Notes: a model not told the origin generated them from the letters alone. A DNA stretch of 64,000 nt from Thermoanaerobaculia bacterium (GCA_044226625.1 JBGAGQ010000015.1:1-64000), one strand, 5' to 3'; shown: positions 1-64,000, counted from the first letter of the stretch. A program made the numbers and translations.

Positions 1-2
1 CC

Positions 3-485
3 AGCAACTTCACGACGGGCGTCTACCTGACCTTCGGCTCCGGTACCTCGAGCCCGATCACGGTTTCGAATCCGGGGACGAAGTGGTGGAACGCCTACAC
101 GCAGGGGAGGTTGCTCTACTACCGGATCTACAACTCCGACAAGTCGAAGAGCATCTCCGGATCGGCCACGGTGAGCTGCGCCACCGAGACGCTGGGGACG
201 TTTTCGAGCGTGACCGGCTCGCTCGGCTGCACGCCGAGCTTCGGCTTCGCCTATTCGGGCTATTCGCCACTCTATCGCGTCGACCTGTCGCTGACCTCGA
301 ACTTCAGCACCGGGGTCTACCTCAACTTCGGCACCGGGGCGTCGAGCCCGATCTCGGTGACGAACCCGAAGACGAAGTGGAGCTCCTACACCCACGGCCG
401 CGCGCTGTACTGGCGGATCTGGAACTCGGCACGAACGAGGGTCAGCGCCTCCGGCGGCACGACGGTCAACTGCCCGGGCCTCTAA
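3..485 (+). CDS. 3' end of a probably secreted protein with tandem ~98-aa beta-rich (Fn3/Ig-like) repeat domains; 5' end outside window
   Basis: Frame open from nt 3 to TAA 485; SNFTTGVYLTFGSGTSSPITVSNP at nt 3 recurs as SNFSTGVYLNFGTGASSPISVTNP at nt 297. Confidence 0.8.
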   Translation, partial: SNFTTGVYLTFGSGTSSPITVSNPGTKWWNAYTQGRLLYYRIYNSDKSKSISGSATVSCATETLGTFSSVTGSLGCTPSFGFAYSGYSPLYRVDLSLTSNFSTGVYLNFGTGASSPISVTNPKTKWSSYTHGRALYWRIWNSARTRVSASGGTTVNCPGL

Positions 486-499
486 GCCAGGAAACGGCA

Positions 500-526
500 G
501 GGCGCCTTCCCAGCGGGAGGGCGCCC
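500..526. terminator. GC-rich hairpin between convergent genes
   Basis: GGGCGCCTTCCC-AGC-GGGAGGGCGCCC, 12-bp stem with one G:U; no U-tract. Confidence 0.55.
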
Positions 527-559
527 CGCGCGAGCCGCTTGCGGCGTTGGGTTAGGAGG

Positions 560-1072
560 CTAGCCCATCGCCCGCAGGGCGGTTCGGATCGTTTCGGCGA
601 AATCGGCGTCGGTCGCGATCTCTTCGGCGGTCATCGAGCGGCGGATGGGGAGCGACATCGTCGCACCCTCGACGAGGCGGGCGCTCATCACGGCGAGGAT
701 CTCGGTGAGCTGGGCGTGGGCGTAGAGCGAGGTGGGGGAGGCGTTCCAGAGGGCGGTCTTTTTCTCCACCAGCTCGCCGCTGCCGACCAGCCAGTCGAGA
801 GCGTTCTTCATCGCGCCGGGCACGCCGTGGGCGTATTCGGGCGACGAGATGATCACGCCGTCGGCGGCGCGGATCCGTTCGCGTAGATCGACCACCGGGG
901 GCGGGCCGGGGTCGTCGTCGTGATCCGGGTTGAACAGCGGCAGAGTCCCGAGCCCTTCGTAGAGAACGACCTCGAGTCCCTCTGGGGCGATCTGCCGCGC
1001 CGCTTCCAGCAGGGCTCCGTTCGAGGACCGGGCGCGGAGGCTGCCGGAGATCGCGAGCAGGCGAATCGACAT
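560..1072 (-). CDS. NADPH-dependent FMN reductase (flavodoxin-like, ChrR/SsuE family)
   Basis: GSLRARSSN, SPEYAHGVPGAMKNALDW motifs. Confidence 0.93.
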   Translation of the reverse strand: MSIRLLAISGSLRARSSNGALLEAARQIAPEGLEVVLYEGLGTLPLFNPDHDDDPGPPPVVDLRERIRAADGVIISSPEYAHGVPGAMKNALDWLVGSGELVEKKTALWNASPTSLYAHAQLTEILAVMSARLVEGATMSLPIRRSMTAEEIATDADFAETIRTALRAMG

Positions 1073-1097
1073 GGCTGCGGATTATCGCAGACCTCCG

Positions 1098-2492
1098 CTA
1101 CGCGTCCTCCCCGAGCGCCGTGAGCCGCGCGGCGAGCGCGTCGCGGGCGGGTACTTTCTTCTTCGGCACCATCATGCCGGCGACGGCGGCGCCCGCTTCG
1201 GCCCACCGCCGGCCACGGACGAGCTCGATGGCGGGATCGGTCTGATCGGGCTGGGCGCCGAGTGCGATCACCTCCGCGGCGAGCGCTTCGACGTCGAGCC
1301 CCGGCTGGGGAGGCGGGTCGCGGGTCGGATCGGGATCGGGTCCGTTGGGACCGGGCGGAGGAGGATCGACCGGCTCCGCGTCGCTTTCGATCCGCGCCCC
1401 GTTCTCGTCGACCACCACGGACCACAGGGACGCGGAAACGGGTAGGGGGAAGCGGGCGGTGAAGCGCTCGTCGGTCGAGCGCGCGACGACCCAGCCGTCT
1501 TCGATCGCGCAGCCGATCGAGTCGGGAGAGCCCGGCCCGCGGTTCTTCCGGGTGGGGTCGAACGGGAAGCCGCGCACCTGGCGCTTCGTCACCGCGTCGG
1601 CGAAGCTCCAGAGCGCCGACGGGGTGTTCGGATTGAGCTGGCGTGGGCGAATCACGAGCCGACCCTCGGGGTACTCGACGAAGCGGAACGAACCGAAGAC
1701 CTTGGCGTCGTCGAGCAGCTTCAACGCGAGGTTCGGCATCCGGATCGTCGCGAGGTCGAGCGGCGCGAACAGCGGCTCGATGCGCAGGAGGTCGGCGACC
1801 GTGCCGCCCCAGCTCTCGCGGTCGCAGAGGTCGTCGCGACCGAGCGCGAGGCGGCAGAACAGGCCCAGCTGGTCGGGGTTCGAGGTCTTCGGCGACCGTT
1901 CGCCCACGGGGGAGAGGGTGGGGCCGCGGTACCAGAATGCGCCTCGGGCGTTGCGGAACTCGTCCCCTTCGTCGGTCCACGGGACGGCGCCGAGCAGGGC
2001 GAGCCCGATCTGGCGCCGGAGCACCGTTCGAGCGTCCTCGCGGATCTCGGCCGGGGCCCGGTCGCTCGCGAAGATCAGGCCGCAGGCCCAGCGGAACGGA
2101 TCGTAATCGGTGCTGCGCGGCTCTTCGCCGTCGAGCAGGCGTGCCACCCCCTCGCCGGGAATCCTCCCGGCCTGCATGGCGAGGAGCTTGCCCGCCTCGC
2201 CCCAGTCGCCGAAGACGAGGCCGCGCGCGGCCATCAAGAGCTGCGGATGGTTCCAACTGCGCGCGCCGCCGAGGATCAACCCACCGGCGTCGGCCGAAGT
2301 CGTGGCGAGCCAATCCTCGAGCGACTTCGGGCGGGGGGCGAGGCGCGCGAGCGCGAGGTTCTCGCGCGGCGGGCCGATCTCGATGTCGGCCCCGAGCGCT
2401 CGAAGGATCGCCGCGGGCGCGGCGACCTCGACGTGGAACTGCTTGTCGGTGTCACCCGGCGGCGGCCAGACGAAACGCTTTCCGGTGGGCAT
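1098..2492 (-). CDS. Hypothetical protein, 464 aa, Pro-rich linker before a small helical C-terminal domain
   Basis: Long ORF with natural composition; AGAAAGGA SD and TAAAAT -10-like hexamer upstream. Confidence 0.75.
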   Translation of the reverse strand: MPTGKRFVWPPPGDTDKQFHVEVAAPAAILRALGADIEIGPPRENLALARLAPRPKSLEDWLATTSADAGGLILGGARSWNHPQLLMAARGLVFGDWGEAGKLLAMQAGRIPGEGVARLLDGEEPRSTDYDPFRWACGLIFASDRAPAEIREDARTVLRRQIGLALLGAVPWTDEGDEFRNARGAFWYRGPTLSPVGERSPKTSNPDQLGLFCRLALGRDDLCDRESWGGTVADLLRIEPLFAPLDLATIRMPNLALKLLDDAKVFGSFRFVEYPEGRLVIRPRQLNPNTPSALWSFADAVTKRQVRGFPFDPTRKNRGPGSPDSIGCAIEDGWVVARSTDERFTARFPLPVSASLWSVVVDENGARIESDAEPVDPPPPGPNGPDPDPTRDPPPQPGLDVEALAAEVIALGAQPDQTDPAIELVRGRRWAEAGAAVAGMMVPKKKVPARDALAARLTALGEDA

Positions 2493-2644
2493 GGGCGTCC
2501 TTTCTGTTTTCGACGGACGCTACGGGATCATTTTAGCTCGGGCTTGGGTTGAGGGGATGCTCCCTCCTCGGTCCGCCTCCGCGGGCGGGGGACGAGGAGG
2601 TGCTCGGCCTGCCGCGCCCCCTCGGCAAAACGGACCGCACGGCG

Positions 2645-2676
2645 AAAAGCGGCTCGCCGGACGAGCCGGCGAGCCG
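2645..2676 (-). terminator. Intrinsic terminator after the 2713-4983 gene
   Basis: CGGCTCGCCGG-N5-CCGGCGAGCCG perfect 11-bp stem followed by CTTTT on the minus strand. Confidence 0.7.
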
Positions 2677-2712
2677 TCGATCACTGAGAGGCGAGTAAGA
2701 GGAATCCGCGAC

Positions 2713-4983
2713 TCAGATGGGCTCCAGGGCGAAGGCGACGGGCACCGCCGAGGCATGCAAGTTGCCCGGGCCGTACCAGCCGTCGGTCGCGAGGGCCCAG
2801 ACGGTGAGCGTCTCGCTGAACGCCGCTTTGACGCAGTGGGTTCCACAGGGGCCGCCGTTCAAGAGATCGGACACCTGGATCGGCGCCGGCGGCGGGATGA
2901 TCGAGCTCGAGAAGACGCTCGCCCCGTCGCGCGTGTACGGGCCCACCGTCGGTCCGGTCACCGAGCCGCTCGCGCTCGCGGCGGCGACCTCGCCGCAGCT
3001 GCCTTTCGTGACCGAGAAGTCGAATACGGCGAAGTCGTTCGGATGCCGCGCCTTGAAGCTCAACGACGCGGTCGCCGCGGGTGACGGATAGGCGATGAAA
3101 CCGCACGGGCCGGCGACGGCGGTGCCGACGCGCGTGGACCGGATCTCCGCTTCGCAGGGGTTGTTGTCGACGTGGAGGACCAGGCGGAAGGCGACGATCT
3201 TCCCTTCCGCGTCGCGGATCACGCGGTCTTCCATGTCGCCGGCCTGGGGCGGGAAGTGCGCCACGAGCTCGGTCGGTACGTCCCCTTCGAGCGGGAACGG
3301 CGCGGCGAGCGTCGGCACCTTGAGCAGCACCCCCTCGTCGGTGAGGTTCACCGGCGTGCTGGAGCCCTTGAAGAGCTCGAGCTTGAGCTCGTACTTGCCA
3401 GCGGCGGTGAGCGGATTACCGAGCAGATTCGACTCGAAATAGCCGCTCGCCGTGTTGGCTCGCGCGTCGCGCTCCGGTGCCCACGAGGAGGTGGTGCCGG
3501 GATGCGAGGGAGCTAAGGCCGGCCGGATCGTGAACAGGTTGTGGCCGACGAACGTGGGGTCGGGACCGAGCGGAAGGGCGCGGAACGTCAACGTGCCGTC
3601 CGCCTCGATCTCGGCGTAATGGCGGACGACCGGGTGATCGAAGCCGATCCAATCGGAGTCGAGCGTGCTGCCGAGACGGCGGTACGACCAGCGGTAGTGG
3701 GTGATGCCTGAAGACGTCAGGCCGTCGCCGAACCAGACTGCGGGCTCGAGGCTGCCGGCGAACGGCCGTCCGTCGATTGTGAGCCCTTCGCGCGAGCCGG
3801 CGGCGGAGCGCTCGATCTCGGACATGCTCACCGCGGTGCCGATCGTCACCACGCAGAGCTGTTTGCCGACGAGGTCGGGGCGGTCGTCGCACCAGGGAAC
3901 CCGCGGATCGGTCACCCGGATCGTCACCGGGCTGCCGCAGCGATAGTCCCAGTAGGTGTGGCAGCAGACCGAAGGACGATAGACCGGGATCCAGGTGCCG
4001 CCGACGCAGTACTCGACCCAGAAATAGAGGTCGGGGTGGTCGCCCGCGCAGCGGTAGGAGATCACGCTCTCGAACCGTCCCTGCTCGTCGGTGGTGACCA
4101 CGGCGCGCTCGGTCGAGAGGCAGAGATGGGGCCAGAGCCAGGGCCAATGGCAGACGTACGGCCGGAGAATGTCGAGGTGATCGACGAGCGCGCGGCGAAC
4201 CGTCTCGGCGACGTTCGATTGCAGTGCGGCGCGCGCGGCGAGCGGCAGCTCCTGGATCAGGTCGCGCGCCTCGACGAGGGGCGAGGTGGAAATCGCGACG
4301 CCGCGCGTCCTCGCGGCGGTTTCGAGCCCGGTCCGTTCCGCAATCCCGAGCGGCACGATGAGATCGATCGGATCGATCGGAGCGATCGGAGCGATCCGTT
4401 CGAGCGGTTCGAGCCGGAACGGCGGGTCGGGCTCCGGGATCGGCCGCGGAATGCGGTAGATCTCGTCGCGCCAACGAAGGATCAGATCGTCGGGGAGGCG
4501 CGGAATGATCCAGAGGAACGGGTCGACCTCGCAGATGTGCACGCGGGCATGGCAGACCGGCTTTTCGTAGGTGACGCCGCCGATCTCGACCGGCCGGACC
4601 ACCCGACCGCTCGCGCGACAGAAGCACCAGACCCACCAACGCCAGTAGATCTCGGGGATCGGCAGCACGTCGAGCGCGTGGCGCCCGAGGTCGTAGCGGC
4701 GCGCGGGCTCGTAGGCCTGCGCCCGCGCCATCGAGTCGAGCGTCACCTCGCCGTGGTCCTTGGGGAGAGCGGCGAGATAGATCCGCGCACGTTGGGCCTG
4801 GGCGGGGGAGAGCGCGAGCTTCGCCTCGCCGTCGCGCGCCGGGGCGCTCGCGAGCAGCTTGCCGCGGCCGTCGAAGGCGTAAGCGGTCACCTCGATCGGT
4901 CGGTCGGGCGTGCCTTCGAGCGCCACCTTGATCGACAGCGGTCGAGCCGGGGCGTTCGGTTCTTCTTTCCTGGATGACGGCAT
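2713..4983 (-). CDS. Hypothetical Cys/Trp-rich protein, 756 aa, no signal peptide
   Basis: ATG 4983 with GAGGAG SD; motifs PVCHARVHICEVD, TTDEQGRF..PDLYFWVE, CCHTYWDYRCG. Confidence 0.8.
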   Translation of the reverse strand: MPSSRKEEPNAPARPLSIKVALEGTPDRPIEVTAYAFDGRGKLLASAPARDGEAKLALSPAQAQRARIYLAALPKDHGEVTLDSMARAQAYEPARRYDLGRHALDVLPIPEIYWRWWVWCFCRASGRVVRPVEIGGVTYEKPVCHARVHICEVDPFLWIIPRLPDDLILRWRDEIYRIPRPIPEPDPPFRLEPLERIAPIAPIDPIDLIVPLGIAERTGLETAARTRGVAISTSPLVEARDLIQELPLAARAALQSNVAETVRRALVDHLDILRPYVCHWPWLWPHLCLSTERAVVTTDEQGRFESVISYRCAGDHPDLYFWVEYCVGGTWIPVYRPSVCCHTYWDYRCGSPVTIRVTDPRVPWCDDRPDLVGKQLCVVTIGTAVSMSEIERSAAGSREGLTIDGRPFAGSLEPAVWFGDGLTSSGITHYRWSYRRLGSTLDSDWIGFDHPVVRHYAEIEADGTLTFRALPLGPDPTFVGHNLFTIRPALAPSHPGTTSSWAPERDARANTASGYFESNLLGNPLTAAGKYELKLELFKGSSTPVNLTDEGVLLKVPTLAAPFPLEGDVPTELVAHFPPQAGDMEDRVIRDAEGKIVAFRLVLHVDNNPCEAEIRSTRVGTAVAGPCGFIAYPSPAATASLSFKARHPNDFAVFDFSVTKGSCGEVAAASASGSVTGPTVGPYTRDGASVFSSSIIPPPAPIQVSDLLNGGPCGTHCVKAAFSETLTVWALATDGWYGPGNLHASAVPVAFALEPI

Positions 4984-5110
4984 GGCGGTGTGCTCCTCAT
5001 TCCTTTCGATTGTTTCGATTCGCGTCGCGCGGGCGCGGCGGGTTTCGAAGGTCCATCCAGGGCTTTTGCCGAGTGGCAACCTTTTTGGACAGAAGGTTCC
5101 GAACCGAAAG

Positions 5111-5147
5111 GAAAAGCCCCGTCCGGACCTGCCGGGCGAGGCTTTTC
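5111..5147 (-). terminator. Intrinsic (possibly bidirectional) terminator after the subtilase gene
   Basis: GAAAAGCCCCGTCCGG-N5-CCGGGCGAGGCTTTTC hairpin with A/T tracts on both sides. Confidence 0.7.
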
Positions 5148-5175
5148 GAATCCCGGAGGAAGGAAGGGAGCCGGT

Positions 5176-7302
5176 TCAGTCGGCGACGAACACCGGCGAG
5201 GTGTAGGTGGTGAGGGTCGATCCGGTGCGGATGACCCAATGGATCATCGCCTGGCTGCCCGGGCCGAAGGGGAAGTCGTCGATGGGCAGGAAGACCTGCC
5301 GCGAGGGGCGTGTCTCCGCGCTGATGGGATCCGACTCGAACGAGAGGTAGAGCGCACGCGGGGTGTCTCCCGCCGTTCCCGAGACGAGCTCGAAGGTCGC
5401 CGAGACGAGCTCCTTTGCGGCGGGCCAGTCGGGCTCGATCTCGATGTGGAGGACGTGACCGTCGATCTCCGCCGAAAGCGCCGCGGGCCGGTGCGGCGGA
5501 TCGGTGCAGTTCGGGCACGGATCGTTGCCGGGCTGAGGACTGGTCGCGGGGATCGCGGCGGCATCCGGGAGCTCGGTCCATTGGCAGAGCCGGGAGGAGC
5601 CGGCGAATTTCACCTCGCTGTAGATCCTGCGCCCGCACCGTTCGGTCGCCGCGAGCGCCGTGCCGCGGGGAAGAAGCAGGGGGGAGAGAAGGTCCGAGAC
5701 GATCGGCGTGGCTCTACCGATCGGCGGGCACGGGGAGCCGGGACCGCTGAGCGCCGTGCAGATCGTGACGTCTCGAGCGTACGGATCGCCGCGGCGGACG
5801 CTTCCCTCGTGACTTGAAAATTCGAAGTCGATCGGGCGGCTGCTGGGGGAGCCTCCGCTCGCCAGGGCGTCGACGACGCCGTCCGCGGAGAGCCCCTCGG
5901 GATTTCGATGCCAAAGCACCGCCGCGGCCGAGGAGATCACGGCGGTCGAGACCGAGGTGCCCGAGTAGGTACGGGTGGGCCACGGCCCGAGCCCACCGAG
6001 CGCCGCGTGGTCGCCGTAGGCCGCGAGCGTCGGCATGGCGCCGGGGCGCCGCGCCGTCGAGAGCGCCCGGCCGTCGCCCTGGAGCGCGCCGACCGCGTAG
6101 ACCAAGGGCCGGTCGCGCCGTACGTGGCATTCGCTTTCCTCCCGCGGGCTCTGCCGCTCCCATGCGGCGGGCAGCAACGGGCCTACGAGCGGGTGCGCTC
6201 CGCCCCGATCGTTGCCGGCCGCGGCGAAGATCAGGGCGCCGAGCTCGCGGGCTCTATCCAGCGCGTCGTAGACCGCGCGCGGGCCGACGGGCAGCTGACA
6301 GTAAGGGACGTTCTCGCCCCTCTCGTCGATGCCGCCGAACCTCTGGCCGTCCCAGCCGATCGAGAGGTTCAAGATCAGCGGCTGCTTGGTGCCGGTTCGC
6401 CGATTCTCGTCCTGCCAAGCCGTCACCTCGTCGTCGATCGCCTGGGCGAGGTCCTCGAAGGTGCCGATCGATCCTCCGCAGGCGTCGTCGCGGTCGACGA
6501 GCGCCTCGGACCGTGTGTCGAACCCCTGGTAGGCGAGCGCCAGCCGGGTGGTGACCTCGGCCGCGCAGGCGGGGCCGTCGTCGCAGCTTAGCCGCCACGC
6601 CAAGAGACGGAGGAAGTCGCCGTGGTTCGAGGGGCAGGGCCTCCCCGTTCGATCGTGGGCGCGGCGCGGCGACGTCCCGTCCGACGCCTCGCTCGCTGGA
6701 GGTTGGGTCGGATAGTTGTCGATGACCGCGAGCCGGACCGCCGGTCGATTCACGATCGGCAGGGTGGCCTCCGTCCGTCTCACCTGGCGGAAAAAGATCT
6801 CGGCGAAGCGGGGCTGGAGGGTCGAGGCGAGCGTCTCGGCCGAGACGGTGAGCGCCAATGGATCGGGGTCGATCCGTTCGAGGCCGAGAATCGGGCGATT
6901 GGGGATCCGCGCGTCCCGCCGCCCGGGCTTTCTGCGATAGGAGCAGTACCGCGCCATCTCGCGCCCGACCTCCACCGCCGACCGCGGCCGCGCTGCGCAG
7001 GGGATGCCCGATTCGGATTCCGCGAGCGGTGCCACGGCGGTGTTGTCGAGCGCCATGGTCGCGGCGGTGGCGGCGTCGTGACTCGACGGATACGTTCCGT
7101 AGCGCGAAAACAGCGGCCGACCCTCCCAGCCGTCGATCGTGGGGCAGGCGGCCTCGGGATCGCTCTTCAAGGCGACGAACGTGGGGGTTTGGAAGGCCCG
7201 TTCCAAGGCCTCGTCCGCGGTGATCGGACGCTGACGGACGCAGCCGGTGGCCGCCAGCAGGAACAGGGACAGAACGAAGAAGCTCGACGAATGGCGTTTC
7301 AT
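5176..7302 (-). CDS. S8 (subtilisin-like) serine peptidase, predicted lipoprotein
   Basis: AVIDN (Asp), NHG (His), AAAGN (oxyanion Asn), SGTSVS (Ser); lipobox-like LAATGC; GAGGAG SD before ATG 7302. Confidence 0.85.
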   Translation of the reverse strand: MKRHSSSFFVLSLFLLAATGCVRQRPITADEALERAFQTPTFVALKSDPEAACPTIDGWEGRPLFSRYGTYPSSHDAATAATMALDNTAVAPLAESESGIPCAARPRSAVEVGREMARYCSYRRKPGRRDARIPNRPILGLERIDPDPLALTVSAETLASTLQPRFAEIFFRQVRRTEATLPIVNRPAVRLAVIDNYPTQPPASEASDGTSPRRAHDRTGRPCPSNHGDFLRLLAWRLSCDDGPACAAEVTTRLALAYQGFDTRSEALVDRDDACGGSIGTFEDLAQAIDDEVTAWQDENRRTGTKQPLILNLSIGWDGQRFGGIDERGENVPYCQLPVGPRAVYDALDRARELGALIFAAAGNDRGGAHPLVGPLLPAAWERQSPREESECHVRRDRPLVYAVGALQGDGRALSTARRPGAMPTLAAYGDHAALGGLGPWPTRTYSGTSVSTAVISSAAAVLWHRNPEGLSADGVVDALASGGSPSSRPIDFEFSSHEGSVRRGDPYARDVTICTALSGPGSPCPPIGRATPIVSDLLSPLLLPRGTALAATERCGRRIYSEVKFAGSSRLCQWTELPDAAAIPATSPQPGNDPCPNCTDPPHRPAALSAEIDGHVLHIEIEPDWPAAKELVSATFELVSGTAGDTPRALYLSFESDPISAETRPSRQVFLPIDDFPFGPGSQAMIHWVIRTGSTLTTYTSPVFVAD

Positions 7303-7434
7303 GGTTCGATCTCCTCGAATAGACCTCTCATCCGACAAGAGGCCTTTGCCGCCGGCCGTCGAGACTTGACAGGCGACTTCCAGAACGTCCGAAGCCGTGG
7401 GCTGAGAGAAGGGGCGAACGAGCGGGGGAAAGCG

Positions 7435-10023
7435 TTAGGGCTCGACGAGCCGGAACGACGACCAGTCGACGCGGGGCAGGTCGTGCCGCCAGGCGAGCTG
7501 CGCCCGGCCGAGAGCTGGAGCGAGGTCGCTCCGGCCGTCCCAGGTGGCGTACAGGCGCGCGAACAGGGCCGGTGCCGTGCGGTCCATGACCGGCCGGGCG
7601 GAGGCGACCACCCCTTTCGCTCCGGCGAGGACCAGGGCGTTGGCGAGGCCGAACCCTTCGATGCGCACGTCGGATGCGGCGCGCGCGGTCTCGCAACCCG
7701 AGAGGACGATCCAATGTGGCGCCGGGCGGAGCAGGAGGAGCTGGCCGACTCTCAGCTCCTCTTTCCCCGCGAGGCGAAGGCCGCTCTCCCAACCGCCGAA
7801 GCCGGCGAACGTGCCGTGCCCCGAAAAATGGAACAAGCGGGCGCGACCGAGCGCGCGGAGCGTCGCCTCGCCGGTGGCCTGGGAGGAGGTGAGCCGGACC
7901 ACCCGGGGGCGCGGCGTCCACCGTTCGACGGCGCGCTCGACGGCGTCCGCCTCCCGGCGCGCCGCCGGGAGGTTGTCGTTCGGGTCGGCGACGAGGAGGA
8001 CTTCGTCTCGCCCCGCGAGCCCGCCCGCTTCGTCCCGTGGAGGTGTGCCGAGGTCGAGCCCGTAGACGACCGGCTTTGCCGCGAGGAGGACGTCGCCGTC
8101 GAAGGGCAGCGCGTGGAAATCGACCGCGCGCAGCGCGCCGTACGGCAGGATGCGGAGCCGTTTCGCGCGGGCGATCGCCTTGCGAAACGGCGCGAGGATC
8201 TCGCGCGCGAGAGCCCGCGGGTCATCGAGCGTCGCCGCGGAGAGCGCGAAGGGGTGCGCGTCGACCGTGCGGTCGTCGGCCGCGAACGCGACCCAGCCGC
8301 CGGGGAGGGGGTGGAACGCGAGCACCAGTTCTCCGGGCCGAGGCGGCCTGAGCGCGGTGTCGTGGGGCAGGGCGCCGAGCGCCTCGAACGCACGGCCGAG
8401 GTCGAGCTCTCCCGCCTCGGCCAGGGCCTGGCGCGCGGCCCGGTCGGGTGCGACCTCCGGGCCGAGCAGGCGCCATTCTTCGCGCGCCGCCTCGTCGACC
8501 TGGGTCCGCTTGTCCTGATAGCTGCGGATCGCCTCGTTCCATCGAGCCCGTTCGGGCGGCGAGAGGCTCGCGACCCGCTCGATCGAGGCGAGGCCGAGGA
8601 GGAACCGGGTCCGCGCCCGACGGGCCGCGGCGAACGCCTCGCCGACCCGCCCGGCGTCGAGCAGCAGTTGGATCTTGAGGCTCGCCACCCCTTCGCGCTG
8701 CGAGACGAAGGTCTCTCGCCCCTCGAAGATCGGAATCCGCAGGCTCTCCCGGTCGAGCAGGTCTTCCGCCTCGGCGAGGAGGCGCAGCGCCCGGGCGCGG
8801 TCGCCGAGCGCGGCGGAGGCGCGCGCCCTGCCGAGCGCGGCGCGCAGCAATCCGTCGGGCGAGCGGGCGGACCGCGCCTTGGTGTCGAGACGGTCGTAGA
8901 TCGCGAGCGCGCGCCCCGCCATGCCGCGCTCGATCTCCAGGCGCCCTTCGAGGTCGAGCTCCCAGAGGAGCTGGAGGAACGTGCTCCCCCGATCGAACGT
9001 CCGCGCCTGGGCGAGCGCGGCGGCGGCTTCCTCGGGGCGATGTGCCTGAAGCTCGGCGAGGGCGCGATTGAAATGGACGTCGAAGAAGAGGTCGGGACCG
9101 CAGCTCGGTCCGGAGCCGAGCTTCTGGAGCGCGCGATCGAGCAGGGGGATCGGTTCGGCGAGATCCGCCGCCGCAAACCCACCGGCTTCGCGCGCAAGGA
9201 GCGTGGTCCACGCCCAGTTGTTGAGCAGCTCGCCCTCCTCGCAGGCGTCGCGCGCACCGGGGAGGGAGGCCAGGCGACCGTAGGCGCGGGAGGCCTCTTC
9301 CGCCCTGCCGAGCTCCGACCAACGGAGGGCGATCGCCTCGTCGGCGATCCAGATGCCTCGCGCGCTGCCCGAGTGCGCGGCCAGCCGCGCCGCCCGCCCG
9401 AGCTCGGCGAGCGCCGTTCGGAAATCTTCTTCCTTGGCCGCGAGAAGTCCGCGGTTGTACGCGAGCAGATAGCGCGACTCGATCGGCAGCTGGTCCTCCG
9501 GGGCGAGCGCGGCCAGCCCGTCGAGGCGTTCCCGCGCTTCGGCGAGCTGGAAGTTCTGGATCAGGCGGTGGATCGCCCTCGTCCCTTCGTCGATCTCCCC
9601 CTGGACGTCACGCCTTCGCTCGAGGGCGAGCGCCCAGACGGCGCGCGCTCCACCCGGAGGGACGACCTCCACCTCGACGCGCTCGACATCGGGTGGAATC
9701 TCGGCTTCGAAACGCAGACCGCGGCCGCTCGAGACGCCTTTCTCGGCGAGCGGGCGACCGCCGATCCGGACCTCGACTTTCGTTCCCGCTTCGACCGGTA
9801 CCCAGAGGGTGAGCTTCGAGCCGGTCGGAAGCACGCAGACGGGACCCGGTTCGAGCGTCGCGGCGCACCCCGCGAACTCGACGGCCAACGGCGGCGCACC
9901 GGGGGCGCGGCCGCCGCAAGAGACGAGAGAAGAGATCGTCGAGATCGTCGAGATCACCGCGATCGTGGAGATCACCGAGATCACCGCGGCGGAACCGCAG
10001 AGCCGAGCGCCGCGTGGGCTCAT
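7435..10023 (-). CDS. TPR-CHAT (caspase-like) cysteine protease, predicted lipoprotein
   Basis: Helical TPR-like middle; ILPYGAL, HFSGHG (His), VLSGCET (Cys), WSSF; N-terminal hydrophobic stretch ending LVSC. Confidence 0.9.
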   Translation of the reverse strand: MSPRGARLCGSAAVISVISTIAVISTISTISSLVSCGGRAPGAPPLAVEFAGCAATLEPGPVCVLPTGSKLTLWVPVEAGTKVEVRIGGRPLAEKGVSSGRGLRFEAEIPPDVERVEVEVVPPGGARAVWALALERRRDVQGEIDEGTRAIHRLIQNFQLAEARERLDGLAALAPEDQLPIESRYLLAYNRGLLAAKEEDFRTALAELGRAARLAAHSGSARGIWIADEAIALRWSELGRAEEASRAYGRLASLPGARDACEEGELLNNWAWTTLLAREAGGFAAADLAEPIPLLDRALQKLGSGPSCGPDLFFDVHFNRALAELQAHRPEEAAAALAQARTFDRGSTFLQLLWELDLEGRLEIERGMAGRALAIYDRLDTKARSARSPDGLLRAALGRARASAALGDRARALRLLAEAEDLLDRESLRIPIFEGRETFVSQREGVASLKIQLLLDAGRVGEAFAAARRARTRFLLGLASIERVASLSPPERARWNEAIRSYQDKRTQVDEAAREEWRLLGPEVAPDRAARQALAEAGELDLGRAFEALGALPHDTALRPPRPGELVLAFHPLPGGWVAFAADDRTVDAHPFALSAATLDDPRALAREILAPFRKAIARAKRLRILPYGALRAVDFHALPFDGDVLLAAKPVVYGLDLGTPPRDEAGGLAGRDEVLLVADPNDNLPAARREADAVERAVERWTPRPRVVRLTSSQATGEATLRALGRARLFHFSGHGTFAGFGGWESGLRLAGKEELRVGQLLLLRPAPHWIVLSGCETARAASDVRIEGFGLANALVLAGAKGVVASARPVMDRTAPALFARLYATWDGRSDLAPALGRAQLAWRHDLPRVDWSSFRLVEP
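9932..9985. repeat. Six 9-bp tandem units (GAGATCRYC-like) in the CHAT signal peptide
   Basis: gagatcgtc gagatcgtc gagatcacc gcgatcgtg gagatcacc gagatcacc. Confidence 0.8.
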
Positions 10024-10946
10024 CCGAGGTGCGGCGCCCGAACCTCGATCGGCTGGGGAATCGCGGTCCAGGCGGGCGCGAGCTTCGGGCCTCCTCCGGA
10101 GAGCCGGGCGATCGCGTCGGGTCCGGGCGTCTGGCCGGCATAGGCGACGACGATCCAGAGCGTCGCGGGCCCGCTGGGAAGATCGCGGGGGAGGGTGCCC
10201 GAGATCCGGAGCGATCCGTTATCCGACGGCGCGGACGACGTGCAGGCGGCGTCGCGAGGCTTTTCAGACGGGGCGCCGCTGGGTGTGACGAAGCAGCGCG
10301 CCACGAGCTTCGATCGGGGGGCGACCCGCTCGTCCGGCTGGGCCGCGAGCGTGAAGCGGGTGCCCGCGAGGAGTGTCGGCGTCCCCTGGGAGGGATCGGT
10401 TCCCCGTTCGATCGCCTGGCCGGACTCGATCGCGCTCAGGGTGAACGCGGGCAGCGGCGGAGGGACCGCCGGACGCAGGAACAGGAACAGCGAAGCCGCG
10501 GCGGTGAGCGCCGAGCCGAGGAAGCCCAGGCGCCAACCGGTGAACCATGGGCCAAGCCGCCCGGGAGATGTGGGCCGCGCGGCACGCGCCTCCCTGCGGC
10601 CTGCCACCGGTTCGGGCGCTTCGACCGGTTCCAAGAGGGAGGAGGTGGGGGCCTCGGCGGCGGCCGGGCCCGGGGACGCGGCCCCGCGCGTCGCCACGGG
10701 AGCGCCGACGAGCGGGCCGAGCGTTGCGACCATTCGGGCGCGAAAGTCGGCGCCCAAAGGCCGGAAGGCTTCGAATGCGGCCTCGTCCTCGGCGGAGCCC
10801 GCGGCGAGCGCGCGGAGCTCCGCCTCTTCGCCGTCGCCGAGGGTGCCGTCGGTCAGGCGCTCCCAACGGTCCCAGCGACGGTCTTCCTCGCTCTCCTCTC
10901 GGCGGGCGATGCGGCCGAGGTCGCGTAAAGGTCCTTGATCGTCCAT
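10020..10946 (-). CDS. Putative single-pass membrane anti-sigma factor
   Basis: Directly downstream of ECF sigma; N-terminal helical segment (WERLTDGTLGDGEEAEL), one TM helix (LGFLGSALTAAASLFLFL), beta-rich C-terminal domain; stop overlaps CHAT start. Confidence 0.65.
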   Translation of the reverse strand: MDDQGPLRDLGRIARREESEEDRRWDRWERLTDGTLGDGEEAELRALAAGSAEDEAAFEAFRPLGADFRARMVATLGPLVGAPVATRGAASPGPAAAEAPTSSLLEPVEAPEPVAGRREARAARPTSPGRLGPWFTGWRLGFLGSALTAAASLFLFLRPAVPPPLPAFTLSAIESGQAIERGTDPSQGTPTLLAGTRFTLAAQPDERVAPRSKLVARCFVTPSGAPSEKPRDAACTSSAPSDNGSLRISGTLPRDLPSGPATLWIVVAYAGQTPGPDAIARLSGGGPKLAPAWTAIPQPIEVRAPHLG

Positions 10947-10981
10947 CAGCGGTCGTCCTTCTCGGTTGTTTGCCGAGAGGT

Positions 10982-11596
10982 TCAGGAATTCGACATCTCG
11001 TCGAGCAGCCGGCGCGCCAACTGGCGCAGGCGGCTCTGCCATTTATAAACGCTCGCTAGGCTCATCGCCTCGCGGCGGGCGGCCTCTTCCGGGCTCATCT
11101 CGCGGAGGAAGAGCAGTTCGAACAGGTGCCACCCGAGGGGGGACAGCTCTTCCTTCAGGCGATCGATCAGCTGTCTCAGCCTCTCGCGCGAGGCGGCGGA
11201 GGCCTCCGGGCCGAGCTCGTCGACCGCCTGGTCGAGATCTTCGGTCAGTGTGGGATCGTCGCGCCAGGGGCTGCGCTTGCCGTTGCGCAGGATGCACCGC
11301 GCCCGACGCTCGGCGACCAGACCGACGAAGTTCAGCAGGGACAGACCACCTTCCGGTCTCCAGGTCCGGAGGACCCGCCCCTGGTCGTTGAACAGGGTGA
11401 CGAAGACCTCCTGCGAAAAGTCCTCGACCTCTTGACGGACGTCGCGGCCGCTCGCGGCGCCGTGGCGGCGGGACAGGAGAGCGCGTGCGACCCGCTTCTG
11501 GATCACCGGGGTGAACCGGTCGACGAGGTCGCAAAGGGCCGCCGGGTCGCCCGCGAGCGCCCGTGCGAGTGTCCCCTGCATCTCCTGGAGGTCCAT
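10982..11596 (-). CDS. ECF-type RNA polymerase sigma factor
   Basis: GDPAAL..LV.RF, VEDFSQEVF (region 2), region-4 HTH SPEEAARREAMSLASVYKWQSRLR. Confidence 0.9.
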   Translation of the reverse strand: MDLQEMQGTLARALAGDPAALCDLVDRFTPVIQKRVARALLSRRHGAASGRDVRQEVEDFSQEVFVTLFNDQGRVLRTWRPEGGLSLLNFVGLVAERRARCILRNGKRSPWRDDPTLTEDLDQAVDELGPEASAASRERLRQLIDRLKEELSPLGWHLFELLFLREMSPEEAARREAMSLASVYKWQSRLRQLARRLLDEMSNS

Positions 11597-11873
11597 CGTC
11601 GAATGTTAGGAATCGAGCGATAGTCTATATCCGATCCGCGGCGGGGAGCCTGAAGCCTTCAAACCTCGGCCCCGGCGGCGCGACGTGAGGTCAGAGGGGA
11701 GTCGGCCGCGCGCGGACGAACGGGCGAAAGACTACCCGGCGGCGCGTTTCGTGGGACCTCCCATTGCCCTAGCGTCGAAGTGCAAATCCGGCCGATGCGA
11801 GACGACCGAGCGTCGCGCCCGCTCGGTGCTCGGGGACGCGAAGCACGAGGGAGGCCCGATCCGGGAGCTCGGC

Positions 11874-14558
<2,685 letters not shown>

Positions 14559-14643
14559 GCGCGGTCTCGCCGGCCCGGAGAGGGTACACTCGGCTCCTTG
14601 AGCGTGAGCCTGCGATTGAGCCGGACACGCGCGGGGACCGACC

Positions 14644-15690
14644 ATGCCGAGCGCAAGATCCCAGAGACGAAGGCCTCCCGTCGCGCCTCGCCGAGAGCGC
14701 GCGCCGGTCGCCGAGGCGCCGACCCTCGCGGCGCGGGTGCGCGAGATCGAGCCCGAGCTCTCCTGGCGCGAGGCGCGCGAGCGCATCGCCGCGGGCGGGG
14801 TCCAGGTTGACGGCCACGTCATTCGGGAGCCCGCCTATCGTCCCGAGGCCGGATGCAGAGTCGAGGTCGCCCCGGCGCCCAGAGGCGGTATCTCCGGCGT
14901 CGTCTCGGTGCGGATCGTCTATGCCGATCGCGACGTGGCGGTGGTGGAGAAGCCCGCCGGCCTGCTCACGGTGCCGTTCGACGAGGACGATCGCGACACG
15001 CTGATCGCGCTCGCCCGCGTCGCCTTGCGCCGTCGCGAGTCCGCCGCCGGCCGGAAGCCGAACCTCACGTTGCGGGCCGTGCAGCGGCTCGACAAGGAGA
15101 CTTCCGGTCTCGTCGTGTTCGCGCGGAGCGTGCCGGCTCAACGGGCGCTCCAGGCGCAGCTCGGCGAGCATTCGGCGCTTCGCCGCTATCTAGCGATCGC
15201 GGAGGGGCGCGTCGAGCCGGCGTACCTCGAAAGCTTTCTGTTGGAGGATCGAGGCGACGGCCTGCGCGGATCGTTCCGCGGGCCGGGCGCTCCGCCCCGA
15301 GAGGCGAAACGCGCGGCGACCCGAATCCGGCCGCTCGAGAGCTTGGCGGGAGCGACGCTGGTCGAGTGCGAGCTCGAGACCGGACGCACCCACCAGATCC
15401 GGATCCACCTCGCCGAGGACGGCCATCCGCTGCTCGGCGAGAAGGTCTATGTTCGCGATGGTCGCGATGGTCGCGATGGGCGCGACGGGCGCCACGAGAG
15501 AAGCCGGCGGATCGTGGCACCCCGACCGATGCTGCATGCCGTGGAGCTCGGCTTCGACCACCCGACGAGCGGAGAAACCCTTTCCTTCGAGGCGGACCCT
15601 CCCGGGGATTTCTTGGCGGTCTTGGAGGCGTTGCGCCCCGGCGGGACGAGGCGGGCGGAGGGGATCCGCCCGCCCGAAAGCGCTACGTGA
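14644..15690 (+). CDS. RluA/RluD-family pseudouridine synthase with S4-like N-terminus
   Basis: VEKPAGLL, QRLDKETSG, ETGRTHQIRIH, LHA motifs. Confidence 0.92.
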   Translation: MPSARSQRRRPPVAPRRERAPVAEAPTLAARVREIEPELSWREARERIAAGGVQVDGHVIREPAYRPEAGCRVEVAPAPRGGISGVVSVRIVYADRDVAVVEKPAGLLTVPFDEDDRDTLIALARVALRRRESAAGRKPNLTLRAVQRLDKETSGLVVFARSVPAQRALQAQLGEHSALRRYLAIAEGRVEPAYLESFLLEDRGDGLRGSFRGPGAPPREAKRAATRIRPLESLAGATLVECELETGRTHQIRIHLAEDGHPLLGEKVYVRDGRDGRDGRDGRHERSRRIVAPRPMLHAVELGFDHPTSGETLSFEADPPGDFLAVLEALRPGGTRRAEGIRPPESAT

Positions 15691-16105
15691 ACTTGGCGGT
15701 GCCCGACAGGTAGTAGTTGAGCGGCGCTGCCGAGATGACCGGGAACGACTTGTCCACCGGGCTCAGGCTGAGCGATCCGCCCGCCCAGAATCCGCCCAGC
15801 TCGAAGGTCCCGAGCTCACCCGAGACGAGAGGTTTGACGCGGATCAACGGCAGCGCGAACGCTCCCGCCGCGGTGCCGATCTTCGAGGTGACGGAGGCGA
15901 GCTCGACGTGGAACTTGGTGCCGTCGTACAACGTGATCCAGGCGTCCAAGGTCGCGCCGCCCGCGCTGAAGGAAAACGTGCCGGTGATCGCCGCGTCGTT
16001 CCAAATTTCGCCTTCGGCCATGATCTCGGGATGGTCCTGGCGCAGGCCGGAAACGATGGCTTTGAGGTCGTTGAGGGGGAAATTCACGCCCTGCTCGAGG
16101 TTCAT
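15683..16105 (-). CDS. Hypothetical beta-rich protein, 140 aa
   Basis: AAAGGAAA SD before ATG; host-like codon usage. Confidence 0.7.
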   Translation of the reverse strand: MNLEQGVNFPLNDLKAIVSGLRQDHPEIMAEGEIWNDAAITGTFSFSAGGATLDAWITLYDGTKFHVELASVTSKIGTAAGAFALPLIRVKPLVSGELGTFELGGFWAGGSLSLSPVDKSFPVISAAPLNYYLSGTAKFT

Positions 16106-16281
16106 GATCTTTCCTTTCTGAAGGCCTTGGTGAAGGCTTCTAGAGGCCCTTCTGGAGCGGGAATCGGATTCGGTTTAGCTTTCCTTTCGAATCGATTCCA
16201 GCTCCAGGCTAGGAGCCGGAAGAGACCGTCGCCACGATCGTTCGGGTAGTTTTTCCCCCTGTCGAGAGGTAGGTCGGGCGC

Positions 16282-18297
16282 TTACGGTTCGATCTCCACG
16301 GGAGCGGCCTCCGAACGCTCTTCCAGTCGCAGCACGCTCGATCCGTAGGTGGCGGCGTAAATCGGCCCGGGGCGCGCGGGGTCGGCGGCCAGGCGGCCGA
16401 AAAAGGTGCGAAGCGGAAGCCCGAGGCTCACCGGTTCCCAGCCCGTTCCCGCCCGCAGCCGGAAGACGCCGGCCCGCTCGAGGCCCGCGTAGATCTCGCC
16501 CGCGGCATCGCGGACGATCGAGGCGACCGGCGGATTCTTGCCGCCGAGAAGCCGCGGCAGTCCGGCGACGATCCGCCGGAAGGTCTTGCCTCCGTCGGTG
16601 CTCTTGAAGACGCCGCGCTCGTAGGTCCCCGCGTAGAGGGTGTGGGTTCTCGAGTCGAACTGGAGCGAGAGGGGGTAGGAGCCCAGGGCCTGCGAGAGGC
16701 CGGCCGGCAGCGGCGTCCAGGTCCGGCCGTCGTCGGTCGATTTGTCGATGCCGGCGTAGTTCGCGCGATAGACGACGTCCGGATGCCCGCCGTCGAACGT
16801 GATGTCGAGCAGGTAGTCGAAGCCGAGCATCTCGGTCCAAGTGGCGCCGCCGTCTGCGCTCCGATAGGCGAAGCCGTTCGCGGACGAGGCGTGCCCGAGC
16901 TCGGTCCCGGCGAACAACACCCCGTCGTGGAACGGATCGACGCGCAGCAGCAGAGCATCGGAGAGCAGCAGGTCGCCGACGGACCGCCAGGTCTTACCCA
17001 GATCGTCGCTCACGGCGACGTTGTCCTGCGCGTTCTCGCCGAGGGCGTAGATCCGCCCGGGATGGTGGGGATCGGCCGCGAGGGACGGCACCTCGAAGCC
17101 GGGGAGGACCGGCAGACGTTGCCAGGTGCTCTCGCCGCGCTGGGTGCGGAACGGCCCTTCCGCGAAGCCGCCGATCACGGTTCCCTTGGCGTCGGGAACG
17201 ACGATCAGGTCTCCGACGATCCGCGCGTCGAGGTTGCGGCTCGCCGCGCGCCAGGTGGCACCGCCGTCGGTCGAGCGCCAGGCGCCGCGGTTACCGACCG
17301 CGACCACCGCGTCGCCCCCAAGGGGCGCGAGGGCGGCGACCGAGTCGCGAGGCGAAGCCTGGTTGACGGACGTCGTCTCCGAGGGCGACCAGTGCACGCC
17401 GTCGGTCGAGCGGTAGACGCCGAGATAGGTCGCGGCGTAGATCGCGCCGGAGGGGGAGAACCGGAAGTCGTTCGCCGGAATCGTCGGCAGGCGCGCGGCG
17501 ACCTCGAAGGTCGTGGCCCCGTCGATCGAACGATAGAGCGCGCCTTCCCAAACCGCGTAGAGCGCGCCGGAACGGAAGAACAGGCGGTTCGGCAGGGAGA
17601 AGCTGCCGGGCGACGGCGAGCCCGCGCTCGCCGTGGGATGCCAGGTTACGCCGCCGTCGTCGCTCCGATAGATCGCGTCGGGCGCGCCGGTGAGCGTGCG
17701 TCCGGCGGCATACCAGACCGATGCGGCCGACGGGTCGCGCGTCAACGCGAGGATGGTCAGGTCGGGGAGCGCCCAGGGATCCCAGGTCGCGCCGCCGTCG
17801 CGACTGCGGTAGATCCCGGCTCCGGTGGCGGCATAGAGAGTCCGCGGTGCGACGGCGTCGAAGACGATGTCCGTCGCGGCGTAGTAGAACGGTCCCTTCC
17901 GAGGGGGCTTCGCGCTCGACGTCCAATGGTTGCCGCCGTCGGCGCTGCGCCAGACCTGAAACGGCGGACTCTGGCTGGCGACGTCCGCGAAGACGTGATC
18001 GGGATTGCGCGGATCGACCGTGAGGTGCCGCACCTCCAGCCCTTCGAGGTCGCGGTCGATGCTCTGCCACGAGCGCCCGCCGTCGCGGCTGCGAAAGATC
18101 CCGGACGGAGAGCCCGCGGCGTACAGCCGCTCGGGGTTGGACGGCGCCTGGGCGAGCACCGTGATGAAACCGCCCCCGGGTCCGATCGGCACCCAGCGCG
18201 GCTCCGCTCCTCGCGTCGGCGACGACGAGGCGATGATCAGGCCGATCAGAGTAAAAAGGCTCGCGAGCGGACGGACCGAGCAAGCTGGGCATTTCAT
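16282..18297 (-). CDS. Secreted BNR/Asp-box beta-propeller protein (sialidase/YCF48/VPS10-like)
   Basis: Signal peptide; many S.DGG.TW Asp-box repeats; GAGGAGG SD. Confidence 0.88.
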   Translation of the reverse strand: MKCPACSVRPLASLFTLIGLIIASSSPTRGAEPRWVPIGPGGGFITVLAQAPSNPERLYAAGSPSGIFRSRDGGRSWQSIDRDLEGLEVRHLTVDPRNPDHVFADVASQSPPFQVWRSADGGNHWTSSAKPPRKGPFYYAATDIVFDAVAPRTLYAATGAGIYRSRDGGATWDPWALPDLTILALTRDPSAASVWYAAGRTLTGAPDAIYRSDDGGVTWHPTASAGSPSPGSFSLPNRLFFRSGALYAVWEGALYRSIDGATTFEVAARLPTIPANDFRFSPSGAIYAATYLGVYRSTDGVHWSPSETTSVNQASPRDSVAALAPLGGDAVVAVGNRGAWRSTDGGATWRAASRNLDARIVGDLIVVPDAKGTVIGGFAEGPFRTQRGESTWQRLPVLPGFEVPSLAADPHHPGRIYALGENAQDNVAVSDDLGKTWRSVGDLLLSDALLLRVDPFHDGVLFAGTELGHASSANGFAYRSADGGATWTEMLGFDYLLDITFDGGHPDVVYRANYAGIDKSTDDGRTWTPLPAGLSQALGSYPLSLQFDSRTHTLYAGTYERGVFKSTDGGKTFRRIVAGLPRLLGGKNPPVASIVRDAAGEIYAGLERAGVFRLRAGTGWEPVSLGLPLRTFFGRLAADPARPGPIYAATYGSSVLRLEERSEAAPVEIEP

Positions 18298-18479
18298 TGC
18301 GATTCCTCCTCGAAAGCTTTCGGGTCTTTATTTTAGCTGGGGGTGCCGGGGCATAGCGCCCGAGCTCGGCCCACGAAACGGGGCAACCGACCCGCCCACC
18401 GGCAGGCCGTCCCTCGACCGGTTGGCCGGCGTTCTGCCCCGGCGAAAGAGGTTTCTGCGACGGCGGCCGGCTCGCGTCG

Positions 18480-20468
18480 TCATCGGTCTTGGAGCCGGAA
18501 GACCCCCGCGCCGTAGGTCGGGTCGTAGATCAATCCCGGCCGTGCAGGATCGGCGACCAGGGGACCGAACGACCTGTCCAACGGGAGTCCGACGTTGACC
18601 GCCGTCCAACCGTGCCCCGGCCGCAGCCGATAGACGCCGGCATACCAGAGGGAAATGTAGAGGTCCCCTTTGGCGTCAAGGACCAAATTCGAGATCGCGG
18701 GGTTCGTTCCGCCCGCGAGGAGCGGAAGGCCCGCGGACACTCGGTGGAAGGTTCGCCCGGCGTCGCCGCTGCGATAGACGCCGCTCCGATCGGTGCCGAG
18801 CCAAAGCGAACGGGAGCGCGGATCGAAGAGGAGAGCGGTCGGTTCCGCCCCCGAGATCTGATCGTGCGGGTCCGACCGCAAGGTCCAGGTCTCGCCGCCG
18901 TCGGTGCTCCGGTCGATCGCGTCGTAGCGGAGCCGGAAGACGACCTTGGGGTGAGCGGGATCGAAGGTGAGGTCGTTCAGATATTCGAAGGATTGAAACT
19001 CGATCCAGGTGCGGCCGCCGTCGACGCTTCGGAAGGCGAACCCGTTTTCGGACGACCCGCTGCCCAGGGTGATGCCCGCCCAGATCACGTCCGGCTGGCC
19101 AGGATCGACCTTGAACACGGTGATCCCACTATGCGGAAGACGGCTCAAGGTCGTCCAGCTGTTCCCGCGGTCGTCGCTGACGCCGAAATCACCGCCGAAC
19201 GCGTACACCCGGCCGGGGTGGTGCGGATCCGCCGCCATCACCGGAGCCTCGAATCCGGGCTGGCTCGGCAGCCGCCGCCAGGTGTCGCCCGCGCGATCGA
19301 TTCGGAAGAGGCCGTCCTCGAACGTCGCGAGCACGGTCCCTCGAGAATCGGGGAGCACGACGAGGTCGCCGACGATCCGTTCGGAGATGCCGCGGCTCGA
19401 CGGCGCCCATCGGGCTCCGCCGTCGGTTGAGCGCCAGATCCCCCGGCGACCGGAGGCGACCACCGTTTCGAGCGATCGGCCGGGCGCGTGAGGGAGCAGG
19501 ACCAGGCGGAAGAGCACGTCGTTCGGAATTCCCTGCCCGGGGAGAGGAGCGTTCGGCGAATTCCAATGGACGCCGTCCGACGAGACGAAGACTCCCATCT
19601 CGGTCGCGGCGTAGATCGAGCCCGAAGGTCCGAGCGCGTAGTCGTAGGCGAAATAGGTCGGAGGACGCGGGATCGGGCTCCAGGTCGCGGCTCGATCGGC
19701 CGTGCGGAAGAGCGCGCCGTCCCACTGCGCATAGAGGGTGCCGGCGTGGAAGAACAGACGCTCCGGTGCGTAGGGGCTCGAGAGTCCGACGCTCGGGGCG
19801 TGGCTCCACGTGGCGCCTCCGTCGTCGCTCCGGAAGATGCCGCGCTCGGCGCCCGAGCCATCGACGATCTCGTAGGCCGAGACGAACCAGCTCTGGGGAT
19901 TCGCGGGATCGCGGACGATCCCCGTGACCGCGAAGTCTTCGAGCGACCAGAGATCCCAGGTCGCGCCGCCGTCGAGGCTGCGGAAGACGCCGCGATCGGT
20001 TGCAGCATAGACCCTTCGCTCGGACCCCGGAACGAAGAGCAGAGAGTAGGTCGTGATGCTCGAACCGTCCGGTGATCGTGGCGGTTTCGCGGCCTGCGTC
20101 CAGGTCGATCCGCCGTCTCGGCTCCGCCAGATCGCGCCGGAACCGGCGGAGAGCAGGACGAAGTCCGGATCGCGCGGAGCGACCGCGACCGTGACGATGC
20201 CCGCGCCACCGAGCCCGTCGCGGATCGACTGCCACGTGAGGCCGCCGTCGCGGCTCCGAAACAAGCCGGTCGCCGCGTCTTGGCTGATCGCGTAGAGCCG
20301 CTGTCGATCGGAAGGCGCCTGCGCGAGATTGCGGACGAGGCCGCCGGAAGGTCCCAGGGGAACCCAACGCTCTTCCGCCTGGGACGGCGCCGAAAGCGCG
20401 GCGCACAAGGCGAAGGCTGCGGTTGCGCGAAGTCCAAGTCTCTGCGGTCGATTGCGCAGATCGCTCAT
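18480..20468 (-). CDS. Secreted BNR/Asp-box beta-propeller protein, paralog of 16282-18297
   Basis: Signal peptide; RWVP.GP.GG start of mature part and ADPARPG.IY..TYG end shared with neighbour. Confidence 0.88.
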   Translation of the reverse strand: MSDLRNRPQRLGLRATAAFALCAALSAPSQAEERWVPLGPSGGLVRNLAQAPSDRQRLYAISQDAATGLFRSRDGGLTWQSIRDGLGGAGIVTVAVAPRDPDFVLLSAGSGAIWRSRDGGSTWTQAAKPPRSPDGSSITTYSLLFVPGSERRVYAATDRGVFRSLDGGATWDLWSLEDFAVTGIVRDPANPQSWFVSAYEIVDGSGAERGIFRSDDGGATWSHAPSVGLSSPYAPERLFFHAGTLYAQWDGALFRTADRAATWSPIPRPPTYFAYDYALGPSGSIYAATEMGVFVSSDGVHWNSPNAPLPGQGIPNDVLFRLVLLPHAPGRSLETVVASGRRGIWRSTDGGARWAPSSRGISERIVGDLVVLPDSRGTVLATFEDGLFRIDRAGDTWRRLPSQPGFEAPVMAADPHHPGRVYAFGGDFGVSDDRGNSWTTLSRLPHSGITVFKVDPGQPDVIWAGITLGSGSSENGFAFRSVDGGRTWIEFQSFEYLNDLTFDPAHPKVVFRLRYDAIDRSTDGGETWTLRSDPHDQISGAEPTALLFDPRSRSLWLGTDRSGVYRSGDAGRTFHRVSAGLPLLAGGTNPAISNLVLDAKGDLYISLWYAGVYRLRPGHGWTAVNVGLPLDRSFGPLVADPARPGLIYDPTYGAGVFRLQDR

Positions 20469-20828
20469 GGGGCTCTCGCTCCTCAAGGTTTTCGAGCCTG
20501 TAGACCGACGAACCGAACGGGCTCGAGATCGGCCGGGCCCACGGCCCGAGGTACCTCTGGAAAGTGAATGCTTGAACGAAGAAATCGTAGCGCCGCCCCG
20601 AGAGCGGGCGTGAGACCTTCCGACCCACGCCGTACGCGGGCCATCCCACCCGGCTGCACTTGGGCCTCGGGGAGGGAGAGGATTCTGGGAAGGACGGCCG
20701 GGCTTCGGCGCGTCCTGAATTCGACGTGGGCCGGTGAAGCGGCATTCAGCGTCCGTCTAGATAGCTAATTGGACCGGTCCGCGGTTACTTTCCGAGGACT
20801 CTCTTTCCGGCAGGAAAAGGAGAGGGTA

Positions 20829-21995
20829 TTGAAACCGTTGCTCAAAGCGCTGAGCAGTTACTTCCCGAATGGTTTACCCATGGACACCGGGGCCGTGGCC
20901 TGCCTTGCGCTGATCGCCACGTTCCTCGGGCTTCTGTTTTGGCAGGCCCTGAGTAAAGGGATGGCGACGAGGCTGGAAAATTGGTTCAAGGCTCATTCCC
21001 AGATGGCGATCCTCCTGTTCGCGAGCACGCTGCCCCTCCTTGCTTGTTTCGTAACGCGGTCCTGGTACGCCGCAGGAATCGTGTCGGTCGTCGGGTTGGC
21101 GGCGCTCCTCCTGGAGGTTGTGGGAAAGCTCAAATGGCGGCTGCGCTTCGTCGTGCTGGCGATGGGCTTCGTGGTCGTCGCGGCGGCGGGGTTCCAGTTT
21201 TGGCGGGACTGGCGAATACGAACGATCGAAGACCGGCGCCTCAAGGTCTACGTCATCCTGCCGGTGGCGTTACCGCTGCAGGCTCGGCTGGACGACGACG
21301 AAAAACAGAGGGTAATCCTGTCGAAGAGGCTGCGGGAGGAGATCGGAGACATCTTTCTCCCGATCGTCGACATTACGGTCAGGCCGGCGACCTATTCGCT
21401 GAACGACCTGGACGATTGGAAAGAGATGCGGGCGGCGGTCGAGAGGGTCCGCCGCGAAGGCCTTCAGGCAGATCTCGTGATGGTGAACGAAGCCAGCATG
21501 ACCGGTGCCGATGAGATCTTCTTGAGCCTGGTGATGAGGGTCAAGGTGCATTCACCGGACGGAGGCGAAGATGGATTCGAGGATCTGGCGCAGATCAGCC
21601 AGCTCGGGCGGCTCAGGAATCTGTCCTACCTGGCGCTGCGCGCCAGCCTGCAGATGATCGAGGGTCTTCGAGGGACGGCGCTCGCGCTCACGATCGAGGA
21701 CGAGAACCGGATCTCCCGCAGGATTCTCGAGAGATATCAGTCCCTACTCGACCTAGGGAAGGCCGAGGAGCCCGCGCCTCCCATTGTTGCGCAGGCGGTG
21801 CAACAGGGCCTGCGGTCCAAGGTGCTCTCCTACGCCCGGGTCAAGGAGCTCGTCAACGCCTATCCGTACGATGAGAGCGAGCGTTTGCGAGAGCTCCGCG
21901 AGCCCCGTTCGCGTGTCTGGCTCAGCCGGATCGAGGGTCTGGACCTGCCCGTCATGGCGACTCTCAAACCTGCGGCGACGACGGAGGGACTATGA
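20829..21995 (+). CDS. Hypothetical membrane protein (about 4 N-terminal TM helices plus soluble domain)
   Basis: TTG start after AAGGAGAGG SD; hydrophobic N-terminal segments; stop overlaps next start (ATGA). Confidence 0.75.
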   Translation: MKPLLKALSSYFPNGLPMDTGAVACLALIATFLGLLFWQALSKGMATRLENWFKAHSQMAILLFASTLPLLACFVTRSWYAAGIVSVVGLAALLLEVVGKLKWRLRFVVLAMGFVVVAAAGFQFWRDWRIRTIEDRRLKVYVILPVALPLQARLDDDEKQRVILSKRLREEIGDIFLPIVDITVRPATYSLNDLDDWKEMRAAVERVRREGLQADLVMVNEASMTGADEIFLSLVMRVKVHSPDGGEDGFEDLAQISQLGRLRNLSYLALRASLQMIEGLRGTALALTIEDENRISRRILERYQSLLDLGKAEEPAPPIVAQAVQQGLRSKVLSYARVKELVNAYPYDESERLRELREPRSRVWLSRIEGLDLPVMATLKPAATTEGL

Positions 21996-23749
21996 CTGGA
22001 CGTCACCTTCTCTCTGTCGCGGGCTGGCGGTTGTTCGTCGCCTTTTTCGCGGTCCTCCTGTTCGCGGTGGCGTACAGCCGAGCAGCCCGGCGGGGCACAT
22101 TGGGCGACGAGTTTCAGTACATCCCGCGCGAAAGCGTGCTGGTCGCGGCTACCGGCGACATCGAGAGCCTGTGGAAGGGGCTCGAGTCGCACCTCCAGAA
22201 CGCCTTGCGCACCTCCGTCGAAGGCCAAGGTCTTCTCGGCGAGCTCAAGAAGGAGGTCCGTGAGAGCAAGGTCGACCTACCCGGCCTCGCGGACCTCGGA
22301 GCCTGGGGAATCGACGTCCATCGCGGAATTCTGGTCAGCGGCTACCGCGTAACCACCGCCTACGATCAATTCCTGGTGGTTCTTCCGATCTCGGATGGTA
22401 AGCGGTTGCTGAAGATCGCCAATGAGAAGCTAGGCCTGCGCCCGAACAAGCTTTTCCACTGGCGGTATCCGAGGGGGAGGACGTACGACGTATACGGCTT
22501 CGACGACGAGTTCTTCGTCGCCGTTCCGGAACCGGGAATCTGCGTCGTCAGCCGGTCCCTCGACCTGATGAGGCGAAGCCTACTTCTTCGGCGCGAAAAC
22601 CTCGCGTTCGCAAACTCGAACGACGGGTTGTACCAGGCGGTGAAACGGCGCCTCAGAGGACCGTTGCTCGCCGGTCCCAATGTCTTCGTGTATTGGCAGA
22701 GCCGGACCGCACCCTTCAGCGAACGGACCGGTGTCATTCGGGTGGAGCCGAAGGAATTGCGAGTTGAAGCCGACGTCGAGCTTTCCGGCGCGTCGGTCCG
22801 AATCTTCGACGCGCTCCGTACGAGCAATCCCGACCCCTTCGACTGGGCCCGCAAGCTGCCGACCGACACCCTGGCGGCCGTCATGGCCGAGGACCGTCAG
22901 CTCGACCTGTATAAACATTTCCTGGCCGAGCAAGTTCTTCACGAGGATCTTTCGATTCCGGACGTCACGCGGCTCCTTTTCGCCGTGACGGATTTTGAGG
23001 ATGGGCTGCCGGACGTTCTGGTCGGTCTTTGGGGGAATCGCGACCAGTTGGAGAAGGTGGCGAGCGACCTCCAGCGGCGCTTACGCGGGGATCGCGACCT
23101 GAAGCTGCTCAACGGCGCGCTGAGGGGCTATCGCGATCGTGGCGGGCCCCCTCCATCCATCGCGGACCTCGAGCGACTCCGGTTGCTCGAGCCGGAATCG
23201 GATTCGCTCTTCCACCGCTATCCGATCCTGAAGGGCGAAGTGGGAAACCCGGAGTTTCAAGGGTCCGATTTCACCACACGCTCCTACGAACGCAGGTTGA
23301 ACGGCCAGCCCATCTTCTTCCTGGCGCCTCCCTTTACCGCCAACGATCTACGCTACCGGCAGGACTTGAAAGCGATGGGGCCGCGAGACCTCAAGAGCGA
23401 CCGCTATCGTGTCGCTTGCCTGTTCCTTCCCGATTCGCTCTGGATCGCCACCGATGTCAAGGACCTGGAGCGGCTCACGCTGCCGGAAGCGAAGGCGGGG
23501 CCTGGGCTTGAGTCCAACGCCTCGTACCAGGTCGCGAGCCGCGGCTGGCACAAGGGCGCCAAGGTACAGGCCTTCGCGGACCTCGATCGCCTGGTCTCGC
23601 TCGGTCTGCTCAACCCGGGAAGCGATCTGGAGTCCTTGGTTCGAGACCAATTCTTCGGAATCAATAACTATACGACCTTCGGCCTTGAGGCGGCGCCCTC
23701 GTCCGACAGCCAGCGGCTGGTCGTCAGAACGAGCTTGCAGAGTCGTTGA
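21992..23749 (+). CDS. Hypothetical exported or membrane-anchored protein, 585 aa
   Basis: N-terminal hydrophobic helix; translationally coupled to upstream gene. Confidence 0.78.
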   Translation: MTGRHLLSVAGWRLFVAFFAVLLFAVAYSRAARRGTLGDEFQYIPRESVLVAATGDIESLWKGLESHLQNALRTSVEGQGLLGELKKEVRESKVDLPGLADLGAWGIDVHRGILVSGYRVTTAYDQFLVVLPISDGKRLLKIANEKLGLRPNKLFHWRYPRGRTYDVYGFDDEFFVAVPEPGICVVSRSLDLMRRSLLLRRENLAFANSNDGLYQAVKRRLRGPLLAGPNVFVYWQSRTAPFSERTGVIRVEPKELRVEADVELSGASVRIFDALRTSNPDPFDWARKLPTDTLAAVMAEDRQLDLYKHFLAEQVLHEDLSIPDVTRLLFAVTDFEDGLPDVLVGLWGNRDQLEKVASDLQRRLRGDRDLKLLNGALRGYRDRGGPPPSIADLERLRLLEPESDSLFHRYPILKGEVGNPEFQGSDFTTRSYERRLNGQPIFFLAPPFTANDLRYRQDLKAMGPRDLKSDRYRVACLFLPDSLWIATDVKDLERLTLPEAKAGPGLESNASYQVASRGWHKGAKVQAFADLDRLVSLGLLNPGSDLESLVRDQFFGINNYTTFGLEAAPSSDSQRLVVRTSLQSR

Positions 23750-23761
23750 CGCGGAGGAACC

Positions 23762-24976
23762 ATGTCCCAGCTTTACTCCGTCCTGAGGCGAGAGCTCGAC
23801 CTCCTCTCGAGGCAGCGCATCGGCCTGATCCTGATCCTGTTGATGCCCGCAGCTCTCCTGGCGATCTTCGGCCGCGAGGGGGCGGTCCGTCCCGTGCGGA
23901 TCCTGGTGGCGGGCGTTCCCGGAGTCGAAGGAGTGAAACCTGACGTCGATCGGCTTCTCCTGATCCTTAGAGAATCGTCGGCCCTCACCGTCGCCACGGA
24001 GGCCCAGGCGGTCTTCGATCCTGTCGAGCGATTGGCGAACGGACCGTACGATCTGGTGCTGAACTACGAGGGAGACGAAGGCAAAGAGCTCTCGATCTAC
24101 ACCGCGGAAACCGACCCGCTCCGCATGGAGCGCCTCGAGCGGGTCGGTGCGGGCATCTTACGCGCCTCGGCGGTCATCGCCTCTCGGCGCGAGGCCGGAA
24201 AGCATTGGAAGCCGCTGTTCGGGGAGGTCGCGTGGTCGCAGCCGGCCCTGTATGAGGACCTGTTCATGCTCGGTACGTTTCCGGTGAATCCCCTGTTCGA
24301 GTACTTTCCCCAAGCGGCCGATCCACGGCTCAGCGGGTTGCCGAGCTTTCTCTCGGTCGTCTTGATCCTTCTGCCGTTGTTGTTCGTCACGGTTCGAGCC
24401 CGGGAATCCGAACCGCCGGCCGTGGTCGAGAGTTGGGGCGATGCGGTGGCGATCGCCCTGGGGCGATCTCTTGCCGCCTGCACGATCACGTTGGCGAGTT
24501 TCTTCTTGCTTTTGATCGTCATGGAGTCGAGCTTCGGGGTGCTGGTCAAAGCCGGCTTTCTCGGCATGATCGCCGTCCTGCTGCCCTCGATGCTGGCCTC
24601 GGCGTTCCTCGGCTTATGGTTTCCAAAGCTCATTCGCTCACCGTTGGGCGTCGTAGCGAGTTGTTTGGGGTTTTCGTTGCTCATTCTGTTGTCCGGGGGC
24701 CTGTGGAATCCTCCGGCCGACGATTCGTGGCCGGCGCAACTCGCCTCATCGTTCCTGCCCACCACCTTTTTGCGGCCCGTGCTCGGGCGCTGGATCTTCG
24801 GCGCGTTCCAGTACGACGGGGCGACGCTCGACGCCCTGGGCTGGCTCGGCCTGCAATGCCTGGTCTACGGCGCGATCGCCGTTTTCGCGTTGCGGCGGCC
24901 CGAGATCTCGGCGAAGTCGCCCGCCGTGGTGGTCAGTGGGAAGGTCTCCGGAGAGGTTGCGACCCTCGAAGCTTAG
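23762..24976 (+). CDS. ABC-2 type transporter permease-like protein
   Basis: LRREL start, 1 TM + extracytoplasmic loop + 5 TM topology, RES motif, LSGG..P, FLPTT. Confidence 0.75.
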   Translation: MSQLYSVLRRELDLLSRQRIGLILILLMPAALLAIFGREGAVRPVRILVAGVPGVEGVKPDVDRLLLILRESSALTVATEAQAVFDPVERLANGPYDLVLNYEGDEGKELSIYTAETDPLRMERLERVGAGILRASAVIASRREAGKHWKPLFGEVAWSQPALYEDLFMLGTFPVNPLFEYFPQAADPRLSGLPSFLSVVLILLPLLFVTVRARESEPPAVVESWGDAVAIALGRSLAACTITLASFFLLLIVMESSFGVLVKAGFLGMIAVLLPSMLASAFLGLWFPKLIRSPLGVVASCLGFSLLILLSGGLWNPPADDSWPAQLASSFLPTTFLRPVLGRWIFGAFQYDGATLDALGWLGLQCLVYGAIAVFALRRPEISAKSPAVVVSGKVSGEVATLEA

Positions 24977-25947
24977 GTCGGCGCGAGCGCTTGGAGGACC
25001 CTCTCGCGGGCCGCGTTGGAGCCCGAGAGAAGCAGGCCGACACGTCCTCCCCGTAGGTGTGGATACCGCAGCAGCGCCGCGAGGCCCACCGCGGCGGAGG
25101 GCTCGACGATCACCCGGAGGTTTGCGATCAATAGCCCCATCGCGGCGAGGATCTCCTCGTCGGAGACGACCACGACACCCGCGACGTCGCGGCGGATGAT
25201 CTCGAAGTTGAGCGCTCCCGGCTTCGGCGCGGTGAGGCCGTCGGCGATCGTCTGGATCGTCTCGGGCGTCGTGGGCGCACCCGCGGCGAGAGAGCGGACG
25301 AGGCCGTCCGCTCCCTCCGGCTGGACGCCCCATACCTCTGTATCTGGGGAGAGCCCTTTCGCCGCGAGCAGGGCGCCCGCGAGCAGGCCGCCGCCCGAGG
25401 TGGGGACGATCAAACGATCGAGCGGCGGGGCGTCTTCGAGCAGCTCCCAGGTCGCCGTGCCGGCTCCGGCGATCACCTTCGGGTCGTCGAAGGGATGGAT
25501 CAGCGTGAAGCCGTGCGCCTCGCGAAGCGCGGCGAGCCGGGCGAACGCCTGGGTGGCGTTGGTGACGCCATTCTTCTCGATCGTCGCCCCCATCCGGGCG
25601 ACCGCCGCGAGCTTTTCCGGCACCGCGTTTTCCGGCATCACGACGGTCAGGCGCGCTCCCGCTTCCCGCGCCGCCCAGGCGGCGCCGAGAGCGGCGTTGC
25701 CGGCCGAGACGGTGATCAGGCCGGCGGCGGTCTCGGAGGGGGAGAGCGAAAGGATCTTGTTCGTCGCGCCGCGCACCTTGTACGAGCCCGAGAGCTGAAG
25801 GCCCTCCGCCTTCCAATGCTGCTCGGAGCCGGCGAGCTCGTCGAGGATGGCGGAGCGGAGGACGGGAGTGCGGACCACGCGACCGGCGAGGGCGCGGCGG
25901 GCGGCGAAGACCTCGGCGACGGTGAGGAGGCTCATAAGGTCGAGCAT
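24973..25947 (-). CDS. PLP-dependent threonine/serine dehydratase family protein
   Basis: KAEGLQLSGSYKVRGA (PLP Lys), SAGN, HPFDD, GGGL, TIADG, EPS, SGSN. Confidence 0.92.
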   Translation of the reverse strand: MLDLMSLLTVAEVFAARRALAGRVVRTPVLRSAILDELAGSEQHWKAEGLQLSGSYKVRGATNKILSLSPSETAAGLITVSAGNAALGAAWAAREAGARLTVVMPENAVPEKLAAVARMGATIEKNGVTNATQAFARLAALREAHGFTLIHPFDDPKVIAGAGTATWELLEDAPPLDRLIVPTSGGGLLAGALLAAKGLSPDTEVWGVQPEGADGLVRSLAAGAPTTPETIQTIADGLTAPKPGALNFEIIRRDVAGVVVVSDEEILAAMGLLIANLRVIVEPSAAVGLAALLRYPHLRGGRVGLLLSGSNAARERVLQALAPT

Positions 25948-26030
25948 ACCCGGGGAGCCTCCTCATTTCGCCGTTCGGTCCCGGGTGCACAGCTCTGGTT
26001 TCGACGGAATCGTGAGAAAATCAATAGGCA

Positions 26031-26615
26031 ATGTCCGCAGAGCCCGTCGCCCGCCTTTCCGCCTTGGAGTACTTGGAGATCGAACGCGCCTCCGAGCTCA
26101 AGAGCGAGTTCCTGGACGGCGAGATGTTCGCCATGACCGGTGCGAGCTTCGCTCACAACCGGATCGGCGCGAACCTCCTTCGGTTGTTGGGCAACGCGCT
26201 ACGGTCCGGGCCCTGCCAGGTGGCGACCAGCGATCAGCGGGTGAAGATTGCCGCGACCGGCCTTTACACCTATCCGGACGCGGTCGTCGTCTGCGGTAGG
26301 CCGGAATTCGAAGAGGGTCGGACGCCGGATACGCTGCTCAATCCGGCGATGCTGGTCGAGGTGCTCTCGCCATCGACCGAGGCGACCGACCGGGGGAAAA
26401 AATTCGAGCATTACCGCGCGATACCGTCGCTCCGCGAGGTGATGTTCATCTCGCAGGATCAGCCGCTCGTCGAGCACTTTCGGCGCCTCACGGACGATCG
26501 CTGGCTGCTGACTCCGGTCGCGGGCCTCGAGGCCTCGGTCGAGTTGCCGACGTTCGAGGTGCGCCTACCGCTTGCCGAGATCTTCGAGCGGGTTCTGCCG
26601 CCGGCCGAGGTCTAA
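26031..26615 (+). CDS. Uma2 family (PD-(D/E)XK) endonuclease-like protein
   Basis: EFLDGEMFAM, HNRI, YPD, VEVLSPST, DRGKKFEHY. Confidence 0.92.
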   Translation: MSAEPVARLSALEYLEIERASELKSEFLDGEMFAMTGASFAHNRIGANLLRLLGNALRSGPCQVATSDQRVKIAATGLYTYPDAVVVCGRPEFEEGRTPDTLLNPAMLVEVLSPSTEATDRGKKFEHYRAIPSLREVMFISQDQPLVEHFRRLTDDRWLLTPVAGLEASVELPTFEVRLPLAEIFERVLPPAEV

Positions 26616-26717
26616 GCGATTCGCCGCGATTTCGTGTCTCTCCCTTTCGGTCGTGCGGAAGTCGAGCCCTTCCTTTTTGAAGTGGTAATTAAGCGGACGG
26701 TTACTTAGGAGATCCAC

Positions 26718-29432
26718 ATGCGTCTCGTATTTCTAACCGTTTCGATCGCCTTGCTCGCCGCCGTTCCCTGTGCGGCGATAACGCCGTATCTGGTGCGCGA
26801 CATCTCGCGAATCTCGATGCCTGAAAACTCCAACCCCGATTCCTTCGTCTCCCTGGGGAATCGGGCGCTCTTCTGGGCGGGTCGAGGGGGCGACCTTTGG
26901 GCAAGCGATGGCACGTCCTCGGGAACGCTTTTGATCCAACCGCGTTTGGCCGGTCGACCGTTCGCCCTTGCCGGAGATACCGCCTACGTCCTTTCGACGG
27001 TGAACGGCAGTCCGTTCTCCCTCTGGTCGAGCCGAGGGACTTCGGAGACGACCGAATTTCTTTCCGATTTCGCGTTGCTCGGGAGCTCCGGCATTCCCGT
27101 GGTGTCGGTGCCGGGAACGCGAACCATTTTCTTTCTGGCGGCGGATCCGGCGCACGGTCGCGAGCTGTGGACCAGCGACGGCACCGCCGCCGGTACACAC
27201 CTGGTGATCGACCTCAAGCCGGGGATCATGAGCGGCGAGGTGACGGAGCTCACCTGGTTTCGCGGCCGCCTGTTCTTCAACGGTGACGACGGACGAGGCT
27301 TTGCGCTCTGGTCGACCGACGGCACGGCGGCCGGCATGCGGCGCGTCCGCGTCTTTACGCAGAGCACGCCGGAGGGGGCGTTCTTGCTCCGCGCACTGCC
27401 GAACCGTCTGATTTATTTCGGACCGGAGCGCGGCCGGGGTTACGAGATGTGGGCCTCGGACGGCACCACGGCCGGTACCGTGCCGCTTCCCGAGATCGCT
27501 TCGGGATCTCGCAGCGCCTTCCCGCGCGATGCCATCGTGGTAGGGAATCGTTACTACGCCGTGGCGAGCGACGGCCGGACCGGCTCCGAGCTTTGGACGA
27601 CGGATGGGACGGCCGGAGGCACCCGGCAGCTCACCCGCTTCCGTCCGGCCGAGCCGTTCGAGCCGTCCGGGCGGGTCTTTTCTTTCTACCAACTGCCGAA
27701 CCGCCTCGTCTTCCATGCCGACGACGGCTCGAAAGGGCAAGAGCCGTGGGTGAGCGACGGCACGGTGGCCGGTACGAAGATGCTCGCCGACCTCTGCGTA
27801 GGGAGCTGCGGATCGGCTTCAGGAACCTTTCCCAGCCCTCCCAATCGCTTGCTGATCGGGGCGACGCAGCCGGCGACCGGTTCGGAGCTTTGGACGACCG
27901 ACGGCACTCCCGCCGGGACTCGCCTGCTCAAAGACATTTGCCCGGGCACCTGCTCGTCGAACGAGTACGGCTTCCATCGTCTCGGCAACCGCATCTTGTT
28001 CGCGGCCACCGACGGCGCCCACGGCGAGCAGCTCTGGTCGACCGACGGCACGCCGGGCGGTACCGCGCGGATTTCGAACCTCGCCGACCCGATGCCGTTC
28101 GGCGGCTATTTTCCCGGTACCGCGGCCGGCGGTTCGCTGGTCTTTCCCGCCCAAGATGCGGTCCACGGGCGCGAGCTCTGGTCGAGCCGCGGCCGGCTCG
28201 GAACCACGCGGTTGGTCGCCGACCTCGAACCGGGACAGAACGAGTTTTCCGGCTCCTTCCCCAGCGACCTTGTCTCCGCCGGTACGCGGACCTTCTTCTT
28301 CGCGAACGACGGGATCGAGGGCTATGAGTTGTGGGCGAGCGACGGCACCGCCGCCGGAACGGTTCGAGTTTCCGATTTCGCTCCCGGAAGCGACCCTGGA
28401 TCTCCGCCGTTCGATCTCAAGGCGGCCGGAGGTGACGGGCGCCTGTTGTTCGCGGCTTCCATAGCGACAGGGCAGGGTCTCTGGATCGCGGATGGATCGC
28501 CGGACGGAACTCTGCCGATCGGCCTGCCGGGAGGTCAGCGCGTCGAACAGGTTGCGGTCGTCGGCGACCGGCCCTATTTCTCGACCTTCGATTCGCAGAC
28601 TTTTGAGAGGCGACTCTGGAAGACCGATTGGACGGGCTTACCGCGAACGGAGATCGCATCCTCACCCTCCGTCTCTTGGCTGCATGCCTTCGGTGCCGGC
28701 CTGCTCTTCTCCCGCGAAGGTTCGGCTGAAGAACAGGGACTCTGGATCGACGACTCGAGCGGCCTCCGTCGTCTGGCGGCCGTGACGCCGCAAAGCGAAC
28801 CGACGACGTTCGGCGGAAAGGTCTGGTTTTTCGGACGTGACGCCGACGGACAGGAAGCCGTTTGGGCGACCGACGGTACCGAGGCGGGTACCGTCGAGAC
28901 GATTTTCCTCCAGCGGGCATTCGGCGGACCGAAATCTCCGCTGGCCGGGGGGACGACGACCCTCTACGTCTTCGGCGATGGAGAGCAGGGCATCGGTCTC
29001 TACGCCGCCGAGGGTACGGAAGCGTCCCTTCGCTACCTCGGGGTCCTGTGGCCGAGTCTGGACATTCGCGGCGAGAAGACGCCGGTGGTTCTCGGAGACC
29101 GCCTGTTCTTCGAGGCCCCGTTACCTGGTCAGCCCGGCGAGACCGTCCTCTGGTCGAGTGACGGAACGCCAAGCGGAACGGCACCGCTCCAGTCCGATAC
29201 GAACGCCTCCCTGTTCAACCCGATCCATCTCCAGGTCTTCGCGGGGAAGGTGGTCGGATTCCTGTTTGATTCCTGGTTCGTTTCCGACGGAACGCCCGCG
29301 GGGACGACCCTCCACAAAGATCCGAACGTCACGTTGAGCGCCTTCAGCTCGCCAGCCCAAGCCGCCGGTCGGCTGTTCTTCCCGGCCACCTCGCCCGAGG
29401 CCGGAACGGAAATCTGGGCTTTGCAGCCCTAG
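26718..29432 (+). CDS. Secreted ELWxxDGT repeat protein
   Basis: Signal peptide; more than ten G.ELW.(S/T)DGT..GT-like repeats; AGGAGA SD. Confidence 0.93.
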   Translation: MRLVFLTVSIALLAAVPCAAITPYLVRDISRISMPENSNPDSFVSLGNRALFWAGRGGDLWASDGTSSGTLLIQPRLAGRPFALAGDTAYVLSTVNGSPFSLWSSRGTSETTEFLSDFALLGSSGIPVVSVPGTRTIFFLAADPAHGRELWTSDGTAAGTHLVIDLKPGIMSGEVTELTWFRGRLFFNGDDGRGFALWSTDGTAAGMRRVRVFTQSTPEGAFLLRALPNRLIYFGPERGRGYEMWASDGTTAGTVPLPEIASGSRSAFPRDAIVVGNRYYAVASDGRTGSELWTTDGTAGGTRQLTRFRPAEPFEPSGRVFSFYQLPNRLVFHADDGSKGQEPWVSDGTVAGTKMLADLCVGSCGSASGTFPSPPNRLLIGATQPATGSELWTTDGTPAGTRLLKDICPGTCSSNEYGFHRLGNRILFAATDGAHGEQLWSTDGTPGGTARISNLADPMPFGGYFPGTAAGGSLVFPAQDAVHGRELWSSRGRLGTTRLVADLEPGQNEFSGSFPSDLVSAGTRTFFFANDGIEGYELWASDGTAAGTVRVSDFAPGSDPGSPPFDLKAAGGDGRLLFAASIATGQGLWIADGSPDGTLPIGLPGGQRVEQVAVVGDRPYFSTFDSQTFERRLWKTDWTGLPRTEIASSPSVSWLHAFGAGLLFSREGSAEEQGLWIDDSSGLRRLAAVTPQSEPTTFGGKVWFFGRDADGQEAVWATDGTEAGTVETIFLQRAFGGPKSPLAGGTTTLYVFGDGEQGIGLYAAEGTEASLRYLGVLWPSLDIRGEKTPVVLGDRLFFEAPLPGQPGETVLWSSDGTPSGTAPLQSDTNASLFNPIHLQVFAGKVVGFLFDSWFVSDGTPAGTTLHKDPNVTLSAFSSPAQAAGRLFFPATSPEAGTEIWALQP

Positions 29433-29436
29433 GTCG

Positions 29437-30663
29437 ATGGCGTTGGAGACCCCAGCTCATTCGCCTTTCCGGCCCGCGATCAGCCGCGGCCCGTCGTGCG
29501 GTCCGGGCGCGTATGTCCTAGCCGCCGCGTTCGCGGGGGTGCTCGTTGCCGCATGTTTCGGAGCCCCGGCGGCCATTGCCCAAGAGGCCCTCAAGGTTGG
29601 GGAGGAACGACCCTACTTCCTCGCGACGCCGGCCGCCTACCCGGCCGGTTCGCCGGATCGACCGGCGACCTGGACGCGGACGATCGTTTCGCCCGGCGCG
29701 ACGTTCCTCCGCGTTCACCTGAGCGAGCTCGATTTGCCCGCAGGGGACTATCTGACCCTCGCGAGCCCAGACGGTAAGGAGGCCTTCACCTATCGCGGTC
29801 GAGGGCCGCACGGCACTGGCGAGCTCTGGAGTTTCCTCATCGGCTCGGACACCGCGATCGTTTCCCTACATTCCGGGCCCTTGCGCGTGGAGGGACACCA
29901 CGGTGTGACGATCGATCGCATCGCGTATGGAATCGGACCGCTCGAAGGTCTCTCGTCGCCCGCCAAGGCGATCTGCGGTACCGACGGCCGAGAAAACGCG
30001 GTCTGCCATCCGGAGGTGAACGTGCGGCCCATCGCGCGGCTGGCGTTTCAGCGCGACGGCTGGACGCTCTTCTGCACCGGCTTTCTGGTCGCCGGATCGA
30101 ACCCGAATACGATGATCACGAACAGCCACTGTTTCAAGACCCAGGCGGAGGTAGATACGGTCGAGGCCACCTTCAATTACCAGGCGAGACGGTGCGCCCC
30201 TTCCGCGCTTGCTCCGTCGCGACGATATGCCGGAGGGACGTTCCTACGGACGAGCCCGGTGACGCGGCTCGACTACACGCTGTTCACCCTCGAAGGAAAC
30301 CCCGAGGCCACCTGGGGCGAGTACACCGCGACCCGCAAGCGGCCGAGGGTCGGGACGGCGCTCGACTTTCCTCAGCACTCGATGGGGCGGGCGAAGCAGA
30401 TCGCCTATTGGCAGGATGCCGCCCACACTCGACGCTGCACGGTCGCGACCGTCGACGCCACCTACGAAACGGCCCCCGCGAGCCAGATGGGGTACGGCTG
30501 CGACGCCGAAGTCGGCTCGTCCGGCTCCCCGATCCTCGATCCTTCCAACGGCCGCGTGCTCGGAATCAATCATTTCGGCGACGTCGCTGGAGCTTGCCTA
30601 AACGCCGCCACCCAGATGAGGAACATCTGCGGGAACGCGGGCGCGCTGTTGCACTGTAATTGA
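29437..30663 (+). CDS. Secreted trypsin-like (S1) serine protease with N-terminal CUB-like pro-domain
   Basis: TNSHC (His), LDY (Asp), GSSGSP (Ser); AICG maturation-like site; start uncertain. Confidence 0.88.
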   Translation: MALETPAHSPFRPAISRGPSCGPGAYVLAAAFAGVLVAACFGAPAAIAQEALKVGEERPYFLATPAAYPAGSPDRPATWTRTIVSPGATFLRVHLSELDLPAGDYLTLASPDGKEAFTYRGRGPHGTGELWSFLIGSDTAIVSLHSGPLRVEGHHGVTIDRIAYGIGPLEGLSSPAKAICGTDGRENAVCHPEVNVRPIARLAFQRDGWTLFCTGFLVAGSNPNTMITNSHCFKTQAEVDTVEATFNYQARRCAPSALAPSRRYAGGTFLRTSPVTRLDYTLFTLEGNPEATWGEYTATRKRPRVGTALDFPQHSMGRAKQIAYWQDAAHTRRCTVATVDATYETAPASQMGYGCDAEVGSSGSPILDPSNGRVLGINHFGDVAGACLNAATQMRNICGNAGALLHCN

Positions 30664-30690
30664 AAAGGATTAGCCCGAACGTCTCACCGG

Positions 30691-30710
30691 TTTTCCGCTG
30701 CGGCGGAAAA
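30691..30710. promoter_or_regulatory. Perfect 8-bp inverted repeat (terminator or operator)
   Basis: TTTTCCGC-TGCG-GCGGAAAA just after the protease stop. Confidence 0.35.
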
Positions 30711-30799
30711 TCTGCGGGCGCCTGCCGCGTTGCGCGCGTTCCACTTCCTGATTCCCGCCCGGACGCCCCGGCGTCAGCCGAAAGGAGCGAGCCGGCGGC

Positions 30800-31140
30800 G
30801 GTACGTCCCACGTTCGCTGAGCTCGTCCCGTTTTCCGAATGCACGTCCCATTCGCCGAGCGCACGTCTCAATTCAGGGTAGGTCGGTCCCGTTCTCTGGA
30901 ATTACGTCCCGTTTTCTGGACTTGCGTCCCATCCTCTGGATATTCGTCCCGTTCTCTGTGCAAACGTCCCGTACTCTAGATATACGTCCCGTACTCTGGA
31001 TATACGTCCCGTATCCTGGCTCTGCGTCCCGTATTCTGCTAATTCGTCCCGTATTCTGAATAAACGTCCCGAATCCTGAATTCACGTCCCGTATTCCGAA
31101 TATACGTCCCGTACTCCGTAAATACGTCCCGTATTCTGGA
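30800..31140. repeat. Degenerate tandem array, ~17 x 20 bp, consensus TATACGTCCCGTATTCTGGA
   Basis: GTCCC recurs every 20 nt in 13 units 30881-31140; four more diverged units upstream offset by 1 nt. Confidence 0.95.
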
Positions 31141-31279
31141 CTACCTAGGATGCTGTTGCTCTGCGCCGGGGGGGATGCCGAGAGTCCGCGGGAAGTGCCT
31201 AGTACTGCTCCTCAAAGCCCCGGGGTGGAATACCATCCGGCGCGTCCGTCCAATTCATTCGACCCGAGGACCGATAGAG

Positions 31280-34200
31280 ATGAAGCCGCTCGGCGGGAGC
31301 GGTGCGCCCCGGGAACGAAAGGCCACCTTGCGCCCGAGGCTCGCTCTCTGGGGTCTTGTCGTCGTTCTGCTCGTAACCACGGGTGTCGGCCGGATTCCCT
31401 CCGCGGGCCGGAACGACGTGGCCCTTGAACTTCCCGGTTCGACCCTCAATTCTCAACTCGATCTCGCCACGAAGGTCCCAGAGCCGTATCGGGACGCGGC
31501 GGTCCGCGCGGTTCAGGCGCGGCGCGAAGGGCGGGTCTCTTCCGCCGTGGAGGGCCTCGCCGACCTTGCGCTCGATCTGCCGGAAAACGGCTCCGTCCAA
31601 ACCGCTCTTGGCGAAGCGTTCCTTGCGCGTTCGGCGACCTCGAAAGGCAGTCCTCGGGACCTTGCGCTCGGTCTCGACGCCGCGGAGCACGCGGTCGCCC
31701 TCGCGCCCCGGTCGGCCGAAGCGCTCTTCGTCCGAGCGGAGATTGCCACCCGGCTCCATCTGACCGCCGCTGGGATCTCCGGCTGGACGAGATTTCTCGC
31801 CGTGGATTCGGACTCGCCACGGGCCGGCCATGCGCGCGCCGCGATCGAAACGCTGCGCGTTCCGTCGTCTTACGACCTCTGGGAAAGCGGGGATCGGGCA
31901 CGCTTCGAGGCTGCGGCGAGGACCGGGGATTCCAAAGCACTCTTTGACCTTGTGAAGCGGTACCCGCTCTTTGCACGCCTCGAAACGGAGGAGATTCTCT
32001 TCCCTCGTTGGGGGCGGTCCCAGGCGCCGACCGAGCTTGCGGCGTTGAGGGGAATCGGCAAGGCGTTTGCGGTCGTCCTCCGGGATTCGATGGTGGCCGA
32101 TACGGTCGCTTCAATCGAGACGGCGGCTCCGGAAGGTCGAAGGAAGCTCGCGCGTGGATTGGCGGCGTTCGGCGAAGGGATGAGGTGCTATCGCCAGATT
32201 GGATCCGGAGAGCCCGGTCCATGGCTCTCTGCCGCGGCCCTGGACCTAGCGGGCAGTCCGTTCGCAGGATGGCCACGGTATTACGGAACGGTCCTTCTTC
32301 AACGCGGATCGGTGGCCGAGGCCGATGCCGAGCTCCGGACGCTGGGGAGCCTCTTCGACGCTGTACGCTACCCGACCCTGGGGGGGCGGATCCGCTGGCT
32401 GCAAGCGACAGGAGGGCTTTTTCTAGAACGACCTGAAGCCGCGCTGAAGCCCTATGGGGATGCCCTGGAGATTCTTTCCCGCAGCGAAGGAGAGCAGATC
32501 AGAGGTTTCATGCACCTTCTGGTGGGGGAGGCGTACGCCCGGCTCGGCGATCGAGACCAAGAATGGCGCGACTATGGGGAGGCTCTGAGCCGGCTACAAC
32601 TTACGGAGTTGCGCGCCCAGGAAGCGACCCTCTACGAGATCGTAGAGTCTTTGCTTGGCGAGAATCGGACCTGGGCGGCGTTGGCCTTCTCTCGTGATTT
32701 GAGGACCGTATGTCGCCGTTGGGGGCGGCCCGGAGCGCTCGCCGAGCAGGCGTTGCAGTTCGGACGGCTCAAGACGCAGCTGGGCGACGATCGGGGTTCG
32801 CTCCAAACGCTTAAGGCGGCCCAGGGGTTTGCAGAAAAAGTCAATCTTCCGGATCTACGCGAACGTTTCGAGGCGACCATCGAGATGGCTGAAGGTCGTT
32901 CCCTCGTCGCGAGAGATCCCCTGGCCGCAATCGAGCATTTGACCTCGGCTCTTACCCGCCATCGGCGAACGGAATTTCGCTATCACGAAGCCGGTCTCCT
33001 GGTCGCGCGGGCGGATGCGTTTCGCTCTTTCGGTCGGTACGCCGAGGCCGCGAAGGACCTTCTAGAATCGATCGAGATCTACGAAGGAAAGAGGGGAGCG
33101 ACCCGAGACCCGCAACTCCGGCAGAGTTCTTTCGAGGAGGCACAGGTCGCATTCGATTCGATGATCTCGCTTCAGGCCGAGTCGCTAGGAGACGCCGGAA
33201 AGGCCTTCTCTTTCGCCGAACGGTCTCGCGCGCGCCTCCTGTTCGACCAGATCGCTGGGCATGGCTCCGCGCCGGAGTTAGGGCTTCCTCTGGAAGCCGA
33301 ATCGATCCAGCGTGCTTGGCCCACCGACTCGGTGTTGGTCGAATATGCGGTTCTGCCGGATCGGCTGTACATCTGGTCGGTCGCGTCGGGTCGGCTTCGA
33401 CTCCACGTCGACAGGGTCTCGTCCCGCGAGTTGGAGCGGGCGGTCGGCACGCTCGCCCGGGGAGTGGCGAGGGGAGAGTTGGGTCTCGATGAGCGTGCCG
33501 CTTCGCAGAAACTCTACCGATCTCTCATCCAGCCGATCCTCGGCGAGGTCCCGCAAGGTGCCGATCTGTCCGTCGTCCCGGATCGATTCCTCGCCCGGCT
33601 GCCGTTCGCCGCGCTTCTCGATCCGTCCGACGGTCGTTATCTGATCGAGGACCGAATGATCTTGATCCAGCCGAGCGCGTCGTTCTATCTGGCGGCTCGG
33701 AATCGTCGATCGAAACAGCCGAGGGGAAGCGGTCCCGTATTCGTCATAGGAGATCCGGCTTTCAGTCGGGCGGCCTATCCCAGGCTGCGCCAGCTGCCGG
33801 AGGCTCGCGCTGAAGCCCGAGAGATCGCGGATCTCGATTCTCGTTCCATCCTATTGATCGGTCATGCCGCGACCCGCTCGGCTTTTCTCCGCGTGGCCCC
33901 AGAGGCGCGAGTCATCCACATCGCGGCGCATGCCATTCTCGACGCTCGAAATCCGGGGCTTTCGCGGATCGTTCTTGCGCCCGAAGTCGACGGGACGGGA
34001 GGAGCGATCACGGCGCAGGACATCGCGAAACTCGACCTCTCCCATGCCAATCTGGTCGTGCTTTCAATATGCAATGGGGTAGCAGGGGGTGATTCCGGTA
34101 GAGAGAACATCTCGGGCTTGGCGGCTTCGTTCCTCGCAGCCGGGGTTGGTACCGTGGTTGCGAGCCAGTGGGAAGTCGATGACGCGTGGAGTCGAACTGC

Positions 34201-34330
34201 GCTGCGCCGGCTTCTCCAAGGGGCTTCGAGACATCGGGACCTTCGATCATCTTTGGTTGGGGAAAATAGCGAAAGCCAGAAGGAAAATACTATCTCTGCG
34301 CGCTCGCTATTTGCGGTCTACGGACAATAA
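31280..34330 (+). CDS. TPR-CHAT (caspase-like) cysteine protease with N-terminal TM anchor; start uncertain (31175 or 31280)
   Basis: AERSRAR, VVPDRFL..LPFAAL, HIAAHA (His), VLSICNG (Cys), VVASQWEVDD. Confidence 0.9.
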   Translation: MKPLGGSGAPRERKATLRPRLALWGLVVVLLVTTGVGRIPSAGRNDVALELPGSTLNSQLDLATKVPEPYRDAAVRAVQARREGRVSSAVEGLADLALDLPENGSVQTALGEAFLARSATSKGSPRDLALGLDAAEHAVALAPRSAEALFVRAEIATRLHLTAAGISGWTRFLAVDSDSPRAGHARAAIETLRVPSSYDLWESGDRARFEAAARTGDSKALFDLVKRYPLFARLETEEILFPRWGRSQAPTELAALRGIGKAFAVVLRDSMVADTVASIETAAPEGRRKLARGLAAFGEGMRCYRQIGSGEPGPWLSAAALDLAGSPFAGWPRYYGTVLLQRGSVAEADAELRTLGSLFDAVRYPTLGGRIRWLQATGGLFLERPEAALKPYGDALEILSRSEGEQIRGFMHLLVGEAYARLGDRDQEWRDYGEALSRLQLTELRAQEATLYEIVESLLGENRTWAALAFSRDLRTVCRRWGRPGALAEQALQFGRLKTQLGDDRGSLQTLKAAQGFAEKVNLPDLRERFEATIEMAEGRSLVARDPLAAIEHLTSALTRHRRTEFRYHEAGLLVARADAFRSFGRYAEAAKDLLESIEIYEGKRGATRDPQLRQSSFEEAQVAFDSMISLQAESLGDAGKAFSFAERSRARLLFDQIAGHGSAPELGLPLEAESIQRAWPTDSVLVEYAVLPDRLYIWSVASGRLRLHVDRVSSRELERAVGTLARGVARGELGLDERAASQKLYRSLIQPILGEVPQGADLSVVPDRFLARLPFAALLDPSDGRYLIEDRMILIQPSASFYLAARNRRSKQPRGSGPVFVIGDPAFSRAAYPRLRQLPEARAEAREIADLDSRSILLIGHAATRSAFLRVAPEARVIHIAAHAILDARNPGLSRIVLAPEVDGTGGAITAQDIAKLDLSHANLVVLSICNGVAGGDSGRENISGLAASFLAAGVGTVVASQWEVDDAWSRTALRRLLQGASRHRDLRSSLVGENSESQKENTISARSLFAVYGQ

Positions 34331-34368
34331 TAATAGCTGGACAGCCCGAACAGGGGAGAGGTGACGAT

Positions 34369-36156
34369 ATGGCCAACTTTGATTTTGAGTTCATTATTAC
34401 GGGCATGTGCTTTCTTGAGTTTGATGACCGAATTACGCCGTCAAAATGCACCGTTCGAATCCCCAGGGCAGAAAAGGTCCCATTTACCTTTGCGGATGAG
34501 TTCGGCATCAACTCGGAGAAAGTCCCCGTGCCTCATCATCAAATTTTGAGCTTCCCAACACGTTTCCAGGTCTCAAACGCCAGCGGCCGAAGAAGGCCGC
34601 CGGATCGTGTCGTGCCAGCGCCTGATGGAGATGAACTTGGAATCTGTATTTTGAATAGAAATGAGACGTTTGACCTCAAGATCTTCGGGGCATCACCACC
34701 GTTGACCACTTCCGGACCGCTCTATCCTCCGAATGGGGTGCCTGCCGCCGGAGAAGAAGGAGATTTTCGTTGGACGGCAAGTCTGGACGAATTCCTTAAG
34801 GCTGGAGGGTTCTCGTCTGGGGGGATCGATTTGAATTGAATTGGAACCCAAGTCATTATCACGAATGGAGAATTCTCGACCTTGGAGGTTGGAAGACAGG
34901 CTGGCGAATTGATTCCGTATCAGATTGCTAAAATCAAGGATAACCCCGTAACGCCTGGACGGCATTCGTTGGCAGATGCCGTGGTGCTTCGAGTCAAGGG
35001 CGTTGCAGACCGAGTCGTCTTGATTCCAAATGATGGAGGAGCTGAGTTTACCTTCTCGGCGAGACAATGGGTAAAGCTCTCGGAACCAGTTCGGGTTTGC
35101 CTCTCGAATTTCCACGACACTCTTCACGACAGCCCTCGTGGCCTGATCGACTTCCTCTGGTACTACTACTCGCTCAAGAATTTGAAGGACAAAGATAATA
35201 AGAGGCCGAAGTGGGAGGATCTCTTCATCCCGTGGATACCCCATAATTTGTCAGGGAAAGTCACAGGAAGCAGTGGTCATTGCCCGCCAATTGCAGTTAA
35301 TTTTGGAGATGCAACCGCGTGGAATCTAGATGAGAATGATGTCTTTGGTGAGATAAAATTGGTTGGCAACGAGACGAACCCGATCGTGAAGGACTGTGTG
35401 TTGATCCGCCGAATGAACACTGTGGTCGGAAGCGGGGTCTTGGTTGCGAAGAACATGGTACTTACCGCCGGGCATGTTCTAGATGAGCACCCCACAGGTA
35501 TTTCTTACCTTGAGATAAGAGACAAAGAAAGAAAAGAAATAAACGTCACGTTCATGGAGGGTGTCTACGCCGTCGAAGGCGACGCGGACCTCTTGCTCTA
35601 TCGGCTGCTGGATGATGTAGACGCTGATATATGCGCGAGAGCGGCTTCTGGTGAAATAGGTAGTGAGATTAGGGCTGTCGGATTTGGTTTTTCGGACACC
35701 GGCACCGACAGAACTCAACGAGAGGCGTGTTTGGATGTCGTGAGTTTGGATTGCGGGAATCCTGGAGAGCCGAAGCTCTACTCGTGCAACAAGGGGAAGA
35801 CGTTGGTCGCGAAAGGTAAAAAGGGCGAGAAATTGATGTTGCATGATAGCGGGTCACCGGCTTATGTGACGGTTGACGGGATGAGGAAAGTCGCGGGAAT
35901 CGGCTTGCGTGTGACTTCGGGAACCTATTCGATCTATGCCTTGCTGCACGCTTCTAAGAAGTGGATTGATGACAATATTAAAGATTTGCAAGCAAGAGAG
36001 TCGAGTGTAGTCGGCGAAGGGCCAGTGAGGGCCATTACCGAACGGCCCCAAACGCCCCCAAAAACCGCTCCATCTGTGCCCCGGTCCCGACCGTCACGCG
36101 CAGGTGGGTCGGGAGCCCGGGGAAAAACTGCTCGACCTCGACGCCCTGCTCCTTGA
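34369..36156 (+). CDS. Unknown N-terminal domain fused to a trypsin-like protease, interrupted by one in-frame TGA at 34837-34839 (pseudogene or readthrough)
   Basis: ORFs 34369-34839 and 34882-36156 share a frame with 14 sense codons between; VLTAGHV, DADLLL, HDSGSP triad motifs. Confidence 0.7.
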
Positions 36157-36481
36157 GCGCCGCGATGATTGGGCGGACGTCCATCTTCAGATCGACCATG
36201 AAGAAGTGCGTGGCCGCGGGGATCGTCCGGTAGCCCTTAGCTTCGAGGGCGGCCATCGTGCTGCGCCGGGCGTCGAGGATCAGCTTCTTGGTTCGATCCA
36301 CGTGGGCCGAGTCGGCGAGGCTCGCTTTGTCGGCTTCGACGACGGCGATGTTGACCTTGTCCCAGGCTTGCTCCGCTTGGAGGCGTTCGATCGTCGACGC
36401 TTGGGCGACGGCGTAGCCGAGGCGCATTCCGGCGAGGCCGTAGATCTTCGAGATGGTTCGCGCGACGACCAGGTTGGGGTC
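36035..36481 (-). pseudogene. C-terminal fragment of a HisC-like class I/II aminotransferase
   Basis: DPNLVVARTISKIYGLAGMRLGY (PLP Lys motif) to LRVTVG; an in-frame TAG lies immediately upstream and the N-terminal half is absent. Confidence 0.85.
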
Positions 36482-36592
36482 CTAGGCATCAATCACCTCG
36501 GAGACGTCGCCTGGGCTTGTCTGAACGCCGCGACCCAGACGAGGAACATCTGCTTCCACGCCGGGGCGCTGTTGCGCTGCATGGAGCCGTAA
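36479..36592 (+). pseudogene. 3' remnant of a paralog of the 29437-30663 protease
   Basis: VLGINHLGDVAWACLNAATQTRNICFHAGALLRC vs VLGINHFGDVAGACLNAATQMRNICGNAGALLHC. Confidence 0.85.
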
Positions 36593-36680
36593 GGGACGAC
36601 GTCTCTCGGGGACGGGCGATGCGGCCCGTGAGCGCCGCCGTTGCGACGGCGCCCGCCCCGAGAAACGGAAGGAGACCGAG

Positions 36681-36989
36681 CTAGGCCTCGAGTTGGCAGA
36701 TCCCGCAGGTCTGGCCCGAACCGAGCTGGCAAACCCAGTCCGGACCGAACCAGTCCTGACATTGGGCGGTCGTGCTGCACCAGCCCGACTTGCACAGAAA
36801 GATCGGCTTCGGTGTGAAGAGATCCGGGCCTTCCGCGGGGACGTCCGGAGACGCGGGAGCCTGGCTGGAAACGGTCGGTACCTCCGAGAGTTGCAGCTCG
36901 GCGGCGCGAACCGGCTGGCTTCCGTAGACGACCGTCAACACGAAGAGAGCAAGGATCGGTACGAGGCGAGATGCGAGTTTCACGGACAT
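36681..36989 (-). CDS. Small secreted prepropeptide with six-Cys C-terminal core
   Basis: GAGGA SD; signal peptide ending VRA; acidic Pro-rich spacer; C-x4-C-x5-C-x9-C-x7-C-x2-C. Confidence 0.8.
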   Translation of the reverse strand: MSVKLASRLVPILALFVLTVVYGSQPVRAAELQLSEVPTVSSQAPASPDVPAEGPDLFTPKPIFLCKSGWCSTTAQCQDWFGPDWVCQLGSGQTCGICQLEA

Positions 36990-37223
36990 GACAGATCCTC
37001 CGTGAGGGGCTCCGGCGGTTCATCCACCGAGCACGGCTCTATGTAGAACGGTGCCTCCCGGGAGATAAAGCGTGCCTGGAGCGTCGTGAGTTCGAGCTTT
37101 CTGTGGAGCGTGTGATGATCGCGGCCGGCCTTGATGACCAGGGAAGGAAACAACCCGCGCGCGAATGCGTAGAGCGAGCCAGTGCCGCGCCGACGACGTC
37201 CACCGGCCGAGGAGGAATCTCTG

Positions 37224-38120
37224 ATGCTCTCGATTCGTCATCTTTCGAAGACCTATGGCAACGGCGTCCGCGCGTTGGCCGACGTTTCCCTCGACATCCC
37301 CGCGGGGATGTTCGGTCTGCTCGGGCCGAACGGCGCCGGCAAGTCGACTCTCATGCGGACGATCGCGACGCTCCAGGAGCCCGATGCGGGGGAGATCCGA
37401 TTCGACGGGATCGACGTGCTCAAGGAAAAGGGGGCGCTCCGGCAGGTGCTCGGCTATCTGCCCCAGGACTTCGGGGTCTATCCCAAGGTGAGCGCGGAGA
37501 CGATGCTCGACCACTTCGCGGTGCTCAAGGGATTGGTGGACTCGCGGGAGCGCCGGGCGGTGGTGCGCGCGCTGCTCGAACGGACGAACCTCTGGGCGGT
37601 CAAGGATCGCAAGCTCGGCACCTTTTCGGGCGGCATGCGCCAGCGGTTCGGAATCGCCCAGGCACTGCTCGGCGATCCGAAGCTGGTGATCGTCGACGAG
37701 CCCACGGCGGGGCTCGATCCGGAGGAGCGGAACCGCTTCTTGAACCTCCTCGCCGAGATCGGCGAGAACGTCGTGATCATCCTCTCGACGCACATCGTCG
37801 AAGACGTGACCGATCTCTGTCCGCGAATGGCGATCCTCGCCGGCGGCGAGCTGCGGGTGACGGGCGAGCCGCGGCAGGCGATCGCCGGGGTCGAGGGGCA
37901 GATCTGGGAAAAGACCGTGACGCGCGCGGAGCTCACCCGTCTGGAAACCGAGCTCGAGGTGCTCTCGCGCCGGCTCTCGGCCGGCCGCACGGTGATCCAC
38001 GTCTGGAGCGAGGGGGACCCGGGCGATGGGTTCGTCTCGGTGGCGCCCGATCTCGAGGACGTCTACTTCCACGCGCTCCGGCGCGCTTCGAGCGGCGACG
38101 CGACCGCGCTCGCGGCCTAG
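37224..38120 (+). CDS. ABC transporter ATP-binding protein
   Basis: GPNGAGKS, FSGGMRQR, IVDEPT, STH; GAGGAGG SD. Confidence 0.95.
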   Translation: MLSIRHLSKTYGNGVRALADVSLDIPAGMFGLLGPNGAGKSTLMRTIATLQEPDAGEIRFDGIDVLKEKGALRQVLGYLPQDFGVYPKVSAETMLDHFAVLKGLVDSRERRAVVRALLERTNLWAVKDRKLGTFSGGMRQRFGIAQALLGDPKLVIVDEPTAGLDPEERNRFLNLLAEIGENVVIILSTHIVEDVTDLCPRMAILAGGELRVTGEPRQAIAGVEGQIWEKTVTRAELTRLETELEVLSRRLSAGRTVIHVWSEGDPGDGFVSVAPDLEDVYFHALRRASSGDATALAA

Positions 38121-38135
38121 GGCGGGGGAGCGGCC

Positions 38136-41100
38136 ATGGCAACGACGGGATCGACGGGATCGAAGGCGTTCCGCGAGATTTTCCGCTTCGAGCTGCATCA
38201 GACGCTCCGCTCCCCGCTGTTCTGGGGGACCGGGTTGTTCTTCGCGACGATGACGTTCGGCGCCGTCACCTCCGACTCGGTCACGATCGGAGGCGGTATC
38301 GGCAATGTGAACCGCAACGCGCCGTTCGTCATCCTGCAGCTTCTGTCGGTGATGAGCGTGATCGGGGTCTTCGTCACCACCGCGTTCGTCGCCGGCGCGG
38401 CGCTTCGTGATTTCGAGCGCGGCACGCACGAGCTGTTTTTTTCGAAGCCGATGCGGACGCTCGACTATCTCGGCGGCCGTTTCGCGGGCTCGCTCGTCGC
38501 TTCGACCGGGGTCATGGTTCTATGCGCCGCCGGCATCCTGATCGGGAGCTTCATGCCTTGGCTCGACGCGCAGCGTGTCGGACCGACGCTCGCCGGCCCC
38601 TATCTGTTCGCGCTCGGCATCCTCGTGATTCCCAACCTGCTGCTCACCGGTGCGCTGTTCTTCGCGCTCGCCGCGGCGACCCGCAGCTGGCTCGTCACGT
38701 ACGTCGGCGTGGTGGTGTTCTTTGCCGCGTTCTTCGTTTCGGTCGTGATGCTCGGCGACGTCGAGCACCAGAGGCTGGGCGCGTTTATCGATCCGTTCGG
38801 CGCGTCGGCGCTCGATTATGCGACCCGTTACTGGACGGTCGCCGACAAGAACACCAGCCTGCCGGCGCTCACCGGGCCGCTGCTCTGGAACCGCCTGATC
38901 TGGTCGGCGGTCGGGCTCGTCATTCTCGCCGTGTCGTTCGCGACCTTCCGTACCTCCGGGCAGGCGCCTACGTACGGCGCCCTCGGGCGCTTCTTTTCGC
39001 GGCGCCGAATCGCGCGCGAGGCGAAGGCGGCGGCTGCGGAAGCGGCGCAGGACTCGAAAGCGCCGGTCGCGATCCCCACGGCCGCGCGTGATTTCTCCTC
39101 GCGTCGGAACCGCGCTCTCTTCCTCCACGCGCTCCGCCGAGAGACGGCCGGGGTCCTGAAGAGCATCCCGTTCATCGTGATCCTCGCCTTCGGAATGTTC
39201 AATCTCGCCGGAGGCTCGGCGGTGCGGTTCGAGCGGTTCGGCACCAAGGTCTATCCGGTGACCGCGCTGATGCTCGACAACATCCAAGGGAGCTTCCTCT
39301 TCCTGCTGGTGATCATCGTCACCCTCTACGCGGGCGAGCTGGTCTGGCGCGAGCGGCAGCTCAAGGTGGCGGAGGTCGCGGACGCTCTGCCGGTGCCGAG
39401 CTGGGTGCCGCTCCTCTCGAAGCTCGGGGCGCTCTGGGCGGTGATCCTCACCTTCCTCGTCGTGGGAGGCCTGACGGCGATCGGCATTCAGCTCTCGTAC
39501 GGCTTCACCCACATCGAGCCCACGCTCTATTTGAAAGGGCTCGGGATCGAGGCGGTGCAGTTCCTGCTCGCGGCGGTGCTCGCGGTGTTCTTCCAGGTCC
39601 TGTTCAACCAGAAGTTCGTCGGGTACCTCGCGATGATCCTGTTCCTGATCAGCCAGACGGTGCTCGCCTCGCTCCATTTCGACCATCGGCTCTACCGGTA
39701 CGGCGACACGCCGCCGATGACCTATTCCGACATGAACGGCTACGGTCATCTCCTGCGCGGTTTCACCTGGTTCAGCCTCTACTGGGCGTGCTTCGCACTG
39801 CTTCTGCTGATCGCCTCGGTCCTCTTCTGGGTGCGCGGAAGCGAGAGCGTCTGGCGTCTCCGCGTGCGCGAGGCGAGGGCGCGCTTCCGCGGTCCGTGGC
39901 GTGCGCTCGCCGCGACCGGTGCGATGGGCTTCCTCGCGATCGGCGCCTTCATCTTCTGGAACACCAACGTCTTGAACGCCTACGTGCCGAGCGACGAGCG
40001 GATGCTCCGACAGGCCGACTACGAGAAGAAGTACCGGAAGCTGCGGGATCGGACCTATCCGAAGGTGACCGACGTCGAAACGAACGTCGACATCTTTCCC
40101 GACGAGCGCCGGGTGGAGATCGCCGGCCGATACGTCCTCAAGAACAAATCGAACCGGCCCGAGGGGGAGATCTTCTTCCAACTCGACCCACGGGTCCGGG
40201 TGCGCAAGCTCTCGCTCGATCCGAGCTGGCGAACCGAGCACGACGATCGGCTCGGGGTCACGATCTACCGGCTTCCTAAGCCGCTTCCGCCCGGCGGCAC
40301 GATGGAGCTCCGCTTCGAACTGACCGTCGAGGAGAAAGGCTTCGTCACCGATCGGAGCGAGCTGTCGCTCGCCTACAACGGAACGTTCTTCAACAACGGC
40401 CAGTACCTGCCGGTGCTCACCTACGACGAGTCGCGCCAGCTCACGGACCGCAACGACCGGAAGAAGCACGGCCTCGGACCGGCCGAGCGGGTGGCGAAGC
40501 TCGAAGATCTCCACGCGCGAAGGAACAACTACCTTTCGAGCGACGCCGACTGGATCGGCTTTCGCGCCACCGTGTCGACGGACGCCTCGCAGATCGCGCT
40601 CGCGCCGGGTTACCTGAAACGCGAATGGCGTGTGGGGAACCGGCGGTATTTCCGCTACGAGATGGATCGTCCGATCCTCGATTTCTACTCGTTCCTCTCG
40701 GCGCGCTGGGCGGTGAAGCGGGACGTCTGGCATCCGGGCAAGGAGAACGTCGCGATCGAGATCTATTACGACCCGGCCCACGCCTACAACGTCGACCGGA
40801 TGATCGACGCGTCGAAAAAATCGCTCGACTACTGCACCGCGAACTTCTCGCCGTACCAGCATCGGCAGGTGCGGATTCTCGAATTCCCGCGCTACGCGAC
40901 GTTCGCGCAGTCGTTCCCGAACACGATTCCCTATTCGGAAGGGATCGGCTTCATCGCCGACCTGCGCGATCCGGACGACATCGATTACGTCTTCTACGTC
41001 ACGGCGCACGAGGTTGCGCATCAGTGGTGGGGACATCAGGTGATCGGCGGCGCCGTCCAGGGAGGGACGATGCTCTCGGAGAGCCTCGCCCAGTACACGG

Positions 41101-41801
41101 CGCTCATGGTGATGCAGAAGGAGTACGGCAAAGACAGGATGCGCCGGTTCTTGAAGTACGAGCTCGACCAGTATCTCCAGGGGCGAGGCGGCGAGCTGGT
41201 CGAGGAGCTGCCGCTGTACCGGGTCGAGAACCAGCCATACGTCCACTATCGGAAGGGGAGCCTGGTCTTCTACGCGCTGCAGGACGCGATCGGCGAAGAG
41301 ACGGTCGATCGCGCGCTCTCGCGCTACGTGGCGGAGGTCGCCTATCAGGAGCCGCCTTATACCTACACGCCGGATCTCTTGAAGATCCTGCGTGAGGTGA
41401 CGCCGCCTGACCGGCAGAAGCTCCTTTCCGACTTGTTCGAGACGATCACCCTCTACGACCTGCGCGCGACGAACGCCACTTGGACGAAGCGGGCGGACGG
41501 CAAATACCTGGTGAAGCTGTCGGTCGACGGCAAGAAACTGCGCGCCGACGGTAAGGGGGTCGAAACGCCGATCGCCCTCGACGATTCGATCGACGTCGGA
41601 GTGTTCGGCGAACGGGAGAGGAATGGCAAGAAAGAGGAGACGGTACTCTATCTCGCCAAGCACCGGCTCTCTCGAGAGCTGACCACGTTCGATCTGGTGG
41701 TCGACGCCGAGCCGGTCGAGGCGGGGATCGATCCGCTCAACAAACTCGTGGATCGCACCTCGGACGACAACCGGACGAAGGTGACGGCGGCCGGCGGGTA
41801 G
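38136..41801 (+). CDS. ABC-2 permease / M1 family aminopeptidase fusion
   Basis: Two permease-like TM blocks then FAQSFPNT, HEVAHQWWG and downstream SESLAQY, YRKG. Confidence 0.92.
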   Translation: MATTGSTGSKAFREIFRFELHQTLRSPLFWGTGLFFATMTFGAVTSDSVTIGGGIGNVNRNAPFVILQLLSVMSVIGVFVTTAFVAGAALRDFERGTHELFFSKPMRTLDYLGGRFAGSLVASTGVMVLCAAGILIGSFMPWLDAQRVGPTLAGPYLFALGILVIPNLLLTGALFFALAAATRSWLVTYVGVVVFFAAFFVSVVMLGDVEHQRLGAFIDPFGASALDYATRYWTVADKNTSLPALTGPLLWNRLIWSAVGLVILAVSFATFRTSGQAPTYGALGRFFSRRRIAREAKAAAAEAAQDSKAPVAIPTAARDFSSRRNRALFLHALRRETAGVLKSIPFIVILAFGMFNLAGGSAVRFERFGTKVYPVTALMLDNIQGSFLFLLVIIVTLYAGELVWRERQLKVAEVADALPVPSWVPLLSKLGALWAVILTFLVVGGLTAIGIQLSYGFTHIEPTLYLKGLGIEAVQFLLAAVLAVFFQVLFNQKFVGYLAMILFLISQTVLASLHFDHRLYRYGDTPPMTYSDMNGYGHLLRGFTWFSLYWACFALLLLIASVLFWVRGSESVWRLRVREARARFRGPWRALAATGAMGFLAIGAFIFWNTNVLNAYVPSDERMLRQADYEKKYRKLRDRTYPKVTDVETNVDIFPDERRVEIAGRYVLKNKSNRPEGEIFFQLDPRVRVRKLSLDPSWRTEHDDRLGVTIYRLPKPLPPGGTMELRFELTVEEKGFVTDRSELSLAYNGTFFNNGQYLPVLTYDESRQLTDRNDRKKHGLGPAERVAKLEDLHARRNNYLSSDADWIGFRATVSTDASQIALAPGYLKREWRVGNRRYFRYEMDRPILDFYSFLSARWAVKRDVWHPGKENVAIEIYYDPAHAYNVDRMIDASKKSLDYCTANFSPYQHRQVRILEFPRYATFAQSFPNTIPYSEGIGFIADLRDPDDIDYVFYVTAHEVAHQWWGHQVIGGAVQGGTMLSESLAQYTALMVMQKEYGKDRMRRFLKYELDQYLQGRGGELVEELPLYRVENQPYVHYRKGSLVFYALQDAIGEETVDRALSRYVAEVAYQEPPYTYTPDLLKILREVTPPDRQKLLSDLFETITLYDLRATNATWTKRADGKYLVKLSVDGKKLRADGKGVETPIALDDSIDVGVFGERERNGKKEETVLYLAKHRLSRELTTFDLVVDAEPVEAGIDPLNKLVDRTSDDNRTKVTAAGG

Positions 41802-41858
41802 CGAAGCTACGCCTCTGGAGTGGGGCAGGAGGAGAGCGGCGGCGTAGAATTCCCCGCC

Positions 41859-44543
41859 GTGGAGCTACTCTCGACTCACGTCGGTGCCGATTTCGACGCG
41901 CTCGCCTCGGTGCTCGTCGCGCGGCGACTCCATCCGGAGGCGAAGGTCTTCTTCCCCGGATCGCGCGAGGCCTCGGTACGGCGGATGCTCGCGACGGGGT
42001 TCGTCGAATTCGAGGAGCTGCGCCAGAGGCAGATCGACCCGGCGGCCTTGACGCGCGTGATCCTGTGCGACGTGCGCCAGAGCGACCGCATCGGCAAGCT
42101 CGGCGAGTGGCTCGCGGCGCGTCCCGAGATCGAGGTCTGGGCCTACGACCATCACGCCGACGGCGACCTGCCGCTCGCCGGTGGGAAGGTCGACGAAAAC
42201 GTCGGCTCGACCTCGACGATCCTCGCCGAGTTGCTCCGCGAGAAGGGAGTCGCCCCCACGGCGAGCGAGGCGACGCTTCTCCTGCTCGGTATCTACGAGG
42301 ACACCGGCGCCCTCACTTTCGCCACCACCCGGCCGCGCGATCTCGAAGCCGCAGCGCGGCTGCTTCAACAGGGGGGCGACCTCGCCCTGGTCCGCCGTTT
42401 CGCGAGCGCCGCGCTCGACCCGGAGCGGCTCGACCTGCTCCATCGGATCGCCCGCGCGCTCGAAGTCCATCGGATTCAGGGGCACCGCCTCGGGCTCGCC
42501 GAGATCGATCTACCAGGGTACGTCGAAGAGGTGGCGCCGCTCGTCTCGAAGAGCCTCGACCTATTTGGTCTGCCGACGCTCTTCGTGCTGTTCGCGATCG
42601 AGGACCGGGTGCTGGTGGTCGGGCGGAGCGACGAGGCTGGCGTCGACTGCGGCCAGATTCTCGGCGCCCTGGGGGGTGGCGGCCACGCGACCGCAGCGTC
42701 AGTTCGGATCCGAGGAACGCTCGTGGAAGTGCGGGAGTCGCTGCTCGCCGAGCTCGCCCGGCGGCTGCCTCCGTCGGCCCGGGCGCGCGACCTGATGGTG
42801 CCGGCGAGCGTCTCGCTCGATCCGCGCACGTCGATCGAGCAGGCGAAGGAGAGGCTTCGGATCGGGGCGGTGAACGCCGCCCCGGTGCTCGACGCGGAAG
42901 GACGGGCGGTGGGCGCCGTCACCCGTCAGCTCCTCGACGCCGCTCTCCAGCACGGCTTGGGTGACCGACCGGTCGAGACCGCGATGACCCGTGAGCTCGC
43001 CTGGGTGTCGGCCGATGCCCCGGCCGACGAGGCGGGGCGACAGATGCTCGCCCACCAGCCGCGCTTCGTCTTGGTCGGCGACCGGGAGGACGGCCGTCCG
43101 CTCGGGCTGGTCACGCGGATGCAGCTGCTCCATTACCTCGGCGCGCGGCTCGACCTGGAGACAGGCGGCGACTCGGGCGCCCTTCGCGTCGCGGCGGGGA
43201 GCGACGGCAGCCCCGATCGCCATCGCGCCGCGAGGCGCGAGGCGGCCGACCTGCTCGCGCGCGCGGAGCCCGCGATCGCCGATCGGATCGAGCGGATCGC
43301 CGCGGTCGTCAAGGCGGAGAACGTGCCGGTCTCCCTCGTCGGCGGCTTCGTCCGCGATTTGATCCTGGGCCGGCCCAACCGCGATCTCGACCTGGTGGTC
43401 GAGGGGGACGGTCCGGCGTTCGCCCGGGCGCTCGGCCGCGCCCTCGAAGCGCCGGTTCGCGTTCACGAGGCGTTCTTGACCGCGGTGGTTCGAACGGAGA
43501 CGGGGGAGATCGACGTCGCGACCGCGCGGAGCGAGTTCTACCGGGCTCCGGCGGCGCTTCCGGAAGTGGCGAGCTCGGCGCTGCGGCAGGATCTGTACCG
43601 GCGCGACTTCACCGTCAACACGCTCGCGATCCGCCTGCCTCCCGACGGCCTTGCCGAGTTGATCGACCCGTTCGGAGGCCGCCGCGACCTGACGCTCGGC
43701 GTCCTTCGGGTCCTCCACAGCCTCTCGTTTCTGGACGATCCGACGCGCGCCCTCCGCGCCGTGCGGCTCGAGCGCCGCCTCGGCCTCCGGATCGCCCCGG
43801 AGACCGAGCGGCTGATCGAGATCGCCCTCAAAGAGGGGGCGTTCGACCGCCTCTCCGGATCGCGGCTTTCCGCCGAGCTCGATCTGTTGCTCGGCGAGGA
43901 GGGAGCGGCGCTCCCCGGGCTCGAACGCCTCGCCGAGCTCGGTGTCCTCGGCGCGATCGAGCCTCAACTCGTTCACGATCGGTCGCTCGCCCCGGCCCTC
44001 GCCGAGCGCCTCCGCGGCGCCCTCGCCGCCTGGGAGTGGCAGCGTCTCGAGGGCCTCGCTCTTTCCTCCGATCTCGCCGAGCTGCTCGGTCTCGCGCTAG
44101 CGATCGACCTGCCGTTCACTTCACGCCGCCGGCTTGCGGATCGGCTCGCCCTTTCCGGCTCCCGCCGTGCCCGATGCCTCGCCGTTTCGGAGGTCGTGGC
44201 GACCGCTCTCGGTGCTCTGTCTCCCGACGCGCAGCCGAGCGCAGTCTCGGCCTCCCTCTCCGGTCTCGACGGGGAAGAGCTCCTTCTCGCTTTCGCCGCC
44301 ACCGACGAAGCGGGCCGCGCCTGGATCCGTCGCGATCTCGCCGAGCTGCGCGCGATCGAGCCCTCGATCCGCGGCGCCGACCTGCTCTCGGCTGGGTTCC
44401 CGGAAGGCCCCCTCCTCGGGTCCGCGCTGCGCGCGGTTCGGAGCGCGCTCCAAGATGGCGATCTTTCCCCCGGGCAGGAATCGGAGCTTGACTACGCGCT
44501 GCGTTCGCTCCGGCTTACACCCGTCGGCGAGGTGGCGTCATGA
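41859..44543 (+). CDS. tRNA nucleotidyltransferase (CCA/A-adding type) with DHH, DHHA1 and CBS domains
   Basis: ADFDAL, YDHH, EDTG, GGGH, CBS pair, VGGFVRD, DLDLVV, DLYRRDFTVN, DDPTR. Confidence 0.9.
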   Translation: MELLSTHVGADFDALASVLVARRLHPEAKVFFPGSREASVRRMLATGFVEFEELRQRQIDPAALTRVILCDVRQSDRIGKLGEWLAARPEIEVWAYDHHADGDLPLAGGKVDENVGSTSTILAELLREKGVAPTASEATLLLLGIYEDTGALTFATTRPRDLEAAARLLQQGGDLALVRRFASAALDPERLDLLHRIARALEVHRIQGHRLGLAEIDLPGYVEEVAPLVSKSLDLFGLPTLFVLFAIEDRVLVVGRSDEAGVDCGQILGALGGGGHATAASVRIRGTLVEVRESLLAELARRLPPSARARDLMVPASVSLDPRTSIEQAKERLRIGAVNAAPVLDAEGRAVGAVTRQLLDAALQHGLGDRPVETAMTRELAWVSADAPADEAGRQMLAHQPRFVLVGDREDGRPLGLVTRMQLLHYLGARLDLETGGDSGALRVAAGSDGSPDRHRAARREAADLLARAEPAIADRIERIAAVVKAENVPVSLVGGFVRDLILGRPNRDLDLVVEGDGPAFARALGRALEAPVRVHEAFLTAVVRTETGEIDVATARSEFYRAPAALPEVASSALRQDLYRRDFTVNTLAIRLPPDGLAELIDPFGGRRDLTLGVLRVLHSLSFLDDPTRALRAVRLERRLGLRIAPETERLIEIALKEGAFDRLSGSRLSAELDLLLGEEGAALPGLERLAELGVLGAIEPQLVHDRSLAPALAERLRGALAAWEWQRLEGLALSSDLAELLGLALAIDLPFTSRRRLADRLALSGSRRARCLAVSEVVATALGALSPDAQPSAVSASLSGLDGEELLLAFAATDEAGRAWIRRDLAELRAIEPSIRGADLLSAGFPEGPLLGSALRAVRSALQDGDLSPGQESELDYALRSLRLTPVGEVAS

Positions 44544-45346
44544 GCAGCGCACGCCGCCGGGAAGCGGCCTCCGTCGCCTCCTGGTTTTTTCCCTCCCTGA
44601 CGCTTTTGCTTTTGCTTCTGCTTCTACCGCCGCCTCACGCCGCCGCCCAGTCGACCGAGCCCCAGGTCGCCGCCCCGGCCGAGCCGATCCGCACCGAGCC
44701 GGACGAGCCGCCGGCCGAGGCGACCGAGCATGCCCCGCCGCCCAAAGTCGAAGGCGATCCGCGCGAGGTCGAGATCTTCCGCTTCGACTGCGAAAGCGAC
44801 CTCGAACGGCGGGAGGTCACACTGTTCGCGAGCGGAACGGTCCGCCTTCGCCTCGGACCTCCGGGCCGGGAGCGGATGGGCCTCGCGGAGCTCGGACCGG
44901 ACGGGCTCGCGAGCGCGATCCGCCGCCTCGACGAGGAGGACCTGTCGGAGATCCGGGAGCTCCCGACCACGGTCTCCGGCGCTTGGATTCCCCGATGCCG
45001 GTTCCACCTCGCGATCCCCGGCCGGCCGGAGCGCGAGCTGCGATTCGGCAAGGAAGACGCGCTGCCGCTCGCGCTGTCCCGAGCGCTCGCGGTGACCGAG
45101 AGCGTCGCCGCCGAGGTGACGCTTCTCGAGGGGGACGACCGCCTGCCGGAGGGGTATGAACCTGCCCGCTTTGATCGCCTACGCCGCGCCGATGGCGTGC
45201 TCTTCGAGATCCAGAGCCTGACCGACGACGGCAAGGGGGTCGAGCTGCGTGCGGTCGATCAACCGATCGCGATGTACATCCTCAAAGAGGATCTCCGGCA
45301 GCTGTTCATCCGCCTCGAACCCCGCTTCGGAAGCCACCTTCCATGA
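44540..45346 (+). CDS. Hypothetical exported protein
   Basis: Signal-like N-terminus; ATGA overlaps with both neighbours. Confidence 0.75.
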   Translation: MSSARRREAASVASWFFPSLTLLLLLLLLPPPHAAAQSTEPQVAAPAEPIRTEPDEPPAEATEHAPPPKVEGDPREVEIFRFDCESDLERREVTLFASGTVRLRLGPPGRERMGLAELGPDGLASAIRRLDEEDLSEIRELPTTVSGAWIPRCRFHLAIPGRPERELRFGKEDALPLALSRALAVTESVAAEVTLLEGDDRLPEGYEPARFDRLRRADGVLFEIQSLTDDGKGVELRAVDQPIAMYILKEDLRQLFIRLEPRFGSHLP

Positions 45347-45909
45347 GGCCCATCCGCTCACCGGGCGTCCGGCTCTCCGGCGGGGAGTTCCGCGGCCGCG
45401 TGCTCACCGTGCCGAAAGGGGCCCGACCCAGTGAAGGACGCGTGCGCGAGGCACTCTTCTCGATTTGGGGCCCGCGCCTCGAAGGCGCCCGTCTGCTCGA
45501 TCTCTTCGCCGGCAGCGGAGCCGTGGCGCTCGAAAGCGTCGGCCGGGGCGCCCTCCGCGCGGTCGCCGTCGAAGGGAATCCGCAAGCGCTCGAAACGATC
45601 GAGGCGAACGCCGCGAAGCTCGGCAAAGGGCTGATCGAGATCCGCAAGCTGACCCTGCCGGCGGGCCTTGCGCGCCTCGCGGAAGCGGGCGAGCGATTCG
45701 ATCTGGTTTTCGCCGACCCGCCGTACGCCTTCAACGCTTACTCGGGATTGCTCGAAGCCATCGCGCCTCTCTTGGCGGAAGAGGGAGAGGCGGTCGTCGA
45801 GCATTCGGCCCGTATTCCGCTCGCGCCGGAAGCCGGAGGCCTCGTCCGCACGGCGGAGCGGCGCTACGGCGAGGTGGCGCTGTCTTTCTATCGGCGGGGG
45901 GCGGGGTAG
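45343..45909 (+). CDS. rsmD: 16S rRNA m2G966 methyltransferase
   Basis: RPS..RVREALF, LDLFAGSGA, FADPPY, RYG. Confidence 0.92.
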   Translation: MRPIRSPGVRLSGGEFRGRVLTVPKGARPSEGRVREALFSIWGPRLEGARLLDLFAGSGAVALESVGRGALRAVAVEGNPQALETIEANAAKLGKGLIEIRKLTLPAGLARLAEAGERFDLVFADPPYAFNAYSGLLEAIAPLLAEEGEAVVEHSARIPLAPEAGGLVRTAERRYGEVALSFYRRGAG

Positions 45910-46020
45910 GTTCCTCGGTCTAGAGCGGCTATCCGCTCCCGATCGTTGAACGATCGAGCCCGAAAGGCCGCTCTACGCAGTCGGTTGCGCCTGGGCGAGC
46001 TCGTAGGGTGGACGGCGCGG

Positions 46021-47916
46021 CTAGCGCTTGAGCTGTCCGTTGAGTTTCAGTCGGACGAGCTCGTCCGCGGAGAGCTTTCCGTAGCGGCGAACCGCCTCGC
46101 GGACGAAGGGTCCGTCAACCCCTTGGATCTTCAACTGAACCAGCTCGTCGGCGGAAAGATCGAGGCGGCCGTCGTAGCCGAGTCCTTGGACCCATGCGGC
46201 GGAAACCCCTTGGATCTTGAGCTGTACCAGCTGGTCGGCGGTCAGATCGCGATAGCCGGCGGCGTTGAGCTCGCGGACCCAGGGCGGCGAGACCCCCTGG
46301 ATCTTCATTTGGATCAGTTGGTCGACCGAGAGGCCCGGGAGGACGAGGCCGCGCAGGTCTCGGGCATAGTCGACCGTCACCCCCTGAATGCGCAATTGGG
46401 TGAGCTGGTCGAACGTCGTGTCCGTAAAACCCAGCGACCGGATTTCGCGTGCGAAAGCGGCCGAGACGTCGTGGATCGCCAACTCCATCTGTCGATCCGG
46501 ATCGACCGAGTAGCCGAGCGCGGTCATCTCCCGCAGATAGGCGGCGTCGGGCTGGAAGGTGAAGCTTCCGGAGCCCTTCGCTCCGGCGAAGCGCCCCGCG
46601 AAAAGGAAGGTCCCCGCCTCGCGCCGCAGCTCGAAGCGGACGTCGGTGCCGGCGGCTAGACCCACGAGATCTTTCGTCTCGTAGGTTTCGCGGACCTGCC
46701 ATAGGTGGCTTTCGCCGCCCGACTTCCAACGAACCGTGGTTTCGAGGTCGACCCGGTCGCCTCGGCGAGTCGCCGTCCAGTCTCCGTGCCTTGCTTTCGC
46801 CGTTCCGTAGCCGGAACCTCCGGCGGTCCCGTACGAGAGACGGGTGCCGCCGTCCCATTCGAGGGTCAAGCCGAGCGGCACGATCGAGAGCGCGAGCAGG
46901 CCGGCGAGCCAAGAGCGCCCCGCCGGACGGGTCGGCGCCCCCATCAGGCGGCGGACGCGATCGAGCAGCGACCCGCCATCGGCCGGCAGAGCGAACTGCG
47001 GTAGAGGAGCGCGCAGCCCTTCCAGATCCGCGAGCGCCCTGGCGTAGCGCAGCCGGTCGCCGCACACCGAGACCGCGAGGTCGTCGCAGCAATGCTCCCG
47101 CTCGGCGCGAACCTGGTTGGAAACCCACCAGACCGCGGGGTGAAAGAAGAGCAGCGTTTCGACCGCCGCCTGGAGCAGGTTCACCAGGGCGTCGTGCCGG
47201 CGAACGTGAGCCAGCTCGTGGGCCAGGATCGCCTCGAGCTGCCACGGCGACAGACCAGCGAGCGAGCTTGCGGGAACCAGAATGACCGGCTTGAGCCAGC
47301 CGATCACCGCCGGTACCGTGACGGCGCTCGATGCGAGCGGCCGCACCGCGCGGGAGACTCCGAGCCGGCGGGCCACATCGAGAACCCTCGCCGTGAGCTC
47401 CGGCGCGAGCGGACGGCCGCTTCCGGCCAGGCGTCGCACCTGGCGCCAGCCGCCGAGGTGAAAGAGCGCGAGCAGCGCGACGCCGGCGAGCCAGAAGCCG
47501 AAGATCCAAGGGAGACCGGGGGAGAGCGCGTCGCGCCAGGAGGTAAGGTCGAATCCGGGCGGCATTCCTTCGACGGCGGCCAGTCCGGAGAGCGCCTCGA
47601 CCTTGGAAAGCTCGGCGCCCAGAGGCTCGGCGGCGGGCGTCCCGGCCGTATCGGCTGCCGAGGCGATCGAGTCGATCGACACGGTCGAGCCCGCAATCCG
47701 GACTGCCGTCGCGACCGGCAGCGCCAACATCGCGAGGAGGGCGACCAAGGCGAGTGCGTAGCGCGCGGCGGCCGGTTGGAATCTCATGGAGCGAAGGGCA
47801 ACGGCGGCGGCGAGCCCGACCAGTGCTCCCTGCCAGAGGAAATGGAGGAGCGCCCAGGCGATCGCCTCGATCGTCGGCGCTGTGGCGAATGCGGGAAAGG
47901 TTGCGATACCGCTCAT
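46021..47916 (-). CDS. M56 (BlaR1/MecR1-like) metallopeptidase with C-terminal ~29-aa helical repeats
   Basis: LLHFLWQG, HELAHVRRHD, FFHPAVWW, EREHCCD; repeats of L.Q(L/M)(K/R)IQGV. Confidence 0.92.
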   Translation of the reverse strand: MSGIATFPAFATAPTIEAIAWALLHFLWQGALVGLAAAVALRSMRFQPAAARYALALVALLAMLALPVATAVRIAGSTVSIDSIASAADTAGTPAAEPLGAELSKVEALSGLAAVEGMPPGFDLTSWRDALSPGLPWIFGFWLAGVALLALFHLGGWRQVRRLAGSGRPLAPELTARVLDVARRLGVSRAVRPLASSAVTVPAVIGWLKPVILVPASSLAGLSPWQLEAILAHELAHVRRHDALVNLLQAAVETLLFFHPAVWWVSNQVRAEREHCCDDLAVSVCGDRLRYARALADLEGLRAPLPQFALPADGGSLLDRVRRLMGAPTRPAGRSWLAGLLALSIVPLGLTLEWDGGTRLSYGTAGGSGYGTAKARHGDWTATRRGDRVDLETTVRWKSGGESHLWQVRETYETKDLVGLAAGTDVRFELRREAGTFLFAGRFAGAKGSGSFTFQPDAAYLREMTALGYSVDPDRQMELAIHDVSAAFAREIRSLGFTDTTFDQLTQLRIQGVTVDYARDLRGLVLPGLSVDQLIQMKIQGVSPPWVRELNAAGYRDLTADQLVQLKIQGVSAAWVQGLGYDGRLDLSADELVQLKIQGVDGPFVREAVRRYGKLSADELVRLKLNGQLKR

Positions 47917-48296
47917 CGTTGCTCTCCTTCGAGCCGATCCAACAGCTCGCGAATTTCCGCTAGCTCCTCGGCAGACGAACGGCGGGAGGAAAGGGCGCGC
48001 AGGACCAGCCGGCTGGCCGAGCCGGCGAACGCTCGATCGAGAAGGTCCCCCACCAGCTGACTCTGCGTCTGCTCCTCCGGCAGCCGCGCCGCGAACAGGT
48101 GCGCCCGCTGCGATCCGTCGCGGGTCACGAGCCCCTTCTCGGCCATGATCTGAAGCTGTTTGAGCGTCGTGGTGTAGCCCGTCGGCGCAAGGAGCGCGAG
48201 CTGGTCGTTGACCTCTTTGACGGTGCTCGCGCCGCGGTGCCAGAGGACGCGTAAAATCGCCAGTTCGGCATCGGTAGGACGAGGGAGGTTGGGCAT
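47913..48296 (-). CDS. BlaI/MecI/CopY family transcriptional repressor
   Basis: PTDAELAILRVLW, YTTTLK.LQIM..KGLV; coupled to M56 gene. Confidence 0.95.
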   Translation of the reverse strand: MPNLPRPTDAELAILRVLWHRGASTVKEVNDQLALLAPTGYTTTLKQLQIMAEKGLVTRDGSQRAHLFAARLPEEQTQSQLVGDLLDRAFAGSASRLVLRALSSRRSSAEELAEIRELLDRLEGEQR

Positions 48297-48302
48297 GGAG
48301 AG

Positions 48303-48345
48303 ACGATATACGACGAGTTTCGTACTGTCAACGATGAGTTTCGTA
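48303..48345 (-). promoter_or_regulatory. sigma70 promoter of the blaI-like gene overlapped by two operator-like palindromes
   Basis: TTGACA (48331-48326), 17 nt, TATCGT (48308-48303), 6 nt, ATG; TACGA-N6-TCGTA at 48309-48324 and near copy at 48330-48345. Confidence 0.8.
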
Positions 48346-48463
48346 CATCGGCCTTCGGGGTGATCGCGCTGTCGCTCGATCGCGCCGGTCGTCCGGTTGA
48401 TCCGCGCCCGTCCGAACGCGCCCCGCGCGCGGGGAAGTTAGAAGGGAGGCCGGAAGCTAGAGC

Positions 48464-48712
48464 CTACTCGCGCTCCCGCCAGCAACCCCGCGCGGGCTTG
48501 CAGCGGTGTGGGTGGGCGATGCCGTCATCCGGGCCGATCGGTTCCATGGTCTTCAAGCACCAGTAGACGGCGGTCGAGGAACCGCCGGCCTGCCAGGGAT
48601 GATGGCCGACGAGATGGCCGAAGGCGGTCTTGGTGCGGAGGTTCGAGCAGACCTGCCGGTCGGCTTCTGCCAAGGAGGGCAGGTCAGGCTCGTCCATGAA
48701 TTCGCGGCTCAT
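48464..48712 (-). CDS. Small 82-aa four-Cys protein downstream of the molybdoenzyme operon
   Basis: C..LRTK, YWCLKT...GPD, C....R.C pattern; true start internal to the listed ORF. Confidence 0.65.
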   Translation of the reverse strand: MSREFMDEPDLPSLAEADRQVCSNLRTKTAFGHLVGHHPWQAGGSSTAVYWCLKTMEPIGPDDGIAHPHRCKPARGCWRERE

Positions 48713-48822
48713 GGTCGACGATCGTTCCACAGAGCGCTGGCGACGGCCTGGGGAAGGCCGCCCTTTGAGCGGAGGGCGACCGGGACGAGGCAAGGTCGAT
48801 CCAAGTCGTTTCCCCTGTGCCT

Positions 48823-49812
48823 TCAGGCCACTGCCGCGAGCAGAGCCCGACGGACGGCGGTTTCGAGGATCGGCAGCTTGTATGCGTTGTGGGCGAGCGG
48901 CTTCGCCCCCTCGATCGCGAGGGCCGCCGCCTTGCGTGCGGTCTCTTCGTTGAGCGGTTTGCCGACCAGCGCGGCTTCGGCGTTCTTCGCCCGCCATGGG
49001 ACCGGTGCCGCGGCGCCGAGGACGATCCGCGCTTCCTTGACGTTTCCTCCTTCGAGGTCGAGCCGCACGGCGGTCTCGGCGATCGGCCAATCGAAGGATT
49101 CCTTTTCGCCGATCTTCAGATACGCGGTTCGCGTCCCCGGGCCGAGAGGAGGAAGAAGGATGCGCACCAGAATTTCCCCTTCGGCGATCGAGTGCTCGCG
49201 CCGGATGTCCTCGTCGGGGCGGACGAACAGCTGTTCGATCGAGATCGTCCGCTGGCGCTTCGCTGCCGCAATTTCGAGCCGGGCGCCGATCGCCGCGAGG
49301 GCGGTTCCGATCGCCGACGGATGGACGATCGCGCAGACCCGGTTGCCGAACACGGCGTGATAGTCGTTTTCCCCCTCCTGCGCGAAGCAGTGCCCGCCCC
49401 CCTTCTTGAGGCAATGGAAGTCGGCGCTGCGGAAATACCAGCAACGAGGGCGTTGCAGGAGGTTGCCGCCCACGGTCGCCGCCTGGCGGACGTTCGGCGT
49501 GGCGGCGTGTCCTGCGGCGTCAGCGAGGGCGGGGTAGAGGGAGCGGACCTCTCGATTAGAGTCGAGCTGCGCGAGAGTCGCGAGCGCGCCGACCGCGAGG
49601 CCGCCGTCAGGCAAGCGCTCGATCCGGTCGAGACCGGGGACGGTCCGCAGGTTGACCAGACGCGACGGCGCGTCGAGCCCTTCCTTGAGACGGTCGATCA
49701 CGTCGACCCCGCCGGCCTTGAGCATCGCCTTGCCGGACGAATCGGGATCGAGCGCGGCGAGCGCCTCGTCGAGACTCTTCGGGTCGAGCCACTCGAAAGC
49801 AGAGATCGTCAT
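48823..49812 (-). CDS. Xanthine dehydrogenase family FAD-binding subunit (PaoB/YagS-like, with Cys insert)
   Basis: KAGGVD, ATVGGNLLQRPRCWYFR, C.KKGG..C, C.IVHPS. Confidence 0.93.
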   Translation of the reverse strand: MTISAFEWLDPKSLDEALAALDPDSSGKAMLKAGGVDVIDRLKEGLDAPSRLVNLRTVPGLDRIERLPDGGLAVGALATLAQLDSNREVRSLYPALADAAGHAATPNVRQAATVGGNLLQRPRCWYFRSADFHCLKKGGGHCFAQEGENDYHAVFGNRVCAIVHPSAIGTALAAIGARLEIAAAKRQRTISIEQLFVRPDEDIRREHSIAEGEILVRILLPPLGPGTRTAYLKIGEKESFDWPIAETAVRLDLEGGNVKEARIVLGAAAPVPWRAKNAEAALVGKPLNEETARKAAALAIEGAKPLAHNAYKLPILETAVRRALLAAVA

Positions 49813-52193
49813 CGAGCACCTCCGGCAGTGGGGACCTTGCCGAGCGCCGCGAGCACGCGCGCCGGGGACATCGGCAGCTCGCGCAGCCGGACGCCGAGTG
49901 CGTTGTAGACGGCGTTGGCGACCGCGGCGACGGTCGGAATCGTCGCCGGCTCGCCGATCCCTCCCGCGTCGGTCGAGCTGCGCGCGAGGTAGTTCTCTAC
50001 TAGATGAACCTCGATCTCCGGCGTCTCCATCGCGCCCAGGATCTTGTACTGCTCGAGGTTCGGATTGACCATCCGGCCGGTCGAGCGGTCGAGACGGCGG
50101 TTCTCGTAGAGCGCGTACGAGATCCCCTGGAGGATGCCGCCGTTCACCTGGCTCTCGATCGCGAGCGGATTGAGCGGTCGGCCGCAGTCGTGGACGGCGA
50201 CCACCCGCTCGACTCGGATCACTCCGGTCTCCGTGTCGACCGCCACCTGCGCGAACTGCACGCCGCCGAGGAAATCCATGCCCCGCTCGCCATACTCGGG
50301 GCTGCGCATGGCGGTCGCCGTGATCGCTTCGGTCGGCAGCCGGCCGGCGGCCTGGCGGAAGCTCAGCGTCCGCTCCGGAGAGGAGCGAAGGTGGATCTTC
50401 CCCTCGCGCAGGTCGACGCCTGCCGCCGGGACCCCGAGCGACTCGGCGACCGCGGCGACGAACCGGAGCTTCGCTTTGTAGGCCGCGTTGCGTACCGCGG
50501 GGGTGAGCGAACCGGTCGTCATGCTGCCGCCGGAGGGAGGGCCGGGAGGAAACCCCGTGTCGCCCACGCGGACCACGACGTCTTTCGCCTCGAGGCCCAG
50601 CTCTTCGGCGACCACCTGTGCGATCGCCGTCTTGATCCCGCCTCCGATGTCCTGGACCGCGGAGAGCGCCTCGACGGAGCCGTCCTGCGAGATGCGCACT
50701 TCGCAGCCGGAATCCATGCTGTTGAAGCGATACCAGACCGCCTGGGCGACGCCGATGCCGCGCCGGATGGGCCCCTCCGCCGGGTCGCGCCCGGGAGGAT
50801 GCCGCCGCGCCCAGCCGATCCGCTCCGCGCCGATCCGCCGCTCCTCGCGGCGCGCCGGGTGCTCGTCGTTCGCGTCCATGAGCGCCAGCGTGTCGAGGCC
50901 GAGTTTTTCGGCCAGCTCGTCGATCGACTGTTCGAGAGCGAAGCACCCCTGCGGATGCCCCGGGGCGCGGAACGCCGCGCCCGGACCGGCATGGGTGAAG
51001 ACGTCGCTCTCCTCGGTCCAGACCCGCGGGATGCGATAGAGCGCTTGCGCCGGACCGGCCGTGCCGGCCCCGGTGCCCACCCCCGCGGTGCCGTAACTTT
51101 CGAACCGGAGCGCTTGAAGCTTGCCGTCCCGGTTGCCGCCGAGGCGGACGCGCATCTTCGCGTCGGGGCGGTTGCCGGTCGAGAGGTGCTCTTCCTTCCG
51201 GTCGTAGAAGAGGCGGACCGGCGCGCCGGTCTTTTTCGACAGCGTCGCCGCCACGAGGCCGAACGTGCCGGCGCCGAACTTCGCGCCGAAACCGCCTCCC
51301 ATGTACTCGGTGAGGACGCGGACCTTGGCCTTGGGCAGGCCGAAGATCGCGGCGAGCTCGTCGCGGACGGAGAGCGTCCCCTGCGTCGAGGCGTAAACGG
51401 TAAGTCCGTCCTCGCGCCAGTCGGCGACCACGCCATGGGTCTCGAGCGCGGAGTGGGTCTGCACCTGCGTGCGGTAAGTCGCGTCGACCACGGCGTCGCA
51501 GGCCGCGAGCGCTTCGTCCGTCGCCTTCCCGTCCTCGGGTTTCGCGTCGCGCGAAAGCATCGGGCCGCGGACGTTGCCCACCTGGCGGACGTGGCCGCCC
51601 CCTCCGCCGCCCCCTTCCGATTCCTCCTGCGCGGCATCGGCGGGGAAGACGCGCGGCGCGTCCTCGCTCTTCGCTTCGTCGAGGTCGACGACGAATGGCA
51701 TCGGCTCGTACTCGACCATGATCTTCGCCGCCGCCTCGGCGGCCGCTACCGGGGTGATCGCGGCGACCGCGGCGACCGGCTGGCCAGCGAAGCGAACGAT
51801 CGGAAACTTCGAGGGGATCTCCTTCGACGGATCGGAAAGCTCGGCGTTGCCGAGCACCCGATCGAGAACGTGGACCGCGCGAACCCCGGGATGCCGCTCG
51901 GCCGCGGCCGTGTCGATCGAGAGGACCTTGGCGTGCGGGTGGGGTGAGACGACCATCCGCGCGTAGAGCATTCCGGGGAGCTGCACGTCGCTCGGGTAGC
52001 GCGCGGCGCCGCTCACCTTGGCACGGCCGTCGAGACGTGGCGTTGGGTGGCCGACCTGAGAAAGACCGGAGTTCTGAGGCCAAGCCGGCGGCTCGTCGGC
52101 GGGGACGTTTCGCTCGACCGAGGAGCTTCCTCCGACTCCTACCGAAAAGCGCTCTTTTCTGGTCGTGGTGGAGGTCGTCGAATCGGCGCTCAT
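49809..52193 (-). CDS. Xanthine dehydrogenase family molybdopterin-binding subunit (PaoC/YagR-like)
   Basis: RLDGRAKVSG, GGGFGAK, FRAPG, QDIGGG, GIGEP. Confidence 0.95.
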   Translation of the reverse strand: MSADSTTSTTTRKERFSVGVGGSSSVERNVPADEPPAWPQNSGLSQVGHPTPRLDGRAKVSGAARYPSDVQLPGMLYARMVVSPHPHAKVLSIDTAAAERHPGVRAVHVLDRVLGNAELSDPSKEIPSKFPIVRFAGQPVAAVAAITPVAAAEAAAKIMVEYEPMPFVVDLDEAKSEDAPRVFPADAAQEESEGGGGGGGHVRQVGNVRGPMLSRDAKPEDGKATDEALAACDAVVDATYRTQVQTHSALETHGVVADWREDGLTVYASTQGTLSVRDELAAIFGLPKAKVRVLTEYMGGGFGAKFGAGTFGLVAATLSKKTGAPVRLFYDRKEEHLSTGNRPDAKMRVRLGGNRDGKLQALRFESYGTAGVGTGAGTAGPAQALYRIPRVWTEESDVFTHAGPGAAFRAPGHPQGCFALEQSIDELAEKLGLDTLALMDANDEHPARREERRIGAERIGWARRHPPGRDPAEGPIRRGIGVAQAVWYRFNSMDSGCEVRISQDGSVEALSAVQDIGGGIKTAIAQVVAEELGLEAKDVVVRVGDTGFPPGPPSGGSMTTGSLTPAVRNAAYKAKLRFVAAVAESLGVPAAGVDLREGKIHLRSSPERTLSFRQAAGRLPTEAITATAMRSPEYGERGMDFLGGVQFAQVAVDTETGVIRVERVVAVHDCGRPLNPLAIESQVNGGILQGISYALYENRRLDRSTGRMVNPNLEQYKILGAMETPEIEVHLVENYLARSSTDAGGIGEPATIPTVAAVANAVYNALGVRLRELPMSPARVLAALGKVPTAGGAR

Positions 52194-52837
52194 GATCGAC
52201 CTTTCCCCTCGCGCTTCGAACGGGCGGCGTCGAGAGTCGCGGCGAAGACTTTCGGATAGGTGCCGCAGCGGCAGAGGTTGCCGCGCACGGCGTGCTTGAC
52301 GTCGGCGAGCGTCGGATTCGGGTTCCGTTCGAGCAGGGCGGCGCAGCTCATCACCATCCCCGGGGTGCAGTAGCCGCATTGGAGCGCGTCATGTTCGACG
52401 AATGCGGCCTGGACCGGATGGATCGAACCGGAGGGAGCGAGCCCCTCGATCGTCGTCACCTCGCGGCTCCCGATGTCGAGCGCGAAGGTCATGCACGAGT
52501 TGACCGGCGTGCCGTCGAGCCAGACCGTGCAGCCCGAGCAGGCGCCGCGGTCGCAGATCACCTTGGTCCCCGTGAGGTGGAGCCCGTCGCGCAGCACCTC
52601 GGCGAGCGTCGCGCGCGGCTCGACCTGGACCGAACGGACGGTGCCGTTCACCTTGATCGAGATCGGCACCGCCCCCGGGCCGCGGCTCGAAGCCTCGACG
52701 GACGCCGCGCGGGCGCCTTCGATCAGTCCGCTTTCGAGCAGCGCCGAGCCCGCGGCGGTGATCCCCGCGCCGCGCAGGAACGCGCGCCGCGACATGCCGC
52801 CGGCAGAGGGAGAATCGGAATCGTGAGCATCGGCCAT
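52190..52837 (-). CDS. 2Fe-2S subunit with Tat signal (PaoA/YagT-like)
   Basis: SRRAFL; CDRGACSGC, QCGYCTPG, CRC. Confidence 0.95.
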   Translation of the reverse strand: MADAHDSDSPSAGGMSRRAFLRGAGITAAGSALLESGLIEGARAASVEASSRGPGAVPISIKVNGTVRSVQVEPRATLAEVLRDGLHLTGTKVICDRGACSGCTVWLDGTPVNSCMTFALDIGSREVTTIEGLAPSGSIHPVQAAFVEHDALQCGYCTPGMVMSCAALLERNPNPTLADVKHAVRGNLCRCGTYPKVFAATLDAARSKREGKGRS

Positions 52838-52942
52838 CGGCGGGCTCCTCGTCGAGTTCGCGGACGAATACGCTGAACTACGCGGAGGATGGCGCGGAGT
52901 TGCGGAAAGCGCAAGACGGTTGGCGCTGGCGAGGCCGGACTT

Positions 52943-53476
52943 TCAGGCGTCGAGAACCCGGTGCCAGAGCTTTGCCGCATGAGGAGGGAGGTGCGCCAAT
53001 TGGACCTCGACTTCGGCGATCAGGCGGGAGCGGTCGCCTTCCTGATCGAGGAGTTGCTGCACGTCCCAGCCATCCTGGCCTCCACCGGCGTAGAGCTTCA
53101 AAAGGATCAAGTCGGCCGCTCGCACCACGGGAAGAAGCCCATCGGGCGAATCGTGGAGGGCGACCCGGTCGAGGATGTCCTTCTGCCATCTGTGCTTTCC
53201 GACGACCAAGTCAACTGGAATTTCGCCGGGGCTCACGAAACGTACGATCCCAGCGAGTGGATCGGAGAAGTCCCCTTTCCGGATCTCGAGGGCCGCACCT
53301 TGCTCGGCGAGCCTCGTCCATCTGTCGGGCCGTAAGCACGAGGCCTCGACGGTGAACAGGTCGTGGTCGTGAGTGGCGCGATTGACGCCATGGACCGAGA
53401 GCGCTCCGGCACCGATCAAGGCGAAAGGTACCTGTCCTTCGGAGAGGACTTGCGCGACCCTCGCAAGCAGCGTCAC
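52943..53476 (-). CDS. Pol-beta superfamily nucleotidyltransferase (AbiEii/DUF6036-like)
   Basis: IGAGAL..HG..RAT.D.D, VDL, LILLKL.A...QD..D. Confidence 0.75.
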   Translation of the reverse strand: MTLLARVAQVLSEGQVPFALIGAGALSVHGVNRATHDHDLFTVEASCLRPDRWTRLAEQGAALEIRKGDFSDPLAGIVRFVSPGEIPVDLVVGKHRWQKDILDRVALHDSPDGLLPVVRAADLILLKLYAGGGQDGWDVQQLLDQEGDRSRLIAEVEVQLAHLPPHAAKLWHRVLDA

Positions 53477-53481
53477 GAGCC

Positions 53482-53703
53482 TTACCCGATGATCTCAGAC
53501 ATGCATTTCGAAGGGATGCGGCTCGCTTGGCGTCGGCGTTCGAGAATACGGATCGCCGTCGCTCGATCAAGGCCGTTGGCCATCCGGAAACGCTCGATCC
53601 CTTCCTCTCCGAGACGGAGCGACCGGGCGATCCGCTCCCCGAGGGAAAGCTTGAGGGTTTCGGCGCGCTGTTCGGCGCGAAGGTCGTCGGCCACGGATCG
53701 CAT
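53482..53703 (-). CDS. Small helical protein, 73 aa, putative partner/antitoxin of the nucleotidyltransferase
   Basis: ATG 53703 with TAGAAT 8 nt upstream; ends 5 nt before NTase start. Confidence 0.65.
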   Translation of the reverse strand: MRSVADDLRAEQRAETLKLSLGERIARSLRLGEEGIERFRMANGLDRATAIRILERRRQASRIPSKCMSEIIG

Positions 53704-53735
53704 GGCCCTGGATTCTATTCGCCTTCCCGCGAGGT

Positions 53736-54680
53736 CTAGAACTCTCCGACGAACGAGATCTCCGGCGTCAGGCGATAGCCGGTCTCGCGCTCGACGATCT
53801 CTTGGGCGTGGGCGATCAGGGCGCGCACGTCGGAGGCGGTGGCGCCTCCCGTGTTGACGAAGATGTTGGCGTGGCGCGGCGAAATCAGAGCGCCGCCGAT
53901 GCGGTAGCCCTTGAGGCCGCATTGGTCGATCAGGCGGCCGGCGCCGATTCCTTCGATCTTCTGGAAGATCGAGCCGGCGGATGGCTCGGTGTCGAGCGGC
54001 GGATGCTTCTCGGCCCTCCACGCCAGGTTCTCCTGTGCGACACGGCGCAGGTCCGCGGGATCGGCGGGGGAGAGGGCGAAGGACGCGGAGAGCACGACGT
54101 CCCTTCGACGATGGAGGATCGAGGTGTCGTAGCCGAACTCGAAGTAGGAAGCCGGAACGGTCTTCCTCACACCCTCGACGGTGAGGATCTCCGCCTCCTC
54201 CGTCACCTCGGCGATGAACATCGTCCGCTCGCGCGCCGGGGCGGGGGAGAGGAAATGGAGGTTCTGCCAGAGCGCGCCGCCCACCGTCGACGGGATGCCG
54301 ACGTAGTGCTCGAGCCCGGCGAGGCCCGCGGCGATCGCCGCCTCGATCAAGTCGGGAAAGACCAGAGCGCCGCTCTCGGCCCGCAAGCGGCCGGTGCCTG
54401 GATCGATCGACAGGTTGCGCGCCTGGTTGCGGATCACCAGACCGCGGAAGCCGCGGTCCCCGACGAGGATGTTCGCGCCGCAGCCGAGCAGGTACCAGGG
54501 GACACCCGTTTCGGTTGCCGCGAGGATCGCCGCCGCGAGCTCGTTCGCGCTTTCGGGCTCGTAGAAGAGGTCGGCCGGTCCGCCGATGCGAAACGTGGTG
54601 AACGGCGAGAGGGGTACGTCGAACCGAACGCGTGGCCCGAGCGCGCGGGCGAGCCGCTCGATGGCGGTACCGTCACTCAT
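53736..54680 (-). CDS. murB: UDP-N-acetylenolpyruvoylglucosamine reductase
   Basis: TTFRIGGPA, LG.G.NILV, GIP.TVGGA, SAGSIF, HAN.FVN, PEI. Confidence 0.93.
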   Translation of the reverse strand: MSDGTAIERLARALGPRVRFDVPLSPFTTFRIGGPADLFYEPESANELAAAILAATETGVPWYLLGCGANILVGDRGFRGLVIRNQARNLSIDPGTGRLRAESGALVFPDLIEAAIAAGLAGLEHYVGIPSTVGGALWQNLHFLSPAPARERTMFIAEVTEEAEILTVEGVRKTVPASYFEFGYDTSILHRRRDVVLSASFALSPADPADLRRVAQENLAWRAEKHPPLDTEPSAGSIFQKIEGIGAGRLIDQCGLKGYRIGGALISPRHANIFVNTGGATASDVRALIAHAQEIVERETGYRLTPEISFVGEF

Positions 54681-55101
54681 CGAGCATCGCGATCCGCCGG
54701 GCGTGCCGACCTCCTTCGAACGGCGTGTCGAGGAAGATCCGGACGATCTCGAGCGCCAATTCGAGCGGGATCATCCGCTCGCCGATCGAGAGCACGTTCG
54801 CGTCGTTGTGCTCGCGCCCGAGGCGGGCGGTTTCGAGCGACCAGCAGAGGGCGCAGCGAGCGCCTTTGACGCGATTCGCCGCCATCGCTTCGCCGTTTCC
54901 CGAGCCGCCGAGGACGATTCCCCGATCGGCGTCGCCGCGCACGACGGCCTCGGCGACCGGCCGGCAGAAACGTGGGTAGTCGACCGATTCGGTCGAGTCG
55001 GTGCCGAAGTCCTCGACCTCGTGGCCGAGCGACGAGAGCAAGGTCTTGATCTCTTCTTTGTAGCGAAACCCGGCGTGGTCCGAGCCGATGGCGATGCGCA
55101 T
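54673..55101 (-). CDS. rpiB: Ribose-5-phosphate isomerase B
   Basis: GSDHAG, DYP, GGSGNGE, HNDAN, FEGGRH. Confidence 0.95.
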   Translation of the reverse strand: MRIAIGSDHAGFRYKEEIKTLLSSLGHEVEDFGTDSTESVDYPRFCRPVAEAVVRGDADRGIVLGGSGNGEAMAANRVKGARCALCWSLETARLGREHNDANVLSIGERMIPLELALEIVRIFLDTPFEGGRHARRIAMLDE

Positions 55102-55161
55102 GGAAATACCGCTCCTCGAGGTTACGGGCCGATCAGGGCCGAATTGTACAATCGCGCCGCC

Positions 55162-56538
55162 ATGGCCCGCCGACCCGTCGTCTACGCCGTATCGCTCCTG
55201 CTGCTCAGCCTCGCCTCGGGTACCGCCTGCGGAAAGCCGGCGCAGAAGCCGAACGTAATCTTCATCCTGCTCGACACGCTGCGCTACGACCGGCTCGGCG
55301 CCTACGGTTACGCCAAACCGACGACGCCGCATCTCGACGCGTTCGCGAAAGAGGGCGTGCTGTTCGAGCAGGCGCGGAGCCAGGCGGCCTGCACCTTCCC
55401 GTCGGTCAATTCGATCCTCACCTCGCGCTGGCCGCTCCACTTCCTGGGCCAGCCGGACAACCAGATCGGAATTCCGAAGGAGTACCCGGCGCTGCCGGAG
55501 ATCCTCCAGTCGAACGGCTACCAGACGCTCGCGGTGACCGCGAGCCCGATCGTGCGGAAGAACCCTTCGCACCACAACATGCACGGCGGCTTCGAGCGGG
55601 GCTTCAACGTTTTCGACGAGTCCTGTCACATCCGGCGGGCGAGCTGCGTCAACCGCCGCGCGTCGCATCACCTGAATCGAATCGATCCGAAGACCCCGTT
55701 CTTCCTCTACCTGCACTACATGGACGTCCATAGCGCCTACATCCCACCGTCGCCGTGGAAAGAGCGCTTCGTCGAGCCCTACCCGGAGGCGCGCCCGTGG
55801 ATCTTGAAAGGGAACCCGCGGCCGATCCGGCGGAGCCTTACGGGGGAGGGGAGGAAGGTCGAGATGTCGGCGCGCGACGTCGCCTACATGAGCGGCCTGT
55901 ACGACGGCGAGCTCGCCTACCTCGACGCCCAGCTCGGCGAGCTGTTCGCCCAGCTCGACAAGGATGGCCTGCTCGATTCCTCGATCGTGGTCGTCGCCGC
56001 CGATCACGGCGAGGAGTTCATGGAGCACGGGCGGATGATCCATTGCGAGGTGCTCTATGAGACCTCGATCCACGTGCCGCTGATCGTCCGGTTCCCTCCC
56101 GCGCTGCGGACGAAAGGCGCCAAAGCGAGGATCGGCGAGCTGGTCGAAAACCTCGACGTCACGCCCACCCTGCTCGACTATCTGGGTATCCAGCCGCCTG
56201 GGCCGGTCGACGGCAAGAGCCTGCGGCCGCTGATCGAGGAGGGGACCCCCCTTCACGACGGGTCGTATTCCCTGCAGTACGCGCAGCGAAGCGCCACCGA
56301 CGGCCGGGGCAAGCTGATCTTCGATCCGGGCACGGGCCGATTCCAGCTGCACATGCTGGCTTCCGACCCCTTGGAGCAGAAGGACGTGCTCGCCGCGGAG
56401 CGCCGGACCTACTTCGCGCTCCGCAAGAAGCTCGAGGCCCGGATGACGGCGCTCGAAGGGGGGCTCGCGACCCAGGGGAGCCTGGAGGCCGCCCGCGAAG
56501 GGGAGCGGCAGCTGAAGGCGCTCGGATACCTTCAGTGA
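55162..56538 (+). CDS. Sulfatase-like (alkaline phosphatase superfamily) lipoprotein
   Basis: DTLR, CTFPS..SILT, HYMDVH, YDGE, ADHGEEF.EHG, LKALGYL. Confidence 0.9.
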   Translation: MARRPVVYAVSLLLLSLASGTACGKPAQKPNVIFILLDTLRYDRLGAYGYAKPTTPHLDAFAKEGVLFEQARSQAACTFPSVNSILTSRWPLHFLGQPDNQIGIPKEYPALPEILQSNGYQTLAVTASPIVRKNPSHHNMHGGFERGFNVFDESCHIRRASCVNRRASHHLNRIDPKTPFFLYLHYMDVHSAYIPPSPWKERFVEPYPEARPWILKGNPRPIRRSLTGEGRKVEMSARDVAYMSGLYDGELAYLDAQLGELFAQLDKDGLLDSSIVVVAADHGEEFMEHGRMIHCEVLYETSIHVPLIVRFPPALRTKGAKARIGELVENLDVTPTLLDYLGIQPPGPVDGKSLRPLIEEGTPLHDGSYSLQYAQRSATDGRGKLIFDPGTGRFQLHMLASDPLEQKDVLAAERRTYFALRKKLEARMTALEGGLATQGSLEAAREGERQLKALGYLQ

Positions 56539-57977
56539 GCCGCGGGCCGCGCAGCCGGCGTAGGGGGGCGGTCGCCGCGATCCCTGCGATCGCCGCGGTC
56601 ACCGCCGCCCTGCTCGGCCTTCTCGGCGGCGCCTGCTCGCCCGAGCGCCGCGCCGCCGAGGCGCCGGTGCGGCCCAACGTCATCTTCCTCCTGCTGGACA
56701 CCCTGCGCGCCGACCGTTTGTCGTCCTACGGCTATCCGAAGCCGACCACGCCTCACCTCGACCGATTCGCTGCCGAGGGGCTGCTGTTCGAGCAGGCGCG
56801 CAGCCAGGCCTCGTGCACGTTCCCGTCCGTCAATTCGATCCTCACCTCGCGCTGGCCGGCACGTTTCTACGGCCAGCCGCAGCAGCGGGTGGGCATCCCC
56901 GACGGGTTCGTCTCGCTGGCCGAGATCCTGGGGGGCGAGGGATACCGGACGATCGCCGTCTCGGCGAGCCCGATCGTGCGCAAGAGCACTTCGCCGTTCA
57001 ACCTGCACGGCGGCTTCGACCGAGGATTCGAGATCTTCGACGAGAGCTGCTTCAACCGTCGCGCCGACTGCCTCAACCGCCGCGTGCATCGCCATCTGAA
57101 TCACCTGACGCCTCCCGGGGCGCCGTTCTTCCTCTATCTGCACTACCAGGACGTCCATAGCCCGTACGCCCCGCCGTCTCCCTGGCGCGAGCGGTTCCAG
57201 CCGAAAGCGGCGACCGCAGCCGTTCGGGATTGGGCGCTCGCGGGCAACCCGCAGCCGATCCTCTCGAGCCTGTTGGGCGAAGGGCCGAAGGTCGAGCCGA
57301 CTCCCCTCGAGGTCGAGACGTTGAGCTCGCTCTACGACGGGGGGCTCGCCGAGCTGGACGAGCAGCTGGGTTTGCTGTTCGACGACCTGCGCGCCCGCGC
57401 TCTGCTCGACTCTTCGATCGTGGTGATCGCCTCCGACCATGGCGAGGAGTTTCTGGAGCACGGCCGCATCCTGCACTGCGAGACGCAGTTCGAGACTTCC
57501 ATCCATGTGCCGCTGATCGTGCGCCTGCCGCGTCTGCAGACAGCGGAGCGTCACGGGCGGTTCACCGCGCTGGTCGAAAATCTCGACCTGGTGCCAACGA
57601 TCGTCGACTATCTGGGTCTCGCTCCGGGGGTCCCGTTCGAGGGGAAGAGCCTCCGTCCGTTGATCGAGCGCGGAGAGGCGGTCCACGAGACGACCGAATC
57701 GCTCCAATACGCGCTGCGCAGCGCGACCGACGGCAGGGCGAAGCTGATCTACGACGCCTCCCGGCCGCCAGGAGCGAGAGGGCGATACGCCCTGTTCGAT
57801 CTGACCTCCGATCCGACAGAGCTACGCGATCGGCTCGCCGCCGAACCGGATCTCTTTCGGCGCCTGCGCTCCCGTCTCGAAACGCGCTTGAAAGCCGCCG
57901 AAGGGGACCTTTCGGGATCGCTCGACGCCGCGCGGGAGAGTGAGAAGGATCTGAAATCGCTCGGCTATCTGCACTGA
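56535..57977 (+). CDS. Sulfatase-like lipoprotein, tandem paralog
   Basis: Same motifs; near-identical CTFPSVNSILTSRWP block. Confidence 0.9.
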   Translation: MSRGPRSRRRGAVAAIPAIAAVTAALLGLLGGACSPERRAAEAPVRPNVIFLLLDTLRADRLSSYGYPKPTTPHLDRFAAEGLLFEQARSQASCTFPSVNSILTSRWPARFYGQPQQRVGIPDGFVSLAEILGGEGYRTIAVSASPIVRKSTSPFNLHGGFDRGFEIFDESCFNRRADCLNRRVHRHLNHLTPPGAPFFLYLHYQDVHSPYAPPSPWRERFQPKAATAAVRDWALAGNPQPILSSLLGEGPKVEPTPLEVETLSSLYDGGLAELDEQLGLLFDDLRARALLDSSIVVIASDHGEEFLEHGRILHCETQFETSIHVPLIVRLPRLQTAERHGRFTALVENLDLVPTIVDYLGLAPGVPFEGKSLRPLIERGEAVHETTESLQYALRSATDGRAKLIYDASRPPGARGRYALFDLTSDPTELRDRLAAEPDLFRRLRSRLETRLKAAEGDLSGSLDAARESEKDLKSLGYLH

Positions 57978-57981
57978 GCCG

Positions 57982-58977
57982 TCAGTTGATCCACTCCTTG
58001 GGCTCTCGACGGACGTCTAGGACCTCGTCGTCTTCTTCGAGCGGATCCTCGTCGTCGGGCGGCTCGGGAGCGGCTTCGGCACGAAGCGCGGCCAGATCGT
58101 CCTCGAGCGCCCAGGCCTCTTTGAGCTTGCGGTCCCGCTCCTTCCTCTTCTTGAACGCGACCAGGGCGAGCGCCGTGATCCCGAACCAGAGGGCGGTCGA
58201 GCTGGTGAGCAGGGGAACCCAGCGATTCCAGAGCGTCCGCCGCCGCCAATACGAGGCCTCGACCGAGGCGAGCGGCTCGCCGACCGCTTCGACGAACGCG
58301 GTCTCGAAGTCCTCCCCCTGGGAGATTCCGGCGAGGATCCTCGGCGCCACCTCCGGCCCCTGTCGGACGAGGAGGTCGGCGACGAAATCTCCCGCGAGCG
58401 CATAGGCCGCCTGGACCTCGGCGCTCGCGCCGACGAACCGCGAATCGAGCTCCGCGAGCGTGGTTCGCCCGTCGATCAGGATCGCCCAGGCGGTCCGGGA
58501 CCGGTCTTCGAGGCCGCGCCCCCGGCCGGCGGCCATCGCGAGCCCTTCGTGAAACCAGCGCGGTACCGGGCGCCCGGCGGCGGCCCGGTCGATCAGCACG
58601 TGGGCCACCTCGTGCTGGACCAGAGCGTCGAAATCGTCGTCCGGGTATTTTCGTGTCCGGGCGGGGAAGAGGACCACTCGGCCCGCCGGACCGGTCGCGT
58701 ATCCCGAGATCCAAAGCGGAACCTCGCGCGCGAGCACCGAGCTTTCCGGCGCGAGAACCACCCGGATCGGCGCCAGATCCTCCGCGCCGGTCAAGCGCAT
58801 CGCGGGCTCGAGGAGGGCTGGATCGAACTGTTCCACCCTCTTGGCGAGAGCCGAAAGCTCCCGAGGAGCCTCCACGATCAGGCGAGGCGGTGCCACCGAT
58901 GCGCCAGCCATCGAAGCGCAGGACAGAGTCAGAACGAGCCCGATCCCAATCGACCGAAGCAGAGTCTTCAAGACCAC
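57982..58977 (-). CDS. Peptidase MA-like (gluzincin) exported protein with C-terminal TM helix
   Basis: HEVAH, PRWFHEGLA; signal peptide. Confidence 0.8.
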   Translation of the reverse strand: MVLKTLLRSIGIGLVLTLSCASMAGASVAPPRLIVEAPRELSALAKRVEQFDPALLEPAMRLTGAEDLAPIRVVLAPESSVLAREVPLWISGYATGPAGRVVLFPARTRKYPDDDFDALVQHEVAHVLIDRAAAGRPVPRWFHEGLAMAAGRGRGLEDRSRTAWAILIDGRTTLAELDSRFVGASAEVQAAYALAGDFVADLLVRQGPEVAPRILAGISQGEDFETAFVEAVGEPLASVEASYWRRRTLWNRWVPLLTSSTALWFGITALALVAFKKRKERDRKLKEAWALEDDLAALRAEAAPEPPDDEDPLEEDDEVLDVRREPKEWIN

Positions 58978-59121
58978 GAAGTGAAGTCTAGCCGGTCACG
59001 CGCTCAACGACCCGCTCCATCTGCCACCGTCGGTCGTCTGGCGGGTCGCGCTCGCCGGGAGGGATGGAGGTGCCCCTAGGACGGGCCGAGTCCTGTTTAA
59101 GCGAAGAGTGTTATGAGGCTC

Positions 59122-60472
59122 GTCCGTTGGGCAGCCTCCATCCTTCCCAGAGCGCGACCCGCGTGCCACACCCGCTCCCGTCGACGAGGAGCTTTGCCCG
59201 TAGAACCGGCCCAACGGGCCGGCAGAACCCAGCCCAGGGCTGAGGCCGAAGGCCGATGCCCTGGGTTGAAGGGCATCAGGAGTCCGCGGCCTGAAAGGCC
59301 GCTAGATCGATGGCGACGATGGGCCGATCCACGGAGCACGGGTTTGCGCCCCGTCTAGCGGCCTTTCAGGCCGCGGAAATTTGTGGTCTTTCGGTCCCAG
59401 GGCATCGGCCTTCGGCCTCAGCCCTGGGCTGGGTTCTACCGGCCCGTTGGGCCGGTCCGTAGGGCACCCTCCTTGCCTCTCAGAGCGCGCCCTGCGTACC
59501 ACCACTGCTCCCGTCGGCGAGGAGCTTTGCGCACAGAGCCGGCCTAACGGGCCGAAAGAATTCAGCCCAGGGCTGAGGCCGAAGGCCGATGCCCTGGGTT
59601 GTAGGGCATCAGGAGTCCGCGGCCTGAAAGGCCGCTAGATCGATGGCGACGATGGGCCAGCCCACGGAGCGCGGGTTTGCGCCCGTCTAGCGGCCTTTCA
59701 GGCCGCGGAAATTTGTGGTCTTTTCGTTCCCAGGGCATCGGCCTTCGGCCTCAGCCCTGGGCTGGGTTCTGCCGGCCCGTTGGGCCGGTCCGTAGGGCAG
59801 CCTCCTGCCCCCCAGAGCGCGCGCCCCGCGTACCACACCCGCTCCCGTCTGCGGGGAGCTTTGCCCGTAGAGTCGGCCCAACGGGCCGAAAGAATTCAGC
59901 CCAGGGCTGAGGCCGAAGGCCGATGCCCTGGGTTGTAGGGCATCAGGAGTCCGCGGCCTGAAAGGCCGCTATATCGATGGCGACGATGGGCCGATCCACG
60001 GAGCGCGGGTTTGCGCCCCGTCTAGGGCCCGTTGGGCCGGTCCGTTGGGCAGCCTCCTTGCCCCCCAGAGCGCGCCCCGCGTACCACACCCGCTCCCGTC
60101 GGCGAGGAGCTTTGCCCGTAGGACCGGCCCAACGGGCCGGAAGAATTCAGCCCAGGGCTGAGGCCGAAGGCCGATGCCCTGGGTTGTAGGGCATCAGGAG
60201 TCCGCGGCCTGAAAGGCCGCTAGATCGATGGCGACGATGGGCCAGCCCACGGAGCGCGGGTTTGCGCCCCGTCTTGCGGCCTTTCAGGCCGCCGAAATTT
60301 GTGATTTTTCGGTCCCAGGGCATCGGCCTTCGGCCTCAGCCCTGGGCTGGGTTCTGCCGGCCCGTCGGGCCGGTCCGTAGGCCAGCCTCCATCCCTCCCG
60401 GGTGCGACCCGCGTACCGCCACCGCTCCCGTCGGCGAGGGGCTTTGCGCGCAGAACCGGCCCACCGGGCCGG
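59122..60472. repeat. BIME/REPIN-like array: 333-bp tandem units each holding an inverted pair of ~100-bp palindromic elements
   Basis: Unit starts 59122, 59455, 59788, 60040, 60373; core AGCCCAGGGCTGAGGCCGAAGGCCGATGCCCTGGG four times forward, three times reverse. Confidence 0.93.
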
Positions 60473-60537
60473 TTCGTGCCGCGCCGGGCCGCCATCGCCA
60501 ATCCTTGCTACGATAGGAGCGTAAACGCGGCGGCATC

Positions 60538-63500
60538 GTGCACAACGCTCTCTTCTTTCCCCCCAACCTCGATTTCAAGAAGATCGCCGCCGATCTCGAG
60601 GCCGATCCTCGCCTGGGAGCGCGCATCGTCCACTCCGCCGCGCTCCCCCCCGTGCCGGTCCGCTACGGTGAGCTCGATCCGCCGCTGCCCGTTCCGATCG
60701 CCGCCGCGCTCGCCCGAGAGGGGGTTACCCGGCTCTGGAGCCATCAGACCGAGGCGATCGCCGCCGCGCGCCGTGGGGAGAACGTCCTGGTGACGACCCC
60801 CACGGCCTCGGGCAAGTCGCTGGTGTTCCAGGTCCCCGTGCTCGAAGAGGCGCTCGCGCAGGGGCCCGGGCGGGCTCTGTTTCTCTTCCCGCTCAAGGCG
60901 CTGGGGCAGGATCAGCGAGGCAAATTCCGCGACCTCGCCGCCGCGTGCGGCCTGTCGCCGGACGAGGCGGGGTGCGAGATCTACGACGGCGACACGAGCC
61001 CGAACCAGCGGGCCGCGATCCGCCGACGCTTCCCGCGGGTCCTGATCACCAACCCCGACATGCTGCATCTCGGGATCCTCGCCCACTGGACCTCGTGGGG
61101 GCCGTTCCTCGCCGACCTGCGCTGGATCGTGCTCGACGAGCTGCACACCTACCGCGGAATCTTCGGCAGCCATTTCCATCACACGCTCGCCCGGCTGCTG
61201 CGCCTCGCCCGGGCGCTCGGCGCCGAGCCTCGGGTGATCGCCTCGTCGGCCACCGCGGGAAACGCCGCCGAGTTCGCCGAGGCTCTCGCCGGGGCGCCGT
61301 TTCATTGGGTGGAGGAGACGGGGGCTCCGCGCGAGGGGCGCCGTTTCCTCCTGCTCCAACCGGAGGTGAGCCCGTATACCTCGGCGCTCAACCTCTTCGT
61401 CGAGCTGCTGAAGCGGGGCGCCAAGACCATCGTCTTCACCAAGGCGAGGCGCATCACCGAGCTGCTCTACTCCTGGCTGAGGAAGCGCGAGCCCGACCTC
61501 GCGCGGCGGGTGTCGGCCTACCGGTCGGGCTTCCTTCGCGAGGAGCGGCGGCGGATCGAGGGAGATCTCTTCGCCGGCCGGCTCGACGGCGTGATCGCGA
61601 CCTCGGCGCTCGAAATGGGGATCGACATCGGTGGGCTCGACGCCTGCGTGCTGGTCGGCTATCCCGGAAGCGTCATGTCCACCTGGCAGCGCTCGGGCCG
61701 CGCCGGACGCTCGGGTCGCGAATCGCTCACCGCGCTCATCGCCCTGCCGGACGCGCTCGATCAGTATTACCTCGCTCATCCCGACCAGCTCCTGGGCCGG
61801 CCCTGCGAGCGCCTGGTGGTCGATCCCGCGAACGCTCCGGTCTCTCGCGCGCACCTGCTCTGCGCCGCCGCCGAGCTGCCGCTCGAAGGAGCGCTCGACG
61901 CCGCCTATCTCGCACCGCACGAGGCGACGATCCGTTCCATGCTGGTACGGGGCGAGCTGTTCCAGGGGGAAGGAGGAGAGCTCTTCACCCTCCGCCAGCG
62001 CCCGCAGCGTTTGGTCTCGCTCCGCGGCACGGGCGACAGCTACACGATCGAAGACGTCGAGGCCGGACGGACGATCGGCACGATCGACGGCATCCGCGCG
62101 CTCCGCGAATGCCACCCGGGGGCGATTTACCTGCACGCCGGCCGCCAGTATCAGGTGAACGAGATGAACGGCGAGGAGCGACGGATTCTCGCCGAGCCGG
62201 TCGACGTCGATTGGTTCACCACCGCGCTCATGTCGAAGGAGACGGAGATCCTCGAAGTGCTGGGCGAGCGAACCGACGGCATCGCGGGCCGCCTGGTCGC
62301 CTCTCTCGGCCGGCTCAAGGTGACCGAGCGGGTGGTGGGATACGAGCGCCGACGGGTCGGCACCCTCGAACGGCTCGATCGCCACGAGCTCGACTTTCCG
62401 CCCATGGTCAGCGAGACCGTGGGGCTCTGGTGGCGCGCGCCGCGGGAGTTCGAAGAGGCGCTCCGGAGGACCGGAGAGGATTTCATGGGCGCGCTCCACG
62501 CCTCGGAGCACGCGGCGATCTCGCTCTTCCCGCTGCTCGCGATCTGCGACCGGAACGACCTCGGCGGGATCTCGACCCCGTTCCATCCGCAGGTGGGTTG
62601 CGGCGCGGTTTTCCTCTACGACGGCCATTCGGGCGGCGTCGGCATCACCGCGAAGGGTTTCGAGAACCTTCCCGAGCTGCTCGGCCGCGTGCTCGAGCTG
62701 CTCGAAGGGTGCCCGTGCGAATCCGGTTGTCCGAGCTGCGTCCAGTCGCCGAAATGCGGCAACGGCAACCGGCCGCTCGACAAGGCGGGGGCCGCCCGCG
62801 TCGTGCGTTTCCTGCTCGAGCGGGAAGAGCTCGAGCCCTCGGACTTCGCCGCGGCGGCCGCGCGGGAGGCGGCCGAGGTCGCGCAAGCTGCCCTCGCCGT
62901 AGGGGAGCCCGAGGGGTGGTGGTCGGGCGGGGAGACCCGCACGGCGAAGCGGATGAGAGATTTCCTCGCCAAGCCAACCGGGATGCCGAAGGCTGGTGAG
63001 GGCGTCGACGAGGCCGAGTCTCCATCGCCGGTCCGGCTTCACCTGCAGGCCCTGTCGAGAAACGGGAGAGAGGGGAGCGCGAAGAACGGAGCGGCTCTGC
63101 TCCCTTCACCCGCAAAGAGAGCCGCCAAGGATCTGAGCCGGCCGAGCGACGGCCGCCCCGAGCGGACCATCCTGTTCGACCTCGAAACCCTCCGCTCGGC
63201 GGCGGAGGTCGGAGGATGGCACCGCGCCGATCGGATGGGTGTGGCGGTGGGCGTTCTCTACTTCTTGGAGGAGGACCGCTTCGAGACTTACCGCGAGGAT
63301 CGGGTGGGCGATCTGGTGGCCGCGTTGAAGAGCGCCACGCGGGTGGTCGGCTTCAACAGCCGCCGCTTCGACTACCGCGTGCTCGAAGGGTACGCCGGAC
63401 GGGGGCTCGGCCGGCAGCTCCCGACTCTCGATCTGCTCGAAGAGGTCCGCCGGGTCGCCGGCTTCCGCATGAAGCTCGATCACCTCGCCCAGGAGACGCT

Positions 63501-63696
63501 CGGCGCCGCCAAATCGGCCGACGGCCTTCAATCGCTCGCCTGGGTGGCCGAAGGACGGTTCGATCAGGTGGAGGAGTACTGCCGCCACGACGTCGAGATC
63601 CTGCGCGATCTGTTCCTGTTTGGGCGGCGCGAGGGGTATCTCATGTTCCGCGACAAGCGCCGCGACGTGCGGCTCCGCCTGCCGGTCTCTTGGTAG
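60538..63696 (+). CDS. DEAH-box helicase with DUF1998 Zn domain (MrfA/SftH-like) fused to a YprB/MrfB-like RNase H-fold exonuclease
   Basis: TASGKS, DELH, SAT, QRSGRAGR, CPC..GCPSC, then FDLET, GFNS.RFD, YC..DV. Confidence 0.92.
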   Translation: MHNALFFPPNLDFKKIAADLEADPRLGARIVHSAALPPVPVRYGELDPPLPVPIAAALAREGVTRLWSHQTEAIAAARRGENVLVTTPTASGKSLVFQVPVLEEALAQGPGRALFLFPLKALGQDQRGKFRDLAAACGLSPDEAGCEIYDGDTSPNQRAAIRRRFPRVLITNPDMLHLGILAHWTSWGPFLADLRWIVLDELHTYRGIFGSHFHHTLARLLRLARALGAEPRVIASSATAGNAAEFAEALAGAPFHWVEETGAPREGRRFLLLQPEVSPYTSALNLFVELLKRGAKTIVFTKARRITELLYSWLRKREPDLARRVSAYRSGFLREERRRIEGDLFAGRLDGVIATSALEMGIDIGGLDACVLVGYPGSVMSTWQRSGRAGRSGRESLTALIALPDALDQYYLAHPDQLLGRPCERLVVDPANAPVSRAHLLCAAAELPLEGALDAAYLAPHEATIRSMLVRGELFQGEGGELFTLRQRPQRLVSLRGTGDSYTIEDVEAGRTIGTIDGIRALRECHPGAIYLHAGRQYQVNEMNGEERRILAEPVDVDWFTTALMSKETEILEVLGERTDGIAGRLVASLGRLKVTERVVGYERRRVGTLERLDRHELDFPPMVSETVGLWWRAPREFEEALRRTGEDFMGALHASEHAAISLFPLLAICDRNDLGGISTPFHPQVGCGAVFLYDGHSGGVGITAKGFENLPELLGRVLELLEGCPCESGCPSCVQSPKCGNGNRPLDKAGAARVVRFLLEREELEPSDFAAAAAREAAEVAQAALAVGEPEGWWSGGETRTAKRMRDFLAKPTGMPKAGEGVDEAESPSPVRLHLQALSRNGREGSAKNGAALLPSPAKRAAKDLSRPSDGRPERTILFDLETLRSAAEVGGWHRADRMGVAVGVLYFLEEDRFETYREDRVGDLVAALKSATRVVGFNSRRFDYRVLEGYAGRGLGRQLPTLDLLEEVRRVAGFRMKLDHLAQETLGAAKSADGLQSLAWVAEGRFDQVEEYCRHDVEILRDLFLFGRREGYLMFRDKRRDVRLRLPVSW

Positions 63697-63749
63697 AGTC
63701 TGCCGCTCGCGGCGATCCGCCGCGGATCCTCGACGGAGATCGAACCTCG

Positions 63750-64000
63750 ATGCGCTTGCAGCCCCTACGCCCGTGGATCGGCGCCTTGGCCCTGAGCTTC
63801 GCCCTCGCGGCGGCCTCCGCGACGGCTGTCCCGCCGGTGAGGAAGATCACGCTCCAGGCGAAGAAATACGACTGGATCCCTGCCTCTCTGCAGCTCAAGG
63901 TCGGCCAACCGGTCGAGCTGACGCTCATCTCCCTGGACGTCCCGCACGGGATCTCCTCCCGCGAGCTGGGCATTCCGCCGACTAACTTCAAGAAGGATCA
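63750..64000 (+). CDS. Exported cupredoxin-domain protein (COX2-like), truncated by window end
   Basis: Signal peptide; AKKYDW.P, LKVGQPV.L.L.S.DVPHG. Confidence 0.75.
   Translation, partial: MRLQPLRPWIGALALSFALAAASATAVPPVRKITLQAKKYDWIPASLQLKVGQPVELTLISLDVPHGISSRELGIPPTNFKKD

Follow-up and report, generated by a model that had tools for sequence, protein, structure and literature searches.

A broken trypsin-fusion gene behind a TPR-CHAT protease gene suggests a mobile three-part protease cassette in bacteria

What does a TPR-CHAT protease act upon when the gene behind it encodes an unrecognized domain joined to a trypsin? The locus that raises this question lies in a 64,000-nucleotide stretch of DNA (hereafter the window) from a Thermoanaerobaculia bacterium (GCA_044226625.1 JBGAGQ010000015.1:1-64000). 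An initial annotation, made from the sequence of the window, proposed that the downstream protein is the substrate or partner of the CHAT protease and that its cleavage would release the trypsin. With confidence a little above an even chance, we read the locus as a mobile and conserved three-part cassette, here in decay, of CHAT, a domain that we call Cys-tail, and a second protease, which would together form a protease relay.

The TPR-CHAT gene, which encodes a caspase-like protease, occupies positions 31280..34330 (+) of an open frame spanning 31175-34330; its start is likely M36, at 31280, and it ends in a TAA stop codon at 34328-34330. The Pfam CHAT profile (PF12770, clan CD) matches residues 775-1027 (E 1.2e-48) and scores 166.5 bits, where the curated cut-off is 24, the match stopping at profile position 259 of 289, and TPR_12 matches weakly (E 5.5e-4). 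Both columns of the catalytic His/Cys dyad (HIAAHA, LSIC) are invariant across 33 aligned CHAT proteins, the window's included. At the N terminus, a basic stretch of ~20 residues precedes a single hydrophobic segment, LALWGLVVVLLVTTGVG (KD 2.25), with a charge of +4 on its N-flank and 0 on its C-flank. The spacer that follows (34331..34368, +) contains the Shine-Dalgarno-like GGGGAGAGG, and the next ATG stands at 34369, exactly 38 nt past the stop codon. Coordinates and base composition thereby confirm the arrangement described in the initial annotation, a TPR-CHAT gene, 38 nt, and a gene in AT-richer DNA.

The frame from 34369 to 36156 reads MANFDFEFIITGMCF ... FLWYYYSL ... GSSGHCPP ... EIKLVGN, and both the ~300-residue domain and the trypsin with an intact triad that had been described in it are there, interrupted by an in-frame TGA at codon 157 (34837..34839, +). 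Alignments and a profile search delimit the Cys-tail domain, ~305 residues and all-beta, at 34369..35295 (+), ending in TGSSGHCPP. Our Cys-tail HMM matches it as two halves, 34369-34800 (E 2.4e-23) and 34843-35298 (E 4.1e-29), and the alignments show that the copy keeps the family-invariant H56, G167, and C305 (in C305-P-P) as well as the nearly invariant N247. The S1 (trypsin-fold) serine protease domain lies at 35422..35988 (+), within a local S1 HMM match at 35368-35988, and its triad of H369, D407, and S494 falls on invariant columns in the alignment with three full-length homologues. Pfam Trypsin (PF00089) matches residues 195-376 of the frame 34840-36153 with a score of 27.6 bits, above its cut-off of 20.6. 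PADLOC gave weak matches only, LmuA on the trypsin domain (9.2e-7) and BovA on CHAT (1.6e-3).

Between the two domains runs a variable linker (35296..35421, +) that contains EIKLVGN. The initial annotation had taken EIK-LVGN for a zymogen activation site, an idea that fails on comparison: the motif sits in a four-residue insertion specific to the window and missing from all three full-length homologues, and it is therefore not a conserved activation site. Ahead of the conserved V-x-G stand D, T, E, and T, and the alignment of the window copy with these homologues revealed no conserved cleavage motif in the linker. We accordingly reject an S1A zymogen with a K/R-IVGG site.

Could the TGA be read through, recoded, or an assembly error, leaving the gene functional? 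Both halves are still in frame and retain their conserved residues, from which we conclude that the break is recent. The three full-length homologues carry A, E, and A in the TGA column, none of them Cys, which makes selenocysteine unlikely. The TGA is present in contigs of two sequencing runs, at depths of 14 and about 5; both runs come from one sample, perhaps the source of this very DNA, and therefore lend it no independent support. The 3' end of the gene is likewise non-native. We regard a functional gene as highly improbable.

The window copy is broken: a TGA stands at codon 157, its own 3' end is lost, and a foreign tail has taken that end's place. Family homology stops near DLQARE, at ~35997, and is followed by ~50 Pro-, Arg-, and Ser-rich residues (36001..36156, +; GC3 0.46) that run into the GC-rich flank and overlap a convergent gene at its 3' end (36035-36427, −; the gene resembles a histidinol-phosphate aminotransferase C terminus). 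The GC content rises from 0.44 to 0.66 at 36000. The AT-richer segment that ends there, 34250..36000, begins within the last ~30 codons of CHAT and has a GC content of ~0.50 against ~0.65 for its surroundings (0.44-0.56 inside, 0.61-0.73 outside). Composition suggests that this segment was probably acquired horizontally. In the family tree the window domain groups with the metagenomic proteins P0004-P0006 (the nearest, at 44% identity) and not with the two other copies in its own genome, and no full-length relative was found in the 400 other genomes of the phylum or the same-genus genomes searched. An S1-fused version may have arrived by horizontal transfer, displaced whatever had followed the resident CHAT gene, and then been inactivated by the TGA at codon 157 and the loss of its 3' end.

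The domain itself has no described family in Pfam, NCBIfam, or PADLOC. A profile search recovered 275 cluster representatives, mostly stand-alone proteins of ~300 residues, and on this evidence we recognize Cys-tail as an undescribed, widely conserved protein family. Its members share an invariant His, an invariant Gly, a nearly invariant Asn, and an invariant Cys, usually in CPP, within a C-terminal tail of the pattern T-x-S-S-G-x-C-P-P. That Cys lies 4-12 residues from the end in nearly all of the ~100 stand-alone members, a few having tails of 13-27 residues. An AlphaFold model of the domain is confident (pLDDT 94.7) and consists entirely of beta structure with long strands; a fold search with this model returned no structural match, solved pore-formers included. 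The invariant His and Cys could signal an enzyme or a metal site instead of a passive pro-domain.

The genomic company of the family supports Cys-tail as the partner of CHAT, as the initial annotation supposed. Of 46 distinct Cys-tail loci across the phylum, the best-scoring in longer match lists, 42 have a CHAT gene directly before them in the same orientation (4/4, 24/26, and 14/16 by set; the CHAT genes of the last set were confirmed by Pfam). The 46 take in 7 loci from the phylum's other classes, and 6 of these 7 have it. Genes beyond the cassette differ from locus to locus and include MacB/FtsX, PGI, and ferrochelatase. A second protease, co-directional or fused, accompanies the pair at 21 of the 46 loci: C14 at 11, S1 at 5, S8 at 4, and a papain-like C70/C39 protease at 1. 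At another 21 none was recognized within flanks of only 1.5 kb, some of them cut short by contig ends. Many of the C14-type loci stem from one bacterial family and one clade and are therefore not independent.

Fusions tie the parts together more tightly. Cys-tail is fused to S1 in the window, in G666, and in P0004-P0006, P0013, P0020, P0021, P0025, and P0026, and to S8 in P0101. In a genome of the same genus (G402) it is fused to the C terminus of the closest homologue of the window CHAT protein (48% identical; hhalign probability for the Cys-tail part 98%, E 2.2e-13), and an S8 gene comes next. Natural split forms occur in G618 and G572, where Cys-tail stops 5 residues past the invariant Cys and a trypsin gene follows. 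Of 13 S1-linked Cys-tail domains, 12 fall in a single clade (SH-aLRT 91), and every same-strand C14-linked domain falls in another (SH-aLRT 99), a pattern consistent with co-evolution of the domain and its protease. The earlier suggestion of a modular design with swappable proteases is upheld by this record, in which the fusion partners of Cys-tail are S1, S8, and CHAT itself and in which S1, S8, C14, and C70/C39 all occur as the second protease.

The relay that we propose would comprise a membrane-anchored or exported TPR-CHAT as sensor-protease, an all-beta Cys-tail protein of ~300 residues translationally close-coupled to the CHAT gene, and a second protease whose clan varies (C14, S1, S8, or papain-like), fused in the sub-clade of the window copy to the Cys-tail C terminus. 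Cys-tail would be the dedicated partner or substrate of CHAT; acting as a large pro-domain or an adaptor, it would keep the second protease in a latent state. A signal sensed by the TPR part would activate CHAT, which would cut the conserved C-terminal tail, the linker, or a site close by and free the second protease, completing a two-step relay. A different order of events is conceivable, in which Cys-tail stands last as the effector: a toxin or pore-former that stays latent until its short C-terminal tail is removed, with both proteases as activators, in the manner of gasdermins, Pepco, or EACC1. It is the constant partner of CHAT (42/46), while the second protease varies or goes unrecognized (21/46); it is all-beta with long strands and has an invariant Cys 4-12 residues from its C terminus; and tail cleavage in the small beta-protein Pepco and the autoinhibited EACC1, in the sections of PMC12642450 drawn on here, provide precedents. 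Yet Cys-tail matched no gasdermin or other defense model in PADLOC, which leaves it outside the bacterial gasdermins, and resembled no solved pore-former; it shows no evident amphipathic or transmembrane stretch. Fusion of its C terminus to a protease would be unusual for an effector, and a toxic effector would have no need of an invariant His-Cys pair. We consider this second order of events unlikely.

The relay we favor must also be reconciled with where its parts reside. All eight full-length cassette CHAT N termini that we read carry a basic stretch and a hydrophobic anchor or signal (weak in G365b, KD 1.45), and 5 of the 8 have more positive charge on the N-flank than on the C-flank, a bias that predicts an N-in, C-out topology. 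Among other CHAT paralogues, two have canonical lipoboxes and two have lipobox-like motifs. Signal peptides are present on all six C14 proteases whose N termini were read and on some S8 proteases; S1, C70, and other S8 proteases have none. Cys-tail starts only a few bases from the CHAT stop codon and never carries a signal peptide, and the downstream protein in the window, as the initial annotation had stated, shows no N-terminal hydrophobic segment. CHAT and its proposed substrate may therefore sit on opposite sides of the membrane. The possibility of separate compartments, which the initial annotation had named as an objection to its own proposal, thus retains some force in that CHAT is exported or anchored and its partner leaderless, but the CHAT::Cys-tail fusion argues that both can share a compartment.

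The same contrast in signals could point to a guard. In the manner of a staphostatin, Cys-tail might be a leaderless cytoplasmic inhibitor or chaperone that neutralizes the neighboring proteases before they leave the cell, and not a substrate at all; the lack of a signal peptide where CHAT, C14, and several S8 proteases have one, and the tight coupling behind a protease gene, would suit such a role. Its fusion to leaderless S1 and S8 proteases and to the C terminus of an anchored CHAT, however, places it with its partners, and 300 residues with an invariant His and Cys are large for an inhibitor. We hold a guard role to be decidedly improbable.

An anchored TPR-CHAT also recalls DdvA/DdvS of Myxococcus xanthus. 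As given in the portion of PMC11506125 used here, DdvA is anchored in the membrane, its large TPR-CHAT domain lies outside the cytoplasm and bears a His-Cys dyad, a zinc anti-sigma domain stands at its N terminus, its partner is an ECF sigma factor, and self-cleavage is proposed for it. By analogy the cassette could be an extracytoplasmic signaling device, its proteolysis altering gene expression or envelope proteins rather than serving conflict or cell death; the same portion describes DdvA as a periplasmic TPR-CHAT that uses an ECF sigma factor for its signaling. By their coordinates, many of the other CHAT genes of these genomes are close to ECF sigma genes, and in G365 an ECF sigma and zf-HC2 pair sits between two cassettes. 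No sigma or zf-HC2 Pfam match was found among the ORFs beside the window locus or those of G618, G572, and G666, however, and the window CHAT locus lacks both a DdvA-type zinc anti-sigma domain and a neighboring ECF sigma gene. The N-terminal tails of the CHAT proteins leave no room for such a domain, that of the window CHAT being ~20 basic residues, and unlike DdvA the window CHAT has a dedicated downstream partner. A signaling role seems to us very unlikely.

The closest known systems share some features with the proposed cassette and differ from it in others. In Craspase, a cytoplasmic system, Cas7-11 works with the TPR-CHAT protein Csx29, which cuts Csx30. There, as proposed for the cassette, a TPR-CHAT cleaves an adjacently encoded protein; Csx30 is unrelated to Cys-tail, however, the cassette has no CRISPR, and the neighbors of the window locus show no association with Cas7-11 or CRISPR of the type III-E kind. 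SAVED-CHAT cleaves and activates PCaspase in the Haliangium ochraceum type III-B CRISPR system (Steens et al., bioRxiv 10.1101/2023.06.23.546230). As far as the parts of that preprint drawn on here describe it, SAVED-CHAT/PCaspase/PCi likewise sets a CHAT beside a second protease, whose activity is modulated by a small accessory protein, but it is cytoplasmic, sensed through cA3 and SAVED, and linked to CRISPR/CBASS, whereas the cassette has a TPR sensor, an N-terminal anchor, and no CRISPR. PCi is there a CI-2-like inhibitor without homologues, in contrast to a conserved 300-residue family, and the cassette may draw its second protease from S1, S8, C14, or C70. The protease-effector modules (gasdermin, Pepco, EACC1, MBL, and alpha/beta-hydrolase), by the extracts of PMC12642450 considered, couple a protease gene, as the cassette would, to a small partner that is no enzyme and that a site-specific cut licenses; in Pepco (117 residues) the cut falls in the C-terminal tail. 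Cys-tail is far longer (~300 residues), has no Pfam, PADLOC, or fold match to these partners, and is flanked by two proteases, and unlike their proteases its CHAT carries export signals. Trypco1 and Trypco2 are domains of conflict systems defined by their co-occurrence with trypsin-like peptidases (Kaur et al. 2020, PMC7159879); in the portion of that survey used, their systems center on vWA-MoxR and not CHAT. The absence of a Pfam match sets Cys-tail apart from them, with the proviso that the Pfam copy used may lack Trypco models.

The window holds one further CHAT gene, at 7435..10023 (−; Pfam CHAT E 1.9e-28; lipoprotein-type signal SLVSC), where the Cys-tail HMM found no match. Directly downstream lies an S8 subtilase, 5176..7338 (−; Peptidase_S8 E 5.3e-10; lipoprotein-type signal LAATGC), so the CHAT-subtilase pair of the initial annotation is real. 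Profile searches of the window's genome gave 35 CHAT, 7 S8, and 9 Trypsin_2 matches. A serine protease or Cys-tail domain follows CHAT only at both window genes and at one on another contig (C78), and Cys-tail partners only 3 of the 35 CHAT matches. The CHAT gene at 31280..34330 has an ELWxxDGT repeat protein, a secreted trypsin, and the aminotransferase-like gene for neighbors. A Cys-tail family that stands behind CHAT and before, or fused to, a second protease points to a bacterial protease relay that has gone unstudied.

The locus begins with a TPR-CHAT gene on the forward strand whose frame (31175-34330, 1051 codons) has a sensible start at M36 (position 31280) and a TAA stop at 34328-34330, and whose product matches the Pfam CHAT model at residues 775-1027 (E = 1.2e-48) and TPR_12 weakly. 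Exactly 38 nt past that stop, preceded by GGGGAGAGG, lies the ATG of a second forward-strand gene (34369-36156) with a single in-frame TGA at 34837-34839. The part beyond the TGA encodes a trypsin domain by Pfam (27.6 bits against a cut-off of 20.6), and GC content drops from ~0.65 to ~0.50, with sharp edges, across roughly 34250-36000. The layout drawn in the initial annotation was confirmed: each quoted sequence string, the 38-nt gap, the AT-richer DNA and the trypsin domain were all found. We call the ~300-aa domain encoded ahead of the trypsin domain Cys-tail, after an invariant cysteine close to its C terminus. Behind the other CHAT gene of the window (7435-10023, reverse strand) lies an S8 subtilase gene (5176-7338), whose product has an N-terminal region of ~286 aa matching no Pfam family; ahead of that CHAT gene, and overlapping it, is a 339-aa open reading frame (ORF) of no family (10020-11042, reverse strand). 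No Cys-tail domain occurs at that first locus (7435-11042, reverse strand).

Is the second gene intact? When 5.8 billion proteins were searched with the read-through product (X at the stop), only three full-length relatives emerged, P0004-P0006, in addition to the window's own second half; these are 544-560 aa long, with 37-38% identity by BLASTP (38-40% in the alignment) over 91% coverage. Conservation with these homologues spans both sides of the TGA, and the S1 triad (H369, D407, S494) is invariant. The TGA column is occupied by A, E and A in the homologues and is thus not a selenocysteine position, so we ruled that reading out. The TGA is also present in contigs of two runs from a bioreactor metagenome, which is weak support for it because both runs derive from one sample, possibly the source of the window DNA itself. 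The homologues end ~10 residues past the DLQARE motif, and the window frame continues for ~50 Pro/Arg/Ser-rich residues; this 3' tail has a GC3 of only 0.46 despite the GC-rich surrounding DNA and reaches into the 3' end of a convergent gene, the product of which is similar to the C terminus of histidinol-phosphate aminotransferases. The downstream gene is thus interrupted by a nonsense codon and ends in a 3' stretch that is not its own; it is a pseudogene in the making. The zymogen activation site that had been proposed at EIK-LVGN fared poorly in the same alignment. That string falls in a 4-residue insertion absent from P0004-P0006, and the conserved V-x-G segment just ahead of it is preceded by D, T, E or T, so the proposed site is not supported.

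The similarity of the convergent gene (36035-36427, reverse strand) to histidinol-phosphate aminotransferases is limited to their C-terminal third (E = 4.1e-7, PDB 3ly1), and an ORF just upstream of it (36493-37023, reverse strand) matches nothing. The aminotransferase-like gene (36035-37023, reverse strand) may therefore be frameshifted or truncated at its junction with the AT-rich insert. Neither a remnant S8 gene nor a second Cys-tail copy was seen downstream of the locus in the window.

As judged from these sequences, the fused Cys-tail::S1 family is real but rare. With a full-length profile, no further fused copy turned up in searches covering ~400 genomes from the host's phylum and from its class, and a search of genome and metagenome contigs for the genomic loci of P0004-P0006 returned no match. 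The same full-length-profile searches did recover three more distant loci of the same gene order: G618, G572 (L032; genes at 11117-14239, 10228-11097 and 9326-10216) and G666 (L033; genes at 7397-10531 and 5685-7361). At G666 Cys-tail and trypsin form one fused protein; at G618 and G572 Cys-tail is a separate protein of ~288 aa, trypsin is the next gene, and the Cys-tail proteins end five residues past the invariant Cys (…TGSSGVCPPIRT and …TGSSAACPPGTF). A profile built from seven N-terminal domains and run against 1.84 billion cluster representatives gave 275 matches at E <= 1e-3 (71 at <= 1e-10 and 20 at <= 1e-30). Separately, one homologue cluster has a member labelled Thermoanaerobaculia. 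Nearly all of the 150 matches listed of these 275 are stand-alone proteins of 280-350 aa; the matches listed also include five trypsin fusions (P0013, P0020, P0021, P0025 and P0026) and one S8 subtilase fusion (P0101). Profile searches placed Cys-tail in 90 of 401 genomes of the host's class and 13 of 401 of the phylum sample; five candidates were scored per genome, so copy numbers are underestimated.

An alignment of 111 members shows three invariant residues (His, Gly and Cys) and a nearly invariant Asn, and in nearly all stand-alone members the Cys, usually as CPP, lies 4-12 residues from the C terminus. Readings of the C-terminal end as a sulfatase-type C-x-P-x-R motif (which suits only two or three members) and of the conserved N-terminal FTGLC as a lipobox or prepilin-like signal (whose consensus, judged by eye, does not fit) were discarded. 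AlphaFold2 with 112 sequences produced a confident, mainly beta model (pLDDT 94.7, pTM 0.92; pLDDT 66 with seven sequences only). Foldseek of this model against PDB returned nothing at E <= 0.001 (best E = 0.014, TM ~0.1), BFVD was blank, ESM Atlas gave no usable match, and a PDB profile search had 0 matches at E <= 1. Pfam, NCBIfam and PADLOC models likewise had no match to the domain. A gasdermin identity was rejected on these blank fold and family searches (Foldseek PDB, BFVD, PDB profile, ESM Atlas, NCBIfam and PADLOC).

The initial annotation proposed that the downstream protein is the substrate or partner of CHAT and called for a tally of how often its homologues follow CHAT genes. The tally supports an association: a same-strand CHAT gene lies immediately upstream in 42 of 46 distinct Cys-tail loci, these being the best-scoring matches of the genome searches obtained as DNA, all examined, with many further matches outside the count. 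The window, G618, G572 and G666 contribute four of four, a second batch of loci 24 of 26 (exceptions L046 and L060), and a third, annotated with local HMMs and confirmed by Pfam, 14 of 16 (all but L076 and L078, of which L078 is an orphan copy belonging to the same genome as the window); one counted locus, L063, stems from G560, a genome flagged as unpublished. Among loci from other classes of the phylum the figure is six of seven, and coordinates from the genome searches reveal the same gene order elsewhere too (e.g., G401:C100 and G403:C20). Given 35 CHAT hits in the window's genome of ~6.6 Mb, chance adjacency should be rare (by our own estimate, <1% per gene). A six-frame HMM scan of that genome found only three Cys-tail loci, two of them directly behind CHAT genes.

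What follows Cys-tail varies. Behind it, co-directional or fused, we found a C14 caspase at 11 of the 46 loci, S1/trypsin at five, S8 at four and a papain-like C70/C39 peptidase at one; four more have a C14 gene on the opposite strand, and at 21 no second protease was recognised within the 1.5-kb flanks. The ~300-aa ORFs that follow both other Cys-tail copies of the window's genome match no Pfam family; with TAHH/AAWH and GTSG/GDSGG motifs they look like a divergent S1 protease, to which their alignment is not significant. The closest relative of the window's CHAT is a 1356-aa protein in the same-genus genome G402 (48% identity). Its last 250 residues align with the Cys-tail profile over the stretch between the invariant His and …TGSSAFCPPLRP* (hhalign 98%, E = 2.2e-13), and an S8 gene lies behind the fusion. 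That one domain is fused variously to CHAT, S1 and S8 is a classic sign of linked function.

In a quick maximum-likelihood tree built from 54 Cys-tail domains, with SH-aLRT support only, 12 of 13 S1-linked domains share one clade (91). All 11 same-strand and three of four opposite-strand C14-linked domains fall in another (99) confined to a single bacterial family, f8, so that few independent events are represented, and S8-linked domains are scattered (five changes). This pattern fits co-evolution between the domain and its protease. Within this tree the window copy and P0004-P0006 form a group (99) whose sister is the split G572/G618 pair (97), and the window copy lies far from the two other copies of its genome; that distance and the composition break indicate horizontal acquisition. 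The break begins no more than ~30 codons before the end of the CHAT gene, whose Pfam match extends only to profile position 259 of 289; this suggests that what follows was swapped in by recombination inside the 3' end of CHAT. The CHAT flanks share no synteny with G402 beyond the CHAT gene itself. In the window's genome the locus is merely a decaying, horizontally acquired copy.

A gene pair ~600 nt upstream of the CHAT gene (26718-30663, forward strand) is probably a separate secreted pair. Its first product is a 904-aa ELWxxDGT-repeat protein with nine repeat stretches (TIGR04534, E = 1.9e-133); the second gene, coupled to the first by 4 nt, encodes a Trypsin_2 protease of 408 aa with a signal peptide. 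Just upstream of the pair is a Uma2-family putative restriction endonuclease (26031-26615, forward strand; Pfam E = 8.1e-34). Further downstream on the forward strand are a 1221-aa fusion of ABC-2 type permease and M1 peptidase domains (38136-41801) and a 907-aa DHHA1-CBS-PolyA_pol head-domain protein (41820-44543).

Export signals differ among the proteins of the cassette. All eight full-length cassette CHAT proteins read have a basic stretch and one hydrophobic segment at the N terminus (weak in G365b), and charge bias predicts an N-in, C-out topology in five of the eight. Canonical lipoboxes (LTAC and LSGC) occur in two other CHAT paralogues and lipobox-like motifs in a further two, and the window's first CHAT (7435-10023) has the lipoprotein-type signal SLVSC. 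Signal or lipoprotein signals also mark the six C14 proteases whose N termini were read, the S8 protease of G402 and that of the window. Cys-tail proteins, trypsins, the C70 peptidase and some S8 proteins are without a signal peptide (N termini read by eye), and the Cys-tail start is so close to the CHAT stop that there is no room for a hidden leader. A periplasmic TPR-CHAT protein, DdvA, offers a solved precedent (PMC11506125). The initial annotation held that separate compartments would speak against a CHAT-partner pair, and here the evidence divides: export signals on CHAT against leaderless Cys-tail proteins count against the pairing, whereas the CHAT::Cys-tail fusion in G402 indicates that the two can share a compartment.

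Two less likely rival readings make the leaderless Cys-tail protein a guard or inhibitor, or the whole cassette an envelope signalling device. Pfam found no ECF sigma factor among the ORFs adjoining the window's locus. The window's genome has 56 ECF sigma region-4 hits among the matches listed, and for several of its CHAT genes an ECF sigma gene is no more than a few kb away (e.g., on C81, C84, C121 and C58); this is the known ECF/anti-sigma/TPR-CHAT context, distinct from Cys-tail cassettes. At one locus, L067 (G365:C1:2150000-2169500), an ECF sigma gene and a zf-HC2 anti-sigma-like gene sit between back-to-back cassettes, one CHAT, Cys-tail and papain-like C70/C39, the other CHAT, Cys-tail and S8.

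The cassette of CHAT, Cys-tail and protease is conserved with its catalytic residues intact, and natural fusion and fission occur at the Cys-tail end. CHAT would process the Cys-tail protein at this tail or linker, and such processing would free the second protease. The nearest tested precedent is SAVED-CHAT, which activates PCaspase with PCi as modulator (bioRxiv 10.1101/2023.06.23.546230). Alternatively, the Cys-tail protein may itself be the effector, like Pepco, which is activated through tail removal (PMC12642450). Complex prediction for G572 CHAT residues 440-1039 with the Cys-tail protein gave a score of 0.00, which is no verdict and bears neither way. The boldest reading, which we consider possible but rather doubtful, is that Cys-tail has a fold not seen before and founds a novel class of protease-gated adaptors or effectors, coupling an envelope-exposed TPR-CHAT sensor to interchangeable executioners (C14, S1, S8 and papain-like) in a bacterial, possibly extracytoplasmic, caspase-style cascade, with the invariant His-Cys pair in the tail as its switch (a metal/thiol latch or a self-processing site).

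Protease-linked partner modules are already known as a kind. What is new here is the partner family with its apparently novel fold, together with the layout of two proteases and the presence of export signals; searches of openly accessible full texts and of the family libraries turned up no account of the Cys-tail family or cassette. Modules in which a protease gates a partner are increasingly seen as central to how bacteria organise immunity and signalling, and to our knowledge only a handful of their partner families are known. Our data add a large uncharacterised family, locked to CHAT and a changing second protease, with a confident predicted structure that has no solved match by the tools used, and they raise the question of how a partner that lacks a leader comes into contact with a protease that is exported. 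The natural fused, split and CHAT-fused forms show where cleavage might be sought and make the relay directly testable.
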